Positions 1 to 64,000 of a stretch of DNA of 64,000 nucleotides are shown here, in pieces; position 1 is the stretch's first letter, and the number at the start of each line of letters is the position of its first letter. The notes under the pieces were generated by a model that saw nothing but the letters and a program-made list of their open reading frames with translations, was not told the origin of the DNA and made no database searches. A program made the position numbers and the translations under genes. The stretch lies in IMG/VR virus record IMGVR_UViG_3300037400_004242. The stretch is one strand, 5' to 3'. This stretch comes from a virus (Duplodnaviria; Caudoviricetes).

Positions 1-1
1 G

Positions 2-1558
2 ATTCATACATATGTTTATGCACAAGATTTTATTAATGAACATGAAAGTGAGTTTGATTATGATAAAAAAAGTGCCGCTTATGCAACATTACGTTATTTA
101 AAACATCGTATTGTTGAATTGAATGGCGGTGAGCCATATGAACTCACAGATGAAGATAATGTTGGATTGTTAGGCGAAAAATCATATATAGTTAGGGACC
201 CATATGATAATCTTACAGGTCGTTCTGGAAGTAGTGAAGAATTGGCTAATAAAATATCTAATCCAACAGGTTATACTGGATATATTTCTGCAAAAGAAGC
301 TAAGGAAGGTATTGGAAATACTGCTGAAGAAGATGAAGAAATAGCTAAAAGTGCAGGTTTTTATGGCGCGGCTATGGGAAATTATGAAGATAGTTTAACG
401 AAACAATTAATTAATGATAATAATCCAGAATATGTAGAAAATAAGCCAGTTCAGCAAAATTCAGCTTCACAATCTAGTTCTTCTTCGCAAGTAGATGGAG
501 ATTATGGAGCATATGCAAGTATGGTAGAACAAGCTAAAATGATTTCTCAATTAACTGGTTTACCAACAGATGTAATATTTGCGCAATTAGCATTTGAAAC
601 AGGTCAAAATCCATCTGATATGGCATATTCTGATAAAATTCATAATTATGGTGGTACTATTGTTGATATGGGGCATGGAAAAAATGATAGTGGCTTTGGT
701 ATTTATGTAAACAATCAAGAGGGCGCAGAAGCATATGTAAAAGGTACAGTCCCAGTTAGAGAACAATTACCACAATTAAGGGAAGCAATCGCACAAGGCG
801 ATTTGAAAAAATATGTACATTTATTAAAATATGGTATGGAAGAGTCTGGTAAAGGAAATTATCAATATTTTACTGGCGATGAAAATGAATATTTAAATGG
901 TATAATGTCTTATTTATCATTAGCTCATAAATTTGGGTTAAATGGAGTTACACCTAATGGTACATATGATTTTTCAGCAGTAATACAACGATTACAGAAT
1001 TTAAAGCCAAAAACATTAAAAGAACAATGGGATGAAAATATAAGTAATTATAAAACATCTGTTGGTAATGGAAAAACTATAAAAGGCGCATATACACATA
1101 ATGGATTATATCTAGATGCTTCTTTATCTGCTCCTTCTATTGTAGAAGAAAATCAAAAATTAAGAGAAAAATATGCAAATGGTTTATATAATGATGATAT
1201 TACTCCATCTACTGAAAATATTATGACACCTGAAAAATTGGCTGAATTTGAAAAGAAAAAAATGTATTTATCATTTAAAGCTGTTCAAGAAGAAACAAAA
1301 ATGATGATAGAAGCAGAAAGAAAAAAATCACAACAGAAGGATGTTATTTTTAGGCGAACATTGGAAGAAGCAAAAGCTAAAACAGAAAAAGAATTAAACA
1401 AAGAAGAAAAAGATGATAGAGATACAATTGTTTTGAATGTTTTAGCAAAATTAAAAGATGGCCTTAGTTCAAAACAAATTAATCAAATATATCAAGAAGT
1501 AAATAAGATTTTAACGGATAATGGTTTTGAAGCCGATAGTTATATCACACAAACATAA
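2..1558 (+). CDS. C-terminal part of a large tail protein (probable tape measure) with a GH73/lysozyme-like muralytic domain; 5'-truncated by the window
   Basis: The frame is open from position 2 to the listed 119 start. Motifs AQLAFETG..IHNYGG..YFTGD resemble glucosaminidase-family motifs. The gene lies directly before baseplate genes. Confidence 0.55.
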   Translation: MHTYVYAQDFINEHESEFDYDKKSAAYATLRYLKHRIVELNGGEPYELTDEDNVGLLGEKSYIVRDPYDNLTGRSGSSEELANKISNPTGYTGYISAKEAKEGIGNTAEEDEEIAKSAGFYGAAMGNYEDSLTKQLINDNNPEYVENKPVQQNSASQSSSSSQVDGDYGAYASMVEQAKMISQLTGLPTDVIFAQLAFETGQNPSDMAYSDKIHNYGGTIVDMGHGKNDSGFGIYVNNQEGAEAYVKGTVPVREQLPQLREAIAQGDLKKYVHLLKYGMEESGKGNYQYFTGDENEYLNGIMSYLSLAHKFGLNGVTPNGTYDFSAVIQRLQNLKPKTLKEQWDENISNYKTSVGNGKTIKGAYTHNGLYLDASLSAPSIVEENQKLREKYANGLYNDDITPSTENIMTPEKLAEFEKKKMYLSFKAVQEETKMMIEAERKKSQQKDVIFRRTLEEAKAKTEKELNKEEKDDRDTIVLNVLAKLKDGLSSKQINQIYQEVNKILTDNGFEADSYITQT

Positions 1559-1625
1559 TAATAATTTAAAAAATGAGATTGTATGTTTTTAATAGAGTGA
1601 AATATGAACTAGGAGGTAAAAATAT

Positions 1626-3839
1626 ATGTCAGCTATAGATGATAGACATGCTGAAATGGTAAAAAGAGCACAGCAGATAAAACAACAAGGAGGTAAATCA
1701 GGAGATACATTTAAACAGGATAGCTCTGGGAATTGGGGAAAAACTACTAGTACATCTAGTAATGTAGCTAGTGGTTCAACATTTAATTTTAACACTTCAA
1801 ATAATACTGGAAGTAGTATATTTGGGCAAACATCATCATATAGTATGAGTGGTGCTACGCCAAAGACACAATTTATGGGAACAGAAGAAACACAAAGGAT
1901 GTATGGTCCCTTTGGAGGTACAGGAACCTTTGGAGGTATAGGAACTTCAACTCCTCCATATGCGCCAACGGGTAGTGGTGCTAGCGGTAAAACAAATGGT
2001 GGAATTGGTAAGACTGGGATACCATCAATAGATGACCCTTCATCAACAGGAATTGGACATAGAATGAATAATGGTAGCTCAGGAAGCACTACGGCAGGTG
2101 CAGATACTACTGTTATTGGAGCAATAGGAACCACAATTCTAGGTGGTTTGCTAGGTAAAATGTTTAATAAAATCACAGGAGAAAAAGAATATAGTGGTGA
2201 TATTAGTTATTCTCAATCTCCAATTGATTTGCCTGGAACCATTGTTGGTAATTTAAAAAATGTACAAAGTACGCAAGCATATATACAAAATTTTGCACGT
2301 TATAATAATTATTTAACTTGTAATTTAGGTATGGCTCAAATGGCGGCAGATAGATATATGTCTTTAAAAGAACGTATTCCAATGTCATTTGAATATTATG
2401 CAACACCAAGTCAAAAAAAAGAAGTTGTAATGTATATTAATCCTGAAAACATGTCTATTAGTACTGCAAAAGTTAAGCAAAAAGTATTTACTCGTGGTGG
2501 AATTTATTTTCATCATTATGGTGATGATATTTGGACAATGAAAATTAGTGGTACGTGCGGATATGCACAAATGAGAGGTATTGAAGCATTAGAAGAAATC
2601 TATTTTAATTCAGGAACATTGTTAAAATATACAAATGTTGCGGCTGATACGGTTCATACGAATAAAATTACAACTGCAACACAAGCAACAAATGCTTCTA
2701 TTCAAGATTCATTAGATAAATTAAGAAGTTCAGGAAAAGTTGGTAATTATTTAGCAAAAGTTTTTGGAACACTTACAGATGGATTAGGATATACGAAAGG
2801 AAAAGATGGAAAAACAGATAATTCTATTGCTACAAAATTAGGGAAACATAGAGGATTATTAGGAAAAATATTTGGTAATTCTTCTAGTCAAAAAGCAAAT
2901 GGTAATTTATTTGATGTGTTAGCAGGAGCGGCTATGGATGCATCTGCAAATATGAATAAATGTTATGATAATAATACAGATGCACAAGTTCAAGAGACTA
3001 TGAATAATACCAAAAATTTAATGAAAGCCGCCGCTATGATGACAGGAAATCCGACAGCTTTTAAACAATATTTTACAGGATGTTTTAAAAAATTAAAACA
3101 AGGAATTGGTTCAACAACAAGTAAAGAAGTTTTAGGTGCTATGGCGGCAGATATGGTGCAAGGAATATTTTCTGGGAAGCCATCAAATGAAAACATGAAA
3201 GCGATTCTAGATAGTATGAATAATGGTACAAAAAACTTTTTTCAGGGTGTATTAGACATGTTTAATGGTGATTATCAACAAACAAATGATATTGTTGCAC
3301 CACAATCTGCTACATATGGAAATTATTATACTTTAGGACAAATGACAATGACAGAATTAAATAATGTTGTAAAATCTGTTCAATCTTTTAATGCAGAACA
3401 TACGATAGACCATAATGATGCCGCTAAGAATTGGGCTGATATAGAAGACCAATTAACAGATTTATATCGTCCACGTCAGATTATTATGTATTTTGATGAC
3501 CGTGTATACATTGGGCATTTTGATAGTTTTAACTATACACGAAAAGCAAGCACTCCATTAATTTATTATGATATGAGTTTTACAGTTACACGTCAGATAA
3601 AAATTGATGTTTCTAATCGTCAGCAAAAGAATTCTTCTAATGGTAGCACTTCTTTGGGAAGTTTATTAGGTACAGCTATAGCAGGACAAGTTGTTGGTAG
3701 AGGAATTAGTGCTTATAAAAAACATCAACAAAATAAACGTAATAAACAAGCAACGAAAGAAGTAGGTATTCCAGGAAAAACTGCGGATGGAAAAACTGCT
3801 CCAACACCATATGATGGAAGCAATACTAAAACACTTTAA
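1626..3839 (+). CDS. Tail tube initiator / baseplate-associated protein with a G/S/T-rich N-terminus and a large helical insertion
   Basis: MYINPENMSIS..TRGG..ISGTCG and YIGHFDSFNY..YYDMSFTV are the two halves of a tube-initiator-like fold. SD AGGAGG is present, and the position follows the tape measure gene. Confidence 0.5.
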   Translation: MSAIDDRHAEMVKRAQQIKQQGGKSGDTFKQDSSGNWGKTTSTSSNVASGSTFNFNTSNNTGSSIFGQTSSYSMSGATPKTQFMGTEETQRMYGPFGGTGTFGGIGTSTPPYAPTGSGASGKTNGGIGKTGIPSIDDPSSTGIGHRMNNGSSGSTTAGADTTVIGAIGTTILGGLLGKMFNKITGEKEYSGDISYSQSPIDLPGTIVGNLKNVQSTQAYIQNFARYNNYLTCNLGMAQMAADRYMSLKERIPMSFEYYATPSQKKEVVMYINPENMSISTAKVKQKVFTRGGIYFHHYGDDIWTMKISGTCGYAQMRGIEALEEIYFNSGTLLKYTNVAADTVHTNKITTATQATNASIQDSLDKLRSSGKVGNYLAKVFGTLTDGLGYTKGKDGKTDNSIATKLGKHRGLLGKIFGNSSSQKANGNLFDVLAGAAMDASANMNKCYDNNTDAQVQETMNNTKNLMKAAAMMTGNPTAFKQYFTGCFKKLKQGIGSTTSKEVLGAMAADMVQGIFSGKPSNENMKAILDSMNNGTKNFFQGVLDMFNGDYQQTNDIVAPQSATYGNYYTLGQMTMTELNNVVKSVQSFNAEHTIDHNDAAKNWADIEDQLTDLYRPRQIIMYFDDRVYIGHFDSFNYTRKASTPLIYYDMSFTVTRQIKIDVSNRQQKNSSNGSTSLGSLLGTAIAGQVVGRGISAYKKHQQNKRNKQATKEVGIPGKTADGKTAPTPYDGSNTKTL

Positions 3840-3859
3840 TAGAAAGGAATTCATAATAT

Positions 3860-6800
3860 ATGGCAGATAATGATGATGCGAAGAAAAAACAACAAGCAGA
3901 ACAAGAAAGTCAGGATGCAATACAATCTGCTTATGGTCGTGCAAGTCAAGCGGCGCAAAATGGCGGCACTTATATGACTGGTGTTTTTTCAACAAATGGA
4001 ACTGCTGAATTTGATGCAGGACGAGATATTTTAACGGGTGCAGATTTTAAAAAATATGAACATCCAGAGCGTCTTGTTGGAACACAAATGCAATATGCGA
4101 ATACCGGAAATATTCGTGTTGTAAATTTTAAACAAGATTATGTTGTTTTAATTCGCAAGAAATTATTTTATGCGGCAAATTCAGCAGGGAATATTGAAAA
4201 AGATAATGCTGAAATGTCTGATGGTAATTATGTTCGCACTTATAAATTAGATAATTGGACGAGTATTCGTACTAATATTAGTATTTCAGGTACGCCAGGA
4301 AATTGTCAGATAGATTTGCAAGGTGGGGAATGGGTTTTATGTTATGAAGAAACATCTTTAACAAATCGTGGCAAACCAATTGTAACATCAGAATATAATG
4401 GTTATGTAAGTGATGAATTTCCAAACAATAATGCTCAATTACAAAATGATTCAAGCAATAATTTTGAAAATACGCAAACACAACAAAATGACCCATCAAC
4501 ACAAGTAGAACATGGTGTTGCTACAGTTAATGATGCTATTGCAAATAATATTTGGAATCGCTCAGGCGTTCATCCATATCTAGAACAGTATCGTGGTATT
4601 ACATATGATACAAAAGCAAATCCAGATGGTAAAACAGGTACTGTTACAATGACAGATACAGATGGTACGGTACGTAAATTTACTTTACCGATGGATAATA
4701 CAAAACGTGATGAAAATATTTTAAATATTGGACAAAATTGTGAATCTGGTTATAAAATAGCAGAAAAATGCGATTGGGAACCAATGGATGAAGTTTGGAT
4801 TTATGGGAAATCAAACTTTGAACGTGATAGTAAATATAGCAATAGTGATTTTAAAATGAATCAAATTTTCTTTGGATACATTGATAATGTAACAAAGACT
4901 TATTTGAGTGGTAAATCCGCAGGATGTACCATTTCAATTACTGCTACAGACCAATTAAAATTATTAGATTTATCATATGTTACAATGAATCCATCTATGA
5001 CACCAGGTGCATCAGGTGTTGGAGGTATAGATTTACGTTATTCAAAACAAGATACTAGTCATTTTGGTACGTTTCGTTTATACAATCCATACTCTGTTAT
5101 GCAACAAATGGGATTGTTTGGTAGTGCAGAAGATGCTAAAAAAGCGCAAGAAGAGACATTAAACAACTCTTGGGAATTTCAAACATTAGCTAATATTTTT
5201 GGTGGAAAACCGATTGCTGAAATTATTAAACAGTTATGTTTAGATGCAGGTGTCCCAACTTGGTATTTAAAACAGCGTATAGAACCAATTCAATATCCAC
5301 CATTTGTGTATTCGTATAAACAATCAAATTCTTCCATGTTATTTAATGGAAGTATGATGAAACGATTGAATGAATGTCAAACAGCGGCAAGGAAATTATT
5401 ATTAGAATTTTTTGCAGACGAAGCAGGAAATATTGTTTTAAAATGCCCAAATTTTGCATTGGGTGTAAATTCAAAAGTAAAAAATAATATGGGATTTGCA
5501 GAATCTTGTTCTGCGATGATGAATATTGATATTGATAATATTCAACCATATTATGCAATTAATGAAACAAAAATAGATAATGCAAAATTGCAACATGCAT
5601 CACAAGAAGACTTAGATATTTTAAATAACACAAGTCATTCCACAAATGTTGACCAATGTAACCAATATAAAAGAGTAAAAGCCGCAGAAGAAATAGTAAA
5701 AGGTTCTAATTTAACAATGGCAGAAGCCGCAGATAAATTAAGCGGTTTAACGGAAACAAATCCACAATATACATTTATGAAACAATATACAACATACACA
5801 GATGATTATGGTAGTGGAGACAACGGTCCGATTTCTGTTTCTGTGCAAGCACCTGATACATTTGTAAGTTTGGCAGAAAGATATTTGGGCAAAAATAGTG
5901 ATGCATATTTAGATATTTATGACCAAGCATGTTCCCAGTTTAATACTGACGGAAAGCAAATTATTAAAGATATTAATGATTGCCAAGCTATTTATGGTCA
6001 GACATTAATTATTCGTAGAAATCGTTTATATGATAATCAAAATAAAACATGGTTAGGAAATTCCGACCAATTACGTGATGATTTAATTACAAAATATGGC
6101 GAAGACGAAAGTACATGGTACAAACAAGCAGAAGCAGAAGATAAAAAACAAGTTCAAAAACGTAAAGAAACACAAGAAAAATATATGCAACAAGTGCAGA
6201 AACAATATTCAGGGACATTATCAGAAATGACAGATAGTTTAATCCCTGAAATTCCGCAGGAATTTATATTGTCTTTTAGTTTAACAGATTCCGATAAACA
6301 GATTTATAATATGTATGAAGTTAATATTGAAGGAGACTTTGGAATCTTTGATAAAGGCGGACCGCTTCAAAAAATCTGTCGTGTATTTCCTGATATAGCT
6401 TCTATGATTCGCTTCGGTTGCCGTCCGAATCCTACGGTATACAATTTTCCATATATGGGGAATAAAGAAAATGCGCATTTATTAGGATTTATGTTATGTG
6501 CGATGTCATTAGCAAGAAGAAATTCAGCAACTTTAAGTATGATTGAAGATTCTTCTATTCATGTAGGCGACCCGATTCGTTTCTTCGCTTATGATGAACA
6601 TCCTGATGTTCCTTTATCAGAACAAAAAGGAGATAGAGGTCAATTTGAATCTGTACTAAATTCTATGGCTCGTACTTCTAAGGATTTGGAAACACAAACG
6701 ATGGAAACATTGTCTGGTTTTGAACAATTTGCCGTAGAAAAGGAGCAAGAAAAAGTAGAAGGTGGAAACTATACACCTTATAGGGAGAAAGACACGGGGA

Positions 6801-9709
6801 ATTATGTTGGTCATATTGATAAAGGTAATGCACTTAACATTATGACCGAAACAGATGTTTCTAAAAAAAGTTATGAAAAAGTTCCTGCTTCTCAAATGGC
6901 AACACATACAGATGCGCAAACAATTTATTATGTAGAACAAGTTTCTCGTAGCATTGGTGTTGCAAAAGAATCAACAATGACATTGACTTTAAGTTGTGGT
7001 CGTATGATGGGACATCCAAGTGTCATTGATTATATGTTATTATTATATCAAGCATATTTTGACCCTGCTTTAGGTTTTTGTCCTGATATTGCAGAATTAA
7101 ATAAATTAAGAGATAAATATAAAGGGAATACAAAAGAACATAAAATTACTCCATTAGATTGTTTAATTCAGATTGCGTATGATGAATATCATGTTTTGCA
7201 AAATGAAACGGCAGTTCCAGATATTGCAGTTAATACAGCGCAAGAAATAGAAAGTTTGCCTGAATCAAAATATGCACTTAGTAAATTAGCAGGTGATGGG
7301 GCTTCAGAAGTTCAATGCGTCGGATTAAAAAATTTCTTTGCGGCTGAAAATTTAAATTTGGGACAATTTCAGCCATTATTTGCTGATGTCTATCATTATA
7401 ATAACGATTGGAAAAAATTAACATCTATGATATATGGTCATGTGTCTTGTCCAAATCCTCGTGACCCGCAAATGGATATTGTAAAATTTAGTTTCGTTAT
7501 ATTTTTATTTGATTACAATCAAACTCGCTGGGCATTTAGTCGTACAGAAGGTGGAGGAACAGTAAACAAAGGATACAGTTTTGAAACACATTATAGGTCT
7601 GAGAATGAAGCAAAAAGTCAATATAATGTTTTAGCTGGTGTTCGTGCAAGATGGATAGCAGGAGAATATAACAAAACAAATAATGTAACAAGTTATAAAG
7701 AAATGTTAAATGCTGTTATTAATATGTTAAAAAAAGAAGCCATGAGTGTTGGCGATAGAAGTGAATATAGAGCAACAGCAAATGAATGTGTTTTTAAAGA
7801 TAATGAAATTAATCCTTCTATGAAAAATGTTACAGAAGGTTCAAAAGAATCTTCAATTGCGCAACAAAAGATTGAAGAACTACATCATGCTATTATTGCT
7901 TTAAATGTAGATAAATTTGGTAGTTCTTTGACAATTAATATGATACAGTTTGATGGCATATTAAATCGTCATATTGGTGAAACCATTATTATTCCAAAAG
8001 AAATAATATTAGGTGAAAAAAGTACAGATAAAGCAAATAAAAAAGATGAACCAGATTCAAAAACAGAAGTTGCGGCAAATGATGCAGAAAAACAAGCCTT
8101 TGGTAACGATGTCAAAAAATATCAAGTTGTTGAAAATGGTGTACATTGTATTCGTTATGAAAGTTCTACTTGTAAAGCACAGTATTATTTCAAAGAAGAT
8201 GGATGGGATAATTCCACGACACCTCCTGATATTAGTAAATGTGAAAAAAGTTTTGTAAAAATCAAAGAAGCAGATGGTTATCATTTAATTCAATCTCAAA
8301 GTTGTATTGATGGTCGTTCTAGAAACACGACAGTTAAAGTTGATACACTTATGACAGATGATACATATAGTACTGTTAAAGACAATGCCCCTGATGTTGT
8401 ATCTGTTTATGCCGCTGATGGACACCCAATAATAGAAAATGTTGAAATGGTATCAGGCACGATACAAGGCGAACAAAATGATATTGTTGCTAATGCAAAA
8501 GGAAACGGTTCATGCAAACCTTATACTGATATGGTTTATAATTACAAAGGTTCAACGCAAAAAGATGGCGCAGATTTTATGAACCAAACTAATAAATGGA
8601 GACATGCGAATAATATTGTTGCTGAAGATGAATTAACATATAAACAAATTCAAAATGGGAAAACTATAGATTCAACAACTTATCAAGTTAATTCTGATGG
8701 CAAAATGGAAAATGTTACAACAAAACCAGTTGAATTTAGTACAAACGAAAAAAACAATAATGCTAAAACATATTCTAATAGTAATGCACAAAATAATAAT
8801 TCTAGTAATCAAAAACAAATGACACCAGAAGAATATGAAAAATATACTTATAATAAATACAAAAGATTTGGAGAAGAAAAAGCAAAACAACAGGCCAAAT
8901 TAGCAAGACAAAACTATGAAAAAATTTATAATTCAAAAAATCAGAATGGAAATTCAACCACGAGATTAAATACAGATAAAGTAAATTCTGGTAATGAAAA
9001 TTATAAAAAACAATCTGAAAGTGTATTGGATGAATTAACTAAATCAAATCCAAATTCTATGAGTGACGAACAGTTAAACAAAAAAGAAACAAAACAAACT
9101 TCTACAAAATCAGAAGATATCCCAACTTCTGGAAAAAATAATAATCCAAAAAATGATAATTCAAAAAATACAACGAGTTCTGAAAATACTCAAACTGTTT
9201 CAACTGTTAAAAGCAGTATACCAGATAATACAACAGGTACTGATATTTGGGATAATAAGAAAAGTAATAATGGTTTTTCGAACAACGTTCAATCTCCTAT
9301 GTATAAATGTACAGCTAATTACGAAGGATTAAATAGTACGCAATTAAGAGCCGTGCGCGGTCAGAATACAACATCGAGTAGAGTAATTAAAGCAGATATA
9401 AATGATGATGGTAGTACGGTAGTTACAAAAATAGATAGAAATATGCGTGTAACAAAAGTGCGTTTTGATAGTGATGGAAAATATGCTGGTGAAGTAAAAA
9501 TGGATTCTCAAAAGTATTATAATGCTACTACTGGAGAAATGACGGATGTACAAACACGTAATGCTACAATAGCTCAAGTTGCTGGAGAATATGGATTAAG
9601 TTATACCGGGGCTGTTATTCTTGCGCCTGATATGAATACAAAGAAACAAGTTTTAACAGAATTACGAAATAAAGGTGTGCATTGTGATGTTGTTATTAGT
9701 AGAAGATAA
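3860..9709 (+). CDS. Baseplate hub-like large tail protein (1949 aa) with LysM-like segments
   Basis: Hub-like motifs IFFGYIDNV..TISITATDQLKLL, LEFFADEAGNIVLK and YYVEQVSRSI..TMTLTLSCGR. LysM-like segment DTFVSLAERYLG..GQTLII. Synteny fits a hub gene. Confidence 0.55.
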   Translation: MADNDDAKKKQQAEQESQDAIQSAYGRASQAAQNGGTYMTGVFSTNGTAEFDAGRDILTGADFKKYEHPERLVGTQMQYANTGNIRVVNFKQDYVVLIRKKLFYAANSAGNIEKDNAEMSDGNYVRTYKLDNWTSIRTNISISGTPGNCQIDLQGGEWVLCYEETSLTNRGKPIVTSEYNGYVSDEFPNNNAQLQNDSSNNFENTQTQQNDPSTQVEHGVATVNDAIANNIWNRSGVHPYLEQYRGITYDTKANPDGKTGTVTMTDTDGTVRKFTLPMDNTKRDENILNIGQNCESGYKIAEKCDWEPMDEVWIYGKSNFERDSKYSNSDFKMNQIFFGYIDNVTKTYLSGKSAGCTISITATDQLKLLDLSYVTMNPSMTPGASGVGGIDLRYSKQDTSHFGTFRLYNPYSVMQQMGLFGSAEDAKKAQEETLNNSWEFQTLANIFGGKPIAEIIKQLCLDAGVPTWYLKQRIEPIQYPPFVYSYKQSNSSMLFNGSMMKRLNECQTAARKLLLEFFADEAGNIVLKCPNFALGVNSKVKNNMGFAESCSAMMNIDIDNIQPYYAINETKIDNAKLQHASQEDLDILNNTSHSTNVDQCNQYKRVKAAEEIVKGSNLTMAEAADKLSGLTETNPQYTFMKQYTTYTDDYGSGDNGPISVSVQAPDTFVSLAERYLGKNSDAYLDIYDQACSQFNTDGKQIIKDINDCQAIYGQTLIIRRNRLYDNQNKTWLGNSDQLRDDLITKYGEDESTWYKQAEAEDKKQVQKRKETQEKYMQQVQKQYSGTLSEMTDSLIPEIPQEFILSFSLTDSDKQIYNMYEVNIEGDFGIFDKGGPLQKICRVFPDIASMIRFGCRPNPTVYNFPYMGNKENAHLLGFMLCAMSLARRNSATLSMIEDSSIHVGDPIRFFAYDEHPDVPLSEQKGDRGQFESVLNSMARTSKDLETQTMETLSGFEQFAVEKEQEKVEGGNYTPYREKDTGNYVGHIDKGNALNIMTETDVSKKSYEKVPASQMATHTDAQTIYYVEQVSRSIGVAKESTMTLTLSCGRMMGHPSVIDYMLLLYQAYFDPALGFCPDIAELNKLRDKYKGNTKEHKITPLDCLIQIAYDEYHVLQNETAVPDIAVNTAQEIESLPESKYALSKLAGDGASEVQCVGLKNFFAAENLNLGQFQPLFADVYHYNNDWKKLTSMIYGHVSCPNPRDPQMDIVKFSFVIFLFDYNQTRWAFSRTEGGGTVNKGYSFETHYRSENEAKSQYNVLAGVRARWIAGEYNKTNNVTSYKEMLNAVINMLKKEAMSVGDRSEYRATANECVFKDNEINPSMKNVTEGSKESSIAQQKIEELHHAIIALNVDKFGSSLTINMIQFDGILNRHIGETIIIPKEIILGEKSTDKANKKDEPDSKTEVAANDAEKQAFGNDVKKYQVVENGVHCIRYESSTCKAQYYFKEDGWDNSTTPPDISKCEKSFVKIKEADGYHLIQSQSCIDGRSRNTTVKVDTLMTDDTYSTVKDNAPDVVSVYAADGHPIIENVEMVSGTIQGEQNDIVANAKGNGSCKPYTDMVYNYKGSTQKDGADFMNQTNKWRHANNIVAEDELTYKQIQNGKTIDSTTYQVNSDGKMENVTTKPVEFSTNEKNNNAKTYSNSNAQNNNSSNQKQMTPEEYEKYTYNKYKRFGEEKAKQQAKLARQNYEKIYNSKNQNGNSTTRLNTDKVNSGNENYKKQSESVLDELTKSNPNSMSDEQLNKKETKQTSTKSEDIPTSGKNNNPKNDNSKNTTSSENTQTVSTVKSSIPDNTTGTDIWDNKKSNNGFSNNVQSPMYKCTANYEGLNSTQLRAVRGQNTTSSRVIKADINDDGSTVVTKIDRNMRVTKVRFDSDGKYAGEVKMDSQKYYNATTGEMTDVQTRNATIAQVAGEYGLSYTGAVILAPDMNTKKQVLTELRNKGVHCDVVISRR

Positions 9710-9726
9710 TCATACGAGGTAATAAT

Positions 9727-9906
9727 ATGGCAAATATATATGAAGAATTATTTAATAAAGTTAAAGGTGGTCAAAATCCAATTGAAGCGATTAGTAAAGT
9801 GCAAGGTGTAATTAGCCAAATAAAAACACTTAAAAATGCGGTTAGTAATCCTGTGAATGTTTATGATTTAGTGAAAGGAGCTATGAAAAAAATGCGAAGG
9901 AAGTGA
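9727..9906 (+). CDS. Small 59-aa protein not in the ORF track (MANIYEELFNKVKGG...KKMRRK)
   Basis: ATG at 9727 with SD GAGGT at 9716-9720 and TGA at 9904-9906. It fills the gap between two co-oriented genes. Confidence 0.7.
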   Translation: MANIYEELFNKVKGGQNPIEAISKVQGVISQIKTLKNAVSNPVNVYDLVKGAMKKMRRK

Positions 9907-9912
9907 TTTTAA

Positions 9913-10689
9913 ATGTCTTTAATGAGTTCAGTAGGGAATATAAAAGGACAAGTTGCTAGTTTAGGTGCTCAAATAAAAAATTTGAGCAAAGGATTAGGAA
10001 ATCTACAAGGATTAGCAGGTATGTTAGGTCAGTCTGCTTTAGGTCGTTTTAGTGGTTTATTAAATAGTGGTAAACTTCCAGCAAAAGGTGCTGTTCAAGC
10101 TATTGGTAAAATTATAGCTGTCACATCAACTGTTGGAGTTATTATGAACTTATATAATAATGCTATGAAAGCTAGTAAGGCAAAAAAAACAGCTAAAGGT
10201 GATGATAAAGCAACTGAACAACAAAAAATAGATTCAAATGGAAATAAAGTTGATGAAGGAATTAGTGGTCAAGATGTGTCTAATTCTGCATCAGAGACAG
10301 CATTACAAGATGAGGATTCTAGCCCTGTAGGAAAAGGCGAAGGAGGTTCTGTTTCTTATGATTCTATGTTGCCTGGTGATAGATTAAAAGCTAAGATGAA
10401 TGATTATTATCAGCAATTACAGAATCGTTCTCCAGAAGAGATTCAATTTAGTAATGCTCTTGCATATGAAAAACAAATTAAAAAATACAAAAGCACTTTA
10501 ACTGGTGATGAAGATAAAGATTGGGGAACAAAAGCTCAAATTGGTGTTTTACAACAAATGAAAGAACAGTCTATTTCTAACGGTAATAATGATTTAAGTT
10601 ATTATAGTAGGTTATCAGACCCTTCATCGTATGGTAAACAAAAATATGAAGATTATGCAGAATATGAAATGTGGAAAGAAAATGGATAA
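9913..10689 (+). CDS. Hypothetical tail-module protein with a G/A/L-rich amphipathic N-terminus
   Basis: ORF with an SD inside the tail operon; no recognisable motif. Confidence 0.6.
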   Translation: MSLMSSVGNIKGQVASLGAQIKNLSKGLGNLQGLAGMLGQSALGRFSGLLNSGKLPAKGAVQAIGKIIAVTSTVGVIMNLYNNAMKASKAKKTAKGDDKATEQQKIDSNGNKVDEGISGQDVSNSASETALQDEDSSPVGKGEGGSVSYDSMLPGDRLKAKMNDYYQQLQNRSPEEIQFSNALAYEKQIKKYKSTLTGDEDKDWGTKAQIGVLQQMKEQSISNGNNDLSYYSRLSDPSSYGKQKYEDYAEYEMWKENG

Positions 10690-10701
10690 AGGTGATGGTA
10701 T

Positions 10702-11355
10702 ATGTCAGAAATAGATGCAGGTGATAAAAATGCCGCAGGAGCTAGCGGCATATTAATTGGTGCAGAAACAGTAGTAAAAGCACAAGAAGCCGCCGCAAAA
10801 TTAAAAGATAAAGCTAATGGTACAGCGTCAGCGGCGGCAGTAAAACAAGGCTTACTTGGAAAAATGAAAAGCAAACTGCAATCAGCTTTAGGAAAACAAG
10901 CGGGTACTGTTTTAGGAAAGAAATTGAATGGAATGGTTGGAAAAGCCGTAAATAAAGCTGTTAATAAGGCGGTTAATAAAACAGTTAATAAAATGGTATC
11001 AAAAGCTGTTTCTAAAGTCGGTGGCGGTTTAGTTGGTGGCATGATAGGCTCTGCGCTTTCAAATAATAAAGTTGTATCAAATTATATGAATCATTTAACA
11101 AGTAGTATTTCAGGAAGTATTACAAATAGTTTGACAGGTGGTGGAGGTGCAATTACAAAAGCACTCCAAAGAAATTTTGATGCTGATGGTGGACGGCAAG
11201 CACAAGCAGAATATCAACAAAAAAGAATCCAAAATGCACAAGCAAAAGCTAATGCGAAATTAGAAAAACAAGCAAAAGCAGAAGCAAGAAAAGCAAATAA
11301 TAGTAAGGCAAATCTTCAGCAACTTATGAAAGTTACAACAATGACAAATCGGTAA
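10702..11355 (+). CDS. Hypothetical A/K/G-rich tail-module protein with AVNK repeats
   Basis: ORF with SD AAGGTG, followed by a terminator hairpin. Confidence 0.6.
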   Translation: MSEIDAGDKNAAGASGILIGAETVVKAQEAAAKLKDKANGTASAAAVKQGLLGKMKSKLQSALGKQAGTVLGKKLNGMVGKAVNKAVNKAVNKTVNKMVSKAVSKVGGGLVGGMIGSALSNNKVVSNYMNHLTSSISGSITNSLTGGGGAITKALQRNFDADGGRQAQAEYQQKRIQNAQAKANAKLEKQAKAEARKANNSKANLQQLMKVTTMTNR

Positions 11356-11358
11356 ATG

Positions 11359-11401
11359 ATAAAGATATACAATAAAAACATTGTATATCTTTATTTTTTT
11401 T
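11359..11401 (+). terminator. Intrinsic terminator
   Basis: 15-bp stem ATAAAGATATACAAT / ATTGTATATCTTTAT followed by a T-run. Confidence 0.75.
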
Positions 11402-11432
11402 GTAGAAAACATATAGAAAAGGAGGATGAATA

Positions 11433-12374
11433 ATGGCAATTAGTGAACAAGATATTGCGAACGCCATGAACGCTAACGTATCAGAACAAGAGCCTGATAT
11501 ATTAGAAGGAATTAATAGAACAATTCCACCACAGCCATCAACACTTTTAGTTGATAAAGCAAAGAATCAGTTAGATAAATATTATGACATCCAAATACGT
11601 GTTGCTCAAATTGAAAATCCACAAGAGGATATTATTTCAGTTGTTGATAGAAATCCATTAGATATAAGTCATACAATTAATGATAATACAGGTCAAGTAT
11701 GTTTACGTTTTAATGATTTGGGATTGGGATTTATGAATCCTGATGGTGCAGGAGAAAAATTAAATTCCATGTATGACTATGACCCAAAAATGCAAAATGA
11801 ATATGCTGTTACAAATGTGGATAGTAGACCGAATGTAGGATTAACTTATCCTTTTATTTTTGTTGGTACGCAAAGTTGGTGTGGTTTTAATTATTTACCT
11901 CCTGTTGGAAGTAAAGTATTAGTTGGATTCGGTAAAAATCACAAACCTTTTATCCTAGGGTTTTTAGCAGAACAATATAAATTAATGCGACCGATTTTAC
12001 ACCCAGGAGAAATTATGATAAAAGGATATGGAAATAATTATATTCATTGGCGATGGAGTAACAAATTGGATATAGTTGCAGGTGGTTCTGAAGGAGAAAT
12101 CGACCGTGATGATGCCGCAGGAGGAAAAACTATTGCATGTAGTAATTCTTGTATGATACAATTGGATGCTGACAATGGACAAATTTCGTTGCTCGTAAAT
12201 GGTACTGGATTGGTAGTAAGTGGCGATGGTGTTCATATGCGTCATAAAACAAGTTCTATTGATATAACTGATGAGGGTGTATCTACATTAACAACAGGTT
12301 CCATTAGTATGGATGGTGCGGCTATGGATAAACATATCGCGAAAGAGAGTTCCAACCCTGGTTCTAAAAAGTAA
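11433..12374 (+). CDS. Baseplate central spike (gpV/gp45-like)
   Basis: GFNYLPPVGSKVLVGF OB-fold motif followed by beta-strand repeats; precedes the gp25 and J genes. Confidence 0.65.
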   Translation: MAISEQDIANAMNANVSEQEPDILEGINRTIPPQPSTLLVDKAKNQLDKYYDIQIRVAQIENPQEDIISVVDRNPLDISHTINDNTGQVCLRFNDLGLGFMNPDGAGEKLNSMYDYDPKMQNEYAVTNVDSRPNVGLTYPFIFVGTQSWCGFNYLPPVGSKVLVGFGKNHKPFILGFLAEQYKLMRPILHPGEIMIKGYGNNYIHWRWSNKLDIVAGGSEGEIDRDDAAGGKTIACSNSCMIQLDADNGQISLLVNGTGLVVSGDGVHMRHKTSSIDITDEGVSTLTTGSISMDGAAMDKHIAKESSNPGSKK

Positions 12375-12386
12375 GGTGATAAGAGT

Positions 12387-12872
12387 ATGTCAGTTGATGC
12401 AGAATTATTTACGTTATGTGACCATTATACAGGAGGAAAACAGTATGCTCCTGAAAAATGTCCAAAATGTGGAGGAAAAGGATATTATTATGATATTTCT
12501 TATGATTTAAATGGTCATGCAAAATTAGTAACAGGAACAATAAAATTACAGCAAGAAATGTTAAAAATTATTAATGATGTAAAAGGTAATAACATATTTT
12601 TTAAACGTTGGGGTTCAGAACTTCATGATTTAATTGGTAAGAAAAAAACGAGATTGACAAACTCGAAATTACAGATTATGATTCGTACTTCTTTGGAATA
12701 TTTAAAATATTTGCAATTAGCAGAAAATAAAGATTATGCAAATATGACACCTGATGAAATTCTTTTAGGTGTAGAAAATATAAAAGTAAAAGATTATGTA
12801 GTTGGTTATGATGTTAATGTTACGATTAAAAATCAATCAAGTGAAATCTTAGACCAAACGATTCTATTATAA
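12387..12872 (+). CDS. gp25/gpW-like baseplate wedge protein with an N-terminal CxxCxGxG zinc motif
   Basis: WGSELHDLIG motif and size fit gp25; lies between the spike and J genes. Confidence 0.65.
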   Translation: MSVDAELFTLCDHYTGGKQYAPEKCPKCGGKGYYYDISYDLNGHAKLVTGTIKLQQEMLKIINDVKGNNIFFKRWGSELHDLIGKKKTRLTNSKLQIMIRTSLEYLKYLQLAENKDYANMTPDEILLGVENIKVKDYVVGYDVNVTIKNQSSEILDQTILL

Positions 12873-12889
12873 AAGTTGGTGAATTTTTC

Positions 12890-14866
12890 GTGATAAAACA
12901 AAGAACGTATGATGAAATTGTACAATCAATACGTAATAATATTTATGAACGTGACCCTAGAGTAGATTCAAAAGCAGGGACTTTTGTATCTGATGTTTTG
13001 GTTCAGCCACAAGCAGATGAACTTGCGGCGGCTTACATAGATATGAAAATAATGGAAATTAATCAATCCATTTTAACTGCAACTGGATATGATTTAGACC
13101 GTTTAGGAATGAACTATTTTACGTATCGTCATGCAGGAACGAAAGCATCAGGACGTGTACGATTCTTTATTAAGAATTCAAATAAATATGGTGTTACAAA
13201 AGATGCATTTCCTGAAGAAGTTTCTATTCCTGAAGGTTTAGAAGTCGCAACAGCGGCAACGGCAACATCAGACCAATTAGTATTTAAAACATTATCATCT
13301 GCTTATATGACACAGCAACAAATGTGGGATATGGCAAATACAGATGAATCTACAGGATATCGTTATATAGAATTGCCGATTGAATGTGAAGCTGTTGGTA
13401 GCGCAGGAAATGTAGAAGCAGGAGAAGTTTCTGCTTTTTATAGTGATACAGTTGAAGGAATTGTTGCTGTTTATAATTCTTTAGCATTAACAGGTGGTTC
13501 AGATAATGAAGATGATAATTCGTTAAGAATGAGAATTATGTTATCTGTATTAGGTGCTTCCATTTGTACGAAAAATGGTTATTTAAAGTGGGTAATTCAA
13601 AAAGATAATGTTAATGATGCATTTGTTGTTGGTGCAGGAGATTATTTAATGTACCGTGATGGCGGATATATTAATGCCGCAGGTTCGTATACATATGGAT
13701 TGGGTGGCATGGTTGATATATGGGTACGTGGTGAATTACCAATTACTTATACGAACCAATTCACTGTAACAACTTCTTATAAAACAGGTATTGGTCAAGA
13801 AGGAGACTATGAAGGTGTCCCTTGCCATGATTTAGTATTAGATTTTCAACCTGTTTTACAAATTGTTTCTATTAAATCTGCAAATACAGGATATGCATTT
13901 GAAAATGCAGAAAATTTTGAAATAGAATATGGATATTCAGGTACATCAACTCTAGAAAAAACATATTATAAAGATGTATTATGGGATTTTTCGGTTACAG
14001 AAAAATTTACAGATACAGAATATTATCCAATGGATGTTGTAGATGATACAGAAGTAGAAGTTTTAAGAAAACAAGTTAATGCAGAACTTTTACGTTTAAT
14101 GGATGAAATGACAAATGTAAGTTTCAATTTAAATTGGAAAACAATGTATTATGAGGATATTTCTTCTTATGATGTCACACCAATGTTTCGTAAAGTATCT
14201 TATAATGGAAATTGTTATAAATTGATTGCATTGGATAAACGTTTAAATGGGCGTATGTTTGTAAAGAAAAATAATCGTATATATCTTCGTGTTTATCAAA
14301 ATCCTGATTTTGTTTTGATTAATATGCCTTATTCAGATGAACAGAAGACAATTTCTCAAAAGGGAAATGATATTGGTGGTTCTGTATATTCAAAGGATGT
14401 TATTCATTTTACAGATACAGGGAAAGAAAAAATACAAGATGGAGATATGCTTCAAATTACATATACTACTAATGCTTTGATTTCTACTTTGCAAAATGAA
14501 ATGAATGCTATGAGAATTTTGACGGCAGATATTTTAATACGTCAAGCAAAGAAAGTAGATATTCAGATTATTGTTAATTTGAATATTGAAAGTACATATG
14601 ATTCAACAACAATTAAGAATACGATTGCAACAGCGTTAAGTACATATATTAATAGTATGAAACGTTTAGGTGGTCGTATTGAAGATTCAGAAATTGTTAC
14701 GATTATTCGTAGTCTTTCTGGTGTAGACCATGTTGACATTGAAAATGTAACTTTATGTAAAGTAGGTGGAGCAGATGTCAACGAAATTATATTGGATGAT
14801 AATGAATATTTTAATTTATACACATTATCATTAAATGTAACAAGTGGTAGTACTGTCGAATCTTAA
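12890..14866 (+). CDS. Baseplate J-like wedge protein
   Basis: ATGYDLDRLG, CEAVGSAGNV and GGSDNEDDNSLRMR are baseplate J signatures. Confidence 0.85.
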   Translation: MIKQRTYDEIVQSIRNNIYERDPRVDSKAGTFVSDVLVQPQADELAAAYIDMKIMEINQSILTATGYDLDRLGMNYFTYRHAGTKASGRVRFFIKNSNKYGVTKDAFPEEVSIPEGLEVATAATATSDQLVFKTLSSAYMTQQQMWDMANTDESTGYRYIELPIECEAVGSAGNVEAGEVSAFYSDTVEGIVAVYNSLALTGGSDNEDDNSLRMRIMLSVLGASICTKNGYLKWVIQKDNVNDAFVVGAGDYLMYRDGGYINAAGSYTYGLGGMVDIWVRGELPITYTNQFTVTTSYKTGIGQEGDYEGVPCHDLVLDFQPVLQIVSIKSANTGYAFENAENFEIEYGYSGTSTLEKTYYKDVLWDFSVTEKFTDTEYYPMDVVDDTEVEVLRKQVNAELLRLMDEMTNVSFNLNWKTMYYEDISSYDVTPMFRKVSYNGNCYKLIALDKRLNGRMFVKKNNRIYLRVYQNPDFVLINMPYSDEQKTISQKGNDIGGSVYSKDVIHFTDTGKEKIQDGDMLQITYTTNALISTLQNEMNAMRILTADILIRQAKKVDIQIIVNLNIESTYDSTTIKNTIATALSTYINSMKRLGGRIEDSEIVTIIRSLSGVDHVDIENVTLCKVGGADVNEIILDDNEYFNLYTLSLNVTSGSTVES

Positions 14867-14889
14867 TAAAAAGGAAGGGATGAAATAAA

Positions 14890-17800
14890 TTGAAAACAGG
14901 TATTCGTTTTACTTGTTTGGAAAATGGAGATAACCTGCTAGGACAAAACTGGACATATAAGACAAAGACAGGCGTAGAAGCAATTGTTGAAAAAGTTGCC
15001 GATATGTTTGAACATGTATCAAATTTAAATATTACATATGTCATAGACAAACTTGTCATTGGCAAAGATAAAACGAATTCTCTTTACCTTCCAAATACAG
15101 GCATAAATGGTAATCTCTGGCCAATTACAGAACGTTTAGGTCAGTATAATTTAATGATTCAAAAGTATAATATTGACCTTGTTGTTGAAATTGAATATCC
15201 TACACGAATTACTTCTTTTAATTACATGGATTATGCCAAATATACAGTAGAATTAATTAGTAAATATTCTTTTATCAAAAATTGGCAGATAATGACAAAT
15301 CCTGAAGAAGTGGATAAAATGAAAGAATATAAATGTCCACCAGACGTTTATGTTCAAATGATGAAATATATTTATCCGTTAATTCATGATAATTATTCAG
15401 ATATTAAAATTGGTGGTCCTGGATGTTCTGATGCAATTAATGAATATGTAAAAACAGAATATAAAAATGAAGACAAACAAGTCTTTCATCAAGGATGGCT
15501 TGCCGCCGCAACCGGTGAATATTATGGTACATCACCACAATATGATGCTACGGAAAAAGGTGGATTTTTACAATATATTGATTTTTTTGCTTTTCAAGGT
15601 GATAACAGTACAGGCAAATTTACATATGAAACTTTTCCTGCTGTTATTGTAAAATTAAAGCAAGGATTGAATAAGCAAGCTCAAAGAGCAGGTTTTAATT
15701 TAAATGTTGAATATTGGTCTACAAAACAAGGTCATATGGCAAATTACGATAATGTTTCTGATTTGCAATTGCAAGCATATCGTGATTTGAAGGAATATAT
15801 GGTTGATTTTGCGATGGGAATTATCCCATTCAAAAAGCAATTAGTAGATGAATTTTATGACCCAAATAGTGGAATAGATTTAAACGCATATGGCATTTTA
15901 TATTACTATTTAGGATTGGATAGAAAACCTTCTTTTCAACAATTTAAATTTATTTTAAAAATGTTGGAAGATTATGATGATATTTGTAGGGATGAATTGT
16001 TAATTAAAGCAAAACGTCCTTATGATATTACAACCGCAGATGTACAAAGTGTCATGTTTATGGCAAAAGACAAAAGTAAAGTTTTAACGATTGTATATCC
16101 TGCGATTGAACGAATTATTTCAGAAGGTGCAAAAAATGTAGCAACTGTTACATTAAAACCTGCTTTAAATCGAACAATTCATGTACCTGATGGTTCGCAA
16201 TATACTATTACAACTCCAACAAACGTTAATTTTAAATCCTATGATTTTATTGCAGTTGAAGAAAGTTTAATTGTCAGCACAAAAAATAAAGAAGAGCTTC
16301 GTGCGGATGTAACTAATAAATTAAATTTTTATAATACGTATATTCAGAATCTATTAAAAATGGTTCCTGATGATTACAACAAAGAAGTTTACGATACAAA
16401 TTTTTATAATTTACTTCGTGCGGCAGGTATTGAGTTCGGTGATTTGCGTTATGATATGAGTATCTTAAAAGATAATTATTTTTTAAGAACGGCTCATGGC
16501 GATGCTATCTTTAATAACTTTGGTGCTATTATTGGTGTAAAATGGAAACCAAAGTGGTCTGAAAAACAATATAGAAATGCTGTTTCAGGAATTATAGAAG
16601 CATTATTTCATGGTGCAAATAAAAATTCAATTGCAAAAGCAATTAAATTATATACAGGATATTCTGTAAAAATATATGAGTTATTTAAAGATTATGGACA
16701 TTATGGTATACCACAAAATGAAAATTGGGAAAATCAATATCGTTTTACAGTAGAAGTAGAAAAAGATATTGATGAATCTTTGGATGTAAAAGAAGCATAT
16801 GACGAAACAAAAGAAGTCTTGGATTTAACTCGTCCTGCTCATACATTACCAATTATTATGATTGTTCTCGTTGGTAGAGAAAATTATAGAGAGTGGTATA
16901 AACAAAGATATGGAATAGATTTTTCAAAATCAGATAAATTTGACCCTGAATATATGATTTTGAAAGAATCCAATAAATATGGATGGAAATCTATTAATTA
17001 TGATTGGGTTTTGCATCATGCAGAAACAGATAATCATATTAAAACAAATTCCATATATCCGATAGGACCAAGATATACTTTATATGATAGGGTAAAATAT
17101 AATTATAAACAGCTATTTCGTACACATATAAGAAAACCGATAGATACTCCGTGGGCAGAACTTATTTCTTGGTATAAAGATAAGTATGAACGTCCAATCT
17201 ATGAAGATTTAGTCATGGAAAATTATATGGAGTTCTATGAAGTTAAATATGGAATTAAACCTACATTAGAAGAAAAAATTTTAAAAACAAATGGTGGCTT
17301 ACTATATGATAAAGATGGGAACGTTATTGGTTCAGAACATCGAAAATTAAATACATTTCGTTATGGTGTAAAGTATGCATTAAAAGATGAATTTTTCTTA
17401 GGAAGAGAATATTATGCAGAAGATAAATTTCACAAAGTTTTAGATTCTTTGGTGAATACTTTTGTAAGGATGATATTTGAAGATACTTATGATTTACCAA
17501 TAGATGATGAAATTACAGGTTGGGATACAGGTGCTGTATTTACAGAATTAAAATATGGATATGCGCCAAGTTATGCATGTTCTTTTATTACATATAAACC
17601 TGATACACCAGGATTTAATCGTGTAACGAATCGTACTCGTTGGGGTGTATATTATCGTTTAAAAGATAATCGTTATTATTTTGATATAAGTACACCTTTT
17701 AAAGATTCATTTAAAACACCAACTCCTGCACCAGCTTCGTCAACAACAATGACAAAACCTTTTACAGAATCTGTAGGAGTTGTTGCAGGTTCTTCTGCTT

Positions 17801-18063
17801 CTGTTGGCTCTTCTACGGTTCCGACTTTGACAGAAACAATAACTTCTGTAAGTGAATCAAGTACTTCTGCAAGTGCATCATCAACAAAACCGCTTATAGA
17901 AACTATGCCAACACCAAGTGGAACAATGGGAGTTTCAACACCAATACCAATTCCGTTTAAAGAAAGTAAAATTAGTACTATTAAAGATAGCGGTGCTCGT
18001 ATTGAAATGTATAAAGTAGATGCAGTAGGAACAATTACAATGATTCGTTCGGAAGGAGTATAA
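14890..18063 (+). CDS. Baseplate wedge (gpI-like) protein fused to an N-terminal degenerate clan GH-A barrel, with a C-terminal S/T/P-rich segment
   Basis: The C-terminal half has gpI-like YRNAV..GANKNSI..RPAHT motifs. The N-terminal half has WQIMTNP, KIGGPG, IDFFAF and YWSTKQG. Confidence 0.55.
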   Translation: MKTGIRFTCLENGDNLLGQNWTYKTKTGVEAIVEKVADMFEHVSNLNITYVIDKLVIGKDKTNSLYLPNTGINGNLWPITERLGQYNLMIQKYNIDLVVEIEYPTRITSFNYMDYAKYTVELISKYSFIKNWQIMTNPEEVDKMKEYKCPPDVYVQMMKYIYPLIHDNYSDIKIGGPGCSDAINEYVKTEYKNEDKQVFHQGWLAAATGEYYGTSPQYDATEKGGFLQYIDFFAFQGDNSTGKFTYETFPAVIVKLKQGLNKQAQRAGFNLNVEYWSTKQGHMANYDNVSDLQLQAYRDLKEYMVDFAMGIIPFKKQLVDEFYDPNSGIDLNAYGILYYYLGLDRKPSFQQFKFILKMLEDYDDICRDELLIKAKRPYDITTADVQSVMFMAKDKSKVLTIVYPAIERIISEGAKNVATVTLKPALNRTIHVPDGSQYTITTPTNVNFKSYDFIAVEESLIVSTKNKEELRADVTNKLNFYNTYIQNLLKMVPDDYNKEVYDTNFYNLLRAAGIEFGDLRYDMSILKDNYFLRTAHGDAIFNNFGAIIGVKWKPKWSEKQYRNAVSGIIEALFHGANKNSIAKAIKLYTGYSVKIYELFKDYGHYGIPQNENWENQYRFTVEVEKDIDESLDVKEAYDETKEVLDLTRPAHTLPIIMIVLVGRENYREWYKQRYGIDFSKSDKFDPEYMILKESNKYGWKSINYDWVLHHAETDNHIKTNSIYPIGPRYTLYDRVKYNYKQLFRTHIRKPIDTPWAELISWYKDKYERPIYEDLVMENYMEFYEVKYGIKPTLEEKILKTNGGLLYDKDGNVIGSEHRKLNTFRYGVKYALKDEFFLGREYYAEDKFHKVLDSLVNTFVRMIFEDTYDLPIDDEITGWDTGAVFTELKYGYAPSYACSFITYKPDTPGFNRVTNRTRWGVYYRLKDNRYYFDISTPFKDSFKTPTPAPASSTTMTKPFTESVGVVAGSSASVGSSTVPTLTETITSVSESSTSASASSTKPLIETMPTPSGTMGVSTPIPIPFKESKISTIKDSGARIEMYKVDAVGTITMIRSEGV

Positions 18064-18066
18064 AAT

Positions 18067-18729
18067 ATGTACGTGTTGTTTGAACAAGGTCAAGATACAG
18101 CATGTGGATATGATTCTAGAGTAAAACCTTTCATGACAGGAATTAAACTAGATGATATTTCCATGTTAACAAAAGATATTGAAGAAGAATATTGGGTGGA
18201 TGAAAATAAAGGAGGTTTGAAATGGTATGTTGATAAACATGGGATGCCGACAACAGACCCTAGAGACGCAAAACCATTACAAAAGAAAATCTCTGTTCAT
18301 GAAACAATAGATTTTGCTCATTATCCAAATAAATTTACAAAATTAGATATTATGAAATATAAGAAACAATTATTATTAGACGAATATAATTGTGATGATT
18401 GTTATATGTATGAATTTGGATTAAATAAATTTGTAAATAGAGATAAATCTAAAAATATTCAAATTCTAGAAGATGATATACAATTATTTCAAAATGGAGT
18501 GTTAGTTACGACACCAATTAATATTCATGATTATAAACATTTTGAAGTTATTGTAGATGCAGAAGAAGATGTTCAAATATATTATGCTTATGATGGAGAA
18601 CATTTTGCAAAATCTAAAAAGCATAATACAATTGTAGATGAAGGTATTGATAAAATTTATTTACAGATAAAAAATAAATTCGATGGAAAAAATATGGTAT
18701 ATGCATATCATGTTTTATTGAAAGAATGA
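18067..18729 (+). CDS. Hypothetical virion protein
   Basis: ORF with SD GGAG inside the baseplate operon. Confidence 0.55.
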   Translation: MYVLFEQGQDTACGYDSRVKPFMTGIKLDDISMLTKDIEEEYWVDENKGGLKWYVDKHGMPTTDPRDAKPLQKKISVHETIDFAHYPNKFTKLDIMKYKKQLLLDEYNCDDCYMYEFGLNKFVNRDKSKNIQILEDDIQLFQNGVLVTTPINIHDYKHFEVIVDAEEDVQIYYAYDGEHFAKSKKHNTIVDEGIDKIYLQIKNKFDGKNMVYAYHVLLKE

Positions 18730-18783
18730 TACATTCACAATATAATAAATTAAAATCATATCATAAAAGAGGGGAAGTATAGT

Positions 18784-20835
18784 ATGGCAGGTGGATTCTC
18801 AGGAGGAATCGGTGGCGGTGGTAGTACATCAACATCAAGTCCTTTATACGCTTATAATCCTACTTTCTTACAACCAATAAAAGGTTCTTTTAATAAAGAT
18901 GCAAATTTTGTATCTTTAAATGTAGGCACAGATGCATACGTAACAGAACGCGAAGTCAATGAAATGCAGTGGATTCAGATTGAACGCGCCGCAAATACTT
19001 TGCGTCATATTGCAAAATCTGGTATTGTTACAATTGACAAAACGAATAAATTTGCAGAATGTTTTCAAATTGTTAATAACGATGAAACAAATTTGAATGG
19101 ATTTGAATTACCTCCATTTGAATCTGTATGCGATGGTTATTTAGTTCACCATGAAGAATATCATGGTTCACCAACTATTACACCACAGAATATTAAAGTA
19201 AGATTACCAAATCCTCCAATTGGTGGGTATCGTCATGATTTTGTATTCCTAGAGTATTGGTTTGCAGAATTAAAAAAGAATGACGATGTTCCAAAATGGG
19301 GTTATATTTATAATCAAAAAATTCCGTTTCATATCATAGATGAACGAATTATGGATGAAACATCACATCGTATTCAATTGCGTTGGACGATTTCACATTA
19401 TGAAGATTACGATGACTGGTGCGAAAATGGATTTATTAAACCTGATGGAACACCAAATCCTAAAATTCATCCTTTACCACAAACAGGTTGGATAGCACCA
19501 GGTTATCATTATGTACAGACAGAACATGACCCATATTTGTTCCGTGCAGGTGTAGGTATGTCTAGTACAGTTCATACAGCCGATGGATATGTTTATGCAA
19601 TTCCATTATTTAATATTTTTAGATTTAATAATAGTGGGTTTAATGCGGCTTATAATCCTTTCGGTGGTGTTGATTACGTAGATTCAACAACAGTTTGTGA
19701 TAGACCTGATAATAAATTCTCAAATATTATTTATACTGACCAGATTACTGATTTGCGTCATTTATCAGCTTTGGGCGAAGAACAATATGATAAGATTTAT
19801 GTTCGCCAGGAAGATTACTACAAATATTTAACCATTACTCGTAATAAGATTATGAATACGTCTTATGAGTATTGGTATTTGAAAAATATTCTTAGAAATA
19901 TAGATATTGATTTGCCATCCATTCATGATTTGGAAATTTATGGACATGAAATGATTCATCAATGGGGTTTAACAAATGGCGCAGGATTAGACCCATTAGA
20001 TGAAGATAGAAAAATTGTTTATAAAAAACATAATAAATATTATGTTGGAAAACGATTAGAAAAGAAAAACTATTGTGTTGTTCCAACTTGTATTGATTAC
20101 GATTTAGAAGATGCAGGAACCATTGGTGATGTTTATATTAATAAATATCCAACAAAATTCCGTTTGTATAATACAGGTGCAAAAAATCTTCGTATGAATC
20201 TAGAAGCGTTCTTCGTCGATGGAGAAGTCGTTATGAGTGGTGAAGGAGTATTCTCAGGAATGGATGGTACTCCGATTGATATGCCATTTAAAATGGATGA
20301 TGATAGATATTTTGTATCCATTACAGCATTAGACAATACAAATGGTAGAAATGGTGAAATTTTTGTAAAACTTGTAGAAAAACAAATCTTTGTATATAAT
20401 ACCGGATTAAAAACAAGTTCTGTAGGTACAGTTGTTTCTACAACAGGAAATAAATTTCAATGGGTTGTCATTGATATGCAAAGTCCTGAATGGAAAAATT
20501 CAAATTATGTCAATGTAAAATTGGACGGACATAATGGTGTACAAGTTTCTACAACAGAATTTGGTGAACATTATCGTTTGAATTTAGGAACACCAATTGT
20601 TCCAACTTCTGTTTTGATTGACCAAGGTTCTATTGGCGATATATATGCTGATATTGATGAAGATGACCTATTTACCGTATATAATACAGGTAAAGCAGGA
20701 GCAACAGTACAATGCTTTATCTTTAATGATGTTGAATATGTAGATTATTACGATACTCAGCCAATTCCTGTTCCTGTGGATGTTCCAAATATTGTTCAGA
20801 AAGAATTTGAATATCCTATGAAACCTTATGAGTAA
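18784..20835 (+). CDS. Baseplate/tail-fibre protein; N-terminal domain paralogous to 23084-26737
   Basis: Shared motifs: EVNEMQ/ELNEIQ, FLEYW/YLEVW, DETSHR/DETSRR, YVYAIP/YVYALP and RPD. The C-terminus has repeated GD(V/I)Y..VYNTG units. Confidence 0.6.
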   Translation: MAGGFSGGIGGGGSTSTSSPLYAYNPTFLQPIKGSFNKDANFVSLNVGTDAYVTEREVNEMQWIQIERAANTLRHIAKSGIVTIDKTNKFAECFQIVNNDETNLNGFELPPFESVCDGYLVHHEEYHGSPTITPQNIKVRLPNPPIGGYRHDFVFLEYWFAELKKNDDVPKWGYIYNQKIPFHIIDERIMDETSHRIQLRWTISHYEDYDDWCENGFIKPDGTPNPKIHPLPQTGWIAPGYHYVQTEHDPYLFRAGVGMSSTVHTADGYVYAIPLFNIFRFNNSGFNAAYNPFGGVDYVDSTTVCDRPDNKFSNIIYTDQITDLRHLSALGEEQYDKIYVRQEDYYKYLTITRNKIMNTSYEYWYLKNILRNIDIDLPSIHDLEIYGHEMIHQWGLTNGAGLDPLDEDRKIVYKKHNKYYVGKRLEKKNYCVVPTCIDYDLEDAGTIGDVYINKYPTKFRLYNTGAKNLRMNLEAFFVDGEVVMSGEGVFSGMDGTPIDMPFKMDDDRYFVSITALDNTNGRNGEIFVKLVEKQIFVYNTGLKTSSVGTVVSTTGNKFQWVVIDMQSPEWKNSNYVNVKLDGHNGVQVSTTEFGEHYRLNLGTPIVPTSVLIDQGSIGDIYADIDEDDLFTVYNTGKAGATVQCFIFNDVEYVDYYDTQPIPVPVDVPNIVQKEFEYPMKPYE

Positions 20836-20883
20836 TATCTTTAATCGTAAATAAAAATATATAAACAAGGAGATTAAAAAATT

Positions 20884-21537
20884 ATGAATTTATCAGAAAT
20901 TATGGCAAAGAATACAATGAAAGGTCAAATCTCTATGATTGCTCATAAGGGAGGAGAACTTGTTAATGGTAAGATTGTTGGCGGTGAAGTATTAAAGACA
21001 TTTACTGTACAGAACTTGATTGTAGATACAGCTTCTAAGTTGATGGCGGCTCGTATGGCTCCTGGTGCTATTACAGGTGGTACAAATCCTGCTTTCCAAG
21101 GAAACTTTGTAGACCGTGGTTTACAGTATCTTGCTTTAGGTGTTGGTTACTTGAAGAATCCTGCACTTCCTTATGATGAAACGACAAACAATGTTGATAC
21201 AACAAAGTGGAATTTACAGAATCCTCCACAGGAGCAGTTAACAGAAACAAAACTTGTAGGTGAGTTTTATCGTAAGCGTTTTACGACTTGGTGCTTTGTT
21301 GATGCGGCAGGAAATGAAACAAGTTCTCTTACAAATGTACTGAAACTTTCTACTACATTCTATGAGAATGAAGCAAATGGTCCTATTACCGAAATGGGTA
21401 TTTATGGCGGTGATGCTCAAGATTGGGGCGCAGGTGTAGGTAAAGATAGCGGCACATTATTCAACTTAAAACGTATAAAAGTATGGAATAAGGAGAATTA
21501 TAGTAGGCTTAGTATAGTATGGCAAATTACATTCTGA
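20884..21537 (+). CDS. Baseplate/tail-fibre attachment protein
   Basis: NLIV..YLALGVG..EANGPITEMGIYG..LFN..IVWQITF pattern seen in myophage baseplate proteins. Confidence 0.6.
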   Translation: MNLSEIMAKNTMKGQISMIAHKGGELVNGKIVGGEVLKTFTVQNLIVDTASKLMAARMAPGAITGGTNPAFQGNFVDRGLQYLALGVGYLKNPALPYDETTNNVDTTKWNLQNPPQEQLTETKLVGEFYRKRFTTWCFVDAAGNETSSLTNVLKLSTTFYENEANGPITEMGIYGGDAQDWGAGVGKDSGTLFNLKRIKVWNKENYSRLSIVWQITF

Positions 21538-21636
21538 TGTTTCACATTCTGATGTTTCACATTCTGATGCGTCTGCATTTTGATGTTTCACATTTTGATG
21601 TTTACACATTTTGATGTTTACACATTTTGATGTTTA
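21529..21636 (+). repeat. Tandem array of seven 15-16 bp units, ACATT(C/T)TGATGTTT(A)C, without spacers
   Basis: Units start at 21529, 21544, 21559, 21575, 21590, 21606 and 21622. Most contain the dyad ACAT-N4-ATGT. Confidence 0.9.
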
Positions 21637-21683
21637 AAATATTTTACAAAAATTACTAAATTTAAAATAAAATATAAATATAA

Positions 21684-21716
21684 AAAGAGAGAATAAAATT
21701 TATTCTCTCTTTATTT
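21684..21716 (+). terminator. Hairpin terminator
   Basis: Inverted repeat AAAGAGAGAATAA / TTATTCTCTCTTT. Confidence 0.6.
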
Positions 21717-21751
21717 CATTTTAAAGCGAAATATTTTCAGGAGGAAAACAT

Positions 21752-22981
21752 ATGAGTGTAATAGATAAAATAGTAAAATATCGAATTCCGAAAAAAGGAA
21801 AATATAAATATGCATTTGATTCGTATAAAAAATCTCCTGAAGATAAATATGTTTTTATTAATCAAAGAGAATTGGTAAAAATTGTAACTGACGAAATTAA
21901 GTTTGATATAGAATGTATTTGTGATAAATGCGGGAAACATTTTACAAGAAGATTAGGATTACTAGAATTAGATAGAATTTATTGTCAGATATGTATTACA
22001 AAAGATACGAATCAAAAACGTTATGGTGTTGATGTTCCGATTCAAAATAAAAAGATTTATGAAAAAATAAAAAATACAATGATAGAAAGATATGGAGTAG
22101 ATAATTCCATGAAATCTCCTGAAGTACGAAAGAAATCACAGGAAACATTAATGAAAAATTATGGTGTAGAACATCCATCACAAAGTAAAGAAATTCAAGA
22201 GAGAACGAAAAAGACGTTTTTAAAAAAGTATGGCGTAGAATGTTCTTTACAGAATGAAAAAGTAAAAGAAAAAGCGAAGAAAACATTAATAGAAAAATAT
22301 GGTGTAGATAATTCAATGAAAGCTCCTGAAGTTCAAGAAAAATTTCGGAAAACAATGCAAGAACGTTATGGAGTAAATTATGTTTTTGAAAATGATACTT
22401 TATATGGAAAAGCAAAGCAAACCATGTTAGAAAAATATGGTTATGAATTTGCGATTAAGAATAAAGAAATTCAAGAAAAACAAAAGATAACATGTTTAAA
22501 ACATTTTGGAGTAGAATATCCTGCACAAAGTAAAGAAGTATTGAAACGGCAAGAAGAAACAAATTTAAAAAAATATGGATATAAGCATCCATTAGATTTA
22601 GCAAAAAATCGTGGATATATTAGTATTGAAAATATTCGATGTGCTTGTTCAAAACAACAAAAACATATTGCAGAATTAATTCATGGAGAAATTAATGTTC
22701 CTGTTGGAAGATATATTTTAGATATTGTTGTAGATAATATAAATATTGAATATGATGGTGGTGGACATCGTTTAAATGTAAAATTTGGCGTATTAACAAA
22801 CGAAGAATTTGATAAACAAGAAAATAAAAGAAATCAATGGATAATTCATAAAGGATATAAGGTAATTCGGATTATTTGTCCAAGGGATAAAATTCCTGAA
22901 GATGATATTATTTTAAAACAATTGAAAGAAGCTAGAGAAAAATTAAAAAAAGAAAATATAATATACATTACATGGGATTAA
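21752..22981 (+). CDS. Free-standing homing-type endonuclease: zinc ribbon, about 9 (K/R)YGV repeats and a C-terminal PD-(D/E)XK/DUF559-like domain
   Basis: Two CxxC pairs, ~23-aa YGV repeats, LDIVVDNINIEYDGGGH and GYKVIRI. Confidence 0.7.
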   Translation: MSVIDKIVKYRIPKKGKYKYAFDSYKKSPEDKYVFINQRELVKIVTDEIKFDIECICDKCGKHFTRRLGLLELDRIYCQICITKDTNQKRYGVDVPIQNKKIYEKIKNTMIERYGVDNSMKSPEVRKKSQETLMKNYGVEHPSQSKEIQERTKKTFLKKYGVECSLQNEKVKEKAKKTLIEKYGVDNSMKAPEVQEKFRKTMQERYGVNYVFENDTLYGKAKQTMLEKYGYEFAIKNKEIQEKQKITCLKHFGVEYPAQSKEVLKRQEETNLKKYGYKHPLDLAKNRGYISIENIRCACSKQQKHIAELIHGEINVPVGRYILDIVVDNINIEYDGGGHRLNVKFGVLTNEEFDKQENKRNQWIIHKGYKVIRIICPRDKIPEDDIILKQLKEAREKLKKENIIYITWD

Positions 22982-22985
22982 TTTT

Positions 22986-23019
22986 TAAGCAGAATATATC
23001 ATATGTTCTGCTTATTTTT
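22986..23019 (+). terminator. Intrinsic terminator
   Basis: Stem TAAGCAGAATAT / ATGTTCTGCTTA followed by a T-run. Confidence 0.65.
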
Positions 23020-23083
23020 CGTATAAAGGAAAGTATGTTTTTTATTTATTTTTTAGAGTATAAATTTTGAAAAGGGGGAAATT

Positions 23084-26000
23084 TTGTTGGACAACTTTGA
23101 AAAATTCTCCAATTATGATAAACGTTCAAGTTATCAGCAAGTCCGTTTTGGACATGATAAGCCAATTCTAGAAACAGAATTGAATGAAATACAACAATTA
23201 CAGACAGATGCTAGATTAGATATTGTTAACAAACATGTATATAGTGGTTTTACAGAACTTGTTACAAAAGGATTTAATGGAGAACCAATTGTTTATAATC
23301 CTTCATCGAATGGATTACTTTTAACAAACAAAATTGCAATTGCTCCATTTACTGCAAATATCATGGGATATACAGTTCATGGAAGCGGAAATTTTACATA
23401 TAACAAAATTGATAATTATATTTTAGTAGATTTAGGTGAAGTCGCGAAAAAAGCGATGTACGACAGCTTAGTATATCTTGAAGTTTGGTTCGAGATTGAA
23501 AAAGGTGAACAATCTGCTAAAAAATTCGGATATTCCATGGGTGATACGATTGGTACACCTGCAAAAGACAAACGTGTTGGTGATGAAACTTCTCGTAGAC
23601 TTGCTTTATGTTGGAATATTTGTGTAAAGAATGAATGTGATTTTGATAATTATCCTGAAGGATTAGGATACAATGACATTTTTCATTATTCTCATGTATT
23701 TGCAAAAGCAAATGGGCAGTTAGGAAATGATTCTAATGTAAATATAAGTTTCAGCGAAGCAACAAATGATATGTTCCGTGCTGAAAAATTCCATCATGAT
23801 AAAAATTTGTATGTAGCAGGTAGACCAACATATGAAATTGATTCATCTACATTGTATGGAAAATATGTTTATGCATTACCAATGTTTCGTATTCGTAGAA
23901 GAAACAAAGTACCATATGATATAACGAATTTTAATGGTTCTTCTTCTTATAATAAAATGGTAGTCAACAATGACACATCAGAAAAAGGAGATTTGCTTGC
24001 AGGATTCAGGCCGGATAGATTGGCATATGATATGATTGATGTAAATGATGTTATGGATATTCGTAAATCTGTTTGCTATGCGGATTATAATGAAAATAGT
24101 ATGGCAGATGATACAATTCGTGCATTATTTAATAATCAATTAACAACACGTCAAACAAAAAAGATGCGTCGTATTCAATTTGGTAATAAAGAAATTCCAT
24201 TTGATAAAATTGATAATGCTACTTTTTCTGTTCCATTTAATAAAAGTGTAAAAGATAAAATTCCCGGTGGTTGTACAACAGAAAACGCATTAGTAAGATA
24301 TGAAGATTCCATTTGTGGAATGGGTGCAGTTTTTGAAAATAGCAATTATGTATTGTATGATATTAATAAATCAAGTGCAGAATTATTAAATCGTGATAAA
24401 GGTTCCATTGATTTTTACTTTAAGCCATTTTGGAATGGTTCTGATGAAGATATTGACCAAGAAATTATGTCTTTAGTAGATGGTGGGAAACATCCAATTT
24501 GGAAATTTGAGAAAAAAGGATTGAAATTAATCTTAACACATTATGATACTTTTAGTGCAGTAACTGTATCAGGAAAAAGCAATTTAGTACAAGAAACAAA
24601 ATGTGAGATTAATTTGTCACAAGATTTAATAAAAGCAAATCAATATTACTACATTCGTATTTCATGGACAAACAAACCAATGCCTTTAAATGGTATGGCA
24701 TATGTTTATATTAATAGTATCATGAAAGCACAAATGGAAATCCCAAAATGTAAACTGACGGCGCAGTATTTAAAAGTTGGTGGCGTAGCTAATTCAAATA
24801 AAGGATTCTTGATTAGCAATTTAATAGGTTATAAAAAGAATTTTGAATTGCTTATGATGGAAGGTTCCAAATATGGATATGCAAAAAATAAGTTCTGGCC
24901 TATGTTGCCAAAAGACTTTATGTATTCAGATACATTACTGATGCCTGGATTTAATGGAATTGTAAATAATTATGGTGATGATTCTTTCACACAAGTACAA
25001 ATGACATTGGAACTTGCTCCATATTCTACAACAGCAGGAAAAAGATTTAAATTTGAAGTTTCTTCTGATAAAAAAATTGTTAGTATAGATAAAGTATATA
25101 ATTATGAAAATGATAAACTTTATATTTATCAAACAAATTACGATGTTATCATTGATGATGTTGCAACAAATAACCAAGCTGGTGAAATTATTCATTATGG
25201 TAGTGTTGCAGAAGTTGTATTCCAGAATACATATGCCGCAGTCAAGAAAATTGTTATAGAAGCTACGATTCAATTAAGTACAGGTTGTGGTGGTCAAGAT
25301 ATAGCAACAGAAGTATTAGGCGCAGCGATGATGAAATATGACGATGAAGATGATAACTATTATTATCCACTTCGTATGACAGAAGAAGTTTCGTTTAATG
25401 CAAAAGGTGCTTATCCTAGACAGATACCTTGGTTAAAACCCAGGAAAGTTAATGGAGAAGAAGATAAAGCATATGATGTTTCTAATCAGTTGCGTTCACA
25501 GTATCAATGCTATGCGAGATTGATATATTATAATGTATCAGGTAATGGTACGGCAGAATATAAAATTCCAATAAATGTATATGGATACAATGTTATTGGT
25601 GTTATTGGATGCAGTAGTATTGGCAAAATTAAAAATGTATATCGTACACCATCAGAAATTCCTGATGAACCTGAAAATGAAATTACGGTTATGTTAGAGA
25701 CACCATTACTTGTAGGTGAAACAATTACATTTGAATTAGCAACAAGTGGTTTCTCATTTGATTACGAATTAAATTCAAAGACATTGATGACAGATATGTA
25801 TCAATGCAAGAATTTAGTGTTTTTAACAGATGGTAAAAATAGCAAATTTACAAAACCATGTATGTCAAATAGCGATGAATATTTGCATGGTGGAATTTTG
25901 AAGTCTGTTATGACATTTATAGATTCTGATGGTAATAAACATTTTCAATGCTATGAAGACAGTATGATATTCTATAATGAATATGGTGAAGTTATTGAAA

Positions 26001-26737
26001 ATAAAAAACGTTTAAATGCTCGTGAGATTAAAGTTTCAGGATTTGGTACGCCATTTATTACGGTAGATTTAGGTAAGATATATCCAATGGGAACGAGAAT
26101 CGAAGTTCCAATTATGACAACATATCAGCCATTAAAATCTGATATTCTTTCTGTTTGGTATAATTATATTCCATATCAAGGAAACATGACAAATGCTCGT
26201 CAAACAGTAAAACGTATTACAGATTGGCATTATTTTATTACAACATTAGGTACAGGTAAAAATGATAAAGATGTAATTTATAGAAATGTTGTAAATAATT
26301 TGCCTGGTGGTTTAACTTATGGATATAAGATGGATAATAAAGATATTGTTGTAAAATATGCAAAAAATAATATGACAAATACATTGAGCAACATTAATAA
26401 ACAACTTGTATTTTTGAATAACTTTATGCTAGAATATAACAAAGATTTTAGTAATTTGGCTTCAGAATATAAAGTAAAGAAAAATTGTGCATGTTTCCAA
26501 GATGGAGAATTGAAATTCTTAAATGTAGATTTTAGTTTATATTTTGATGATTTGGTAAATCCAATTAATAAATATGTAGGTGCTTATTGTGTTGTTGTTA
26601 CAGATACAGGAGAACTTATGGTTATGGTAATCGGTAATTTCGATGAAACAGCAACAGCAATTAATCATTTACATCCTACATATGGAGATTTGTATCGCAT
26701 TAAAGGCAGACCAACAACAGTACGTAATAGCGACTAA
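23084..26737 (+). CDS. Large baseplate/tail-fibre protein with a LamG/concanavalin-like domain
   Basis: N-terminal domain paralogous to 18784. GSIDFYFKPFW..YYYIRISW..VYINS is a LamG-like pattern. Confidence 0.6.
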   Translation: MLDNFEKFSNYDKRSSYQQVRFGHDKPILETELNEIQQLQTDARLDIVNKHVYSGFTELVTKGFNGEPIVYNPSSNGLLLTNKIAIAPFTANIMGYTVHGSGNFTYNKIDNYILVDLGEVAKKAMYDSLVYLEVWFEIEKGEQSAKKFGYSMGDTIGTPAKDKRVGDETSRRLALCWNICVKNECDFDNYPEGLGYNDIFHYSHVFAKANGQLGNDSNVNISFSEATNDMFRAEKFHHDKNLYVAGRPTYEIDSSTLYGKYVYALPMFRIRRRNKVPYDITNFNGSSSYNKMVVNNDTSEKGDLLAGFRPDRLAYDMIDVNDVMDIRKSVCYADYNENSMADDTIRALFNNQLTTRQTKKMRRIQFGNKEIPFDKIDNATFSVPFNKSVKDKIPGGCTTENALVRYEDSICGMGAVFENSNYVLYDINKSSAELLNRDKGSIDFYFKPFWNGSDEDIDQEIMSLVDGGKHPIWKFEKKGLKLILTHYDTFSAVTVSGKSNLVQETKCEINLSQDLIKANQYYYIRISWTNKPMPLNGMAYVYINSIMKAQMEIPKCKLTAQYLKVGGVANSNKGFLISNLIGYKKNFELLMMEGSKYGYAKNKFWPMLPKDFMYSDTLLMPGFNGIVNNYGDDSFTQVQMTLELAPYSTTAGKRFKFEVSSDKKIVSIDKVYNYENDKLYIYQTNYDVIIDDVATNNQAGEIIHYGSVAEVVFQNTYAAVKKIVIEATIQLSTGCGGQDIATEVLGAAMMKYDDEDDNYYYPLRMTEEVSFNAKGAYPRQIPWLKPRKVNGEEDKAYDVSNQLRSQYQCYARLIYYNVSGNGTAEYKIPINVYGYNVIGVIGCSSIGKIKNVYRTPSEIPDEPENEITVMLETPLLVGETITFELATSGFSFDYELNSKTLMTDMYQCKNLVFLTDGKNSKFTKPCMSNSDEYLHGGILKSVMTFIDSDGNKHFQCYEDSMIFYNEYGEVIENKKRLNAREIKVSGFGTPFITVDLGKIYPMGTRIEVPIMTTYQPLKSDILSVWYNYIPYQGNMTNARQTVKRITDWHYFITTLGTGKNDKDVIYRNVVNNLPGGLTYGYKMDNKDIVVKYAKNNMTNTLSNINKQLVFLNNFMLEYNKDFSNLASEYKVKKNCACFQDGELKFLNVDFSLYFDDLVNPINKYVGAYCVVVTDTGELMVMVIGNFDETATAINHLHPTYGDLYRIKGRPTTVRNSD

Positions 26738-26744
26738 AAAACTG

Positions 26745-26774
26745 TTGACAAAACAACATGATATAAGATATAAT
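26745..26774 (+). promoter_or_regulatory. SigmaA-type promoter TTGACA-N18-TATAAT, overlapping a hairpin (26770-26807), upstream of the omega RNA
   Basis: Perfect -35 at 26745-50 and perfect -10 at 26769-74. Confidence 0.65.
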
Positions 26775-26810
26775 AGGTGTAAAGATTATTTTGCACCTAT
26801 TATTTTTAGG

Positions 26811-27127
26811 ACTAATCGTTAAGTACCCAAAAACATACGCAAGTGTGTTTAAACATACTTAAAAGTGGACACCAAGTCTTTTAAGCACGGCTAAACGATT
26901 GGTTTCAAGCCCAAGTGACTACGGGTGAGGAAACTTGCTTCGTAGGATGAACTAAGTCAGGTAGCAAGGCAAAAACGCACCTTCGGATGTACCTTCAGTC
27001 TGTCGCTCTGTGAAAGCCAACCAAGAAACACGGCTAATGTCCTGCCGTGATAACAGGGAAACTCATGTCCTCTACCCGACCTCGGCAAGAAGGAAAATTC
27101 CCGTCTTTGACGGTGTTGGCAGAGATG
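26811..27127 (+). ncRNA. IscB-type omega RNA (HEARO family) scaffold with no iscB ORF
   Basis: GC-rich non-coding island. Stems: ACTAATCGTT/AACGATTGGT, GCAA- and GAAA-capped hairpins, GTCAGGTAG/CTACCCGAC and CACGGC/GCCGTG. Motifs GGTTTCAAGCC.AAGTGA, CACCTTCGGATGTA..TTCAGTC..GCTCTGTG, GCCAACCAAGAAAC..GCTAATGTCCTGC..GATAACAGGGAAAC and GGCAAGAAG match my recollection of Firmicute iscB leaders. Confidence 0.8.
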
Positions 27128-27130
27128 CCC

Positions 27131-27166
27131 GTGGAATACCGCCCCTATTTGGGGCGGTATTCCATG
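27131..27166. repeat. GC-rich palindrome (possible element end or terminator)
   Basis: TGGAATACCGCCCC-TATTT-GGGGCGGTATTCCA. Confidence 0.75.
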
Positions 27167-27241
27167 TATTTGTTAGTTAAAATGTGCTTTAGATGCACTT
27201 TTAAGTATATTTGTCTATGTTTTTAGAAGGAGGAATAGCAA

Positions 27242-27499
27242 ATGGCATTTGCAGATAATAATAACTCTCTTTATGATGTTGTTATGAAACAGAGCGATAC
27301 AAAAGAAACAAAATTTTCGTTGTTGGAGAATAAAAAAAGTGGAGCACTTCGTGCAAGTATTCGTGATTTTACACATACAGAATCATATGATGGTCCAACG
27401 CGAAATGGCATGATGTTTCAATTGAATACAATTGCGGATGTAGAGAAATATCAGAAAACCTTTAATGAATTTTTTGATAAAATTAAAGAATTTTTCTGA
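27242..27499 (+). CDS. PC4/YdbC-like ssDNA-binding protein
   Basis: SIRDF..GPTRNGMM matches the PC4-family DIR..PTxKG pattern; 85 aa; strong SD. Confidence 0.6.
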   Translation: MAFADNNNSLYDVVMKQSDTKETKFSLLENKKSGALRASIRDFTHTESYDGPTRNGMMFQLNTIADVEKYQKTFNEFFDKIKEFF

Positions 27500-27504
27500 A
27501 AAAA

Positions 27505-27536
27505 AGAAGGTCAAAGATATAAGTCTTTGACCTTTT
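27505..27536 (+). terminator. Intrinsic terminator
   Basis: Stem AAGGTCAAAGAT / GTCTTTGACCTT. Confidence 0.6.
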
Positions 27537-27562
27537 GTGTTCATAAGGAGGATTATTTGTAA

Positions 27563-27940
27563 ATGCCTAGGCGTAAGTTAACAGAAGCAGAAAAAATAGA
27601 AAAAGATAAAAAATTAGTTTATCAAAAATTAATAAATAATGAATTGGTATCTATTAAAGATTTGGCAAAGTTGTTACAAAAACGTTCATGCACTATTCGG
27701 AAATGGGAAGAGAAGGGAATTGTACAAAAACCTGCAAAGATTGACCCAATTCGCATGTATACTTATGATGAACTTGCAAAATTTTTACATGATTTAATTA
27801 ATCATGAATGGAAATATAAGACAATAGATATGGATGAAATAAAGTCTATTTTAAAATATTTGGATTCTTTAGTAGAAGTAAATCATGTAAAGCGACGTGT
27901 GATAAAAAAAGACCCATATTCATTTGATGGGATATATTAA
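27563..27940 (+). CDS. MerR-like helix-turn-helix DNA-binding protein
   Basis: SIKDLAKLL..TIRKWEEKG..RMYTYDEL. Confidence 0.7.
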   Translation: MPRRKLTEAEKIEKDKKLVYQKLINNELVSIKDLAKLLQKRSCTIRKWEEKGIVQKPAKIDPIRMYTYDELAKFLHDLINHEWKYKTIDMDEIKSILKYLDSLVEVNHVKRRVIKKDPYSFDGIY

Positions 27941-27958
27941 AAGGAGAAACAAAGAGAA

Positions 27959-30415
27959 ATGGTGCAATTAGATTTAGATAATGTATATTTAAAAATTACA
28001 GGATTAGAAAAAGATGAAGAAATGAAATTATGGAATCTTCTTTCTTTTCCTGTACAAGTTTTCGGTATGCAAGAAGTTCGTTATCGACATTTATATAATC
28101 GTAAAACAAAGAAAACATACGCTGGTTTACTAGAGTATGTGGAAGGACATCTGAAAGATAGGAACATTAAATATATATTAAAGGATAATCGTATAAAGCC
28201 GCAACAAAATGCTAATTTCAAATTAGTGGATTATATTGATAATGAAAAGAAAATTCCATTGAAACTTAGACCATATCAGCAAGATATAGTAGATAAGTGT
28301 AGAGAACGAGAAGTAATACAAGCAGCTACTGGAGCAGGAAAAGCATTACCATTAGATACAGATATTCTTACTCCAAACGGATTTGTTAAAATGCGTGATA
28401 TTCATGTTGGTTCTGTTGTTTATGATGAAAATGGAGAAAAAACAAGTGTAATTGCAGAATTTCCACAAAACGAATTGAAACAAGAATATAAAATTACATT
28501 TAATGATGGTAGTTATGTGATTTGTTGTAAGGAACATCTATGGAAATATGATGTTAAAACCAATCTCAAACATCATAGATGGAAAGTGAATAATATTGTT
28601 GATATTATTAACAAATATGGATTAAAAAAGAGTAGGTCATTAAATATATATATTCCTGTATGTAAACCAATTCAATTTGATAAAAAAGAATTGCTTATTC
28701 CACCATATTTAATGGGTGCATTACTTGGTGATGGGGGTTTTACACAGAATACAATTTCTTTTACTAATGTTGAAAAAGATATTATTGATAAAGTCAATTT
28801 ATTGGTTTCAACATGGGGTGTTTTTAAACATAAGAAAAATAAAAGCCATCCACAACTACATTTTGTTGGTGGTGAAAATAATTTATTTAAAAAATATATA
28901 GAAAATACGTTTCACCATGCAAATTCAAAAACAAAATTTATTCCAAATGAATATAAAATGAGTTCTATCGAAGATAGATTAGAATTAATTCGTGGATTAA
29001 TTGATACTGATGGTTCCATAAATGAAAAGGGACATATAAAAATTGGCTTTGTTAGTGAACAATTAGCAAAAGATTTGCAATTTGTTCTTCAAAGTCTAGG
29101 CTATCGTTCTAAAATGACGATTGACAAAAGAAAAGGAAGAAATGATACGTATAATTTATATATACGTGGTTGTGATGATAAATTATTTTCTTCAATAAAG
29201 CATAAAGAAAGATTTAAACATCATAAAGTAGCAAAAAATCATTACTACGACATTTTAAAAATTGTTTCAGTAGAACCATTAGATAAAAAATCAGAAATGA
29301 AATGTATTACAGTTGATAGTCCTTTACATACATATATTTGTAAAGACTTTATTGTAACACACAATACATTGATGATGGCAGGATGTATTGCCAAATTTAA
29401 TGTAAAACCTGTTTGCATTTTTGCAGATAAAATAGGATTATGTCAACAATTGAAACAAGAAATGGAAAAATTTCTTGGTGTTGAAGTTGGTTTGGTCGGT
29501 GATGGTCATGAAGACTATAAAGATATTACAGTTATTTCTGTACAATCTGCCGATGAAAAGTATATCCAAAAAGCACAAATGTGTTTGTGGGACGAATGTC
29601 ACCATGTGCCAGCTCATACAATAGTTTCTATAGCGAACAAATGCACACAGGCATATTACAGGGTTGGCGTTTCTGCAACACCTTGGCGTGATGCAGGTGA
29701 TGACTTGCTTATTGAAGCAGTTTTAAATAAAAAGAAAGATGCTATTATTTCTGCATCAAAATTAATTGAATTAGGATATTTAATTAAACCAGATATTTAT
29801 TTTGTACCAATTAAACAAGTTTTTAAAGGAAAAAATTATCAAGATATTTATAAAAAAGCAATTGTAGAAAATATAGATAGAAATAAAATTGTTTGCAAAA
29901 TAGCTTATAATATGTTTATTCGTAATAAACATGTGTTAATTCTTTATAAAAATATTGCGCATGGAGAAACTTTACGTGATATGATGGAAAAAAGATTAAA
30001 TGCAAAGGCAACGCCAATTACTGTTAACCATCCAGTTACAGGAAAAGAACAAACAATTCGTGTAAAACCTGTAGAATTACTTTCAGGAAATGATGATACG
30101 TTAAAACGTGTCGCAGTTTTTGAAGCAGTTAAGAGAGGAATTTGCCGTTGTTTAATTGCATCAACAATTGCTGATGAAGGATTAGATTTGCCTATCTTAG
30201 ATACTTTAATTCTTGCTGGTGGTGGTAAATCTTCAACGAGAGCTTTTCAACGTGTCGGACGTGTATTAAGGCTTCATGAAGGTAAAACAAAAGCGATTGT
30301 TTTTGATTTTACAGATTATACGCCTATGTTACGTAGACATTCAAGAAATAGACAAAAATATTATGAACAGGAACCTATGTGGGATATTCATAAATTTAAT
30401 GTGAATCCAGATTAA
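27959..30415 (+). CDS. Superfamily 2 (UvsW/XPB-like) DNA helicase with an intein in Walker A
   Basis: LRPYQ, ATGAGK|intein|T, DECHH, SATP, EGLDLP and QRVGRVLR. Confidence 0.9.
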   Translation: MVQLDLDNVYLKITGLEKDEEMKLWNLLSFPVQVFGMQEVRYRHLYNRKTKKTYAGLLEYVEGHLKDRNIKYILKDNRIKPQQNANFKLVDYIDNEKKIPLKLRPYQQDIVDKCREREVIQAATGAGKALPLDTDILTPNGFVKMRDIHVGSVVYDENGEKTSVIAEFPQNELKQEYKITFNDGSYVICCKEHLWKYDVKTNLKHHRWKVNNIVDIINKYGLKKSRSLNIYIPVCKPIQFDKKELLIPPYLMGALLGDGGFTQNTISFTNVEKDIIDKVNLLVSTWGVFKHKKNKSHPQLHFVGGENNLFKKYIENTFHHANSKTKFIPNEYKMSSIEDRLELIRGLIDTDGSINEKGHIKIGFVSEQLAKDLQFVLQSLGYRSKMTIDKRKGRNDTYNLYIRGCDDKLFSSIKHKERFKHHKVAKNHYYDILKIVSVEPLDKKSEMKCITVDSPLHTYICKDFIVTHNTLMMAGCIAKFNVKPVCIFADKIGLCQQLKQEMEKFLGVEVGLVGDGHEDYKDITVISVQSADEKYIQKAQMCLWDECHHVPAHTIVSIANKCTQAYYRVGVSATPWRDAGDDLLIEAVLNKKKDAIISASKLIELGYLIKPDIYFVPIKQVFKGKNYQDIYKKAIVENIDRNKIVCKIAYNMFIRNKHVLILYKNIAHGETLRDMMEKRLNAKATPITVNHPVTGKEQTIRVKPVELLSGNDDTLKRVAVFEAVKRGICRCLIASTIADEGLDLPILDTLILAGGGKSSTRAFQRVGRVLRLHEGKTKAIVFDFTDYTPMLRRHSRNRQKYYEQEPMWDIHKFNVNPD
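28343..29365 (+). mobile_element. 341-aa intein with a LAGLIDADG endonuclease; Ala1 and WCT triplet (class 3 type)
   Basis: Starts ALPLDTDILTPNGF and ends FIVTHN|T. Endonuclease motifs MGALLGDG and IRGLIDTDG. Block B HLW, block F KCITV, block G VTHN. Confidence 0.9.
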
Positions 30416-30440
30416 AAATTGCATATACTAAAGATGGGAT

Positions 30441-31691
30441 GTGAACGGTATGCAAACTCATTCGGAGATAAAATGTGACTTTTGCGGAAAAGAATTTAAA
30501 TCCGCAGTCTCACTCAAAAATCATATTTTAAAAACCGATGATAGCCAACATCAGTTATTGGCTTTTATTTATAATGAGTTGAAGTTCAAATGTAAGGAAC
30601 TAAATTCTTACGTTGAAAAATATCGTGATTTTTTCGATACTGTTACAAAAGAATCTCTTCCGGTGAGTGAACGAGAACTATTGAATAAAATCAAAGAGGA
30701 TATTCAAGCTGAACAAAAACGAAAAGAAGAAAAAAAACAACAGTTAAAATTACAAAGACATTTAAATGATTTAAAACGCTTACAAGAACTAGAAGAAGAA
30801 CGCAGTATTCGTAAGCGTTTAGAAAAAGATATGTTTGATAGCTTACCTGAAGCTGATAAACCTGTAAATATTGTGAATGAATTTTATAATATGATTCATG
30901 ATAAATGTTATAATTATACAATTGAAGTAAAACTTATTAAAGCTCTTTATACACAAAAAAAATTTGATGCAGAAACAATTCATTTCATTGTAAAATATAT
31001 GGCAAAAACAGGTTGTTCAAATTTAAGAAGCATTAATTATAAAATTAATGATGCTCTGAATTTCAGAGAAAGCATGAAACTTATCAAAACAGAAAATACA
31101 ATCCCATATTTAATTAAGTATTATTATAAATCTTTACATATGAAAATGAATGTAAAGACATTTATGAAAGAATTAAATAAAATTAAATCTTCCATGCTTG
31201 CAAATAACTTGACAATGCAACAAGTGAAAAATGTATTGGATGGAATGATTTCGCAAAATAAACGTGTATTGAGTTGGTTTGATAGTTATGTTTCACAATA
31301 TGCTGATAAGAATGTAAAGGAAAATCCAATTCATGTTTGTACAGAAAATCGTGAAGTTGATATGAACGTTCATGAAATTCTTCGTGGAAAGATGACTTTG
31401 GATAAAGTTAGTGATAGAATTAAAAATCAATGCATAGATAAATTGAAAAATGTATTTATGCAAGGCTCTTTTGATAATCGTTATAATTATTTTGAATGGG
31501 CATATAAGATTAATCTTCCACTAACAAAAGATATGGTAACATTTGCAAATCAGCATAATAATGAACGGAACAATCGTTTTCAGAAATGGTATGAAAGTAT
31601 TTGCCTGAAACATGATGATGGATTGATGGTGAAATATAATAATACCATGAAAAATTATAACTTGTGGCTAGAAAAACAGCAGAAGTTGTGA
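30441..31691 (+). CDS. Putative replication initiator/co-loader with an N-terminal C2H2-type zinc finger and two DnaD-like helical repeats
   Basis: CDFCGKEFKSAVSLKNH..H motif, a coiled coil, and a position directly upstream of the DnaC-like loader and DnaB. Confidence 0.45.
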   Translation: MNGMQTHSEIKCDFCGKEFKSAVSLKNHILKTDDSQHQLLAFIYNELKFKCKELNSYVEKYRDFFDTVTKESLPVSERELLNKIKEDIQAEQKRKEEKKQQLKLQRHLNDLKRLQELEEERSIRKRLEKDMFDSLPEADKPVNIVNEFYNMIHDKCYNYTIEVKLIKALYTQKKFDAETIHFIVKYMAKTGCSNLRSINYKINDALNFRESMKLIKTENTIPYLIKYYYKSLHMKMNVKTFMKELNKIKSSMLANNLTMQQVKNVLDGMISQNKRVLSWFDSYVSQYADKNVKENPIHVCTENREVDMNVHEILRGKMTLDKVSDRIKNQCIDKLKNVFMQGSFDNRYNYFEWAYKINLPLTKDMVTFANQHNNERNNRFQKWYESICLKHDDGLMVKYNNTMKNYNLWLEKQQKL

Positions 31692-31726
31692 TATGATAAT
31701 GTCATTCGGTAGAGGAAGGAGAAAAC

Positions 31727-32503
31727 TTGCCAATGTTGTTATCAAAGGAAGAACAAGAATTAGAAGTAAAGAAGAATCGTAGGAGATTTGTACAAACATG
31801 TAAAAAATGTGGTGGTACTGGTTTTCTTACGAGAATGAACAATGGATATGAGGAATCATATCCATGTTCTTGTCTTAAAGTGGTAAAACGTAACGTTAAA
31901 TTGTTAGATTGGGGAGTACCAAGAAAATTTTTGAATGATAAATGGAACATGGATTTTTTAAAAGAAAAACCATATTATCAAGACATTAAAAACTATATTG
32001 ATAACTTCCAAGAAAATTATGATAATGGGAAAGGATTGTTTTTGTATGGTCCTCAAGGACGAGGAAAAACGACAGTAGAAAGTATTATCGCAAAAGAAGT
32101 TGTCATGATGGTAAATCCTGATACTTTTTCAAAGAAACAAACTTTTAATGTTGCTTTTGCGATGTATGATGATATTGTTAAAAAACAATTTGATAAAGAA
32201 CAAAGTCAATTAAAATATTTCCTTTATAAGTCAGATTTGTTAATTATTGATAATGTAGGAAATGAAACAGGGAAAAATGAGAAACAATTCTCTCAAAGAA
32301 TCTTAGAAATGATTCTTAGAAAAAGAGATAATGATTGTTTACCTACGATTTTGTCATCAAATTATAATATTGATGAAATGGCAACAGAATATAATAATGA
32401 TGTACGTGATTTCATTCTTCAAAATGATAAGCTCGTAAGTGTATTGGGAGATAATCATAGAATCGAGAATTGTCATGAAGAATATGATGATACCGATTTT
32501 TAA
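31727..32503 (+). CDS. DnaC/DnaI/IstB-like AAA+ helicase loader
   Basis: CxxC..CxC zinc motif, GPQGRGKT, LLIIDNVG and LPTILSSN. Confidence 0.85.
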   Translation: MPMLLSKEEQELEVKKNRRRFVQTCKKCGGTGFLTRMNNGYEESYPCSCLKVVKRNVKLLDWGVPRKFLNDKWNMDFLKEKPYYQDIKNYIDNFQENYDNGKGLFLYGPQGRGKTTVESIIAKEVVMMVNPDTFSKKQTFNVAFAMYDDIVKKQFDKEQSQLKYFLYKSDLLIIDNVGNETGKNEKQFSQRILEMILRKRDNDCLPTILSSNYNIDEMATEYNNDVRDFILQNDKLVSVLGDNHRIENCHEEYDDTDF

Positions 32504-32515
32504 GGAGGAATTTTC

Positions 32516-33874
32516 GTGTCTGAACGTACATCAGAATTAGAAAAGAAATTTTTAGCATATTTATTGTCAAATAAATCTTATATCGCTAAGTCTATTGCTC
32601 GTATGCATAAGCAATATTTTGAAACCATTGGTAAGATTTATCAAATGGTAATTGGATATTATAATAAATATCATGGAATCATTACAGATGACATGATAGA
32701 TATTAAATGCAAACAGATGAATACGGATGAAAATACGTTCATCCAAATTAAAACTATTATTAATGAATGTAGAAACGATTTTATTGATGAAACAGAAGGG
32801 GAATTTGAAGCAATTGAAGATGCGATTATAGGGCAATATAAACGTCGTAGGCTTTTAAAAGTTGCTTCAAAAATTGTTGGTGGTTCTATTCCTGATTCAT
32901 CAGATGAACAATTTCAAGAAGTATTTTCTAATGTTCAAAAACTTCTTGTAGATATTGAAAGCACAGATTTTGATGTTGAAAAAGAAGGAACCGTAGAAGA
33001 AGATGCAGATGAACGTTTAAAAGATTACATGCATATTAAGGAACATCCTGAAGATATTAATTTAATTAAAACAGGATTTAAACACATTGACGATGCTATT
33101 GTCGGTTGGGGTTTTGGTTCCGAAAATATTGTATGCGGTCGAAAAGGCGATGGTAAATCTACCATGCTTTTAAATTTGGGCTATTACCTTTGGAAACAAG
33201 GTAAAAATATACTGTTTTATTCATTAGAAATTGATAAAAAACAATATGAACGTCGTTGGGATGCAAGAGCGGCACTTGTTTCTAGTAAAGGATTAAAAAG
33301 CGGTCAATTATCTGATGAAGAAGAAAAAGTTTATAAAGAGTATGTAGAAAATTTAAAGCAAGAAAAAGATTTAATGGGAAATAAAGTAGGAAGCGTTTAT
33401 ATTGTGGATTGCCCTTCCAATGTAACACCTGCTTTTATTTCAGCAAAAACAGAAGAAATTGAACGTAAAAAAGATACTATCTATGATGTTGTTATCGTTG
33501 ATTATATGGGTATCATGAACGCTAATAGTCCTACAGGGGTTGTCAGAGACGATTTAGGCTCTATTGCACTAGACTTGAAGAGATTTGCTCGTGAACAAAA
33601 GAAAATCTTGTTTAGTGCTGTTCAGATGAATCGTAGTGGTAAAAAGGACTTGGAACAAAAGAACGGTCATGCAGATACAGATGCGATTGCAGGTTCAGAC
33701 CAAATAGCTGACCATGCTGATAATGTTTTTGTGATTCGTTCTCTAGATGAAGATACGGCATTAGTAGAATCATCAAAAACTCGTGATGGTAGTACATTTA
33801 GTTTTCATATTCAAAAGAAATATGATAAAATGCAAATGGTAGAGATTGATGATTCTGAATGGGATGCAATTTAA
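32516..33874 (+). CDS. dnaB: Replicative DnaB-family helicase
   Basis: TGFKHID, GRKGDGKST, YSLE, VIVDYM, QMNR and IADHADNV. Confidence 0.85.
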   Translation: MSERTSELEKKFLAYLLSNKSYIAKSIARMHKQYFETIGKIYQMVIGYYNKYHGIITDDMIDIKCKQMNTDENTFIQIKTIINECRNDFIDETEGEFEAIEDAIIGQYKRRRLLKVASKIVGGSIPDSSDEQFQEVFSNVQKLLVDIESTDFDVEKEGTVEEDADERLKDYMHIKEHPEDINLIKTGFKHIDDAIVGWGFGSENIVCGRKGDGKSTMLLNLGYYLWKQGKNILFYSLEIDKKQYERRWDARAALVSSKGLKSGQLSDEEEKVYKEYVENLKQEKDLMGNKVGSVYIVDCPSNVTPAFISAKTEEIERKKDTIYDVVIVDYMGIMNANSPTGVVRDDLGSIALDLKRFAREQKKILFSAVQMNRSGKKDLEQKNGHADTDAIAGSDQIADHADNVFVIRSLDEDTALVESSKTRDGSTFSFHIQKKYDKMQMVEIDDSEWDAI

Positions 33875-33924
33875 AAGAAAAAGGGGGATATTTAATATCT
33901 TCCTTTTTTCTATAGGTAAAAAAT

Positions 33925-34779
33925 ATGAGTATAGGAATTTATAAAATAGAGAATTTAGTAAATCACAAAGTATATATTGGACAAAGCATTAATATTGAAC
34001 GAAGAAAATATTCACATAAAAATGATTTAAAAAGAAATTGCCAACATAATAAATTAATGCAACAAGATTTTAATTTATATGGAATAGAAAATTTTTCTTT
34101 TGAAATATTAGAATTATGTGCGAAAAATAAATTAAATGAAAGAGAACAATTTTATATTCAAAAATATCAATCTGATATTCAAGGATATAATTATACAATA
34201 GGTGGTAAATACACAAAAGAAACTAAATTAATGGAAAAAAGTTTAAGATTATCTTCTTATAATTTGCATCAAGCGCATCTTATAAAATATGCATTATATA
34301 TGGATATGGATAGAGAAGAAATAAGTAAAATGTTTCATATTTCTATAAATGTGCTATATAATATTCATCATTATGTATGGTTTTATAAAATTAATTTAAA
34401 AATGAATTATTATATAATTCATAGAAATGAAATTTTGCTATCCATTAGGAATCATAAAATGAGAAAAATGTTTGCATGTGGATATGCTGTATATGATATT
34501 TTAAAGAAATATCATGTGACAATGATGCCTAAAATCTATGAAATAGACAAAAGAAATCGTGACAATAAATTAAAATTTCAAACAAAATTAATTAAAAATT
34601 ATAGTTTGTTTTTAAAGAAAAGATATACATTAAAACATATATCAAAAATATTAAAAATAAATTATAAAACTTTGTTAAAAATATTAAATCATAATTTTGT
34701 ATTAACACCAAAATATGTGAATTATGATATAAAAAATATAATACATGGAAGTGATAAACATGAGTATTGGAATTTATAA
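33925..34779 (+). CDS. GIY-YIG homing endonuclease
   Basis: GIYKIENLVNHKVYIGQS..R..H..HN..E..GYN. Confidence 0.85.
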   Translation: MSIGIYKIENLVNHKVYIGQSINIERRKYSHKNDLKRNCQHNKLMQQDFNLYGIENFSFEILELCAKNKLNEREQFYIQKYQSDIQGYNYTIGGKYTKETKLMEKSLRLSSYNLHQAHLIKYALYMDMDREEISKMFHISINVLYNIHHYVWFYKINLKMNYYIIHRNEILLSIRNHKMRKMFACGYAVYDILKKYHVTMMPKIYEIDKRNRDNKLKFQTKLIKNYSLFLKKRYTLKHISKILKINYKTLLKILNHNFVLTPKYVNYDIKNIIHGSDKHEYWNL

Positions 34780-35314
34780 AATTGAAAATTTAGTAAATCA
34801 TAAGGTATATATTGGACAAAGTAAAAATATAGAACGAAGATTTCGTGAACATAGATATGCTTTAAAACATCATAAACACCATAATCCATTATTGCAACAA
34901 GATTATAATGATGGACATAAATTTTCATATCAAATTGTAGAAATTTGTTGTGTTCATGAATTAAATGAAAAAGAAAAAATTTGGATAAGTTTTTATCGTT
35001 CTAATATTATCGGATATAATTATGATGATGGTGGAATAAACAATAAGAAATATAATGAACATTTTCAGTCATATTTTAAAAGTCATTCAAATAATCCTAG
35101 AAAGATTGCAAAAGCAAGAAGCAAATATGATGAAGGAACAATTCGTAAAGTAAAACTTGCGTTATATATGGATATGGACAAACATGCTATTGCAGAATTG
35201 TTCCATGTAGAGTATGATTATGTACATAGACTAACATATAGAACAATGCATTATGCGGAGAGAATCTTATCACAATTAAACGATTACATTAAAAAGGTAC
35301 GAAGATATGGATAA
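34760..35314 (+). CDS. GIY-YIG homing endonuclease, second tandem paralogue; start more likely 34760 than 34745
   Basis: The first 21 aa are identical to the upstream copy when started at ATG 34760. Confidence 0.85.
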   Translation: MSIGIYKIENLVNHKVYIGQSKNIERRFREHRYALKHHKHHNPLLQQDYNDGHKFSYQIVEICCVHELNEKEKIWISFYRSNIIGYNYDDGGINNKKYNEHFQSYFKSHSNNPRKIAKARSKYDEGTIRKVKLALYMDMDKHAIAELFHVEYDYVHRLTYRTMHYAERILSQLNDYIKKVRRYG

Positions 35315-35942
35315 AGATGAACTGAAATTTAAACGTGAATATTTAGATAGGAACATTGATGGAGTAGAATATATTCAGTCATTAATTAAAACAAAAAAAA
35401 CAGGAACAATTTATACAGCGATGTGTCCTTTTCATCATGAAAAAACACCTTCTTTACGCATATATCCAAGTGGGCATAAAAATTCTGATGGAGAACGACA
35501 AGACCATACTTCTTGGTTTTGTTTTGGATGTAAAAAAGGTGGAGACATTGTAAAGTTTGAAGAATTATATTACGATTTAGATAGTATAGAAGAAGCCTGT
35601 AATTCTTTATCTATGAAATTTCATTTAAATTTTACGGGAAATAAAGAATTAGAAGCATTACAGATGGAATTGAACAAAATACAAAAAAAAGATGAATCTG
35701 TAATGTCTTTACAAACTATTAACTTTATTTGCTCCATGACGTGTCGAAGATATTTGCATTGGATAATACAGACATATCCACAGTCTTTTGATAAAGAATA
35801 TGATTATATTCAAAGTATTTATAAGAAATTGGATGAACATTTATTGAAAGTAAATGCTTTACAAGCACAGAATTTTGTTAATTTGACACAAAATACAGTT
35901 AATAAGCGAAAAAAGTTGATAATTCAACAAAATTCTTGTTGA
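35307..35942 (+). CDS. Primase CHC2 zinc-binding domain protein without a TOPRIM domain
   Basis: CPFHHEKTPS..WFCFGCKKGGD; only 211 aa, with no EGxxD or DxD TOPRIM motifs. Confidence 0.8.
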   Translation: MDKDELKFKREYLDRNIDGVEYIQSLIKTKKTGTIYTAMCPFHHEKTPSLRIYPSGHKNSDGERQDHTSWFCFGCKKGGDIVKFEELYYDLDSIEEACNSLSMKFHLNFTGNKELEALQMELNKIQKKDESVMSLQTINFICSMTCRRYLHWIIQTYPQSFDKEYDYIQSIYKKLDEHLLKVNALQAQNFVNLTQNTVNKRKKLIIQQNSC

Positions 35943-35967
35943 CAAACTAAATATCTTGCGTTACAAT
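35939..35967 (+). promoter_or_regulatory. SigmaA-type promoter TTGACA-N17-TACAAT for the first HU gene
   Basis: Near-consensus hexamers with 17-bp spacing. Confidence 0.75.
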
Positions 35968-36002
35968 AAGCCTGTAAGTTAAAAACAATATTTCAAAAGG
36001 AG

Positions 36003-36293
36003 TTGTCAAGAATTATGACAAAGAACGACATTGTAGAAAAAATTATTGAGAGCGTTGATATTTCTAAGAAGGATGCAACGAACGTGGTAAAGGCAACGTT
36101 TGATGCAATTAGCGATGCTCTTGTAGCAGGTGAGAAGGTTGCAATCCCTGGTTTTGGTTCGTTTGAAGTTCGTGAACGTGCCGCACGTAAGGGTCGTAAT
36201 CCTCAGACGGGTGCTCAGATTGACATCCCTGCTTCTCGTGTCACGAAGTTCAAGGCAAGTCTTACGCTGAAGAATGCAGTTAAAAACGCATAA
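36003..36293 (+). CDS. hup: HU family DNA-binding protein (start TTG 36003 or ATG 36015)
   Basis: GFGSFEVRERAARKGRNPQTG. Confidence 0.95.
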   Translation: MSRIMTKNDIVEKIIESVDISKKDATNVVKATFDAISDALVAGEKVAIPGFGSFEVRERAARKGRNPQTGAQIDIPASRVTKFKASLTLKNAVKNA

Positions 36294-36311
36294 TTAATTG
36301 CATACGTAATG

Positions 36312-36344
36312 ATAGCTACTAGATTTCTCTAGTAGCTATTTTTT
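36312..36344 (+). terminator. Intrinsic terminator
   Basis: Stem ATAGCTACTAGA / TCTAGTAGCTAT followed by a T-run. Confidence 0.8.
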
Positions 36345-36380
36345 ATACGTAAAATTTTGTTTGATTTTTTCAAAAAACTG

Positions 36381-36409
36381 TTGACAAAATTGCATGGTTA
36401 GGCTATAAT
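36381..36409 (+). promoter_or_regulatory. Perfect sigmaA promoter TTGACA-N17-TATAAT
   Basis: Exact consensus upstream of 36457. Confidence 0.85.
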
Positions 36410-36456
36410 ATAACTAAAGATAAGAGATAAAGAGCTTTGAAACGGAGGAAAATAAA

Positions 36457-37239
36457 ATGTTAGGCATTTTGTTATTCATTATAGGTGCAATCATGGTATT
36501 CTTTGCACTTGTAGGAATCTTTAGTTACATTCTTGAAGCAGTTTTCGCAATCGTGTTTACGATTGTTCGTGCTATTTTTGATGGCGTATATCATTTGTTT
36601 AATCGTAACGTAATGATTAGTGATGATTATCGTAGACATATGGAGGAACAGAAAATTGCGAAAGAAACTGCGGAACGTGCAAAGAAAGAAGCACGTAAGG
36701 AAAAAGAATTGAAAGAAGCAAATGATAGATATATGTATTCCATCAAGCGTCGTGTAAATGATTTAAAGATGAAATATCCTCTTGCAGATAATACTCTTTT
36801 TGATGAATTTGTCACGGCATATACGACAAGAACGATTCAGGAAAGCAAAGATATTGCTGATATGATTCAGAAACAGCATGAGACACGTTTAAAAGAACGT
36901 TCATTTTATAACAAGAATACGAAATATACGGTTGATGAAGTTCTCTTCTTTAATAAAGTTGATGAACGAGTTTCCTATGATATGCATTGTACAATTTATA
37001 AAAATGGTGCAGATTATATTCTTCTTATTATCAATACATCTACGAACGAAAAGACGTTGTATGTATCTAAGAACCCATTGGTTACGAAGCGTATCATGAT
37101 TTCTGTAGTGAATGAACGCGATAAGCGTGAGAAGAAATTCATTATGGATAAGAGACGGAAAGATAATCGTATTATGACAGTTGGTGAAGTGAGTGACATC
37201 ATTTCCTATACAGTAAATGAGATTATGAATAAGAATTAA
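36457..37239 (+). CDS. Hypothetical membrane-anchored protein (N-terminal hydrophobic segment and coiled coil)
   Basis: About 40-aa hydrophobic N-terminus, SD GGAGG, and its own promoter and terminator. Confidence 0.65.
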   Translation: MLGILLFIIGAIMVFFALVGIFSYILEAVFAIVFTIVRAIFDGVYHLFNRNVMISDDYRRHMEEQKIAKETAERAKKEARKEKELKEANDRYMYSIKRRVNDLKMKYPLADNTLFDEFVTAYTTRTIQESKDIADMIQKQHETRLKERSFYNKNTKYTVDEVLFFNKVDERVSYDMHCTIYKNGADYILLIINTSTNEKTLYVSKNPLVTKRIMISVVNERDKREKKFIMDKRRKDNRIMTVGEVSDIISYTVNEIMNKN

Positions 37240-37245
37240 CGATAT

Positions 37246-37279
37246 TAGAGCAAATAAAACACTTTATTTGCTCTATTTT
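37246..37279 (+). terminator. Intrinsic terminator
   Basis: Stem TAGAGCAAATAAA / TTTATTTGCTCTA followed by T's. Confidence 0.7.
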
Positions 37280-37351
37280 GTTATTAGCATGAAATGGAAG
37301 TCGTTGTTAGAGTAGTAAATCTCAAATTTGAATTAATATAGGTGATTATAA

Positions 37352-37630
37352 ATGAAAAAGCATGAAGTTGCACGCGCTATTGTAGACCGTATGGATGGTT
37401 TAACACTTGCGCAAGTAGAAGATTGTATTGATACATTTTTTGATGTTCTTGCAGATGCATTAGCAGAAGGAGAATCCTATAATCAGAAGAACTTTGGTAC
37501 ATTTAAGCGTATTGACCGCGCACCTCGTAAAGGTCGCAATCCTCAAACACGCGAAATTGTAGATATTCCTGCTTCTAAGGCTTTAAAAGTCGTTGTTTCT
37601 AATGCTTTGAAAGAGAAATTAAATCATTGA
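37352..37630 (+). CDS. hup: Second HU/IHF family protein
   Basis: NFGTFKRIDRAPRKGRNPQT. Confidence 0.9.
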   Translation: MKKHEVARAIVDRMDGLTLAQVEDCIDTFFDVLADALAEGESYNQKNFGTFKRIDRAPRKGRNPQTREIVDIPASKALKVVVSNALKEKLNH

Positions 37631-37818
37631 AATAATAAATGGTGCTACTGAATGTAGTACCATTTTTGATTGCAAACAAAAAGCTGAATACCTAAGCACT
37701 ATATTTTTATGTAATTAATGAAAGAATTTTTATATAAAGAGAGGTGACAAAGGTAGGTGAAAATTTTAATTGTATAATTGTGTTGGAAAACATTTTGAGT
37801 TTTCTCCTACAAAGTATT

Positions 37819-38184
37819 ATGAATAGCTCAAAATATTTTGATGAAGAATCTCTATCATGTCCTCATTGTGGATGGCAACCTGATGAAGGTATTGATGATA
37901 GGTTATTAGATTTTTTAGATACTTTACAGGAACAAGTAGGTAGCCCATTAGAAATTGTAGATTGTGCTAGGTGTGAAGATTACAATGATTCTATAGGTGG
38001 GCATAAAAATAGTTATCATGTACAAGGAAAAGCGGTAGATGTTTTAGTTCCCGAAGATATGGTAATTGAAGAATTTGCAGACTTATGCTCTGATTGTGGA
38101 GCAGAAGGGATTGGTTTAAAGTATGATAAAAACGTTGTTCATGTGGATATGCGTGGATATAAACGAAGATATGAAGAAGAATAG
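37819..38184 (+). CDS. Peptidase M15 family zinc peptidase, acidic; likely start 37819
   Basis: KYF..E..CPHCG, RC..N..IGG..SYH..GKAVD and VHVD motifs. Confidence 0.8.
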   Translation: MNSSKYFDEESLSCPHCGWQPDEGIDDRLLDFLDTLQEQVGSPLEIVDCARCEDYNDSIGGHKNSYHVQGKAVDVLVPEDMVIEEFADLCSDCGAEGIGLKYDKNVVHVDMRGYKRRYEEE

Positions 38185-38273
38185 AAAAAAATAAGTCGTT
38201 ATTTTTACAATATACGTAAATATAACGACTTTTTTTATGATATTTTTTTTATGAAAAATAAAACAAAAGGAGA

Positions 38274-38615
38274 TTGTGTAATATGATAAAAACATATACT
38301 GAAGATGCAAAAGTTACAGATGATTGTAACGTATATTTTGATACGATTCCTGCAAGTACAAAATTTAAGATATATTTAGATTCAGGACGTGAATATCGTG
38401 GAAATTTTTTGACTTTTTTTGTGGATGAAACAGAAAAAGATGTACCAAATAGAGTAGATGCAGTTGGATTAATAGAAGATTTACAAGACCAATTTAAAAT
38501 TAATATTTTAAACGAATATGGTATGGAATATGATTTCGATACTAAGAAGAAATTATATATGTTTTTGCGCGGTGCAAAAAATACATTTCATATTCATGTT
38601 GATATAGAGGAATAA
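38274..38615 (+). CDS. Hypothetical protein
   Basis: ORF with SD AGGAG; no recognisable motif. Confidence 0.55.
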   Translation: MCNMIKTYTEDAKVTDDCNVYFDTIPASTKFKIYLDSGREYRGNFLTFFVDETEKDVPNRVDAVGLIEDLQDQFKINILNEYGMEYDFDTKKKLYMFLRGAKNTFHIHVDIEE

Positions 38616-38617
38616 TA

Positions 38618-39610
38618 ATGATTTTAAATCAATACATTGAAAAACATTGGAATCCTAGGAATAAAAAATATTTCATTGAAAAAGGTTATTCTTTTACAAA
38701 AATGTATGATGTTGTTCTTATAAATATAAAAGATTTATCTGATAAAGATAAAGTAAAAGTAAAATGTAATTGTAATTCTTGCGGGAAAGAATTTCAGGTA
38801 GCATATCATATTGCTTTAAAAGATTGTAGATGTCAAGAATGTAAAAAGAAAGAAACATATTTAAAGCATTATGGAGCGACACATAATATGAAAAGTAAAG
38901 ATGGGAAAAAAGAATATCAAAAATCTATTCAGGAAAAGTATCATGTAAATAATGTATTTGAATTAGAATCTATACAACAAAAAATTAAAAATACATGTTT
39001 GAAAAAATATGGTGTAGAACATCCATTACAGAATAAAAACATATTAAAAAAAGAACAACAAACAAATTTGAAGAAATATCATGTATTAGCTCCAACACAA
39101 AACAAAGAAATATTGCAAAAATCCATAAATACATTAATGAAAAATTATCATGTAGATTCTCCATTGAAAAATAAAGAAATTTTAAAGAAACAACGTCAGA
39201 ATATGAATAATATTTCTAAATATCAAAAGAGAATTTGTACATGGTTAAATGGGATATTAAATTATAGAATCTCTAAATATTGTTTAGATATAGCATTAAT
39301 AAAAGAAAAAATAGATGTTGAATATGATGGCGGTGGACATGATTTAGAAGTTATAATGAAACGTATATCAAAAGAAAATTTTGTTCAAAAAGAGCAAAAA
39401 AGAAATAAATTTTTAATTTCTCGTGGGTGGAAAATTATACGTATCATTTCAAAAAAAGATAAATATATAAATAAAAATGAATTTCTGACAGTATTTAGTC
39501 ATTGTTTGAAGAAAAATTTTAAATTGATAAAAATTTTCATTGATACAAAAATATTAGATATTGATGGAAATGTTGCAGACATCAAAGATTTCGTGTATAA
39601 TAATGACTAA
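38618..39610 (+). CDS. Homing-type endonuclease of the same YGV-repeat/EYDGGGH family as 21752
   Basis: Two CxxC pairs, KY(G/H)V repeats, LDIA..DVEYDGGGH and GWKIIRI. Confidence 0.7.
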   Translation: MILNQYIEKHWNPRNKKYFIEKGYSFTKMYDVVLINIKDLSDKDKVKVKCNCNSCGKEFQVAYHIALKDCRCQECKKKETYLKHYGATHNMKSKDGKKEYQKSIQEKYHVNNVFELESIQQKIKNTCLKKYGVEHPLQNKNILKKEQQTNLKKYHVLAPTQNKEILQKSINTLMKNYHVDSPLKNKEILKKQRQNMNNISKYQKRICTWLNGILNYRISKYCLDIALIKEKIDVEYDGGGHDLEVIMKRISKENFVQKEQKRNKFLISRGWKIIRIISKKDKYINKNEFLTVFSHCLKKNFKLIKIFIDTKILDIDGNVADIKDFVYNND

Positions 39611-39632
39611 AAAGAGGAAGGAGAAAAATTTT

Positions 39633-40346
39633 ATGTCAGAAAAAAGTTTGAAAGTAGATAATACGTATGGCGTAGAACAAATTCACATGCTAAAAGGGTT
39701 AGAAGCAGTACGTAAACGTCCTGGTATGTATATAGGTTCTACGTCACAGTCAGGTATTGACCAGCTTGTATATGAAATTATTGATAATTCTATTGATGAA
39801 TTTGTAGCAGGTTGGGGTAAAGAAATAGATGTCCATGTATATAAGGATTGTTCAGTAGAAGTTATAGACCACGGTAGAGGTATTCCTGTTGGAAAAAGTG
39901 ATACTTTTAAGGATGAAGATGGGAATCCGATTGATACATTAACAGGTATTCTTACAAATCTTCATGCAGGAGGAAAGTTTACATCAGAAGGGTACAAATG
40001 CTTTTCTTCTGATAGTAAAGTAAAAACATCGGAAGGTCTTAAAAAGATTGAAGATGTTAAACCAATTAAAGATTACGTATTCAATTCATACAATGAGTTA
40101 TCAAAGGTTGATAATAAATTTGGGTATGATTACAATGGCGATATTAATTGTATTGAACTTGAAAATGGGAAAAAGATAAAAGCAATTGATGGTCATTATC
40201 TTCTTGTGCGTACACAGGAAGGAAATTTAATTTGGAAAAAAATTGAAGATGTTACTGAAAATGAAAGTCTTGTTGAATTGGAAGATACAGATGATGTAGA
40301 AGTACTGAAGAAAACAATTCCTGTATATAACAAAAGGAAATATTAA
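39633..40346 (+). CDS. gyrB: GyrB N-extein (122 aa) fused to a split-intein N-fragment (115 aa, 39999-40343)
   Basis: GLEAVRKRPGMYIG, EIIDNSIDE, DHGRGIP, LHAGGKF..YK|CFSSDSKV. ATG 39633 follows SD AGGAG. Confidence 0.92.
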   Translation: MSEKSLKVDNTYGVEQIHMLKGLEAVRKRPGMYIGSTSQSGIDQLVYEIIDNSIDEFVAGWGKEIDVHVYKDCSVEVIDHGRGIPVGKSDTFKDEDGNPIDTLTGILTNLHAGGKFTSEGYKCFSSDSKVKTSEGLKKIEDVKPIKDYVFNSYNELSKVDNKFGYDYNGDINCIELENGKKIKAIDGHYLLVRTQEGNLIWKKIEDVTENESLVELEDTDDVEVLKKTIPVYNKRKY

Positions 40347-40347
40347 G

Positions 40348-41406
40348 GTGGTAATCTTGTCAATTAAACAAGTATTATTAAAAAATTCTAATGAATGGAT
40401 TGACTATGATGAATCTCAATTTGAATTTAAAAACATTAAATTAAAATGTTCCAAAAAGGAATCTTTGCACTTAATGTATAAAAATGTTCCTGTTGTAAGA
40501 GTACGATATTTTTGTGATGTATGTGGTATCGTTCGCGAATCTGATTGGGGAAAATATAAAAATCAACAATATTTAAAAAATAAATGTATGTGCCGTTTGT
40601 GTAGTATTCAAACAGAAGAAAACAAAAATAAAATTTCTGAAAGAACTAAACGAGCTATGCAAACGGATATTGTTAAAAAACATCATAGCGAAGCTCAAAA
40701 AAAGCGTTTTCAACGAAAAGAAGAAAGGTTAAAAAGCTCTATTCGTTCTAAAGAAATTATGTCTCGTGATGGAATGAAACAATTAGTACGTGAACGTACA
40801 AAACAAGCTATGGTTTCTATTCCAAAAGAAGAACTTGTTTCTACAAAAAATATGACACATGAACAAATTTTAGAGCATTATAAAAAAATTGGACAAAAAA
40901 TTCATGAAAACTATAATGAAGAAACTAAATTAAAGTGCCAAAAATCTACACAAGAACATTTTTTTAACAACATTAAAGCACAAAATAAAGCAATTAATGG
41001 GTTTAGGAATGGACAATTAAAAAAAATATCTGCACCACAAAAAATGGTATCTGATTTTTTAAAGTCGTATAAAGATTTTGATGTCATAGAAGAATTTCCT
41101 ATAAATGTATGGGATGATATAGAATATGATAAAAAATTCTTATTATGCGATATATATATTCAAAATTTAAATGTTGTAATTGAAGTTATGGGAGATTATT
41201 GGCATAAATATTTTTTAGATAAATTAAATGGAATAACAACAAAAAAAGATAATGATAATTTGTTGAAAAATTACAGAAACGACTTGATAAAAGATAAAAT
41301 TTATAAATCAAAGAAAATTAATGTTATCTATTTTCAAGAAGAAGAACTTAAACAAGAGAATTGGAGAGAAATGCTAATCAAGAAAATTAAGGAGTATGTG
41401 AAATGA
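40348..41406 (+). CDS. Free-standing Vsr-like/PD-(D/E)XK endonuclease between the gyrB halves (start possibly TTG 40357)
   Basis: Two CxxC pairs, NUMOD3-like helical repeats, and EEFP..CDIYI..VIEVMGDYWH. Confidence 0.75.
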   Translation: MVILSIKQVLLKNSNEWIDYDESQFEFKNIKLKCSKKESLHLMYKNVPVVRVRYFCDVCGIVRESDWGKYKNQQYLKNKCMCRLCSIQTEENKNKISERTKRAMQTDIVKKHHSEAQKKRFQRKEERLKSSIRSKEIMSRDGMKQLVRERTKQAMVSIPKEELVSTKNMTHEQILEHYKKIGQKIHENYNEETKLKCQKSTQEHFFNNIKAQNKAINGFRNGQLKKISAPQKMVSDFLKSYKDFDVIEEFPINVWDDIEYDKKFLLCDIYIQNLNVVIEVMGDYWHKYFLDKLNGITTKKDNDNLLKNYRNDLIKDKIYKSKKINVIYFQEEELKQENWREMLIKKIKEYVK

Positions 41407-43103
41407 AATTTGTAAAAGTAAAAAGCATAACAAAACAAAAATATCAAGGTAAAATTTATGACCTCGAAGTTATGAATACACATACTTATAACATTGAAAA
41501 CATTGTTGTAGGAAATTGTTCTTCTGGATTGCACGGCGTGGGGTCAACGTGTGTCAATGCGCTTTCAGATTCGTTTGATGTGTTTGTAAAACGTGATGGG
41601 TATACTTGGCATCAAACGTTTCATCAAGGCACTCCTACGACCCCGGTAGAGCGTTTAAACTCCACTTCTGAAACAGGTACGATTATTAAATATCATCCTG
41701 ATAAAAAAATTTTTAAAATTACACTTCAACCGAGCGAACACATTAAACATCGTTTGAGTGAATTAGCTTCTTTGAATGCAGGTTTAAAAATTATTTATAC
41801 AAATGATATTACAAAAGAAAATGCTGAATATCATTTTGAAAATGGAATTACAGGATATACACTTCATATGATTGGAGATAAACAAAAATTGTATGAAGAA
41901 CCTTTTTCTTTTACAGACACGTATAAAGTAGAAGATGGGCATGATATTCTATGTGATATTTCATTCATTCATGATGATGAAACGGAACCGAATGTAAAAT
42001 TAAAAAGTTTCGCAAATAACATTAACACTTATGAAGGTGGTTATCATCTTCAGGGATTTAAAAATGGATACAAAGAATGTATTAACCAATATGCATTAGA
42101 TAAAAAAATGATTAAAGAACCATTGGAAATGCAATATTTAATGGATGGATTATATGCAACAATTTCCATTAAATTGTATCAGCCTGAATTTGAAGGACAG
42201 ACAAAAACAAAACTTGGCAATAAAGAAGCACAAGATGCAGTTTCTTCTGTTGTTCATAAATATTTTGATTCCATTATCAAGAAAAAAGACAAACGTGATA
42301 TTATTGATGCAATTGTTAATCGAGCGATTAAAGTTAAAGAAGCTGAACTAAATGCTAGAAAAGCTAGAGCAATTAGTCGTAAATCAAAAAAATTGATGAA
42401 AACAAGTTTGCCTGGTAAGTTGGCAGATTGCTCTAATAAAAATGGCTACACGGAATTATGGATGTGTGAAGGAGATTCTGCCGCAGGGAGTATGAAAGAA
42501 GGACGTGACCGTTCTTATCAAGCAGTATTAGGATTAAGAGGTAAAATTTTAAATGTCAACAAAGCAGACATGAGTAAAATTCTTAATTCTGATACAATTA
42601 AAGGTATTATTGCTTCTATTGGTGGTGGAATTGGAAAAACATTTAATTTAGATGATGTACGATATGATAAGATAATTATTGGCACAGATGCGGATGTTGA
42701 CGGTGAACACATAAGAACACTTGTTCTTACGTTATTTTATTATTACATGCCAAAACTTATCGAATCTGGTCGTGTGTATTCTGCACAGCCGCCACTTTAT
42801 AGGATTATTAAAAAGAATAATGAATCTGTTTATTTATTGAATGATTCTGATTTAAAAGAATATCGTAAAAAACATAAAAATGAATCATATCAGATAAATC
42901 GCTTCAAAGGGTTAGGCGAAATGAACCCAGACCAATTAAGAGAAACGACAATGGATATTCATAATCGAACGTTACGTAGAATTACGTTAGATGATGCACA
43001 AGAAGTTGCAGAATTGTTTGAAACGTTAATGGGTAAAGATGTAAATAAGCGTAAACAATTTATTGAAGCAAATTCTGATATGGTAGATTTAGAAGCTCTA
43101 TAA
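41403..43103 (+). CDS. gyrB: Split-intein C-fragment (38 aa, 41403-41516) fused to the GyrB C-extein
   Basis: MKFVKVKSI..IYDLEV..HTY..VVGN|CSSGLHGVG, followed by FEGQTK, EGDSA, LRGKILN, DADVDG and RFKGLGEM. Confidence 0.92.
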   Translation: MKFVKVKSITKQKYQGKIYDLEVMNTHTYNIENIVVGNCSSGLHGVGSTCVNALSDSFDVFVKRDGYTWHQTFHQGTPTTPVERLNSTSETGTIIKYHPDKKIFKITLQPSEHIKHRLSELASLNAGLKIIYTNDITKENAEYHFENGITGYTLHMIGDKQKLYEEPFSFTDTYKVEDGHDILCDISFIHDDETEPNVKLKSFANNINTYEGGYHLQGFKNGYKECINQYALDKKMIKEPLEMQYLMDGLYATISIKLYQPEFEGQTKTKLGNKEAQDAVSSVVHKYFDSIIKKKDKRDIIDAIVNRAIKVKEAELNARKARAISRKSKKLMKTSLPGKLADCSNKNGYTELWMCEGDSAAGSMKEGRDRSYQAVLGLRGKILNVNKADMSKILNSDTIKGIIASIGGGIGKTFNLDDVRYDKIIIGTDADVDGEHIRTLVLTLFYYYMPKLIESGRVYSAQPPLYRIIKKNNESVYLLNDSDLKEYRKKHKNESYQINRFKGLGEMNPDQLRETTMDIHNRTLRRITLDDAQEVAELFETLMGKDVNKRKQFIEANSDMVDLEAL

Positions 43104-43283
43104 AAAGAAAGGCAGAGAATTTCTCTGTCTTTTTATGTGGTCGATTAGGATTATATAAATATTTAAATATGGATGATGTTATTTTAGAAGCATTTAAATT
43201 ATGTAAAAAATTAATATAACAATTTTTTAACATTGTTTTTTCTATTTCTTTTTTAGAATACGAATAATAGGATGGTATAAAAA

Positions 43284-43817
43284 ATGGCAGAGTTATGGAT
43301 TGCTATGGATATAGATGATGAATATGCAAAAAATCAGTTGGCATATTATCAAACTCTTTTAAAACAAAAAACACATGGTGATTGGGAAGACCCAAATGAT
43401 TTTCATATTACAATAGATTATATTGGAGAAAATGAAGATAATTTTGAAAAAGTTGTAGACGCTATGAAATTATATCAAAAAGAAACTGATGTCTTTAATC
43501 AATATGTTTTTGGAAATCATATTCGTAGATTTGATGGGGGAGCACTCTGGATAGGAGTTGACGAATCTTTTAAATTGTATAAAATCCATTATCGTTTGGA
43601 AGAACTTTTAGACCAAGTTGGGTATGTAAAAGCTCCTAGTAAATTTCCAAATTATACACCACATATTACAATGGCATTTAATACTCCAAAAATAGATTAT
43701 GAAATTAAAATGAACAAAATACCAATTCCTGTTACAAACATTACATTATGGAACTCTTTTAAAGTTAATGGAGAATATGTTGATAACGTTTTATATAAAA
43801 TCAATTTAATTAAATGA
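43284..43817 (+). CDS. 2H phosphoesterase (LigT/ThpR-like)
   Basis: Two HxT motifs: FHITID and PHITMA. Confidence 0.85.
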   Translation: MAELWIAMDIDDEYAKNQLAYYQTLLKQKTHGDWEDPNDFHITIDYIGENEDNFEKVVDAMKLYQKETDVFNQYVFGNHIRRFDGGALWIGVDESFKLYKIHYRLEELLDQVGYVKAPSKFPNYTPHITMAFNTPKIDYEIKMNKIPIPVTNITLWNSFKVNGEYVDNVLYKINLIK

Positions 43818-43830
43818 AAGAAGAAATATT

Positions 43831-44031
43831 ATGAACGAAGAACTTACTTACAGCAAAAAGAAACATGAGTATAGTAATGCAGGATTATATCATTGTCCAA
43901 GATGTCAGCATATGTTTGAAGGAACAGAAGCACTTCAAACAATTTGCTCAAATTGTATAGGTGGAGATAAATTTGTTCAAAAACCTATGAGTGCTTTTGA
44001 AAAATTATTTGATAATATGAAATGGAATTAA
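43831..44031 (+). CDS. Small zinc-ribbon protein
   Basis: CPRC..CSNC; followed by a terminator hairpin at 44030-44058. Confidence 0.6.
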   Translation: MNEELTYSKKKHEYSNAGLYHCPRCQHMFEGTEALQTICSNCIGGDKFVQKPMSAFEKLFDNMKWN

Positions 44032-44074
44032 GAGGAAATTTTTGTTTCCTCTTTTTTTCACAAATATTTTTTAG

Positions 44075-44104
44075 TTGACGTAAGTATTTTGTTTATGTTA
44101 CAAT
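44075..44104 (+). promoter_or_regulatory. SigmaA-like promoter TTGACG-N18-TACAAT
   Basis: Near-consensus hexamers upstream of gyrA. Confidence 0.5.
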
Positions 44105-44119
44105 AATCGAAAAAGAGAA

Positions 44120-46522
44120 ATGGAGGAATTTATTGTGGCACATAAGAAACAAGAGGATATAGAATCTTTAATTGCTAATGAGAATATTATTGATTGTAAT
44201 ATCTTAGATGAATTGCCAAGAGCATATATGGATTATACTATGTTGTCTATTGTTGGACGTGCTTTACCTGATGTTCGTGATGGATTAAAACCTGTACAGA
44301 GACGTATTTTATATTGCTGTAAAGAAAAAGGCTATGATAGTAATAAGTCATATATTAAAAATGCTAAAATTAGCGGTGACGTTATGGGTAATTACCATCC
44401 TCATGGAGATTGCTATGGGACTGTTGCGAATATGGCAAAACCGTGGGTATATCGTTATCCATTAATTGATTTTCATGGAAATATGGGGTCTATTGATGGA
44501 GATTCTGAAGCAAGCTCTCGCTACACAGAAGGACGTTTGGCAAACATTTCTTATGAATTATTAGAAGATGTTTTAGATAAGCATTGTGTAGAATTTCGTG
44601 ATAATTATTCAGAAACATTAAAGGAACCAGTTACGTTACCTGCATTATTTCCAAATTTCTTGGTAAATGGATGCCCAACAGCAATTGCAGTTGGTTATAC
44701 ATCATGTGTTCCTTCTCATAATTTAAATGAAGTTTGTGATGGAATTATTTATGCAATTCGTCATAAAGATTTTTCATTAGAAGATTTGATGAAGAAAATT
44801 AAAGGTCCTGACTTTCCTTATGGTTCTCAAATGTTAAAAAAGGGAATTAAAGAGTTATATGAAACTGGAGAAGGGAAACTTACTTTCCGCGCACATTACC
44901 AAATTGAAAATAATAATGAAAATGGGAATCCACAAATTGTGTTTACAGATATGCCACCATATTCTGATAAGCCTAAAATCATAGAAAAAATTCATAATAT
45001 GATTACAGAAAAAACAATCGGAAGAGTTTTGTCTGTAAGAGATGAATCAACAGGTTTAGACATTCGTATTGTTGTTGAATGTCAAAAAACTGCAAATATC
45101 CCGTTAATTATTCAAGATTTGTATGATAAAACAAATCTTCAAGCAAATGCTTCTTTTCATATGAGAGGTATTTATGATAAAGAATTAAAACTTGTTACCT
45201 TAGTTGATTACGTAAATACATATATTGATTATCGTAAAGAAGTTTTAACTAATCGTTATAAATCTTTATTGGATGTTGATGGTAAAAAATTAAACATTCA
45301 AAAAAGTTTAGCAAAAGTTATTGATGATATTAAAACAGCAGTTAATATTATCATTGATAGTGAAACTGTTGAAGAAGCAAAAACGAAATTAATCAAAAAA
45401 TATGATTTAAATGAAGAACAAGTTCACTATATCTTAGAACAAAAAACTCGTTCTTTGGTTCATAAAGATAGAGACGTTATCTTTAAAAAGATTCAAGAAC
45501 TTGAAAATAACATTAAAAAATATAATCTATATTTAAATGATGATACAGAAATGGAAAACCTCATGATAGAACAGCTAGAAGAGCTAAAGAAGCGTTTCGG
45601 AGACAAACGCAGGACAACTATCGTGTCTGAGTTTGAAAGCGATTCTGCGGCGTCTGAGAGCGTTTCTGAGGATGTTATAGCTGTACTTTATGCCAATGGT
45701 AAAGTTAATGTATATGAACTTGAAGAATATCAGAAATTTAAAGATACAAAGACATATAAAGACCGTACAAATATATTCTTACAGTCTTTGAAATGTAAGC
45801 GTAGCGATGATTTGTTAATCATTCGTAAAACAGGTATTGTAGAACGTGTTCCTATGAATAGTTTACAATATAATAACATGAAATTTGATGATGCAATTAA
45901 CTTCATTAAATTTGATACAGAATCTAATAAAACTTTAATTTCTGTATTGAAAAATGGTTTCGTAAAGAAAACATTAATCAATAAAATGAAATTCAGAATG
46001 AATAAACCGACACAGATAATTAAAGATATGGATTCTGAAATTATTATTAATAAAGTTGTAGATGATACAAAGGATGAAACTATTACACTTGCAACGCATA
46101 ATGGCTGTATTGGTCGTTTTAGTGTTAATTCCTTTATGGCTACAGCTTGTGGCGCGAAAGCTATGGTTACTTGTAAATTGGAAGATGGAGATTACATCGA
46201 AGATTGTAAGATTAGTCTAGCAAGTGAAGATAATAAAAATAAGATTTTGATTCTTTTTAATAAGAATGATGATACAGTTGGATACAAAGTCATGAATCTA
46301 AATGATATTCTTATTAAAGGTAGAACTGCAAGAGCAATTTCTTATATTTCAGGAAGAAAGTTTAAAAATTTAAATAGTATCTTTATTTCTGATGCAGACT
46401 TTGTATTGCTAAATGATAAAAATAAAGAATTTACATTTAGTAAATATGAGATTTCAAAACGTTCTGATAAAGGTGCAGATTTTAAGCATATAGTTGGAAT
46501 TAAGAATTTCATCGAAGATTAA
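44120..46522 (+). CDS. gyrA: Type IIA topoisomerase A subunit (GyrA/ParC-like)
   Basis: RALPDVRDGLKPVQRR, YHPHGD, catalytic SRYTE, GPDFP, VRDES and a degenerate beta-pinwheel C-terminal domain. Confidence 0.9.
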   Translation: MEEFIVAHKKQEDIESLIANENIIDCNILDELPRAYMDYTMLSIVGRALPDVRDGLKPVQRRILYCCKEKGYDSNKSYIKNAKISGDVMGNYHPHGDCYGTVANMAKPWVYRYPLIDFHGNMGSIDGDSEASSRYTEGRLANISYELLEDVLDKHCVEFRDNYSETLKEPVTLPALFPNFLVNGCPTAIAVGYTSCVPSHNLNEVCDGIIYAIRHKDFSLEDLMKKIKGPDFPYGSQMLKKGIKELYETGEGKLTFRAHYQIENNNENGNPQIVFTDMPPYSDKPKIIEKIHNMITEKTIGRVLSVRDESTGLDIRIVVECQKTANIPLIIQDLYDKTNLQANASFHMRGIYDKELKLVTLVDYVNTYIDYRKEVLTNRYKSLLDVDGKKLNIQKSLAKVIDDIKTAVNIIIDSETVEEAKTKLIKKYDLNEEQVHYILEQKTRSLVHKDRDVIFKKIQELENNIKKYNLYLNDDTEMENLMIEQLEELKKRFGDKRRTTIVSEFESDSAASESVSEDVIAVLYANGKVNVYELEEYQKFKDTKTYKDRTNIFLQSLKCKRSDDLLIIRKTGIVERVPMNSLQYNNMKFDDAINFIKFDTESNKTLISVLKNGFVKKTLINKMKFRMNKPTQIIKDMDSEIIINKVVDDTKDETITLATHNGCIGRFSVNSFMATACGAKAMVTCKLEDGDYIEDCKISLASEDNKNKILILFNKNDDTVGYKVMNLNDILIKGRTARAISYISGRKFKNLNSIFISDADFVLLNDKNKEFTFSKYEISKRSDKGADFKHIVGIKNFIED

Positions 46523-46563
46523 CTAGAAAGCAGGTTGCATAAGCACCTGCTTTTTAGTATAAT
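46523..46563 (+). promoter_or_regulatory. Terminator hairpin containing a TTGCAT-N17-TATAAT promoter for clpX
   Basis: Stem CTAGAAAGCAGGT / ACCTGCTTTTTAG; -35 at 46535 and -10 at 46558. Confidence 0.6.
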
Positions 46564-46649
46564 AAAAAGTATGGATATACAATACTTGATTTATGTATTT
46601 CTTTTGTGAAAAGATATTTGTGCGTTTAAAAGGAGCGTGAATATACACT

Positions 46650-47849
46650 ATGGAAGAACAGCAATTAGAAGAAAAACCAGTTAAAAAAGTAAAATGCCGT
46701 TTTTGTGGTAAAGAAGTTAGTGAAGATAAAATTATTTATGGTATTACAAAAACTGCAATTATTTGTGAAGATTGTCTAGATATTTGTAATCATATTGTTG
46801 AAGATAGACAAGAGACGGAAAATGTTACAATGGATAACATTTTAAAACCAATGGAATTAAAAGAAAAATTGGATGAATATGTTATTGGACAAGATGAAGC
46901 AAAAAAGATTATTTCTGTAGCTGTTTATAATCACTATAAGCGTATCTTTAAATTAAAAGATTCTTGCGTACAAAAAACAAATATTTGCTTAATTGGTTCA
47001 TCTGGTAGTGGAAAAACTTTGCTTGCAAAAACAGTTGCACGTTTACTTGATGTTCCAATTGTAATTGCAGATGCTACGACGTTTACACAAGCAGGATATG
47101 CAGGAAGAAATGTAGAAGATTGTCTTGCAACACTTGTTAAAAAGGCAGATGGTGATATTTCACGCGCTGAACGAGGAATTGTGTTTATTGATGAAATAGA
47201 TAAGATTGCTTGTTCCTATCGTGATAATAGTACAAGAGACGTTGGTGGTCAGGGTGTACAGCAAGCATTTTTAAAAATGATTGAAGGTACAACTGTATTT
47301 CTCCCCAACGAAAAAGAAAACATGATGGGACAAGAAGAACAAAAAACCATTGATACAACAAATATTTTATTTATTGTAAGTGGTGCATTTAGTGGAATTG
47401 AAAAGATTATCAATTCTAAGAATGAAAAACATGAAATTGGATTCGGAGCAACATCTGTTAAAGCTAAAAAAGATGATGAAGCTATTGAAAAAGTTACACA
47501 AGATGACTTAATTGCTTATGGCATGATTCCTGAATTTGTTGGTCGTATTCAAACAATTGCAGTATTACATAAATTAAAAGAAAATGATTTAATTCGCGTT
47601 TTAAAAGAACCAAAAGATGCACTTACAAAACAATATCAACAGTTAATGAAAGTTGATGGAATTAATTTAACTTTTGAAGATGATTCTATTCGTAAAATTG
47701 CTAAAATTGCTATGAAACAAAAAACAGGTGCTAGGAGTTTAAAATCTATTTTGGAAAATACGATGATGGATATTATGTATAAAGCTCCTAGTAGTGATAA
47801 AAAAGAAATTACAATTCAAGAAAAAGATATTAAAGCTGAAAATGTATAA
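46650..47849 (+). CDS. clpX: ClpX AAA+ unfoldase
   Basis: C4 zinc domain, VIGQDEAK, GSSGSGKT, FIDEIDK, RDVGGQGVQQ, IGF loop and TGARSL. Confidence 0.92.
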   Translation: MEEQQLEEKPVKKVKCRFCGKEVSEDKIIYGITKTAIICEDCLDICNHIVEDRQETENVTMDNILKPMELKEKLDEYVIGQDEAKKIISVAVYNHYKRIFKLKDSCVQKTNICLIGSSGSGKTLLAKTVARLLDVPIVIADATTFTQAGYAGRNVEDCLATLVKKADGDISRAERGIVFIDEIDKIACSYRDNSTRDVGGQGVQQAFLKMIEGTTVFLPNEKENMMGQEEQKTIDTTNILFIVSGAFSGIEKIINSKNEKHEIGFGATSVKAKKDDEAIEKVTQDDLIAYGMIPEFVGRIQTIAVLHKLKENDLIRVLKEPKDALTKQYQQLMKVDGINLTFEDDSIRKIAKIAMKQKTGARSLKSILENTMMDIMYKAPSSDKKEITIQEKDIKAENV

Positions 47850-47880
47850 AAAAAAGAGAAGTTTTAAACTTCTCTTTTTT
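47849..47880. terminator. Bidirectional terminator between convergent genes
   Basis: A-run, stem GAGAAGTT / AACTTCTC, then T-run. Confidence 0.8.
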
Positions 47881-47884
47881 ATAA

Positions 47885-50413
47885 TTAAAATACTGTTGTA
47901 AATGTTGATGTATCATGTGCTACTTGTAAATTCATAAATTCACCATCATTTCTACAATTTTTAAACGAATTTAAATCTATATTATGTGGAATATTTACAA
48001 TTTTACATTCAGTAATATTACTATAATCAAACATGCTAATTGGGACTCCGGATAATCCTGAACCGTCTAATATTAAAGTAGTATTTATATTGCGTATTTC
48101 TGTACCATAAAACATATTTTCTGCTATTTTTAAAATAAAATGTTCATTTGTTGGATTTTTCATATCAAAGCCAATTTTATCTTGTATAGATGACATTTTT
48201 TCAATTTTACACCATGCAAACATCCCTGATGAATTTATAATTTTTGAATATGATAAATCTGGCAAATTAGAAAATCTATTATGCATAGATGCATAATAAG
48301 AAGTATCATTTTTTGGATGATAATACCCAAACATTTCTGTTGCATTAATCCCATTAACACTACTACAATCTATTGTGCCATTAAATGTAATTGGTTTTGA
48401 TGATGCATTTTCTCCACATCTAGTAAACATATGATATGCTGAAATAATATCACCAACAACTTTTAATCCATCTAATGTAATGGAAGTTAAACATTGATTT
48501 ACAAACATATTTGATAAATTATTAACAGTTCCAAATGTAAAATCAGATGTGATTGTATCTAATTCTGCAATACCAAAACTTCCTTTTAAACTATAATTAT
48601 CACCACTAATATTAATTTTATTATCAACAGGAGTACCATCAATAGTAACATCAGTACCTACACTATATTTTGAAAAATATCGTTTATATTTATCATCTAC
48701 ATTTGTGAAATTGACTGATGTTATTCCTGAACCTTTAAATGTATTCATAAAAGGAAATTCATTTAGAGAATAACTGTCTGAATCTATCGTAATAGTTTCT
48801 ATGTTTGCTTTTGTTATATCTTCGATATTTGAGCAATCAATATTATATGGGAATGCACCAACAAGATTTTTGCAATTTGAAAAAGCATATCTCATTTGTT
48901 TTATTTTATTGATGTTATTATTAGTGAATTTTGGCATTCCTTTTAGTGTCATTGACGTACAATTGTTAAATGCAATTGCCATATCTTCCACGTCACTATT
49001 TATTGTAATTGAACTAAAATCAGATATTTGAGAAGAACCATCAAATAATTGTGTCATATTTTTTACTTTAGGTAAATTAATTTTAGGAATAGAAACTAAT
49101 TTTGATGAGAAAGCAAATAAACCTGATACATCTTCTGCATATTGTAAATCAATGGTTGATGTTCCTAATGATGTTATATTGTCCAATTCTAATGCATAAT
49201 AATATGTTTTTGATTTTGTATTCCATATATAATCAGGAATTGTAGTAACTTTAGTTCCATATAAGAAATGTTTCATATTAGTTATATTTGTTAAATCTAA
49301 TTTGTCAGGCAATTTAGATAAATTTTTGCAACCATTAAACATTTCTTCTGCGGTTGTTAATTTAGATGTATCTAATTTATCAGGAACTTCTGTCATTGTC
49401 TGATAACGAGCAGGATATAAATCTTGCATTTTATATCTATCATCTGTTAATTCAATTGCTTCAATAACAACTTCATCTAAGAAATTAACTATATGATAAG
49501 TATTCGTTGTTGTTCCATCAGTAGAACGTCCTGTAACATCAATTAAATCTTTTTCGTTTCCTTTAAATTTTGTAGGAACATTAATTAATGTAAATTTCCA
49601 TCCACCAGCAGAATCAAGACCTAATTCTTTTACATTAATACATGGTGTTTTACCAAAAGTATCAATGTTTGTGCAGTCTATTGTCAGATTCCTAAGATTA
49701 TTTTGAACGGAAAAATAATATAATGCATCTCCTGCACTCATATCTTGATTTTTAAAATTAAATCCTAATAACTTTTTCATATTTAAACAACCATTAAAGG
49801 GTAAATTATTCATAATATTAGCTTTTGGTTCTGCAAAATTGATAAAATGTATTTCTTCTAAATTACCGCAACCTTGTGCAGAAAAAGATGTTAAATTTTG
49901 TCCATTAATAATAGGGATATGATATGCACCACAATGTTTAAACGAAATGCTTTCTCCCTTAAAACCAAACATACCGTTAATTGATTTTAATTCAGTACAA
50001 TCATCAAAAAATCCATCTGCATTAACTACATTACTCCAATCGGCAAATGCAATTTCCTGTGGTAATTCTGTCATTTTATCAAAACTATCAGGATAATTTT
50101 GTTTCATATAATTAGAACTGTCAGGTGGTAAAGATAAACGACCGTCTGAAGCCTGATAAGATGCTATTGTTATACGTTTACCACTTTTTGTTTTAAACCC
50201 TGTATATGTAACTTTATCATATTTTGGGTTATAACTATTTGGACGATTATAAGTTTTCTTTGTTTTTATAACATTTCCACTAGCATCAAAATAACTTGCT
50301 GCTACTGCATATAAATTATCTCCAATTCTAATAACAAAACGAGGATATACAGATACATCATTTACATCTAATACTTCAAAAGTATCTCCACCAATATTTA
50401 TTGTTTTTGACAT
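47885..50413 (-). CDS. DUF285/BspA-like leucine-rich repeat protein, possibly virion-associated
   Basis: Repeated LDTS..T.A..MF.GC..L units. Confidence 0.65.
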   Translation of the reverse strand: MSKTINIGGDTFEVLDVNDVSVYPRFVIRIGDNLYAVAASYFDASGNVIKTKKTYNRPNSYNPKYDKVTYTGFKTKSGKRITIASYQASDGRLSLPPDSSNYMKQNYPDSFDKMTELPQEIAFADWSNVVNADGFFDDCTELKSINGMFGFKGESISFKHCGAYHIPIINGQNLTSFSAQGCGNLEEIHFINFAEPKANIMNNLPFNGCLNMKKLLGFNFKNQDMSAGDALYYFSVQNNLRNLTIDCTNIDTFGKTPCINVKELGLDSAGGWKFTLINVPTKFKGNEKDLIDVTGRSTDGTTTNTYHIVNFLDEVVIEAIELTDDRYKMQDLYPARYQTMTEVPDKLDTSKLTTAEEMFNGCKNLSKLPDKLDLTNITNMKHFLYGTKVTTIPDYIWNTKSKTYYYALELDNITSLGTSTIDLQYAEDVSGLFAFSSKLVSIPKINLPKVKNMTQLFDGSSQISDFSSITINSDVEDMAIAFNNCTSMTLKGMPKFTNNNINKIKQMRYAFSNCKNLVGAFPYNIDCSNIEDITKANIETITIDSDSYSLNEFPFMNTFKGSGITSVNFTNVDDKYKRYFSKYSVGTDVTIDGTPVDNKINISGDNYSLKGSFGIAELDTITSDFTFGTVNNLSNMFVNQCLTSITLDGLKVVGDIISAYHMFTRCGENASSKPITFNGTIDCSSVNGINATEMFGYYHPKNDTSYYASMHNRFSNLPDLSYSKIINSSGMFAWCKIEKMSSIQDKIGFDMKNPTNEHFILKIAENMFYGTEIRNINTTLILDGSGLSGVPISMFDYSNITECKIVNIPHNIDLNSFKNCRNDGEFMNLQVAHDTSTFTTVF

Positions 50414-50456
50414 ATTATATTTTCACCTCTCTACTTTATTAAATATTGGTTAGTAA

Positions 50457-51059
50457 TTAACTAGCAGATGAAGAATCTTCTACTTTAAGAACATTAGCAA
50501 AATCTGTAATACCGATAGGAATCCATGTACCTGGTGTTCCACTCTTTGTACAAATCCAACCAATATTAGAGCCTGTTGTTGGAGCTAATTTAATAATCAT
50601 GTCACCTGTAGTATAAGCACCTGTTGTTGGTAAACTATCCATACGTAACATTTTTACAGTAGAATCGTTTTCTAATAATACTCCTGTATAATATTTTGCA
50701 GTTATATGGTCTGCTAAATCTTTATCAATATCAAATCCGCCACTAGCGTTATCAAATGTCCATGTTAATGTTTTAGCTGGACGTGCAACTGTAAAAGCAT
50801 CATCTTCTTCATAAATAATACCATTAATATTTAATTCTACTTTTTGTGCATTTGGTTCATTAGTCAATGTAAAATTAACTTCACTTGCTGTAAGTTTAGA
50901 TAAATCAATTTTGTCATAAACAGGGAAAACAGTATTTTGAATGGCAGTAATTCGGCTTTCAATATTACCACTATCATTAATAAGTTTATTAACTTGAGCA
51001 ATTAAATTTTGTCCACCTTCAATTTGGCGTAAATTAATTAATTTCATATGTTTATTCAC
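50457..51059 (-). CDS. Putative tail fibre/decoration protein
   Basis: C-terminal PTTGAYTTGD..GWICTKSGTPGTW motif as seen at tailspike ends. Confidence 0.5.
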   Translation of the reverse strand: MNKHMKLINLRQIEGGQNLIAQVNKLINDSGNIESRITAIQNTVFPVYDKIDLSKLTASEVNFTLTNEPNAQKVELNINGIIYEEDDAFTVARPAKTLTWTFDNASGGFDIDKDLADHITAKYYTGVLLENDSTVKMLRMDSLPTTGAYTTGDMIIKLAPTTGSNIGWICTKSGTPGTWIPIGITDFANVLKVEDSSSAS

Positions 51060-51189
51060 CTACTTTATAAATTAAATCATTTTTTAAATAAAAAATCTCT
51101 TTTATTAAAAAATAGAAAAATATCTTGTATATAATTGTGCGTTTGGAGTATAATAAAATTAGGACTAAAAACTGAGAGAGGGGAAAATT

Positions 51190-52848
51190 TTGCAATATAA
51201 ATGGAATATTCATCAATCTTATCAGGGCGATTTTTTTGATGTAATAAAAAAAGAAAAAAATTTGACAGATGATGATTTATATAATTTTATTCATATTCGT
51301 GAGAGTAAATATAGAAATCCAAATTTGTTACCAAATATAGATAAAGCTATTGAACGTACAAAACAAGCAATTCAAAATCATGAACATATTTTAATTTCAG
51401 GTGATTATGATTGTGATGGAATTACGTCTACTTCTATTATGATGATAGGATTATCATCATTAACTCCATATGTAGAATGGACAGTCCCAGAAAGAACAGA
51501 TGGATATGGTTTAAGTAAAAAAATTGTAGATAATGCTATTCAAAATCATATTAATCTAATTATTACAGTCGATAATGGAATTAGTACAAAGTATGTTATT
51601 GATTATGCAAATAAAAATAATATTGATGTTATTGTAACAGACCATCATCCAATGGTAACAAGTGATGTATTGCCAACAGAAATTACTGTTGACCCACAAA
51701 TTGAAGAATCGTATCCTTTTAAATCTATTTGCGGATGTATGGTAGCATATAAATTTTTACGTATGCTAATTTCAGATTTACCAAAGAAAGAAATTCATAA
51801 TGAAATTGTAGTATTAACAATGTTTGGTACAATTGCAGATGTTATGTCATTAACAGATGAAAATCGTAAATTTGTTTATAATGGATTAAAACTTTTAAAT
51901 CAAAAACAGCATATTAGTTATGGAATTGATGCATTAGTAAAGGCTTTAAAATTAAGCAAAGGAAATATTACATCTACAAATATTGCTTTTTCAATTGCAC
52001 CATGTATTAATGCATTGGGAAGAATTGATGATTCAAAAATTGGTGTGGAACTATTTTTAGCTGATGATGAAGTAAAAGCTACAAGATTAGCTGAAAAATC
52101 TGCATCAATTAACGAAAAAAGAAAACAATTCCAAAATGAAGCGTTACAAAATATTGAAATAGATAATAACTCGTCATTTATTATTGAAACAATAGATAGT
52201 AAATATCCTGGTTTGATTGGTGCAATCGCAGGTAAATTTGCAAATAAATATCAAAAACCATGTTTTATGCTTCATGAATTAACAGATGGACGTTTATCTG
52301 GCTCAGGAAGAACAATTGGTAATTTTGCAATTAATACTTGTATTTCTGACAATATGGATATTTGTACAGGTGGAGGACATGCTTCTGCTTGTGGTATTAC
52401 AATGAAAAAAGATGATTTACAAGAATTTAAAAAACGTTGTTTTGCAAGTTATAATAAATATTTAAAAGATAATCAAGCAGAAATTGCAGAACCAACGAAA
52501 GATTTTCTTTGTGAACTAAATTTTAATGATATTGATGATGAATTAATGTCAAAAATAAATACGTTAGAACCATTTGGAAAAGATAATCCTATGCCTGAAT
52601 TTTGTTCACATAAAGTTTTAGTTCAAGATTATAAGATTTTAGGTGCATTACAGAATACAGTAAAATTAGAATTATATCAAAATGGAAAAATTCTAACAGG
52701 TATCACTTTTAATGAAACAAAAGATAAATTTGTTGAAGAATTAAATTGTCCAAAATATATCAATATTGGGTATACATTGAATTACAATTATTGGAGAGGA
52801 AATCGTACATTACAGTTACTAATTAATGATTTTCAAGTAAGTGGATAA
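51190..52848 (+). CDS. recJ: RecJ single-stranded DNA exonuclease
   Basis: GDYDCDG, DGYGL, ITVDNG, TDHH, GTIADV, INALGR, GSGR, GGHA and LEPFG. Confidence 0.92.
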   Translation: MQYKWNIHQSYQGDFFDVIKKEKNLTDDDLYNFIHIRESKYRNPNLLPNIDKAIERTKQAIQNHEHILISGDYDCDGITSTSIMMIGLSSLTPYVEWTVPERTDGYGLSKKIVDNAIQNHINLIITVDNGISTKYVIDYANKNNIDVIVTDHHPMVTSDVLPTEITVDPQIEESYPFKSICGCMVAYKFLRMLISDLPKKEIHNEIVVLTMFGTIADVMSLTDENRKFVYNGLKLLNQKQHISYGIDALVKALKLSKGNITSTNIAFSIAPCINALGRIDDSKIGVELFLADDEVKATRLAEKSASINEKRKQFQNEALQNIEIDNNSSFIIETIDSKYPGLIGAIAGKFANKYQKPCFMLHELTDGRLSGSGRTIGNFAINTCISDNMDICTGGGHASACGITMKKDDLQEFKKRCFASYNKYLKDNQAEIAEPTKDFLCELNFNDIDDELMSKINTLEPFGKDNPMPEFCSHKVLVQDYKILGALQNTVKLELYQNGKILTGITFNETKDKFVEELNCPKYINIGYTLNYNYWRGNRTLQLLINDFQVSG

Positions 52849-52919
52849 TGTATAAAATATTGAACAATTTATTTATAATAGAAGGATGAAAGTCCTTCTA
52901 TTTTTTACTGTAATTATAA

Positions 52920-54008
52920 TTGTATATTTATATTTTACTTCCATATTTTTTTAGTGAAAGAATGAACAACATCCATAATAATCAAGGAAGAATAATGGAT
53001 ATATCTAAAAAATTGGAGTGTGAAATAATGGATATTAAGACGCAAATTATTGAACAAATCAATGATGCGTCAAATATAGCAATTATTATGCATGACAATC
53101 CAGATGCAGATGCAATAGGTTCAGCAATTGCTTTAGAAGAAATTTTAAAACAATTAAATAAAAATACGGCTATTATAACACAAAATAAGATAAAAAAGAA
53201 ATATGCGCAAATATTTGGAAAATCAAGAGTGAATAAGTATTATCTGCCAAATTTTTATTTTGACGTTCTGTTTGTATTAGATTGTTCTGAACAATCCAGG
53301 ATTAGCATAAAATTAAAAGATTATAGTGATAATATAATCGTAATTGACCATCATAAAAATTTTAATCCGTATGGAACAATATATTGGCAAGAAAATAAAA
53401 TCTCAAATTCTATTTTAATTTTTTATTTAATAAAAGAACTTATTAAACAAAAATATAATGTATTTTTTACAGAGATAATTGCAACGGCTTTATACATGGG
53501 AATTTCAGGAGATAGCTTTAATTTTAGAAACTTGAATACAACTGCTGAAACACATCAAATTTCAGCGGAATTAATAGAATATGGTGCGGATTTAGAATAC
53601 GTTAATGAAATAGAAAAGTATTCTAGAAGCATTTTAAAATTAGAAAAACAAGTATGGGATAATTTAATTTATGACGAACAATATAAAATTATTTATGCAG
53701 TTATTTCACCACAAACAATTAAAGATGCAAAATCTACATATGAAGATGCTTCACAAATTATTAATGTTATGAGATTAATATCCGATGTAGATGTTGCGAT
53801 TGTATTTATTCCATTTAAAAATAAAGTATACATAAAAACAAGGAGCCATAGCATTAATGTTTCAAGGATTATGAAATTGTTTGGCGGCGGCGGTCATGAA
53901 TTAGCCGCAGGAGCGGTATGTTACTCAGATACAACTTTTTCAGTAGTAAATTCTGTTATTAAAAAAGTAAAAGAAGCAATAGATATTAGCAAAAGGCAAG
54001 CAAAATAA
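52920..54008 (+). CDS. DHH/DHHA1 phosphoesterase (NrnA-like); true start probably 52995 or 53028
   Basis: HDNPDADAIGS, LDCS, IDHH, GISGDS and GGGGHELAAG. Confidence 0.85.
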   Translation: MYIYILLPYFFSERMNNIHNNQGRIMDISKKLECEIMDIKTQIIEQINDASNIAIIMHDNPDADAIGSAIALEEILKQLNKNTAIITQNKIKKKYAQIFGKSRVNKYYLPNFYFDVLFVLDCSEQSRISIKLKDYSDNIIVIDHHKNFNPYGTIYWQENKISNSILIFYLIKELIKQKYNVFFTEIIATALYMGISGDSFNFRNLNTTAETHQISAELIEYGADLEYVNEIEKYSRSILKLEKQVWDNLIYDEQYKIIYAVISPQTIKDAKSTYEDASQIINVMRLISDVDVAIVFIPFKNKVYIKTRSHSINVSRIMKLFGGGGHELAAGAVCYSDTTFSVVNSVIKKVKEAIDISKRQAK

Positions 54009-54056
54009 AACTTGCCTTTTTGTTATAGAAAAAAATATTGGATTTATTTTTAAAAT

Positions 54057-54215
54057 AGAAGGACAGATAACAGTCTTGAACTGTAATAAAGCATGATTTG
54101 AATACTATATATACGTGATATGTGATTCGTATACAATAGCATATTTACGTCAATGCATAGGATATAGAATCTATGTGATAACCTACAAAGTAATGCCTGT
54201 TCATTTGTACCTTCT
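54057..54215 (+). ncRNA. Putative rod-shaped structured RNA with 6S-like architecture
   Basis: End-to-end pairing AGAAGG/CCTTCT, ACAGAT/ATTTGT and AACAG/CTGTT. Central asymmetric bubble with a 3' hairpin. Distal stem GCATGA/TCA-TGC, TGAATA/TATTTA, CTAT/ATAG and TATACG/CGTATA. A T-run follows. Confidence 0.55.
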
Positions 54216-54240
54216 TGTTTTTTAATAGGAGATATAAAAT

Positions 54241-54906
54241 ATGATAAGACATGCAGAATTAAGTCCTGTCAAACTTGATGATAATGCAATTCAATATATA
54301 ACAGATTCTATGGCAAATAACATGCTGATTCAAATTAATTATGAAGGGTCAGGATGGAGAACAATTCAGCCATATTCTTTTACAACTTCAAAAGACAACA
54401 ATTTGCTTGTGATGTGTTATAAGCAAGATGGTTCTATCAGGTCTTATCGTTTTGATAGAATTAATCAGTTATATGTTGATGATTCTTTATTACAAGCTGA
54501 AACAGGTGTAACATTTGAAGATAGTGGAGATAGTTCTTCTAAAAATAATCCAAGTGATTTTGAAATTCCATATTTACCTGAATACGATGAAATATTAGAA
54601 GAATCTGAAAATGAACCTCCTGAACCTTTTGCAGATGCAATAGACGAAATTGAAATGGGAGAAATGTTTGAACCTGAACCTGTTGAAGATGATGATAAGA
54701 AAAAAAATAAAATAGATTATAATCTAGATGAAAATGAAGATGAAAATGTAGATTTTAATTTAGATGAAGATAATAATTCTTCAGATAAAGAATCTTCAGA
54801 TAATGATGAATTTTCAACAGAAGAACCTACGGAAAGTGAGGAAGAAAATGGAGAAGAAACGAGCGAATCCGACGAACAATCCGATTCAAATCAGCAACGC
54901 ATTTGA
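54241..54906 (+). CDS. Stand-alone WYL-domain protein with a long acidic tail
   Basis: IQINY..RTIQPY..VMCY..IRSYRFDRI; no HTH domain; D/E-rich C-terminal half. Confidence 0.8.
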   Translation: MIRHAELSPVKLDDNAIQYITDSMANNMLIQINYEGSGWRTIQPYSFTTSKDNNLLVMCYKQDGSIRSYRFDRINQLYVDDSLLQAETGVTFEDSGDSSSKNNPSDFEIPYLPEYDEILEESENEPPEPFADAIDEIEMGEMFEPEPVEDDDKKKNKIDYNLDENEDENVDFNLDEDNNSSDKESSDNDEFSTEEPTESEEENGEETSESDEQSDSNQQRI

Positions 54907-55027
54907 ACATTATGGATTTAATGAACCATCAAAAAATAAAGATAAAATTCCTGAGTGGATGGAAAAAGTTTTAACAAATAAAAAAGAACCTCCACGCGCA
55001 AGCGATTTTAAAGGCATCTGGCCATAA
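54848..55027 (+). CDS. Possible 59-aa protein overlapping the end of the WYL gene
   Basis: ATG 54848 with GAGGA upstream; the ORF ends just before the terminator at 55031-55056. Confidence 0.4.
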   Translation: MEKKRANPTNNPIQISNAFEHYGFNEPSKNKDKIPEWMEKVLTNKKEPPRASDFKGIWP

Positions 55028-55059
55028 ACAAACTCCTGCTACTAGCAGGAGTTTTTAAT

Positions 55060-55088
55060 TTGAAAAATTTTTATTTTTATGATATAAT
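55060..55088 (+). promoter_or_regulatory. SigmaA-type promoter TTGAAA-N17-TATAAT with extended TG
   Basis: Lies upstream of the sigma factor gene. Confidence 0.65.
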
Positions 55089-55118
55089 GAAACAAGAGTT
55101 TGAAAGATAAAGAGAGAG

Positions 55119-55928
55119 GTGGTTTCTTTGTCTGATATATTTCAACCTGGTTCATGTGTTTTATATTACGATGACACTTTATCAAAAGGTATTATCTCAA
55201 AAAATAATATGGAATTACAATTTAATCCTAATTATTGTACAGAATATGTTGATGATATGCCAATTAAAATGTCAGAAGAACAAAAAAGAACTTTGATTCA
55301 AAATAAAAAATTACGACAATTACGAAAGCCAACCATTGAAGAAGCTGTAGCGGATTACAGAAATGGGTGTCAAGATGCTTTCGAATATGTATATAAATAT
55401 TTTGAACCAAAAATTCGTTATATGGCAAAAACAAAAGGAAATTGCGTTTGTACAGAAGATTTATTTTCAGAGATTACATTACAGTTATTCCAATGTGTAA
55501 AAAAATATAAATTTGGAAAAATAAAATTTAATACATTCTTTTGGCGATGCGCACAAAATGTAGTAGGAATGTATTATACAAGAAAAAATGCACAAAAACG
55601 AAAAAATGAATTCGGTGAAGTATCTTTAAATTTGCAACCATCAGATAATGACCACAATGAATTAAAGGACATTATTCCTGATAAAAATTCTGAAAATTGT
55701 TTTGATGATATTCAATTAGAATGTTATTTAGAAAAAGCGATTTTCCCTTATTTAACAGATGATAGAGATAAAAAGATTATAAAATTATTGGCACAAGGCT
55801 ATGAAATCACAGATATGTGTAACTTTGTTCATCTATCGAAACAATGTTTATATATCCGAATGAAACGAATTAGAAAAATTATATCTGAAAATATATCTTA
55901 TGAAAAATTTAAAATGGATTTAAAATAA
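55119..55928 (+). CDS. Phage sigma-70 family factor (SigH/ECF-like regions 2 and 4)
   Basis: DAFEYVYKYFEPKI..EDLFSE..KY..KFNTFFWRC..N..KR; region 4 QGYEITDM..LSKQ..RMKRIRK. Confidence 0.8.
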   Translation: MVSLSDIFQPGSCVLYYDDTLSKGIISKNNMELQFNPNYCTEYVDDMPIKMSEEQKRTLIQNKKLRQLRKPTIEEAVADYRNGCQDAFEYVYKYFEPKIRYMAKTKGNCVCTEDLFSEITLQLFQCVKKYKFGKIKFNTFFWRCAQNVVGMYYTRKNAQKRKNEFGEVSLNLQPSDNDHNELKDIIPDKNSENCFDDIQLECYLEKAIFPYLTDDRDKKIIKLLAQGYEITDMCNFVHLSKQCLYIRMKRIRKIISENISYEKFKMDLK

Positions 55929-55958
55929 AAAGAGAACCTATTTTTAGGTTCTCTTTTT
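55927..55958. terminator. Bidirectional terminator
   Basis: Stem AAAAGAGAACCTA / TAGGTTCTCTTTT. Confidence 0.8.
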
Positions 55959-55963
55959 ATACT

Positions 55964-58900
55964 TTATAACAAGTATACATACATTTCCTTCTCAGGATGA
56001 CGTTCGATAAACATTGTTATCTTTTCACTATCGTTCCATACAACTGTATTTGGAATCAATAATTTGATATTTGTTCCATGTTCATCACATGGGTATTTAA
56101 TAATATCAAGTTTAATATCTAAGTCATTATAGTGTTGGTCTGTAATAACTTCAAACTTGATGTTGCAAATATCTCTTTGTACTTTATATGGATTGATTTC
56201 AAAATTAATCAGTTTGTCACTATGGTCAGGAAGTGTAACTTCAAAGTTGACAGGCAATCTACTCTGCGGATTAACCTCGAACGTTATAGGAATATCAAAC
56301 CATTCGCAATTTGGTGGTGTATGCCAATACGTAACAGTTACTGATGGTTTTGCCATTTCTCCTAGTTTCGTTTGTAAGGACGAGAATGTTAACAAATCAT
56401 TATTACGTTTATTATGTTGCTCAATGACTAATAAATAACTACGTTGCGTTGATGGTAATAATTCAAAGTCTTTGAGGTCATCCGTAATATCAATTTTAAT
56501 TCTGCCTAATTTATTAGGAACAGTAAATTGCGTAATTAGTTTACCAATATTTTGCTTACCAATCGTGTTATAATTTGCGAAAGTTTCAACCCAATTATTG
56601 TCAATGGAATAAACTTTAACAATATCTCCTGTTTTAATTCCTGAAATGACATTCAAGTTCAAAATTGCTTTTTGAACTGTCTGATAGCCATAATACTGTG
56701 CGTCTCTACGTTTCATATCAATATTCAAGTCTTTATAATCGAATCCGATAATCGTCTTGAATATATCATATTTCTTCGTATTCGCGACAACAATCTTTTG
56801 CTTCAAACCATAGTTCATATATCTAGCAAAATTATAACCATAAGTATCTTTCAATGCTTTGATATTTTCTTTTGCAAGTTGTGGTTTTGCAAGTTTTGCA
56901 TGAGCAAGAATCTTAGGAGCTGTCTTTTCCGTTGAAACATAGAATGTAATATTACATTCACGCTTAACAATTGGAATTGTCATATGAATATCAAGTTTAT
57001 TAGAAACATGATTAATTACATCAGAATTTGTAATTAAATGTCCGATAGCATTGACATACATAGTAATAGGAATAGAAGACCTTTGTTCATATACAACATA
57101 GAAACTAATCTTTTTCTCAGATGGCTTCATATGTGTAATATCTGCATAAGTTGTTACATTCGCAATATCATGTACAACTATGAAGTTAATGTTACTACCT
57201 CTAGATTTTACATTTTGTTTTACAGTAAATTTAATCGGAACTTTGCTCTTATCATTGTAATAACCAAATTGTTCAACAACAGAATGTAACAAGATATATT
57301 TACGTATAACATTCATTGTGATTGGAATTTGTGTCTTTTGAGCTAAAGATATAACATCAAATGTAATATTACGTTTTTCATCATCAACATGATATTGATG
57401 TAAACTAATATCACCTTGTGTAATCAATTGTGGATTACGACTATAAATAAATGTAATTGGTAGTTTGGATGTATCCTTATTACGAACGGCAAATGTAATC
57501 GTTCTATCTGTATCTTTTGTTCCTTGCGTCATAAATGATGCATAAGAAATTAATTCAGGTGTACGATGAATTACCATTGTAATAGGAATTACATTTTTAG
57601 CTTTGTTAATAATACTAACAGTAATAGGTAATGTATGTTCGTCATTACGATAATGTGTATCTGCAACTGTTTCTAATTGAACTTTATTGAAGATATACAT
57701 GTAAATTGGCAATCTTGTATTACTTGCACGATTTACAACAGAGAAATTAATTGTTCTAGTATCTTCAGTTTTTGTCATTCCTTGATTAAAGGAAATTTCT
57801 GATTTAAAAGAATTCTGATACTTATCAATTATTAATGTAATTGGAATTTGTGCTTTTGTTTTATTTGCAATTTGAAGAGAAATATCTATTCCTTTTTCAT
57901 CTTTTAGAACTTCAGGAATGTCTAATTTAATTGGAATTTGTGTTCGCGTATTAAGATATTCTTCTAACTTTTTCTTGTTATCGTCATTAACACCGATAAC
58001 ATACATATGAATATCTTTACGTTCATCCGTAACTTTACCAATAATAAATTTGATATTTGTAATATCAAGTTTAACAGTACGTTTTACAATGAAATTAATG
58101 TTCCATTTTTCTTCAACGACACGTTGAATATTAATTTTAATTGGTAAATCAGATTTATCTTTGCGTTGTACAACAAGATTTACTTTCTTGTCATTAAAGT
58201 AAACAACAATAAAATTAATATTTTCTCTAAATTCATCATAACGTTTTACAATAAAGTTAATATATTCTCTATCTTCCTCTTTGCGTTTAACAATGAAATG
58301 AATCTTTGTACCGTTTTCTTTTTTCGGAACAGTAAAAATAATATGGCATTTATCTTCTTTGTTCGGAATAGATAATTTAATAGGAATCTTACTTGTTTTA
58401 TATACAAAGAAATCAATATTTATTCCTTTATTTTTTACAGTACGTTTTATGGTAAACGTGATATGACGCATATCTGCTGTTTGTTGTGCAATTACAAATT
58501 TGATTGGACGTTTATCATCATTGAGAGGATTAACATCAAATTTAATCAAATTACTTGTACTGTATCCAATATCGTAAGTAACGCCATCTTCAAATTGCGA
58601 CACATTAATATGATTAATGGAAATAATTTTCTTATCTTCAATCGTAAAAGTTAATTTTTTCCATTTATCATTAATTAAGTAATAGTAATCATAATCTCCA
58701 TCAGGAACGTCTGAATTGATGATATATTTCTTTTTTTGTTCAGCAGTACCACCATTAATACTCTGCATTATATCTAAAGGATAATCATCAGGAAATTTTT
58801 TATCGTTCTTAATGGTTTTCCAATATCCTGGAGGTGCGAACATATAGGCTTCTGTTGCTTTATCAGGTGTGGAATCTTCATATGGTACAACAGTAGCCGT

Positions 58901-59101
58901 TGTTCCGTTCATAGTACAGGTTAAAAATTGAATATTAGTTGAATTTTCATCCAACATTAACCTATATCCTGCATATTGCAAAGAAAGTGCTTCTTTATAA
59001 CGCTTTATTAAGCTATTATAATCAGCACTTTCTCTAATTTCTGTTAGCGCAATATAAGCATTAGAACGTAACTGTTCGAGTATTAGATACGAATTTTTTT
59101 T
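55964..59101 (-). CDS. C-terminal part of a frameshifted virion-type protein with many I-x-F-x-V beta repeats and a DNRLRE/CBM96-like domain
   Basis: The frame is open back to the A8 run and there is no SD before TTG 58981. NNWVETFANYN..FSS motif. Confidence 0.65.
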   Translation of the reverse strand, partial: KKNSYLILEQLRSNAYIALTEIRESADYNSLIKRYKEALSLQYAGYRLMLDENSTNIQFLTCTMNGTTATVVPYEDSTPDKATEAYMFAPPGYWKTIKNDKKFPDDYPLDIMQSINGGTAEQKKKYIINSDVPDGDYDYYYLINDKWKKLTFTIEDKKIISINHINVSQFEDGVTYDIGYSTSNLIKFDVNPLNDDKRPIKFVIAQQTADMRHITFTIKRTVKNKGINIDFFVYKTSKIPIKLSIPNKEDKCHIIFTVPKKENGTKIHFIVKRKEEDREYINFIVKRYDEFRENINFIVVYFNDKKVNLVVQRKDKSDLPIKINIQRVVEEKWNINFIVKRTVKLDITNIKFIIGKVTDERKDIHMYVIGVNDDNKKKLEEYLNTRTQIPIKLDIPEVLKDEKGIDISLQIANKTKAQIPITLIIDKYQNSFKSEISFNQGMTKTEDTRTINFSVVNRASNTRLPIYMYIFNKVQLETVADTHYRNDEHTLPITVSIINKAKNVIPITMVIHRTPELISYASFMTQGTKDTDRTITFAVRNKDTSKLPITFIYSRNPQLITQGDISLHQYHVDDEKRNITFDVISLAQKTQIPITMNVIRKYILLHSVVEQFGYYNDKSKVPIKFTVKQNVKSRGSNINFIVVHDIANVTTYADITHMKPSEKKISFYVVYEQRSSIPITMYVNAIGHLITNSDVINHVSNKLDIHMTIPIVKRECNITFYVSTEKTAPKILAHAKLAKPQLAKENIKALKDTYGYNFARYMNYGLKQKIVVANTKKYDIFKTIIGFDYKDLNIDMKRRDAQYYGYQTVQKAILNLNVISGIKTGDIVKVYSIDNNWVETFANYNTIGKQNIGKLITQFTVPNKLGRIKIDITDDLKDFELLPSTQRSYLLVIEQHNKRNNDLLTFSSLQTKLGEMAKPSVTVTYWHTPPNCEWFDIPITFEVNPQSRLPVNFEVTLPDHSDKLINFEINPYKVQRDICNIKFEVITDQHYNDLDIKLDIIKYPCDEHGTNIKLLIPNTVVWNDSEKITMFIERHPEKEMYVYLL

Positions 59102-60969
59102 CTGATACTATTCAAGAAGTCGATAGCGGCTTTTTCATAAGCGGAAACTTGAGATTCAGCATAAGAATCGTTTGTAATGATTCCATTATCAAACGTTTCC
59201 TTTGCTTTATTAAGTTCTGCTAAAGCATCACTTAATTTTTTAACATCATCATTATATTTGTCTGTATCGGAATATTCTTCCTTGGAACTTACGCTATCTG
59301 AAACTTCTTTTGCCTTTTTAATAGCGGCTTTGAATGTATCAATATTCTCCTGTGTAGTATTACCAGGTTTCGTTCCAACTTGAACTGCATCAACATGTGT
59401 CTGATAATCGGAGATAGCTTTTTCGATAGCAGTTTTGTCAACCTTGTAATCTTCGATTGCATCTTTAAAGTTTTGAATAGCGGTTGTTAATTCTTCAACT
59501 GCAACTTTAACTTCAGAAGATTGAGCTTCATCATTGTTATTAACAACTTTTGCTTTGTCAATAGCAGATGTGAACGCATCTTTTGCTTCTTGTTTAACTG
59601 TACCTACATCTTCGCCAACAACATGTTCACTATTTAATTTTTCTGCACTTGTAATAAGTTCATTAAGAGTTGTTTTGTCAACTTCTTTGCCTGGTACTGT
59701 ATATACAGTATCTTTATCTTTGATTTTTTCTGTTGGAATTGCAAAATCATCAACAGCAGATACTAAATTATCCTTAACGGTAATGACAGTATGATAATAA
59801 CTGCCATCATTCATTTCATAAATGTAATCATAATCTCCATCTGCCATTGATTCTGTTCCAAAGAGCAAACTTGTCTGGTCAGGAGTTAAATCAGAAACAG
59901 GCATTTCATCATATTGCCCTGCATTATAATAGAACGCTCTCTTAGCAGAACCAACTTTAATTTTATCTGTAAATACAATACGGAATGGAACATTACCTGA
60001 AATATGCTTTACCTTATATAAATCTAAATGATTATTTTTAGATTTATATAAATAATAAAGTTTATATGCTTCTTTCTGTTTTAAATAAGCCGCATCATAA
60101 CGAGATTGTAATGAAGTTTTCTTATCTCCATCTTCAAGTGCGCTAATAGCTTCAGAAGCAGTAATACGACTTGCTTCTAAAGCATCTTTTTGCTTTGCAA
60201 TTTCATCTAAATCGCTAGAAGCAATTTCTTGTACTAAATCCTCGTAGCGTGTTAATGCTTCTTCGGCAGTAATAACTTTTACTGCAAATGTTGAAGAGTT
60301 TTCGATAGAATTTTTTGCATCAGCAACATGATATGTGAGTTTATAATCTCCATGCGCATCATCTTTTACATTAAATTCAATCGTAACTGTATCATGCGCA
60401 CCGTCTAAACGAGAAACATTAGATAAAATATCAAAAGAATTTTCAGCTAACGGTACATCTTTTACAATATCTTCTTCTGTAAATGTCTGATTATGTACTG
60501 TTACTTTAATAGAATCAAATACTGTATTAAATGCAACAGCACTATCATCATTAGCAGTTAATTTTAATGAAGATGTAATATTAGAAGCTGTAAACTTATT
60601 GAAATATTCTTCCAATACCAACTGAGCCTTTTCAGAACCTTGTAAGAAAACAGCTTTATTTGTGTCTAATTCTGTAAAAGTAATCGTTGGAGGTTCCGTT
60701 GGTGTTGGTTCAGAACCTGTTCCTTTGGTATCATCATCTTTTGGGGTTTCAGTACTTGAGCCTGTACCTGTGGAATCTGAATCACTTGTAGTATCAGAAC
60801 CTGTAGTACCTGAACCACCTGTTGTATCAGAAGAACCTGTTCCTGAACCATTGCCAGAGCCATCTGATGGAGTGCTTGTGCTTGAGCCATCATTTGGTAA
60901 TGCTACTGATTCATCACCATCTGCAAAGCGTTGAAGATTAAAAATAAAATTCTTTTCTTCATTGGACAT
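59083..60969 (-). CDS. N-terminal part of the same protein: FNLQRF/A leader, G/S/T linker, Ig-like and FIVAR-like repeats
   Basis: ATG 60969 follows SD AGGAG. Two FIVAR-like units of the form VDKT.L..I..A..VG...G. Confidence 0.7.
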   Translation of the reverse strand: MSNEEKNFIFNLQRFADGDESVALPNDGSSTSTPSDGSGNGSGTGSSDTTGGSGTTGSDTTSDSDSTGTGSSTETPKDDDTKGTGSEPTPTEPPTITFTELDTNKAVFLQGSEKAQLVLEEYFNKFTASNITSSLKLTANDDSAVAFNTVFDSIKVTVHNQTFTEEDIVKDVPLAENSFDILSNVSRLDGAHDTVTIEFNVKDDAHGDYKLTYHVADAKNSIENSSTFAVKVITAEEALTRYEDLVQEIASSDLDEIAKQKDALEASRITASEAISALEDGDKKTSLQSRYDAAYLKQKEAYKLYYLYKSKNNHLDLYKVKHISGNVPFRIVFTDKIKVGSAKRAFYYNAGQYDEMPVSDLTPDQTSLLFGTESMADGDYDYIYEMNDGSYYHTVITVKDNLVSAVDDFAIPTEKIKDKDTVYTVPGKEVDKTTLNELITSAEKLNSEHVVGEDVGTVKQEAKDAFTSAIDKAKVVNNNDEAQSSEVKVAVEELTTAIQNFKDAIEDYKVDKTAIEKAISDYQTHVDAVQVGTKPGNTTQENIDTFKAAIKKAKEVSDSVSSKEEYSDTDKYNDDVKKLSDALAELNKAKETFDNGIITNDSYAESQVSAYEKAAIDFLNSIRKKIRI

Positions 60970-61244
60970 AAAAATCACTCTCCTAAATTGACATTGTATT
61001 GTTATTCTAGGATATAATTTAATTTACAAGAGGAAATCATTGCATTGTTTTCTTCTTATGTAAATTAAAAAATTATAAAATGCAATTATGAATTTATAAA
61101 TATCTTTCAAATAACAAAATTGATTGCACTAACAGATATTTTTTACATTCATAATGCTAGAATACTGAGTTTTTTACTCAATAAAAAAATAAGAGATTGA
61201 AGCAAATCAATCTCTCACATAACAATATAGCATATTTTATAACA

Positions 61245-63998
61245 TTATTTCTCTTTCGTAGCAAAATCAAGAGTAAATGTTTTATCTTTATTTGTAGCAT
61301 TGGTACTTAGCCAAGCCTGATGTCCATCATAGTATTCATTTGTGCGGAAACGACGTTTAAATTCAAGATTTCCTGCTTCGACCATTTCTTGAACAGTTTG
61401 ACCATAATATGTCTTGAAGTATGTATCAAGCCACAAAATAGAGAAGTGTTCAAATGTATCGCTAGGAAGTTTAAATCCGTTAAATGCTTCTGTTTGTTCT
61501 AATTCAGTTAATGGATTCTTCATGAAGTCTTCTTCAGAAATACGTCCATTTAACCATGTATAAGCATTTTTACCTGAAACATATAAGCTCTTTCCTGTCA
61601 ATGACATTTTATCAGGAACATTCTTAATTGTTATATCAAATAATCCTTCACCATCATAAGATTCAATATTTTTGATGCTTGCATAATCTTTAGAATATGT
61701 TGTAGCAGGAATATCCATCTTAATTAATGGAGTATCAATTGGCGTTCCTGTTGCAAGAACAACGAATTTTTTATGACGATAAGAAAGCACGTCTTGTGTA
61801 GATTCGATACGTACATAGAATTTGAACGTATCATTATTTTCTAATACATATGGAACTTTTATAGCATTTGTATATGTTGTTTTTCCATCATCAGATTTGT
61901 AAGTAGCTTTTGAAGCAACAAAGTCTGTTGGAGAATCAGGAGAAGTAAAGGACAACATAATCTTTGCTTTATCTTCTTGTGTATCAGCATCTGGGAAGAT
62001 AATAATATTATCCATAGCCAAACCTGTTTTATTCTCCAATACAACTGGATAAGCATCAGAATTAATACCGCCAATAACCGTACCAAAATCAAGTGTTTGC
62101 AATACATCGCCTGTATCTGTTGAATAATAGAAGTTATTTTCATCTTTAAACAACAAGGATTTGTATTCACCGACAATACTAAATTTCGTGAATGTAATAG
62201 TCTTTAATTCATCTTGTACACGAATCTCAATTTCATTTGGTAATCCAATTAATACATCATTTGTATTCCATGTATAGTTCAATTCAAATGTATTATTTTT
62301 ATAATCTGTTGGATTGAGCCATTCACTCCATTCTCCTTCTTTAACAGGAGCTTTTTGTGTACCATTGATATAAATTTGGAAACGGAATTTGCGATTCATA
62401 CTATGAGACATGAGAATATCTGCATAGAATTGATTATGAGATTTAATTTTAATTTCAGGAGAACCTTGAATTAACGTAAAGTTTATTATTTTTTCAGATT
62501 TTACTCCACGAGTATCCATTGTCTCAATTTTTAAATAGTTTGCGCCATTTGAGAATTTATACAATGGGAATTTAAAATTAAATTTCTCGTTATTTTTAGC
62601 TCTTAAATATGCACCATCGGAATTTGGATATAATTGTGTATATTCAGGACTAACTTGGTTTTTAGAAAGAACACGATAACGTACATCATCATTTTCTTTA
62701 TCTACAAAGACACCTTTGACATATACATAATCATGGTCAGTTGTATTAACAATTTCCGTGGCTTCAGGACCATTATTATCTTCAAATTCAATATCTAAAT
62801 CATGAATATGGAACGTAGAGTTAAATGCATCAGAAGAAATTGCACAAGCAATTTTAATTTTAGATTTATAATCTGTTGGTAATGCATTCATAACAGTACG
62901 AGAAGCCAAATCGTTAATTGTAACGCCTTGGTCATAAACATCAGATAACTGTACTCCTTTCCAATTGTTATCGGAAGGATTGTAAGTTAACCAACTTTTA
63001 CCATTGTTTACAGAAATAACATAGCGAGATTTATTTGTTCCGTAAGCATCTACATGAACACCACGATTTTCTTGTCCCATTGTGTTATACAACGTATATG
63101 TTATATTTGTACGGAGACTTTGTTTCTCTATACGTGTGTCATATTTTGTCTTGCCATTTAAAACAAAATCTTTATTTGGTTTATTAATTTCCGTATTAAC
63201 TTTTAAATCTACACCCTTAATTTCATCTTCTTTGGAATCTGTAATGGTAATATAACGATTATCATTAAATGCACTCGTAGAAGTTTTTATATTTGAAGCG
63301 TTGTTATAAGTTAATGAATATGTATAATTCGTAGAATTTGTTTGACGTTTATCATAGTTAATGTTTGCAATAATTGCATCATCATATTTTGATTCTTTTT
63401 CAATTTCTGTATTTACAATAATTGGGAACTCTGTAACTTCTTTTTTTTCTAATTTTGTATAATTATAATTACAAGAAAGTTTGTTATAGTCTCCTTCAGA
63501 TAAACGCAAGGTATCTTTCTGTTTGATTGTTGTAATTGTTATATCCATTGTATCAGAAGTTTTATCTTTTAAAATCTTTACAGATGGATACATGTTTTTT
63601 GCTTTTGTACCTTCTAACAAAACATCTAATTTAATATTATGTTTATCTTCTTGCAATACTTTACGTAATGCTTGAATTGTAATATTAGAAACGTCTGTTA
63701 AACCATTATCTACATAATAATCATATGTGATTGGGTCAGGAACATCAGTACATGGAACAAAAGTATTTGTTATTGTATCATATTTATTTAATGTTCCGTT
63801 AATATCAAATAATGTATAATAATGGTTTTGGAAAATTAATGTTGGGTAGCGATTATCAACAAATTTAAATACATATTGTTCATGTGGATAAAAATTATCT
63901 TTAACTGAATCTACCATAAAACTTGTAAAATTGCTAGGATTATAGAAATAGTCTTTACTAACGCCTTTTGCATGTTCATCAGGATAATATTCAGGAAT
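61245..63998 (-). CDS. Large beta-rich virion structural protein, 5'-truncated by the window edge
   Basis: The frame is open from 63917 to the window end. RYVISVNNGKSW and Ig-like D.END segments. Confidence 0.55.
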   Translation of the reverse strand: MPEYYPDEHAKGVSKDYFYNPSNFTSFMVDSVKDNFYPHEQYVFKFVDNRYPTLIFQNHYYTLFDINGTLNKYDTITNTFVPCTDVPDPITYDYYVDNGLTDVSNITIQALRKVLQEDKHNIKLDVLLEGTKAKNMYPSVKILKDKTSDTMDITITTIKQKDTLRLSEGDYNKLSCNYNYTKLEKKEVTEFPIIVNTEIEKESKYDDAIIANINYDKRQTNSTNYTYSLTYNNASNIKTSTSAFNDNRYITITDSKEDEIKGVDLKVNTEINKPNKDFVLNGKTKYDTRIEKQSLRTNITYTLYNTMGQENRGVHVDAYGTNKSRYVISVNNGKSWLTYNPSDNNWKGVQLSDVYDQGVTINDLASRTVMNALPTDYKSKIKIACAISSDAFNSTFHIHDLDIEFEDNNGPEATEIVNTTDHDYVYVKGVFVDKENDDVRYRVLSKNQVSPEYTQLYPNSDGAYLRAKNNEKFNFKFPLYKFSNGANYLKIETMDTRGVKSEKIINFTLIQGSPEIKIKSHNQFYADILMSHSMNRKFRFQIYINGTQKAPVKEGEWSEWLNPTDYKNNTFELNYTWNTNDVLIGLPNEIEIRVQDELKTITFTKFSIVGEYKSLLFKDENNFYYSTDTGDVLQTLDFGTVIGGINSDAYPVVLENKTGLAMDNIIIFPDADTQEDKAKIMLSFTSPDSPTDFVASKATYKSDDGKTTYTNAIKVPYVLENNDTFKFYVRIESTQDVLSYRHKKFVVLATGTPIDTPLIKMDIPATTYSKDYASIKNIESYDGEGLFDITIKNVPDKMSLTGKSLYVSGKNAYTWLNGRISEEDFMKNPLTELEQTEAFNGFKLPSDTFEHFSILWLDTYFKTYYGQTVQEMVEAGNLEFKRRFRTNEYYDGHQAWLSTNATNKDKTFTLDFATKEK

Positions 63999-64000
63999 TT

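Follow-up and report, generated by a model that had tools for sequence, protein, structure and literature searches.

ISC elements form the IscB-carrying branch within the IS200/IS605 superfamily. Described ISC transposons (Kapitonov et al. 2016, PMC4810608) and PATEs insert precisely on the 5′ side of a short motif, on the iscB-sense strand and without target duplication; they take their guide from the flanking DNA, and they need both transcription from outside and a transposase supplied in trans. The phage element presented here resembles them in each of these respects. Among PATEs, protein-less forms with an omega RNA gene have been described (Meers et al. 2023, PMC10055086), and our element is likewise a protein-less derivative, one that appears to retain both ends. 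Those PATEs are mostly TnpB-linked and chromosomal, however, whereas ours is of IscB type, occupies the leader of a jumbo-phage operon, targets a Shine–Dalgarno sequence and has gained a terminator-like hairpin at its deletion junction.

Two further systems are close to this locus. Stand-alone omega RNAs function with IscB, according to Altae-Tran et al. 2021 as cited in Hirano et al. 2022 (PMC9581776), and like our locus they have no adjacent iscB and carry their own 5′ guide. By that cited account they come from genomes with many IscB loci and their activity was shown, whereas the present element has no IscB in view and only a proposed activity. HfmIscB-2, from a human faecal metagenome, has a scaffold given as starting AGGACTAAT in the supplementary material of Kannan et al. 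2025 (PMC13180657), and its structure is deposited as HfmIscB (PDB 9k2z). The RNA described here is of the same omega RNA family, with the same AGGACTAAT start and the GGTTTCAAGCC-AGTGACT core, but it has no iscB and belongs to a diverged sub-lineage (87% identical to the IscB-linked copies L106 and L061, ∼76% to copies of the L009 type).

The window analysed is a 64-kb stretch from a giant rumen phage of the Caudoviricetes (IMG/VR record IMGVR_UViG_3300037400_004242). Its positions 26808–27227 (plus strand, 420 nt) very probably hold a non-autonomous, protein-less ISC derivative of the HfmIscB-2/L106 lineage, whose home is gut, rumen and staphylococcal phages. In order along the plus strand the element consists of an intact IscB omega RNA scaffold of divergent HEARO type (26808–27124), recognized by homology, HEARO match and kept pairs; a relic of the iscB start codon (27125–27127); a 16-bp GC hairpin and then TATTTGTT (27130–27166), apparently filler at a deletion junction; and the degenerate final codons of iscB with the iscB-distal transposon end (27167–27227). 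The best explanation of the locus as a whole, to which we give a probability of about 0.6, is an IscB-less ISC mini-element whose omega RNA is used in trans. That the RNA of this particular copy is actually so used is a more tentative proposition, argued by analogy and somewhat short of an even bet.

A first-pass annotation of the letters had marked 26745–27166 for a GC-rich, heavily paired non-coding island behind a promoter and had suggested, as one of two options, a non-autonomous IS200/IS605-type element. The island is real: GC content is 0.41–0.49 at 26800–27199 and 0.24–0.33 in the flanks, and the region folds at a minimum free energy of −125.7 kcal/mol (z = −4.15), which none of 100 shuffles equalled. 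No long ORF crosses it, and the element has no coding capacity beyond one frame of 33 codons. The element type also holds, given that sequence homologous to both ends is kept and that a near-identical phage has the site empty. The extent needed redrawing, as the annotated span adds the flanking promoter and misses the last 61 nt.

That the RNA is an IscB omega RNA, as first annotated, follows from its homology to RNAs directly 5′ of genes for IscB (RRXRR+HNH) and from a fold backed by covariation. A blastn search of phage records gave four homologues, two in Staphylococcus Baoshanvirus phages and two in human faecal phage records; the Staphylococcus phage matches lie directly 5′ of a 411-aa RRXRR+HNH protein, that is, an IscB. 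A 20-nt core motif occurs in 12 viral contigs, with a full-length iscB starting ∼223 nt downstream in 10 of them; the other two are limited by contig ends, L019 showing iscB codons 1–116 only and L017 none. The same motif is present at 69 metagenome loci and 15 genome loci. Over 294 nt the window omega RNA is 87.4% identical to those of L061 and L106, both of which are followed by iscB, and its identity is 76% to the L009-type copies of gut phages and 68% to the Staphylococcus phage copies. Each of these omega RNAs ends at the ATG of a co-oriented iscB. The viral contig L106 carries a complete element, comprising omega RNA, a 412-aa IscB and the 3′ end, and its IscB matches HfmIscB (PDB 9k2z) at E = 8e-170, a similarity that assigns it to the characterised HfmIscB lineage. 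Within the window nhmmer finds the omega RNA as a single copy (E = 3e-88), with no second one.

The same IscB/omega RNA lineage also occurs in Erysipelotrichales, at L030 (Sharpea azabuensis DSM 18934), L026 (Coprobacillaceae) and L033 (an Erysipelothrix MAG). These carriers, one of them a rumen species, hint at the host range of the phages and at a possible host source of IscB.

At gathering thresholds Rfam has zero matches in the whole window. With thresholds relaxed, the only sensible match is HEARO (RF02033), at 26868–27100 with 19.5 bits (E = 0.047), so that the covariance-model check proposed at first pass gives a hit over all 211 model positions, but one well under the gathering score of 83 bits. 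The IscB-linked relatives are sub-threshold too (L002 32.3, L106 29.1 and L009 24.3 bits). Because bona fide IscB-linked members of the lineage fail the threshold, it does not discriminate here, and because they reach only 24–32 bits, the low score of the window copy is no argument against membership. A cut-off of 15 bits, combined with context, was applied by Meers et al. 2023 (PMC10055086). The GAUG...CAGUC...GCUCUG core and the pseudoknot arms of HEARO are present; the family extends ∼60 nt further 5′ and ∼25 nt further 3′ than the Rfam model. A retron ncRNA, a tracrRNA, a group I intron and a riboswitch were rejected as identities; Rfam supports none of them, and the RNA is directly homologous to those of IscB.

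Covariation was assessed in an alignment of 13 copies with a consensus of 75 pairs. Two-sided changes occur in 37 of these pairs, as against 15.5 ± 2.6 in shuffled alignments, none of 500 of which reached that number; controls in which the partners were slid by 1–3 columns had 4–10 two-sided pairs. Across the alignment 96.7% of cells are paired. The window copy keeps 70 of the 75 pairs; of the five that it breaks, the IscB-linked L061 breaks four as well, so that just one break is unique to the window. Compared with L061 it also has five two-sided changes that preserve pairing. Judged by these pairs the window scaffold shows no decay, although its intactness may simply reflect a recent deletion. 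The motif CCGTC-TTT-GACGG had been taken for a hairpin replacing the ribosome-binding site of iscB. It is in fact the stem-loop that ends the omega RNA, a conserved feature maintained here through compensatory changes, but the loss is correctly noted: the GGAGG-like ribosome-binding site in the 3′ arm of this stem-loop is gone from the window.

The RNA ends at GAGATG, as had been noted, and the ATG at 27125–27127 aligns with the iscB start codons of 12 IscB-linked relatives. The 33-codon frame that opens there has no IscB similarity by tblastn, in keeping with the earlier statement that no nuclease gene follows. At the other end of the element, window positions 27168–27234 are 80.6% identical over 67 nt to L106 positions 4216–4282, which hold the iscB 3′ end plus the element end, and 19 family members align with this stretch at their 3′ ends. 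What remains of iscB is thus the ATG and about eight last codons, degenerate. Both element ends are homologous to those of L106, with a stem in the 5′ end and a small hairpin (ATGTGC...GCAC) in the 3′ end. Read from these alignments, the deletion took iscB from codon 2 to about codon 404 (∼400 codons), with the GC hairpin now in place of them, and left the omega RNA gene complete and, apparently, the two transposon ends as well.

The palindrome that had been seen directly after the ATG is indeed a hairpin of 16 pairs, 10 of them G–C, with a T-rich tail. It is missing from the full-length cognate L106, and no further copies of it were found in the window or in viral contigs. A search for closer relatives with the window-specific 37-nt pattern matched nothing in viral contigs. 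In form the hairpin resembles an intrinsic terminator, at which transcription of the omega RNA would stop. It may lower expression of the replication operon downstream, which would be a cost of the insertion and not its function.

The ends of the element are fixed by a relative with an empty site, the kind of phage that the first-pass annotation had suggested looking for to define the ends and the TAM (target-adjacent motif). This relative, G001 (IMGVR_UViG_3300028048_001492), matches window positions 26000–26811 at 99% and 27228–28000 at 100%. The two matching pieces abut in G001 with a 4-nt overlap, giving an insert of 420 nt beside AGGAGG and an exact empty site, TTTTT|AGGAGG. The mini-element is polymorphic between near-identical phages. 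The empty site reads ...TATTATTTTT AGGA GGAATAGC, or seen from the guide side ...TGCACCTATTATTTTT AGGA GGAATAGCAAATGG; the left junction in the window is ...TATTATTTTT|AGGACTAATCG and the right junction ...GTTTTTAGA|AGGAGGAATAGC. There is no target-site duplication beyond the 4-nt AGGA ambiguity. That ambiguity allows an alternative register, 26812–27231 (target AGGA|GG), with AGGA at both junctions. We set it aside in favour of a start at 26808, since every family member and the published scaffold start at AGGACT and since the TAM RNRRRD fits AGGAGG and not AGGACT. The AGGAGG at 27228–27233 (plus strand) then serves both as target/TAM and as Shine–Dalgarno sequence of the next gene, and it is present once at the empty site. 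One IMG metagenome, 3300028048, is the source of G001, of the full cognate L106 and of another relative, L109.

Family homology starts exactly at AGGACT, and the sequence upstream differs at each insertion site. The guide segment, TGCACCTATTATTTTT, is best placed in the 16 nt of phage flank directly 5′ of the scaffold (26792–26807, plus strand); the string proposed earlier ran 3 nt into the scaffold. In G001 the 16 nt are followed by AGGAGG, so the expected match of the guide to the empty allele of a related phage is there. The window has one exact copy of the guide and no extra match beyond chance.

The target recurs across the family. About 20 independent insertions, including the right junctions of L001–L104, have AGGAG(G/A/T), or in one case AGGGG, at the iscB-distal end, and a start codon stands 5–10 nt past the AGGAG motif. 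With this arrangement at ∼20 distinct sites, the lineage inserts exactly 5′ of Shine–Dalgarno sequences. Supplementary Table 1 of Kannan et al. 2025 (PMC13180657) lists the in vitro TAM of HfmIscB-2 as RNRRRD; AGGAG(G/A/T) fits this motif yet is much more specific. The element itself opens with AGGAC, five nucleotides similar to the target that may be read as a transposon-encoded motif. In a limited literature search we found no description of a Shine–Dalgarno insertion preference in a phage IscB lineage, and the preference is possibly new. The element is otherwise ordinary, given that protein-less IS200/IS605 derivatives and stand-alone omega RNAs have already been described.

Upstream of the element lies a phage promoter of sigma-70 type (26745–26774, plus strand), with its −35 box TTGACA at 26745–26750 and its −10 box TATAAT at 26769–26774. 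It matches the consensus at 12 of 12 positions and has an 18-nt spacer. The first-pass annotation had credited the RNA with a perfect promoter of its own. Perfect it is, but it is phage DNA: it is also found at the empty site in G001/L107, and L108, whose neighbouring protein is only 64% identical, has TTGACT-N17-TATAAT, so the promoter belongs to the phage and not to the element. We infer a start site near 26781, which would give a 27-nt leader (26781–26807) with the guide. The operon driven by this promoter comprises an 85-aa ORF (27242–27499, ATG at 27242), a MerR-like gene and a helicase, and the element sits in the 5′ leader of this replication operon, directly upstream of AGGAGG. Meers et al. 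2023 (PMC10055086) report that IscB omega RNAs rely on external transcription and that insertions favour transcribed surroundings in the same orientation; the window copy, 27 nt downstream of the putative start, would fit this pattern well.

IS200/IS605-type insertions seem to concentrate in this promoter leader. In L109 a second element of ∼370 nt (4910–5330) lies between the −35 and −10 boxes of the orthologous promoter; it is GC-rich, has a 13-codon ORF and ends in GGATGTCAA, which is like a TnpB-type (IS605) end.

The position between promoter and operon Shine–Dalgarno sequence, together with a 16-bp hairpin and T-rich tail that the full-length cognate does not have, could be taken for a regulatory insertion, that is, a structured leader or terminator attenuating the operon of the 85-aa ORF, the MerR-like protein and the helicase. 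Against this, the nearest relative and L108 manage without the element, and full-length family members stand in like positions with no terminator. A variant of this idea, raised at first pass, is that the RNA acts as a decoy for host IscB. No role in anti-phage defence is known for IscB, which leaves a decoy without a known target, and nothing speaks for the idea. Of the explanations considered we hold regulation or decoy to be the least probable, at the far end of the scale.

The guide and promoter also bear on a reading in which the phage has domesticated the RNA as a weapon: the guide RNA and an IscB borrowed from the host or a rival would destroy relatives that have the empty allele, and the outcome would be exclusion, not homing. 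The guide and AGGAGG do match the empty allele of G001 exactly, a contig with the cognate IscB comes from the same metagenome, and a strong, conserved promoter with a terminator-like hairpin would yield a discrete, abundant RNA. The match, however, is there by construction, because the guide is the insertion flank, as in every ISC element, and the promoter is older than the insertion. Retargeted or multiplied guides were not seen, and the absence of the element in the nearest relative goes against a fixed, selected phage function. For domestication as such, which the first-pass annotation had offered as an option, we found nothing that speaks, and we consider this reading very improbable, if slightly less so than regulation.

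The partners of a mobile omega RNA are missing from the sequences searched. The 64-kb window has no IscB by tblastn, and neither TnpA nor TnpB was found in it; a Pfam scan of 10 window ORFs turned up no Y1 transposase. The 41.7-kb relative G001 likewise has no IscB, TnpA or TnpB and no RRXRR match, and the two faecal phage records that carry mini-elements have no IscB. In G002, a related jumbo-phage record, the only IscB is 32% identical, is of another lineage and has an unrelated omega RNA; being of an unrelated lineage, it lends no support to use in trans. In the L109 record an IscB of an unrelated lineage lies 25 kb away. That the cognate omega RNAs are only 87% identical to that of the window is also counted against trans use.

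The window has further content of mobile or homing type, namely a free-standing GIY-YIG endonuclease gene (34745–35314) and a DUF7487 protein (21752–22981). At 43284–43817 it encodes a 177-aa 2H-phosphoesterase (LigT / 2′-5′ RNA ligase family) with a weak, sub-threshold match to Acb1 (anti-CBASS).

The absence of nuclease and transposase from the window and G001 is what an inert relic would show. On this account a full-length element was inserted or inherited, its iscB was lost by illegitimate deletion, and the RNA, which the phage promoter would still produce, is now partnerless and without effect and will decay or be excised. The lost iscB ribosome-binding site is consistent with such a history. 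So is the polymorphism of the allele between phages that are 99–100% identical, which marks the event as recent, such that an intact scaffold needs no selection. The next stage of decay is seen at the same site in L109, a 67%-identical relative. There the element is down to 91 nt, which correspond to the first ∼47 and last ∼45 nt of an L106-type element, and since nearly all of the omega RNA is lost there, its loss is evidently tolerated.

Other nuclease-less forms weigh against the relic. An L009-type sub-lineage carries a single in-frame iscB deletion, in which amino acids 1–22 are fused to 383–413, at no fewer than three sites. Three copies of this mini-element stand in one 301-kb contig, and at one of its sites other contigs have a full-length iscB. 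One form at three sites in one genome indicates that mini-elements can still move or be copied. The L009-type mini-elements keep 75 of 75 pairs, and the window scaffold has the single uniquely broken pair in 75 relative to its IscB-linked cognates. In the lineage at least five separate deletions of iscB stop inside codons 1–48 and leave the entire omega RNA in place; this count is biased by the search motif, which lies inside the omega RNA. We rank an inert recent relic close behind use in trans and regard it as unlikely, though far less so than domestication or regulation.

Two observations on these relatives may be added. The gut-phage mini-elements keep a 44-codon ORF with a ribosome-binding site, made up of IscB amino acids 1–22 (the start of the PLMP region) and 383–413; copies are in L003 (4322–4456) and L004 (4319–4453) and also in L059, L066, L076, L089, L094 and L104. 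In L046 a full-length element stands between the left flank of one insertion site and the right flank of a different one (compare L051, L004 and L003). This combination points to recombination of two copies of the element within a phage genome, in which the intervening DNA was lost.

For the preferred reading, a mini-element with an omega RNA used in trans, a mechanism can be inferred from established family behaviour. The strong phage promoter, 34 nt upstream of the element, would start transcription near 26781. The transcript would consist of the 27-nt leader, of which the last 16 nt are the guide, and the scaffold, and it would end at the hairpin near 27166–27176. This RNA would act only with a cognate IscB in the same cell, which might be supplied by a full-length element elsewhere in the ∼500-kb genome, by a co-infecting phage or by the host. 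The complex would cut the unoccupied allele, in which AGGAGG comes after the guide match, as it does in G001, and would spare the occupied allele, in which AGGACT comes after it. The own locus would be spared because AGGACT fails the TAM RNRRRD at position 5. Repair from the occupied copy would then retain or spread the element, while a Y1 transposase (TnpA) acting in trans would be required for the element to reach new sites.

A broader proposal is that omega RNA elements without a nuclease persist in giant phages of the gut and rumen as guide-only parasites or weapons. Placed behind strong phage promoters at ribosome-binding sites, they would cut relatives that have no insert, with an IscB borrowed from the host or from a co-infecting phage. 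We put this proposal forward as speculation with the odds well against it. If it were true, guide-only elements would home into such relatives or would exclude them from mixed infections.

Placement at Shine–Dalgarno sequences would ensure that the leaders are transcribed and the guide is made while genes remain unbroken, and precise insertion 5′ of this signal may be a new target preference for a phage IscB lineage. A single phage locus is moreover seen in three states: empty (G001, L108), omega-RNA-only (the window) and ends-only (L109). With this allelic series, a full-length cognate and the solved, active HfmIscB-2, the use of an orphan omega RNA in trans becomes testable with defined parts.

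Follow-up and report, generated by a model that had tools for sequence, protein, structure and literature searches.

The B subunit of a type IIA topoisomerase in a large rumen phage is most likely joined from two separately translated pieces, judging from the genes that encode it. In the window (the whole stretch of DNA analyzed, 64,000 nucleotides of the IMG/VR record IMGVR_UViG_3300037400_004242), a gyrB-like gene is fractured into two ORFs that carry the halves of a natural split intein, with a Vsr-like nuclease gene between the halves. Conserved residues, purifying selection, intact alleles in sister phages, and predicted folds all support this split-intein reading. We assign a probability of roughly 85% to the whole reading, in which two precursors would trans-splice into a 650-aa B subunit and the Vsr-like nuclease would be an optional selfish driver. 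The locus contains the following parts.

39633-40346, + strand: ORF1, GyrB-N plus IntN, as in the first-pass annotation
39633-39998, + strand: N-extein, first 122 aa of the B subunit (type IIA topoisomerase, GyrB/ParE-like); GHKL ATPase, ending halfway through the ATP lid
39999-40346, + strand: IntN, 115 aa plus TAA; Cys1, block B A-I-D-G-H, acidic patch, short basic tail
40342-40348, + strand: left copy of the ATTAAGG direct repeat, across the IntN stop and nuclease RBS
40348 (or 40357)-41406, + strand: nuclease ORF between the GyrB halves
40357-41406, + strand: putative free-standing Vsr-like (EDxHD-type) homing endonuclease, 349 aa, from fold comparison
41387-41393, + strand: right copy of the ATTAAGG direct repeat, lying in the nuclease 3' end and overlapping the IntC RBS, AAGGAG
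41403-43103, + strand: ORF3, IntC plus GyrB-C
41403-41516, + strand: IntC, 38 aa; Asp-F4 (D20), His-F13 (H27), penultimate Gly37, Asn38
41517-43103, + strand: C-extein, 528 aa from Cys+1; second half of the lid, transducer, TOPRIM, C-terminal domain
44120-46522, + strand: partner A subunit, GyrA/ParC-like, 800 aa, with the catalytic SRY motif

The first-pass annotation had placed three ORFs here, and their coordinates hold; the ATGA overlap by which it coupled the middle ORF to the C-terminal half is present at 41403-41406, downstream of the right ATTAAGG copy. The middle ORF does lie between the halves, and its start is most likely TTG 40357, where homologues have Met (352 aa would result from GTG 40348). 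An RBS-like GAAGGAG precedes the N-extein ORF.

ORF1 matches HATPase_c and positions 5-115 of PRK05644, the NCBIfam GyrB profile, and ORF3 matches positions 115-636; since these positions adjoin, the two GyrB halves abut. The C-extein has Pfam matches to DNA_gyraseB, Toprim, and DNA_gyraseB_C, with intact motifs. With the intein taken out, the joined exteins form a GyrB/ParE-like subunit of 650 aa, whose predicted lid junction is YK/CSSGLHG. Intein-free alleles of sister phages, at 74-86% in alignment with this product, read GYKCSSGLHG, which is exactly that junction and bears out the earlier claim that splicing would restore a GyrB of about 650 aa with a canonical lid. Cellular GyrB proteins have V, I, or T at the +1 site in 80 of 80 cases, and the Cys of the phage clade would therefore provide the nucleophile. 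The name GyrB stands in the sense of a GyrB/ParE-like type IIA subunit, but the NCBIfam gyrB equivalog cut-off of 882 was not reached (131 and 530 bits for the halves, a rough sum) and the canonical GyrA-box (RGGKG motif) was not found in the A subunit. From these matches we classify the protein as GyrB/ParE-like type IIA and do not assign it as a supercoiling gyrase.

The fracture recurs well beyond the window. An identical ORF1 occurs on 10 independent contigs, with the same gene order in 7 that reach well into ORF3 and in 2 shorter ones. Relatives share the split even where intein identity falls to 44%; of 54 homologues, 53 have an IntN of 113-116 aa closed by a stop, and the remaining one is a 61-aa fragment. 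The stops and starts are packed tightly enough to mimic two frameshifts, as would fit assembly errors or a pseudogene of one contiguous endonuclease-containing intein. We regard this explanation as the least probable of all and effectively refuted, since 10 assemblies from three sources break at identical places, as do over 50 homologues in which any of three IntN stop codons (TAA, TGA, or TAG) is used, and since an RBS precedes each downstream gene. Longer proteins, 50%-cluster representatives, the 80 best cellular gyrB loci, and GenBank phages yielded no contiguous intein at the lid site, all of these being weak negatives. Stop-codon recoding was also considered and rejected: long ORFs end in TAA or TGA, and read-through is not a common explanation because the IntN stops differ among relatives. 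IntN has a dN/dS of about 0.11-0.30, IntC of 0.11-0.41, and the exteins of 0.09-0.26, indicating that the split-intein locus is under purifying selection.

The fragments have the anatomy of an intein. The N- and C-fragments are 115 and 38 aa long, as first described, and a profile check confirmed that Pfam Intein_splicing matches both in order, at 31-111 on ORF1 and 120-155 on ORF3, with scores below gathering. IntN has a basic tail after its acidic patch; the description of the C-fragment as basic applies to the window, where its net charge is +3, but relatives range from -1 to +3. The class 1 residue set of Cys1, His-B10 (His66), Asp-F4, terminal Asn (G7), and Cys+1 is complete, and these residues are invariant in all lineages down to 44% IntN identity. 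Thr-B7 and the penultimate His-G6, assisting residues that are usual and not obligatory in class 1, are absent. Cys+1, the terminal Gly-Asn, and an Ile replacing the block B Thr had all been read correctly at first pass. This Ile is found in 53 of 53 complete IntN of the lineage, and Thr occupies B7 in 113 of 126 proteins scored in an intein profile search. The penultimate residue is Gly in 8 of 8 lineages. F13 is His in the window and six other lineages and Gly in L031-L033, leaving the P0037 lineage (21 contigs) without both C-terminal histidines. Assignment to class 3 was excluded, as F4 is Asp and not Cys and Cys1 is present.

In the published class 1 definitions, Thr-B7 assists step 1 (PMC4031507). 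A phage intein with a penultimate Gly splices efficiently, with a block F His able to assume the role of the penultimate His (PMC5050341). The description of the intein as atypical needs shifting: a penultimate Gly is known in active phage inteins (PMC5050341), so the loss of Thr-B7 stands out more. The lineage-wide Ile at B7 and the additional Gly at F13 in the P0037 lineage were counted against the main reading.

These losses bear on two other explanations. The intein halves may no longer splice and may instead act as docking tails that hold the GyrB pieces together, as in Aeh1 NrdA-a/b or T4 gp39/gp60 (PMC3045599; bioRxiv 10.1101/2022.08.31.505936). Besides this precedent, the absence of Thr-B7 and His-G6, and in one lineage of His-F13, would fit such tails, and they would likewise be under purifying selection. 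However, Cys1, Asn38, Cys+1, His-B10, and Asp-F4 serve only the chemistry and are invariant over 44-100% identity, and where the element has entered intact alleles, it has done so precisely at the intein ends. In addition, a 153-aa insert in the middle of the ATP lid would be poorly tolerated, judging from GHKL structure. Docking tails thus seem unlikely to us. About half as probable is an intein that only cleaves its ends, leaving a nicked heterodimer, or that splices slowly or conditionally as a timer on phage DNA replication. The atypical assisting residues and a proposal that the penultimate residue tunes splicing rates in phage inteins (PMC5050341) point in that direction, but Cys+1 and Asn never vary, which fits full ligation, and a lid with a nick would be unlikely to trap ATP.

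Structure prediction is consistent with a split intein. A nuclease-less allele, read through, was predicted to adopt a HINT fold (pLDDT 88), and Foldseek matched this model to PhoCDC21-1 (E 1e-8) and gp41-1 (E 9e-8). Prediction of the IntN-IntC complex scored 0.90 compared to 0.36 for the best control, with contacts agreeing at least 96% between runs and partner pLDDT of at least 88. Of 80 solved pairs, 58 attain the mark set for this score, as do 2 of 110 mismatched ones; passing it shows likeness only, because a pass is expected from resemblance to solved inteins. The models suggest that the two halves form one HINT fold.

The alleles of relatives form a series. Some are intact, and the split ones have the nuclease, a frameshifted nuclease, a gap of 12 nt, or other cargo between the halves. 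The halves are spaced by 12 nt to about 2 kb of unrelated content, with nothing, the nuclease, or methyltransferases between them. The nuclease-less alleles L015 and L029 are joined at the ATTAAGG repeat, and a further relative, L012, has a 19-nt repeat at both ATTAAGG places. Group I-like introns occur elsewhere in the same gene of relatives, which, together with one RNA-library contig that reads straight through the lid, could suggest that the insert is lost from the RNA or that ribosomes bypass it. Compared to the window, that contig has 27 differences, and it continues exactly as the intact allele L027, which retains its intron, so it looks like DNA. RNA-library contigs also bridge from the IntN stop to the nuclease and from the nuclease to IntC without a skip, although this is weak evidence as DNA may be present; being contigs, these data say nothing on transcription level or strand. 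In no register does the 1518-nt insert have a terminal G while the exon ends in U, and the variable gap with unrelated cargo further argues against RNA-level removal. Rfam found nothing in the insert, a null that is uninformative because the group I-like introns of relatives escaped it as well. We consider removal or bypass very improbable.

Lateral movement is visible in the alleles. Each of three extein lineages contains both intact and split alleles, and since inteins across these lineages are more alike (88-96%) than exteins (73-81%), the split intein has spread laterally. L015 and L022 are 92-98% identical over the intein and 57-88% in the exteins, and the exteins of intact L027 and split L015 are 98-100% identical. 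The extein and intein trees are unrooted, and their deep branches are mostly weak. The nuclease-less inteins L015 and L029 fall within the laterally spread group, so the nuclease is a candidate driver of the spread. Tentatively, and with more doubt than conviction, we propose a natural split-intein lineage whose active site has been rebuilt to splice without Thr-B7 and the penultimate His, and in one branch also without His-F13, and which moves laterally, as a unit already split, between phage gyrB alleles, with the gap as an exchangeable cargo slot; it may be a mechanistically distinct, probably orthogonal trans-splicing pair.

The nuclease consists of a Cys-rich N-terminal region, a helical middle, and a nuclease domain at about residues 222-349. 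The call of a Vsr-like middle ORF agrees with the model, in which the C-terminal domain has a Vsr-type fold: comparisons to 3hrl, 1cw0, and 3r3p gave Z 9.9-10.6, with Foldseek E values of just 0.16-0.44. VIA-align returned Vsr 1cw0 at Z 10.2 (rmsd 4.2, 115 aligned) and I-Bth0305I 3r3p at Z 9.9 (rmsd 3.6, 97 aligned). Atlas features gave DUF559 at 0.93, Pfam gave no match to the nuclease, and NCBIfam gave a chance match only. D265, E276, H283, D309, and D313 are invariant in 9 homologues, D280 varies between D and N, and dN/dS is 0.2-0.37. A weak PHROG match to HNH was set aside for the Vsr fold, and BLAST found no kinship with the upstream DUF7487 gene. A promoter scan was at chance level (32 versus 36).

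We propose that two precursors, GyrB-N-IntN (about 26.7 kDa) and IntC-GyrB-C (about 64.5 kDa), would meet through interlocking of IntN and IntC into one HINT fold and trans-splice by the class 1 route. Cys1 would undergo the N-S shift aided by His-B10 and Asp-F4, followed by transfer to Cys+1 and Asn cyclization aided by His-F13 replacing the missing penultimate His. The released 650-aa B subunit (about 73.5 kDa), its ATP lid continuous, would pair with the A subunit. The nuclease in the gap probably cuts intein-free gyrB near the lid codons in mixed infections, which would lead to copying of the whole split-intein cassette.

A jumbo-phage topoisomerase thus probably needs post-translational joining within its ATP lid. 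Natural split inteins are few and prized as protein-ligation tools, and this family, whose more than 50 members vary naturally at catalytic positions, can be used to test the weight of Thr-B7, His-G6, and His-F13. Because co-occurring rumen phages have intact alleles and alleles with the nuclease, a decayed nuclease, no nuclease, or other cargo, the 2009 model of fractured-gene evolution can be put to the test in them, as can the question of whether the nuclease was the cause of the split or a later arrival. Literature searches, with most subscription journals and InBase outside their coverage, turned up no publication describing a natural split intein at the GyrB lid. The fractured-gene layout was already known (Dassa 2009), but the lid site, the unusual catalytic residues, and the lateral movement of a split element appear undescribed.

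Among known systems, T4 gp39/gp60 (MobA) and Aeh1 NrdA-a/b (MobE) resemble the present locus as essential phage enzyme genes that a mobile nuclease interrupted, and there the nuclease was lost afterwards with the split kept, but they assemble non-covalently via tails, without an intein. I-Bth0305I/EDxHD (PMC3239194; PDB 3r3p) likewise has a C-terminal Vsr-fold domain after a long N-terminal region, and its conserved Asp, Glu, His, and Asp may have counterparts here; the window nuclease is about 20% identical to it and has a Cys-rich, helical N-terminal region in which NUMOD repeats were not detected. Contiguous cellular inteins also occupy GyrB-type hosts (33 bacterial cases; PMC4760082). These are encoded in cis, and Ssp GyrB was split artificially. 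The Ssp GyrB intein presumably lies at the TOPRIM EGDSAGG/S site, not in the lid.

The first-pass annotation knew of no gyrB example. The lid site is in no paper found, but a passing mention exists of MGS5 and related T4-like phages with Topo2L split by a VSR nuclease and Hint domains on both halves (bioRxiv 10.1101/2022.08.31.505936), which makes the host class less than entirely new. MGS5, also from bovine rumen, shares with the window a phage topoisomerase II large subunit with VSR and Hint, but is of T4 gp39 type, and in the sequence listed for it the ATP lid is uninterrupted. Another entry is split at the TOPRIM motif, and the preprint offers no intein analysis.

Also among the closest systems are the fractured genes of Dassa et al. 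2009 (PMC2677866; gp41-1, gp41-8, NrdJ-1, IMPDH-1, and NrdA-2), which have the same order of host-N plus IntN, a same-strand Vsr-like nuclease, and IntC plus host-C. In the window too, one enzyme lies in two ORFs fused to IntN and IntC around a same-strand nuclease, whose 3' end overlaps the IntC start, by 4 nt, slightly shorter than their 6-69 bp. A nuclease-less allele exists here as for gp41-7, and an acidic IntN is paired with a basic IntC as in IMPDH-1 and NrdJ-1. [quoted passage not shown] The spacer before the nuclease is 1-10 nt without a significant hairpin (folding z-scores 0.18-0.55), whereas 15 of their 16 loci have 27-51-nt spacers with hairpins, a common and not a defining trait (PMC2677866). 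Their hosts are other proteins, whereas the host here is GyrB/ParE-like and split in the ATP lid, from rumen and gut habitat, with a complete allele series and visible lateral spread.

The split gyrB locus of the window is tightly packed, with all three ORFs on one strand:

39633-40346, + strand: ORF1, GyrB profile positions 5-115 and one part of the intein profile
40348/40357-41406, + strand: middle ORF (putative nuclease), between ORF1 and ORF3
41403-43103, + strand: ORF3, GyrB profile positions 115-636 and one part of the intein profile

Confirming the first-pass annotation, which had proposed gyrB halves carrying intein fragments and a product of ~650 aa, the intein profile was split over ORF1 and ORF3 (IntN, 115 aa; IntC, 38 aa). 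Once joined, the exteins amount to 650 aa with complete ATPase, transducer, and TOPRIM motifs. The break corresponds to Lys110|Val111 of E. coli GyrB, in the ATP lid. Because the B subunit scored below the gyrB equivalog cut-off in the profile search and the canonical GyrA-box was absent from the A subunit, "GyrB/ParE-like" is the safe name.

We observed the ORF1 product in identical form on 10 independent contigs, with constant downstream order wherever the contig extended that far. IntN was common to 20 clusters at 61-96% identity (down to 44% in deeper members), each terminating after IntN, and measured 113-116 aa in 53 of 54 sequences. This recurrence and uniform length indicate that the split is not the assembly artefact considered as an alternative. 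The dN/dS values of IntN (~0.11-0.30), IntC (~0.11-0.41), and the nuclease (~0.2-0.37) were similar to or somewhat higher than those of the exteins. Syntenic intein-free alleles carried GYKCSSGLHG, identical to the predicted splice junction. At the +1 position, 80/80 cellular GyrB loci carried Val, Ile, or Thr, so the Cys of the phage clade supplies a +1 nucleophile. Separately, an A run at window 42281 was longer by a single A in low-depth contigs from RNA libraries of a single sample (X15 and X17). The added A would shift the GyrB-C frame and is probably an error or local variant.

Intact and split alleles occurred together in each of three extein lineages, with N-exteins 97.5-100% identical within a lineage, and also co-occurred in one rumen library. 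The inteins of these lineages were 88-96% alike, whereas the exteins were 73-81% alike. Between two split alleles, L015 and L022 (L-numbers denote loci of related phages), identity was 92-98% within the intein and 57-88% outside, shifting at the intein ends, with dS of ~0.1-0.2 inside versus 1.1-1.25 outside; L019 was a mosaic of three types. The closer likeness of inteins, their sharp boundaries, and the mixed lineages thus show that the split element moves sideways. By analogy with its family, the nuclease may drive this spread (PMC3239194). The split gyrB locus is real, conserved, and mobile.

Sequence libraries gave no name for the middle gene, and its Atlas features led to DUF559. Its modelled residues 222-349 aligned at Z 10.2 with Vsr and at Z 9.9 with I-Bth0305I, upholding the Vsr-like assignment, and Asp265, Glu276, His283, Asp309, and Asp313 were invariant among homologues. 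The nuclease gene is an optional part of the locus. The intein halves were only 12 nt apart in L015-L018 and L029 and 117 nt apart in L031, while the gap in L034 contained an unrelated 122-aa gene instead (8584-8952). The gap in L030 contained a homologue of that gene, then two methyltransferase genes (SAM methyltransferase; C5 DNA methylase), together at 8729-10716; the two homologues span 122-124 aa and are 31% alike. In L116, an A run longer by one base cut the nuclease short, though this is a single contig and may be in error. An ATTAAGG repeat (19 nt in L012) lies on both sides of the 1044-nt nuclease cassette, and the join in nuclease-less alleles falls at this repeat. This arrangement fits either cassette loss through recombination or nuclease insertion into an already split gyrB, and the unrooted trees favoured neither. 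Removal of the insert at the RNA level is unlikely, as the insert boundaries break group I rules, gap content is free to vary among relatives, and the only contig from RNA libraries that reads through represents a different strain's intact allele.

Invariant intein residues in the window and homologues were Cys1, His66 (B10), Asp20 (F4), Asn38, and Cys+1. The atypical features noted at first pass (penultimate Gly, block B without Thr, and Cys+1) were all borne out and conserved in relatives: the penultimate residue was Gly throughout, and the block B Thr position, Thr in 113/126 scored relatives, was Ile in split-gyrB inteins. His27 (F13) was present in the window and most lineages and was Gly in the P0037 lineage (21 contigs). 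In a mycobacteriophage RDF intein, fast splicing is compatible with penultimate Gly and a block F His can substitute (PMC5050341). Thr-B7 is an assisting residue of inteins (PMC4031507), making its loss the more unusual trait. A nuclease-less allele modelled with read-through formed a HINT domain (pLDDT 88) whose best structural matches were inteins. The modelled IntN-IntC complex scored 0.90 versus 0.36 for the best control (58/80 solved and 2/110 mismatched pairs reached the mark), a score that shows likeness only, since split-domain halves tend to pass by resemblance to solved structures. Contact agreement between runs was at least 96%, and partner pLDDT at least 88. The halves might instead dock the GyrB pieces without splicing, by analogy with the precedents of Aeh1 NrdA and T4 gp39/gp60, but docking leaves the invariant nucleophiles unexplained. 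We consider it probable (roughly 0.85) that the split gyrB functions through trans-splicing.

Other mobile elements were observed in and around gyrB. Relatives had group I-like introns at three sites in the GyrB C-part (window 42473, 42696, and 42913) and in the N-part, recognized by exon-end U, terminal G, and R/S-like motifs, some with HNH or GIY-YIG genes; an Rfam search missed them:

L002:11281-11507; L004:12661-12887
L012:3479-4322, 4546-4900, 5118-5363
L019:9061-9378, 9596-9822; L031: two, upstream of position 960

As predicted from sequence, making a single B subunit in L012 would take three RNA splicing events as well as protein trans-splicing. Just 5' of its gyrB region (L012:213-288), a match to RAGATH-18 RNA exceeded the gathering score. 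A second, contiguous intein in the GyrB C-part contained HNH and sat at the TOPRIM DxD motif (L004:11048-12433 and L015:7997-9387); that of L034 (8967-11090) was a contiguous mini-intein after EGDSAAG. The A subunit gene was called in two pieces in L012 (5744-7354) and L021 (8515-10618) and held a contiguous intein in L031 (4636-8064). Directly 5' of gyrB-N, a free-standing putative homing endonuclease (DUF7487/DUF559; window 38618-39610) was present in window-type strains and not in L015, L019, or L022; a similar gene lay at 21752-22981. The window also encoded an SF2 helicase interrupted at its Walker A motif by a contiguous LAGLIDADG intein (27959-30415) and two tandem GIY-YIG genes (33925-35314) between the DnaB helicase and primase zinc-finger genes, the pair missing in more distant relatives.

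We take the source to be a jumbo phage resembling phage G. The window encoded baseplate, helicase, primase, HU, and GyrA-like proteins, the contigs of near relatives measured up to 348 kb, that of an intact-allele relative 405 kb, and Bacillus phage G was the best cultured match to the C-extein (51%). The contigs came mostly from bovine and pig gut metagenomes (12 studies). A 2H-phosphoesterase (window 43284-43817) with a weak Acb1 (anti-CBASS) match was conserved in most relatives, in the interval separating the two subunit genes. Across window 1-64000, GATC was found 0 times (~180 expected) and GCWGC three times, a scarcity likely reflecting restriction avoidance.

Our literature search turned up no paper that covers the lid site or this Thr-less, Gly-Asn intein lineage. 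In layout, the locus belongs with the fractured genes of Dassa et al. 2009 (PMC2677866), a class whose hosts did not include topoisomerases, whereas the host here is GyrB/ParE-like. A 2022 preprint mentioned a T4-like phage from rumen in which VSR splits Topo2L and both halves carry Hint domains. In contrast to that Topo2L, in which the ATP lid is uninterrupted, and to a second one in the preprint that is split at the TOPRIM motif, the window gene is broken within the lid.

Follow-up and report, generated by a model that had tools for sequence, protein, structure and literature searches.

Two minus-strand open reading frames, here termed ORF-A and ORF-B, occupy positions 55964-60969 of the analysed window, a 64,000-nt stretch of phage DNA. 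The question raised by this locus is whether they represent two genes, or a single gene whose second part is reached by a change of reading frame. The original prediction was that a -1 shift in a stretch of eight adenines (A8) joins them into a single gene with two isoforms, one short and one long, through ribosomal frameshifting, transcriptional slippage or homopolymer phase variation; a sequencing indel was given as a further option. The source of ORF-A and ORF-B is an uncultured giant (jumbo) phage from the cattle rumen.

Locus organization and the start of ORF-A

The features of the locus, in the direction of transcription, are as follows:

61189-61218 (minus strand): terminator-like hairpin and T-run (12-pair stem, T-tail), located after the upstream gene
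61072-61100 (minus strand): candidate sigma-70-like promoter TTTATA-17-TATAAT upstream of ORF-A, identified by consensus match alone
60978-60984 (minus strand): Shine-Dalgarno (SD) sequence AGGAGAG of ORF-A
59083-60969 (minus strand): ORF-A, 0 frame, 628 aa plus TAA, the putative short isoform (model mean pLDDT 80)
55964-59107 (minus strand): ORF-B, open -1 frame, of which the long isoform would use 1043 aa, beginning with AAT at 59095 and ending at the stop 55964-55966

The ORF listing places ORF-A at 59083-60978 with a GTG start and 631 aa. This start was rejected because the codon sits within the ribosome-binding site. The start of ORF-A is the ATG at 60969, which has a strong SD sequence upstream, and the boundary at 60969 given in the original prediction is therefore correct. 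In the window, SD sequences of at least 4 nt precede 29 of 39 genes. Judged by its sequence, the putative terminator hairpin marks the beginning of a separate ORF-A/ORF-B transcription unit, so that ORF-A would have its own terminator/promoter context. The promoter call is weak, since sigma-70-like sites such as this one are no commoner than in shuffled sequences. No terminator was found between ORF-A and ORF-B.

Reading frames around the A8 run

Three features define the window in which a shift could take place:

59108-59110 (minus strand): -1-frame TAG two codons upstream of A8, the upstream limit (an equivalent TAR in other lineages, directly at the run in locus L015)
59094-59101 (minus strand): A8 run (T8 on the plus strand), the putative shift site, with the slippery heptamer A_AAA_AAA at 59101-59095; identical in 15/15 loci
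59083-59085 (minus strand): 0-frame TAA stop 9 nt past A8, the downstream limit, shared by all 106 ORF-A homologues

The 3' end of ORF-A reads AGA AAA AAA ATT CGT ATC TAA, and the heptamer lies in the X_XXY_YYZ phase of the 0 frame with the run beginning at codon position 3, as it does in all loci. Just past the TAG, at 59107, the -1 frame opens and continues for 1047 codons. Because it opens there and ORF-A stops at 59083, the two frames overlap by only about 8 codons (4 in L015), and A8 is located inside this overlap. Both the predicted end of ORF-A at an A_AAA_AAA heptamer and the predicted continuity of the -1 frame from A8 into ORF-B were thus borne out. A chance layout could be excluded because, in a scan of A7 and A8 runs within the long ORFs of the window, only one of 36 runs had a long -1 continuation (1045 codons, compared with at most 42 for the others). 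In addition, A8 runs are approximately five-fold under-represented in the window (13 vs. 62 ± 12), a scarcity that fits such runs being error-prone in this phage system.

Conservation in related phages

Fifteen loci were fetched by protein similarity, representing five lineages with 33-58% identity in ORF-B. The sequence AG-A8-T is identical in all of them, the 0-frame TAA follows 9 nt later in each, and in each a -1-frame stop lies 0-2 codons ahead of the run and is succeeded by a -1 ORF of ~1000 codons. In L015 the -1-frame TAG adjoins the run, and the shift would therefore have to occur within the run or in the 9 nt after it. At the protein level, all 106 ORF-A homologues, down to 31% identity, end at the same place with the C-terminus [IV][RK]KKI[SR]I (...KKIxI). 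Conservation of the putative shift site in homologous phages, suggested as a check in the original prediction, was thus found across these 15 loci, five lineages and 106 ORF-A ends. The five lineages share one ancestor, and the phase and run length therefore count as one observation and not five. Conservation of A8 also follows in part from the conserved R-K-K-I residues in an AT-rich genome. The clade that carries the gene pair consists of rumen jumbo phages present in at least 14 studies.

Among the 520 nt compared, nucleotide conservation peaks at the junction, which contains one further element:

59076-59089 (minus strand): invariant 14-nt block TATCTAATACTCGA, beginning 5 nt past the heptamer; its first 8 nt alone are dual-coding

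This block is 0.86-0.90 invariant, compared with a background of ~0.33, and no conserved pairing partner was found for it.

These data bear on two explanations at the DNA level. It was conceivable that the split reflects an indel from sequencing or assembly, or the decay of a pseudogene, as homopolymers are error-prone and a single contig would not exclude this. However, A8 and the same layout occur in the five diverged lineages, from different samples and studies, and an independent 2025 DNA assembly (depth 50) has A8 without any indel, as do two near-identical JGI contigs; the split is therefore not a sequencing error, and the indel option is refuted. A pseudogene would hardly keep ORF-B open for ~1000 codons in all lineages. 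We regard the probability of either as negligible.

The second explanation is that replication slippage toggles the locus between a split allele (A8) and a fused one (A9). Contingency loci classically involve homopolymer tracts, and the protein resembles one in contact with the host or the environment. On the other hand, A8 is present in all 15 loci and in every independent assembly (these are contigs, in which minor subpopulations are invisible), and the shared stop of the ORF-A homologues points in the same direction. Searches of databases covering the length of a fused protein of ~1670 aa did not find one, and no A9 or fused allele was present among the more than 100 assembled variants in the databases searched, because of which phase variation is unsupported and appears very unlikely.

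Coding signature of the bridging segment

Between the A8 run and the first candidate start codon of ORF-B lies the following stretch:

58982-59095 (minus strand): bridging segment, 38 codons in the -1 frame without ATG, GTG or TTG, conserved as protein; in the first ORF-B module it supplies helix 1 and part of helix 2

In none of the lineages does the -1 frame contain ATG, GTG or TTG in the first 96 nt (32-36 codons) past A8, and despite this absence of a start codon the bridging peptide is conserved from the first codon past the run. Only the -1 frame is open in this stretch. Variable sites are concentrated at third codon positions (13/22, compared with 7/21 at first and 5/21 at second positions), and the -1 frame has a ratio of synonymous to non-synonymous codon differences of 32/82, compared with 5/101 and 12/88 for the two alternative frames.

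The bridging peptide had also been predicted to resemble an internal segment of ORF-A. This similarity is weak by BLASTP, with just DGDYDY matching (E 0.013), and clear by hhalign, which aligned the first ORF-B module with the internal ORF-A module over 145 columns (probability 95.9%, E 5e-9). When the frames are joined, the module alignment spans the junction (167 columns, E 7.5e-9). These alignments and the structural models place the bridging codons in a helix-plus-beta module, a duplicate of which lies in ORF-A.

Two explanations that involve no frame change have to be weighed against these observations. One is that ORF-A and ORF-B are separate genes and ORF-B is produced solely from its own start codon: in the window ATG 58957 or TTG 58981, and in relatives an ATG 108 nt past the run. 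Gene callers indeed begin ORF-B homologues at such codons, most lineages have the in-frame ATG at +108, and the window lineage has lost this ATG and kept the later start codons. ATG 58957 is preceded by only a 4-nt AGGA, at 9 nt, and inspection of the start sites agreed with the original prediction that TTG 58981 lacks an SD sequence. Moreover, a start codon is absent from the 32-48 codons upstream of the candidate starts, although protein-level conservation and a synonymous signature are evident there from the first codon past the run, and these codons constitute the helical half of a module that is found in-frame in ORF-A and in other proteins, and the -1 frame opens 0-2 codons from the run in every lineage. 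An independent start cannot account for coding sequence that is conserved ahead of the first start codon, and we consider separate genes improbable. Given the ATG at +108 in most lineages and the AGGA in front of ATG 58957 in the window, an N-terminally shortened ORF-B may in addition be made, to some extent, by independent initiation.

The other explanation is termination-reinitiation, in which ribosomes would end at UAA and restart in the -1 frame at a non-canonical codon, such as the AUA of UAAUA. The tight overlap between the stop and the -1 frame, as well as the invariant sequence around the stop, would agree with this. However, AUG, GUG and UUG are absent within 96 nt, and initiation at AUA is very rare in bacteria. 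A CAG to CAA change between lineages, located 5' of the stop, is synonymous in the -1 frame only, which suggests that this frame is already read before the stop. Furthermore, two polypeptides would be expected, splitting a module that aligns across the junction. Reinitiation is thus highly improbable, slightly more so than phase variation.

Domain architecture of the predicted proteins

The following regions were distinguished in the two ORFs:

ORF-A 1-89: disordered N-terminus and G/S/T linker
ORF-A 95-233: two Ig-like beta-sandwiches
ORF-A 235-424: three-helix unit and beta domain
ORF-A, further on: two FIVAR-like helical bundles, where the model has three-helix bundles
ORF-A 600-627: last helix, reaching the stop
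ORF-B 1-180, 58568-59107 (minus strand): helical hairpin and beta domain, paralogue of ORF-A ~238-412 (pLDDT 70-87)
ORF-B 182-740, 56888-58564 (minus strand): short beta-strand repeats with a motif like [LI]P[IT]x[LFM]x[IV]; all strands, pLDDT ~35
ORF-B 741-933, 56309-56887 (minus strand): predicted CBM96-like carbohydrate-binding beta-sandwich (pLDDT ~80)
ORF-B 934-1047, 55967-56308 (minus strand): more beta repeats and a conserved C-terminus, YPCDE ... KE.YVY (invariant columns); model of low confidence

In the models, the end of ORF-A is helical, and at the start of ORF-B a helical hairpin packs against a beta domain. The FIVAR assignment (Pfam PF07554) of ORF-A 434-504 reached 27.1 bits, below the cut-off of 29.2, and several homologues carry a precomputed PF07554 match. 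For ORF-B of the window itself, no match to Pfam CBM96 (PF24517) was detected at E ≤ 0.01; its CBM96-like region aligns column for column with the homologues P0003, P0005 and P0008, which score 31.3-40 bits against a cut-off of 26. A Foldseek search with ORF-B 741-933 retrieved 8wab (E 2.6e-8, TMt 0.78) and 7vbo (E 2e-6, TMt 0.64), and this region is predicted to have the beta-sandwich fold of solved CBM96 members. The original proposal that the beta-repeat region and a carbohydrate-binding domain are confined to the long form is thus supported, with regard to the domain, by both Pfam matches of homologues and structural similarity.

Proposed recoding and its mechanism

It is most likely, with a probability of roughly 0.85, that ORF-A and ORF-B are one gene giving two proteins via programmed -1 recoding at A8, and the comparative evidence supports the short and long isoforms as first proposed. 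Most ribosomes would stop at the TAA and release the 628-aa short protein, which contains the Ig-like domains, the FIVAR-like helical bundles and a single helix-plus-beta module. A fraction of events would instead involve a step of one base backwards within A_AAA_AAA, after which translation (...IRKK-NSYLILEQLR...) would read on for 1043 codons to yield a long isoform of 625 + 1043 = 1668 aa. This form would complete a second copy of the module across the junction and then gain ~560 residues of beta-strand repeats, the CBM96-like domain and the conserved C-terminal region. We infer that the phage particle displays the protein as an exposed, adhesin-like fibre or decoration, and that the long form is a minor species.

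A shift on the ribosome and a shift during transcription would lead to an identical protein product. Of the two, tandem tRNA-Lys slippage on the ribosome appears somewhat likelier than slippage of RNA polymerase adding one A to the mRNA. The ribosomal route is somewhat favoured by the X_XXY_YYZ phase and by the invariant 14-nt block, which begins at the usual distance of a stimulator. Sites of -1 frameshifting usually, though not universally, have a stimulator, either a hairpin or pseudoknot 5-9 nt downstream or an SD-like element upstream. Neither a stable nor a covarying RNA structure was detected upstream or downstream of A8 (fold z-scores -0.4 to +1.1), nor was an SD-like element found on either side of it, and duplex searches around the site gave results that were inconsistent between lineages. 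In Escherichia coli, A_AAA_AAA is far less shift-prone than A_AAA_AAG (PMC5009743), and an unaided ribosomal shift may therefore be inefficient. A more speculative and rather doubtful idea is that the unstructured block acts as a novel stimulator by its sequence, for example through contact with the ribosome or with rRNA. With the site inside a duplicated module, the short form would finish on an orphan helix and the shifted form alone would complete the fold; together this would amount to a gag-pol-scale, structure-independent switch conserved in this jumbo phage clade.

If RNA polymerase stuttered on the T8 template instead, normal translation of an A9 mRNA would give the same 1668-aa protein. 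A homopolymer would suffice for this, and no RNA structure, such as we failed to find, is required; slippage on A/T runs is an established property of bacterial and viral polymerases (PMC5009743). The strong avoidance of A8 runs in the window also agrees with polymerase slippage, as do three ORF-A homologues with K in place of R before KK, whose run would be A10 if this residue is encoded by AAA (seen at the protein level only). Against it, the run falls short of the 9 nt at which bacterial RNA polymerase is reported to slip efficiently (PMC5009743), and its length is exactly 8 in all loci, without upward drift in the five lineages seen as DNA. An RNA-library contig over the site (X15) has A8 without an indel, so that A9 is not the majority form, although a contig hides minor variants. 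Nine other sense-strand A8 runs are located in ordinary genes of the window, which would be costly if slippage on A8 were frequent. Polymerase slippage is thus a serious candidate, with the odds against it.

If programmed -1 recoding is true, one locus yields a large surface-type protein in two versions, one of them bearing a long, predicted carbohydrate-binding arm, offering a simple means to set the ratio of the two forms on the particle. All public copies of the gene pair are called as two hypothetical proteins, with ORF-B begun at an arbitrary internal codon; recognition of the shift would correct the annotation across the whole rumen jumbo phage clade. Strong conservation of the site without detectable RNA structure also makes it a clean case for separating ribosomal from transcriptional slippage on A8.

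Comparison with known systems

The ORF-A/ORF-B shift is a well-supported new example of a known recoding trick. With the A_AAA_AAG sites of E. coli dnaX and IS3-family elements (IS911, IS150) it shares an all-lysine heptamer decoded by tRNA-Lys and, on the ribosomal route, tandem -1 slippage. The two differ in the last base, A here and G there, with A_AAA_AAA being the less shifty in E. coli (PMC5009743), and in the upstream SD-like element and/or downstream hairpin of those sites, which we did not find here. Known transcriptional slippage sites, such as the A9 run of Thermus thermophilus dnaX and the editing sites of paramyxovirus P and ebolavirus GP (PMC5009743), likewise place an A homopolymer at the junction of two frames, and one extra A would give the fusion observed here; their runs are 9 or more compared with 8 in this phage, in which no upstream hairpin was found.

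The predicted domain at ORF-B 741-933 shares its beta-sandwich fold with the alginate-binding CBM96 module 7vbo (PMC9971899) and the chondroitin-sulfate-binding CBM 8wab, but it occurs in a phage protein without a catalytic module, and its carbohydrate binding is a prediction.

Among phage genes, the lambda G/GT-type tail assembly chaperone frameshift (Xu, Hendrix and Duda 2004; PMC5009743) is similar in that a -1 shift occurs at a fixed place between overlapping ORFs, is kept across diverged phages and was found by comparative genomics. However, the proteins here are unrelated: they are large, modular and adhesin-resembling, without chaperone features or a tape-measure neighbour.

A further parallel is offered by phage structural proteins extended by -1 frameshifting, including T7 gene 10A/10B, the T3 capsid, and those of Lactobacillus phage A2 and Listeria phages A118/A500 (PMC5009743). 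Like these, the present gene is of the structural type and would give two products with a common N-terminal body, the longer of which gains surface-type domains through a -1 shift close to the 0-frame stop (in the known phages these domains are Ig-like); the short form is presumably the major one here as well. The present example comes from an uncultured jumbo phage, with no stimulatory structure detected. Its extension of 1043 residues exceeds the body itself and goes far beyond the tens to about a hundred residues of the usual phage examples, and would bring with it a repeat region and a CBM96-like module.

Gene organization and the A8 junction

Here, we analyzed a minus-strand gene composed of two ORFs: the upstream ORF-A, which alone would encode the short isoform, and the -1-frame ORF-B, which would provide an extension of 1043 aa in a probable long isoform. 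These ORFs and the neighboring genes are as follows:

61245-63998, minus strand: upstream gene with an RCC1-like propeller region (phrog_16766, E 4e-18)
59083..60978, minus strand: ORF-A as called in the ORF listing, with a GTG start
60969, minus strand: ATG, the true start of ORF-A, preceded by AGGAGAG
55964..58981, minus strand: ORF-B as called in the ORF listing
50457-51059, minus strand: 200-aa protein whose C-terminus matches tail-fibre PHROGs (phrog_23059, E 4e-8)
47885-50413, minus strand: 842-aa protein with DUF285/BspA-type repeats

The listed GTG lies inside the ribosome-binding site of the real start, ATG 60969, and ORF-A is therefore 628 aa long. Its 3' end reads AGA AAA AAA ATT CGT ATC TAA, with the A8 run at 59094-59101; as the run starts at codon position 3, A_AAA_AAA has the phase of a classical X_XXY_YYZ heptamer. 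In the -1 frame, a TAG stop (59108-59110) is followed by 1047 open codons extending to 55964. The overlap between ORF-A and this frame is only about 8 codons, and contains the A8 run. A shift at the run would produce ...IRKK followed by NSYLILEQLR..., giving a protein of 625 + 1043 = 1668 residues. No copy of the TAT-N8-TAGA late-promoter motif was found upstream of ORF-A.

At its other end, ORF-A carries a leader of 15 residues ending in FNLQRF and followed by ADGDES (60919-60969, minus strand), which was observed in the window lineage only; most relatives among the homologous proteins P0010-P0112 begin directly with M-ADTDET. Cleavage at F|A would generate a mature N-terminus of the same kind as in these relatives, which fits Prp-type processing.

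Conservation of the two-frame arrangement

Homologues of ORF-B (947-1016 aa, 31-37% identity) were used to search for related loci. Single-protein queries gave no match, and only an alignment of these homologues used as query was successful (3 IMG/VR and 9 JGI metagenome loci). The fetched loci represent five lineages with 33-58% identity between their ORF-B products. In every one of them AG-A8-T is identical, a 0-frame TAA lies nine bases past A8, a -1-frame stop is located just before the run, and the -1 ORF comprises approximately 1000 codons, so that the layout for a shift is conserved in homologous phages, a point that the original prediction had proposed to check. In locus L015, the -1-frame TAG abuts the first A of the run, which implies that the frame changes within the run or the next nine bases.

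The original prediction had also considered a sequencing indel and homopolymer phase variation. The A8 site was recovered without indel in a DNA assembly that another study had produced independently (depth 50) and in a contig of 2 kb originating from an RNA library. Moreover, all 106 ORF-A homologues in the protein collection end in ...KKIxI, including members at 31% identity. No fused protein of about 1670 aa was found in searches able to cover that length, the sole match in the search aimed at longer, fused forms being an unrelated FIVAR-bearing glycosyl hydrolase, and a looser DNA pattern for the junction returned just the three known contigs and nine chance matches without long ORFs. Given the A8 layout common to five lineages, the indel-free assemblies, the shared ends and the lack of a fused protein, a single-base error, a pseudogene and a DNA-level A8/A9 polymorphism were rejected or found to be unsupported; accordingly, the suspected indel was not borne out, and phase variation found no support.

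Two sequence variants were noted among the homologues. In strain L008 (98% identity to the window), -1-frame codon 948 is changed from AGA to TGA (L008:6848-6850), which removes about 98 residues from the ORF-B C-terminus while the remaining frame is open; this could reflect either natural truncation or an error in the consensus. The C-terminus reads IKKKISI rather than IRKKISI in three of the ORF-A homologues P0009-P0114, and their run would be A10 if the new Lys is encoded by AAA.

Coding evidence for the bridge and the duplicated module

In every lineage, the bridge, i.e., the -1-frame codons between the run and the first ORF-B start codon, is free of ATG, GTG and TTG over the 96 nt that follow the run, and conservation of its peptide begins with the first codon. 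Within 64 nt after the run (six sequences), variable sites were found at 13/22 third, 7/21 first and 5/21 second positions of the -1 frame. The ratio of synonymous to non-synonymous codon differences was 32/82 in this frame and 5/101 and 12/88 in the other two, both of which contain stops. Judged from these patterns, the gap between the two ORFs is coding, as the original prediction had proposed. The whole constitutes a conserved two-frame gene whose second part is reachable only via the first. A shortened ORF-B may to some extent also be initiated independently, considering a weak AGGA ahead of ATG 58957 and an ATG at +108 in relatives, but this leaves the conserved bridge unaccounted for.

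A similarity between the bridge and an internal segment of ORF-A had also been noted. It was weak by BLASTP (the DGDYDY stretch only, E 0.013) and holds by profile comparison: hhalign aligned ORF-A residues ~263-412 with ORF-B from its seventh residue (probability 95.9%, E 5e-9, 145 columns). Joining the frames at the run extended the alignment past the junction by 19 residues on the upstream side (167 columns, E 7.5e-9); thus, ORF-A seems to supply the first helix of the repeated unit with its 3' end, and the -1 frame the remainder. A module spanning the junction is also consistent with the structure models: a terminal helix (600-627) extends to the stop in ORF-A (mean pLDDT 80), and a helical hairpin (4-25 and 28-55) packs on a beta domain (56-180) in ORF-B (pLDDT 70-87). 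A start at ATG 58957 would delete nearly the whole hairpin. In a representative search, the same module was found in-frame within other proteins (positions 177-350, 167-337 and 989-1163). The last of these, the distant relative P0128 (1351 aa), has the C-terminus ...LAKKKI, which could mark a similar lysine-run shift site in a gene of different architecture.

Features of the probable shift site and the likely route of the shift

Across 520 nt compared in four lineages, nucleotide conservation peaked at the junction, where 86-90% of positions in 21-nt windows are invariant versus a background of ~33%. The first invariant block is AGAAAAAAAAT. The second, TATCTAATACTCGA (14 nt, 59089-59076, minus strand), is invariant in all five lineages; dual-frame constraint applies to its first eight bases only, and it includes three third-codon positions of rare-looking Leu/Ile codons (CTA ATA CTC). 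A8/T8 runs are about five-fold scarcer in the window than in dinucleotide shuffles (13 vs 62 +/- 12), and among 36 A7/A8 runs in long ORFs a long -1 continuation was present at the A8 junction alone. At least 8 of the 12 other A8/T8 runs occur within ordinary long ORFs in the sense orientation.

It is most likely (probability of about 0.85) that a programmed shift takes place at A8. We infer that the ribosome is the somewhat likelier agent, with -1 slippage of two tRNA-Lys on the run. The phase of the run and the invariant element at the usual stimulator distance are in favor of this route, as is the run length of 8, because efficient slippage of bacterial RNA polymerase was reported at runs of 9 (PMC5009743). 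On the other hand, A_AAA_AAA is only modestly shifty, being less shift-prone than A_AAA_AAG in E. coli (PMC5009743), and no structure was detected: RNAalifold revealed no covariation at the junction, the 74-79 nt flanking the run in each direction did not fold more stably than shuffles (z -0.4 to +1.1), and the best duplex partners of the invariant block were weak and differently placed from lineage to lineage. No SD-like sequence was found upstream of the run. Transcriptional slippage at A8, a somewhat less probable but serious alternative, would yield the same protein and works without RNA structure. The sequencing runs consist of contigs only, in which minority A9 transcripts are invisible, and they show no indel at A8; contigs of the RNA run X16 break on both sides of A8 (59044-59125 uncovered), that of X17 ends 30 nt past it, and at depths of 4-13 they are uninformative on slippage.

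Domain composition and genomic setting

ORF-A begins with a disordered N-terminus that includes a G/S/T linker, followed by two Ig-like sandwiches, one copy of the helix-plus-beta module and a pair of FIVAR-like bundles. Its fold matches were generic (Ig-like/beta-sandwich, adhesin-, pilin- and cohesin-type), so no specific function could be assigned, and PHROGs contained no informative family for either ORF. ORF-B comprises the second helix-plus-beta module, ~560 residues of short beta-strand repeats, a beta-sandwich (741-933) and a conserved C-terminal region. For the repeats, AlphaFold gave no fold and the protein atlas no usable match. The sandwich was modeled confidently and matches a chondroitin-sulfate-binding CBM (8wab, E 2.6e-8, TMt 0.78) and an alginate-binding CBM96 (7vbo, E 2e-6); three ORF-B homologues passed the Pfam CBM96 threshold. 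The product is probably an exposed fibre- or decoration-type protein, whose long form would carry a putative polysaccharide-binding arm.

The phage is large, with gyrase A and B, ClpX, RecJ-like proteins and a sigma factor near the gene, and its sequence is present in cattle and sheep gut runs from 14 studies. Neither ORF matched any of 50,697 GenBank phage records by megablast or tblastn, and hence no cultured relative could serve as a reference; the nearest virus record (G001), a fragment of 41.7 kb, does not include this region. Synteny is kept between lineages. For the upstream gene, the counterpart at this position in L002 is a protein of 1153 aa with 51% identity, which places ~260 of the gene's N-terminal residues beyond the window edge; the downstream sigma factor is 45% identical. 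Between the lineages of the window, L002, L003 and L015, identity in ORF-B is 33-42%, and by this measure it is changing faster than both. Fast evolution is often seen in contact proteins. The tail-fibre match of the 200-aa protein and the repeats of the 842-aa protein indicate further surface-type genes close by on the same strand.

Comparison with known recoding systems

In public protein records, the ORF-A and ORF-B parts appear as separate hypothetical proteins. C-terminal extension of phage structural proteins by -1 frameshifting has been described for T7 10A/10B, T3, A2 and A118/A500, and a conserved -1 shift for the G/GT tail chaperones (PMC5009743). These are the closest cases, and ORF-A/ORF-B works like them. 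However, it differs from them in its extension, which at 1043 residues exceeds the body of the protein itself, its jumbo-phage setting, its all-A run and the lack of a detectable RNA structure.
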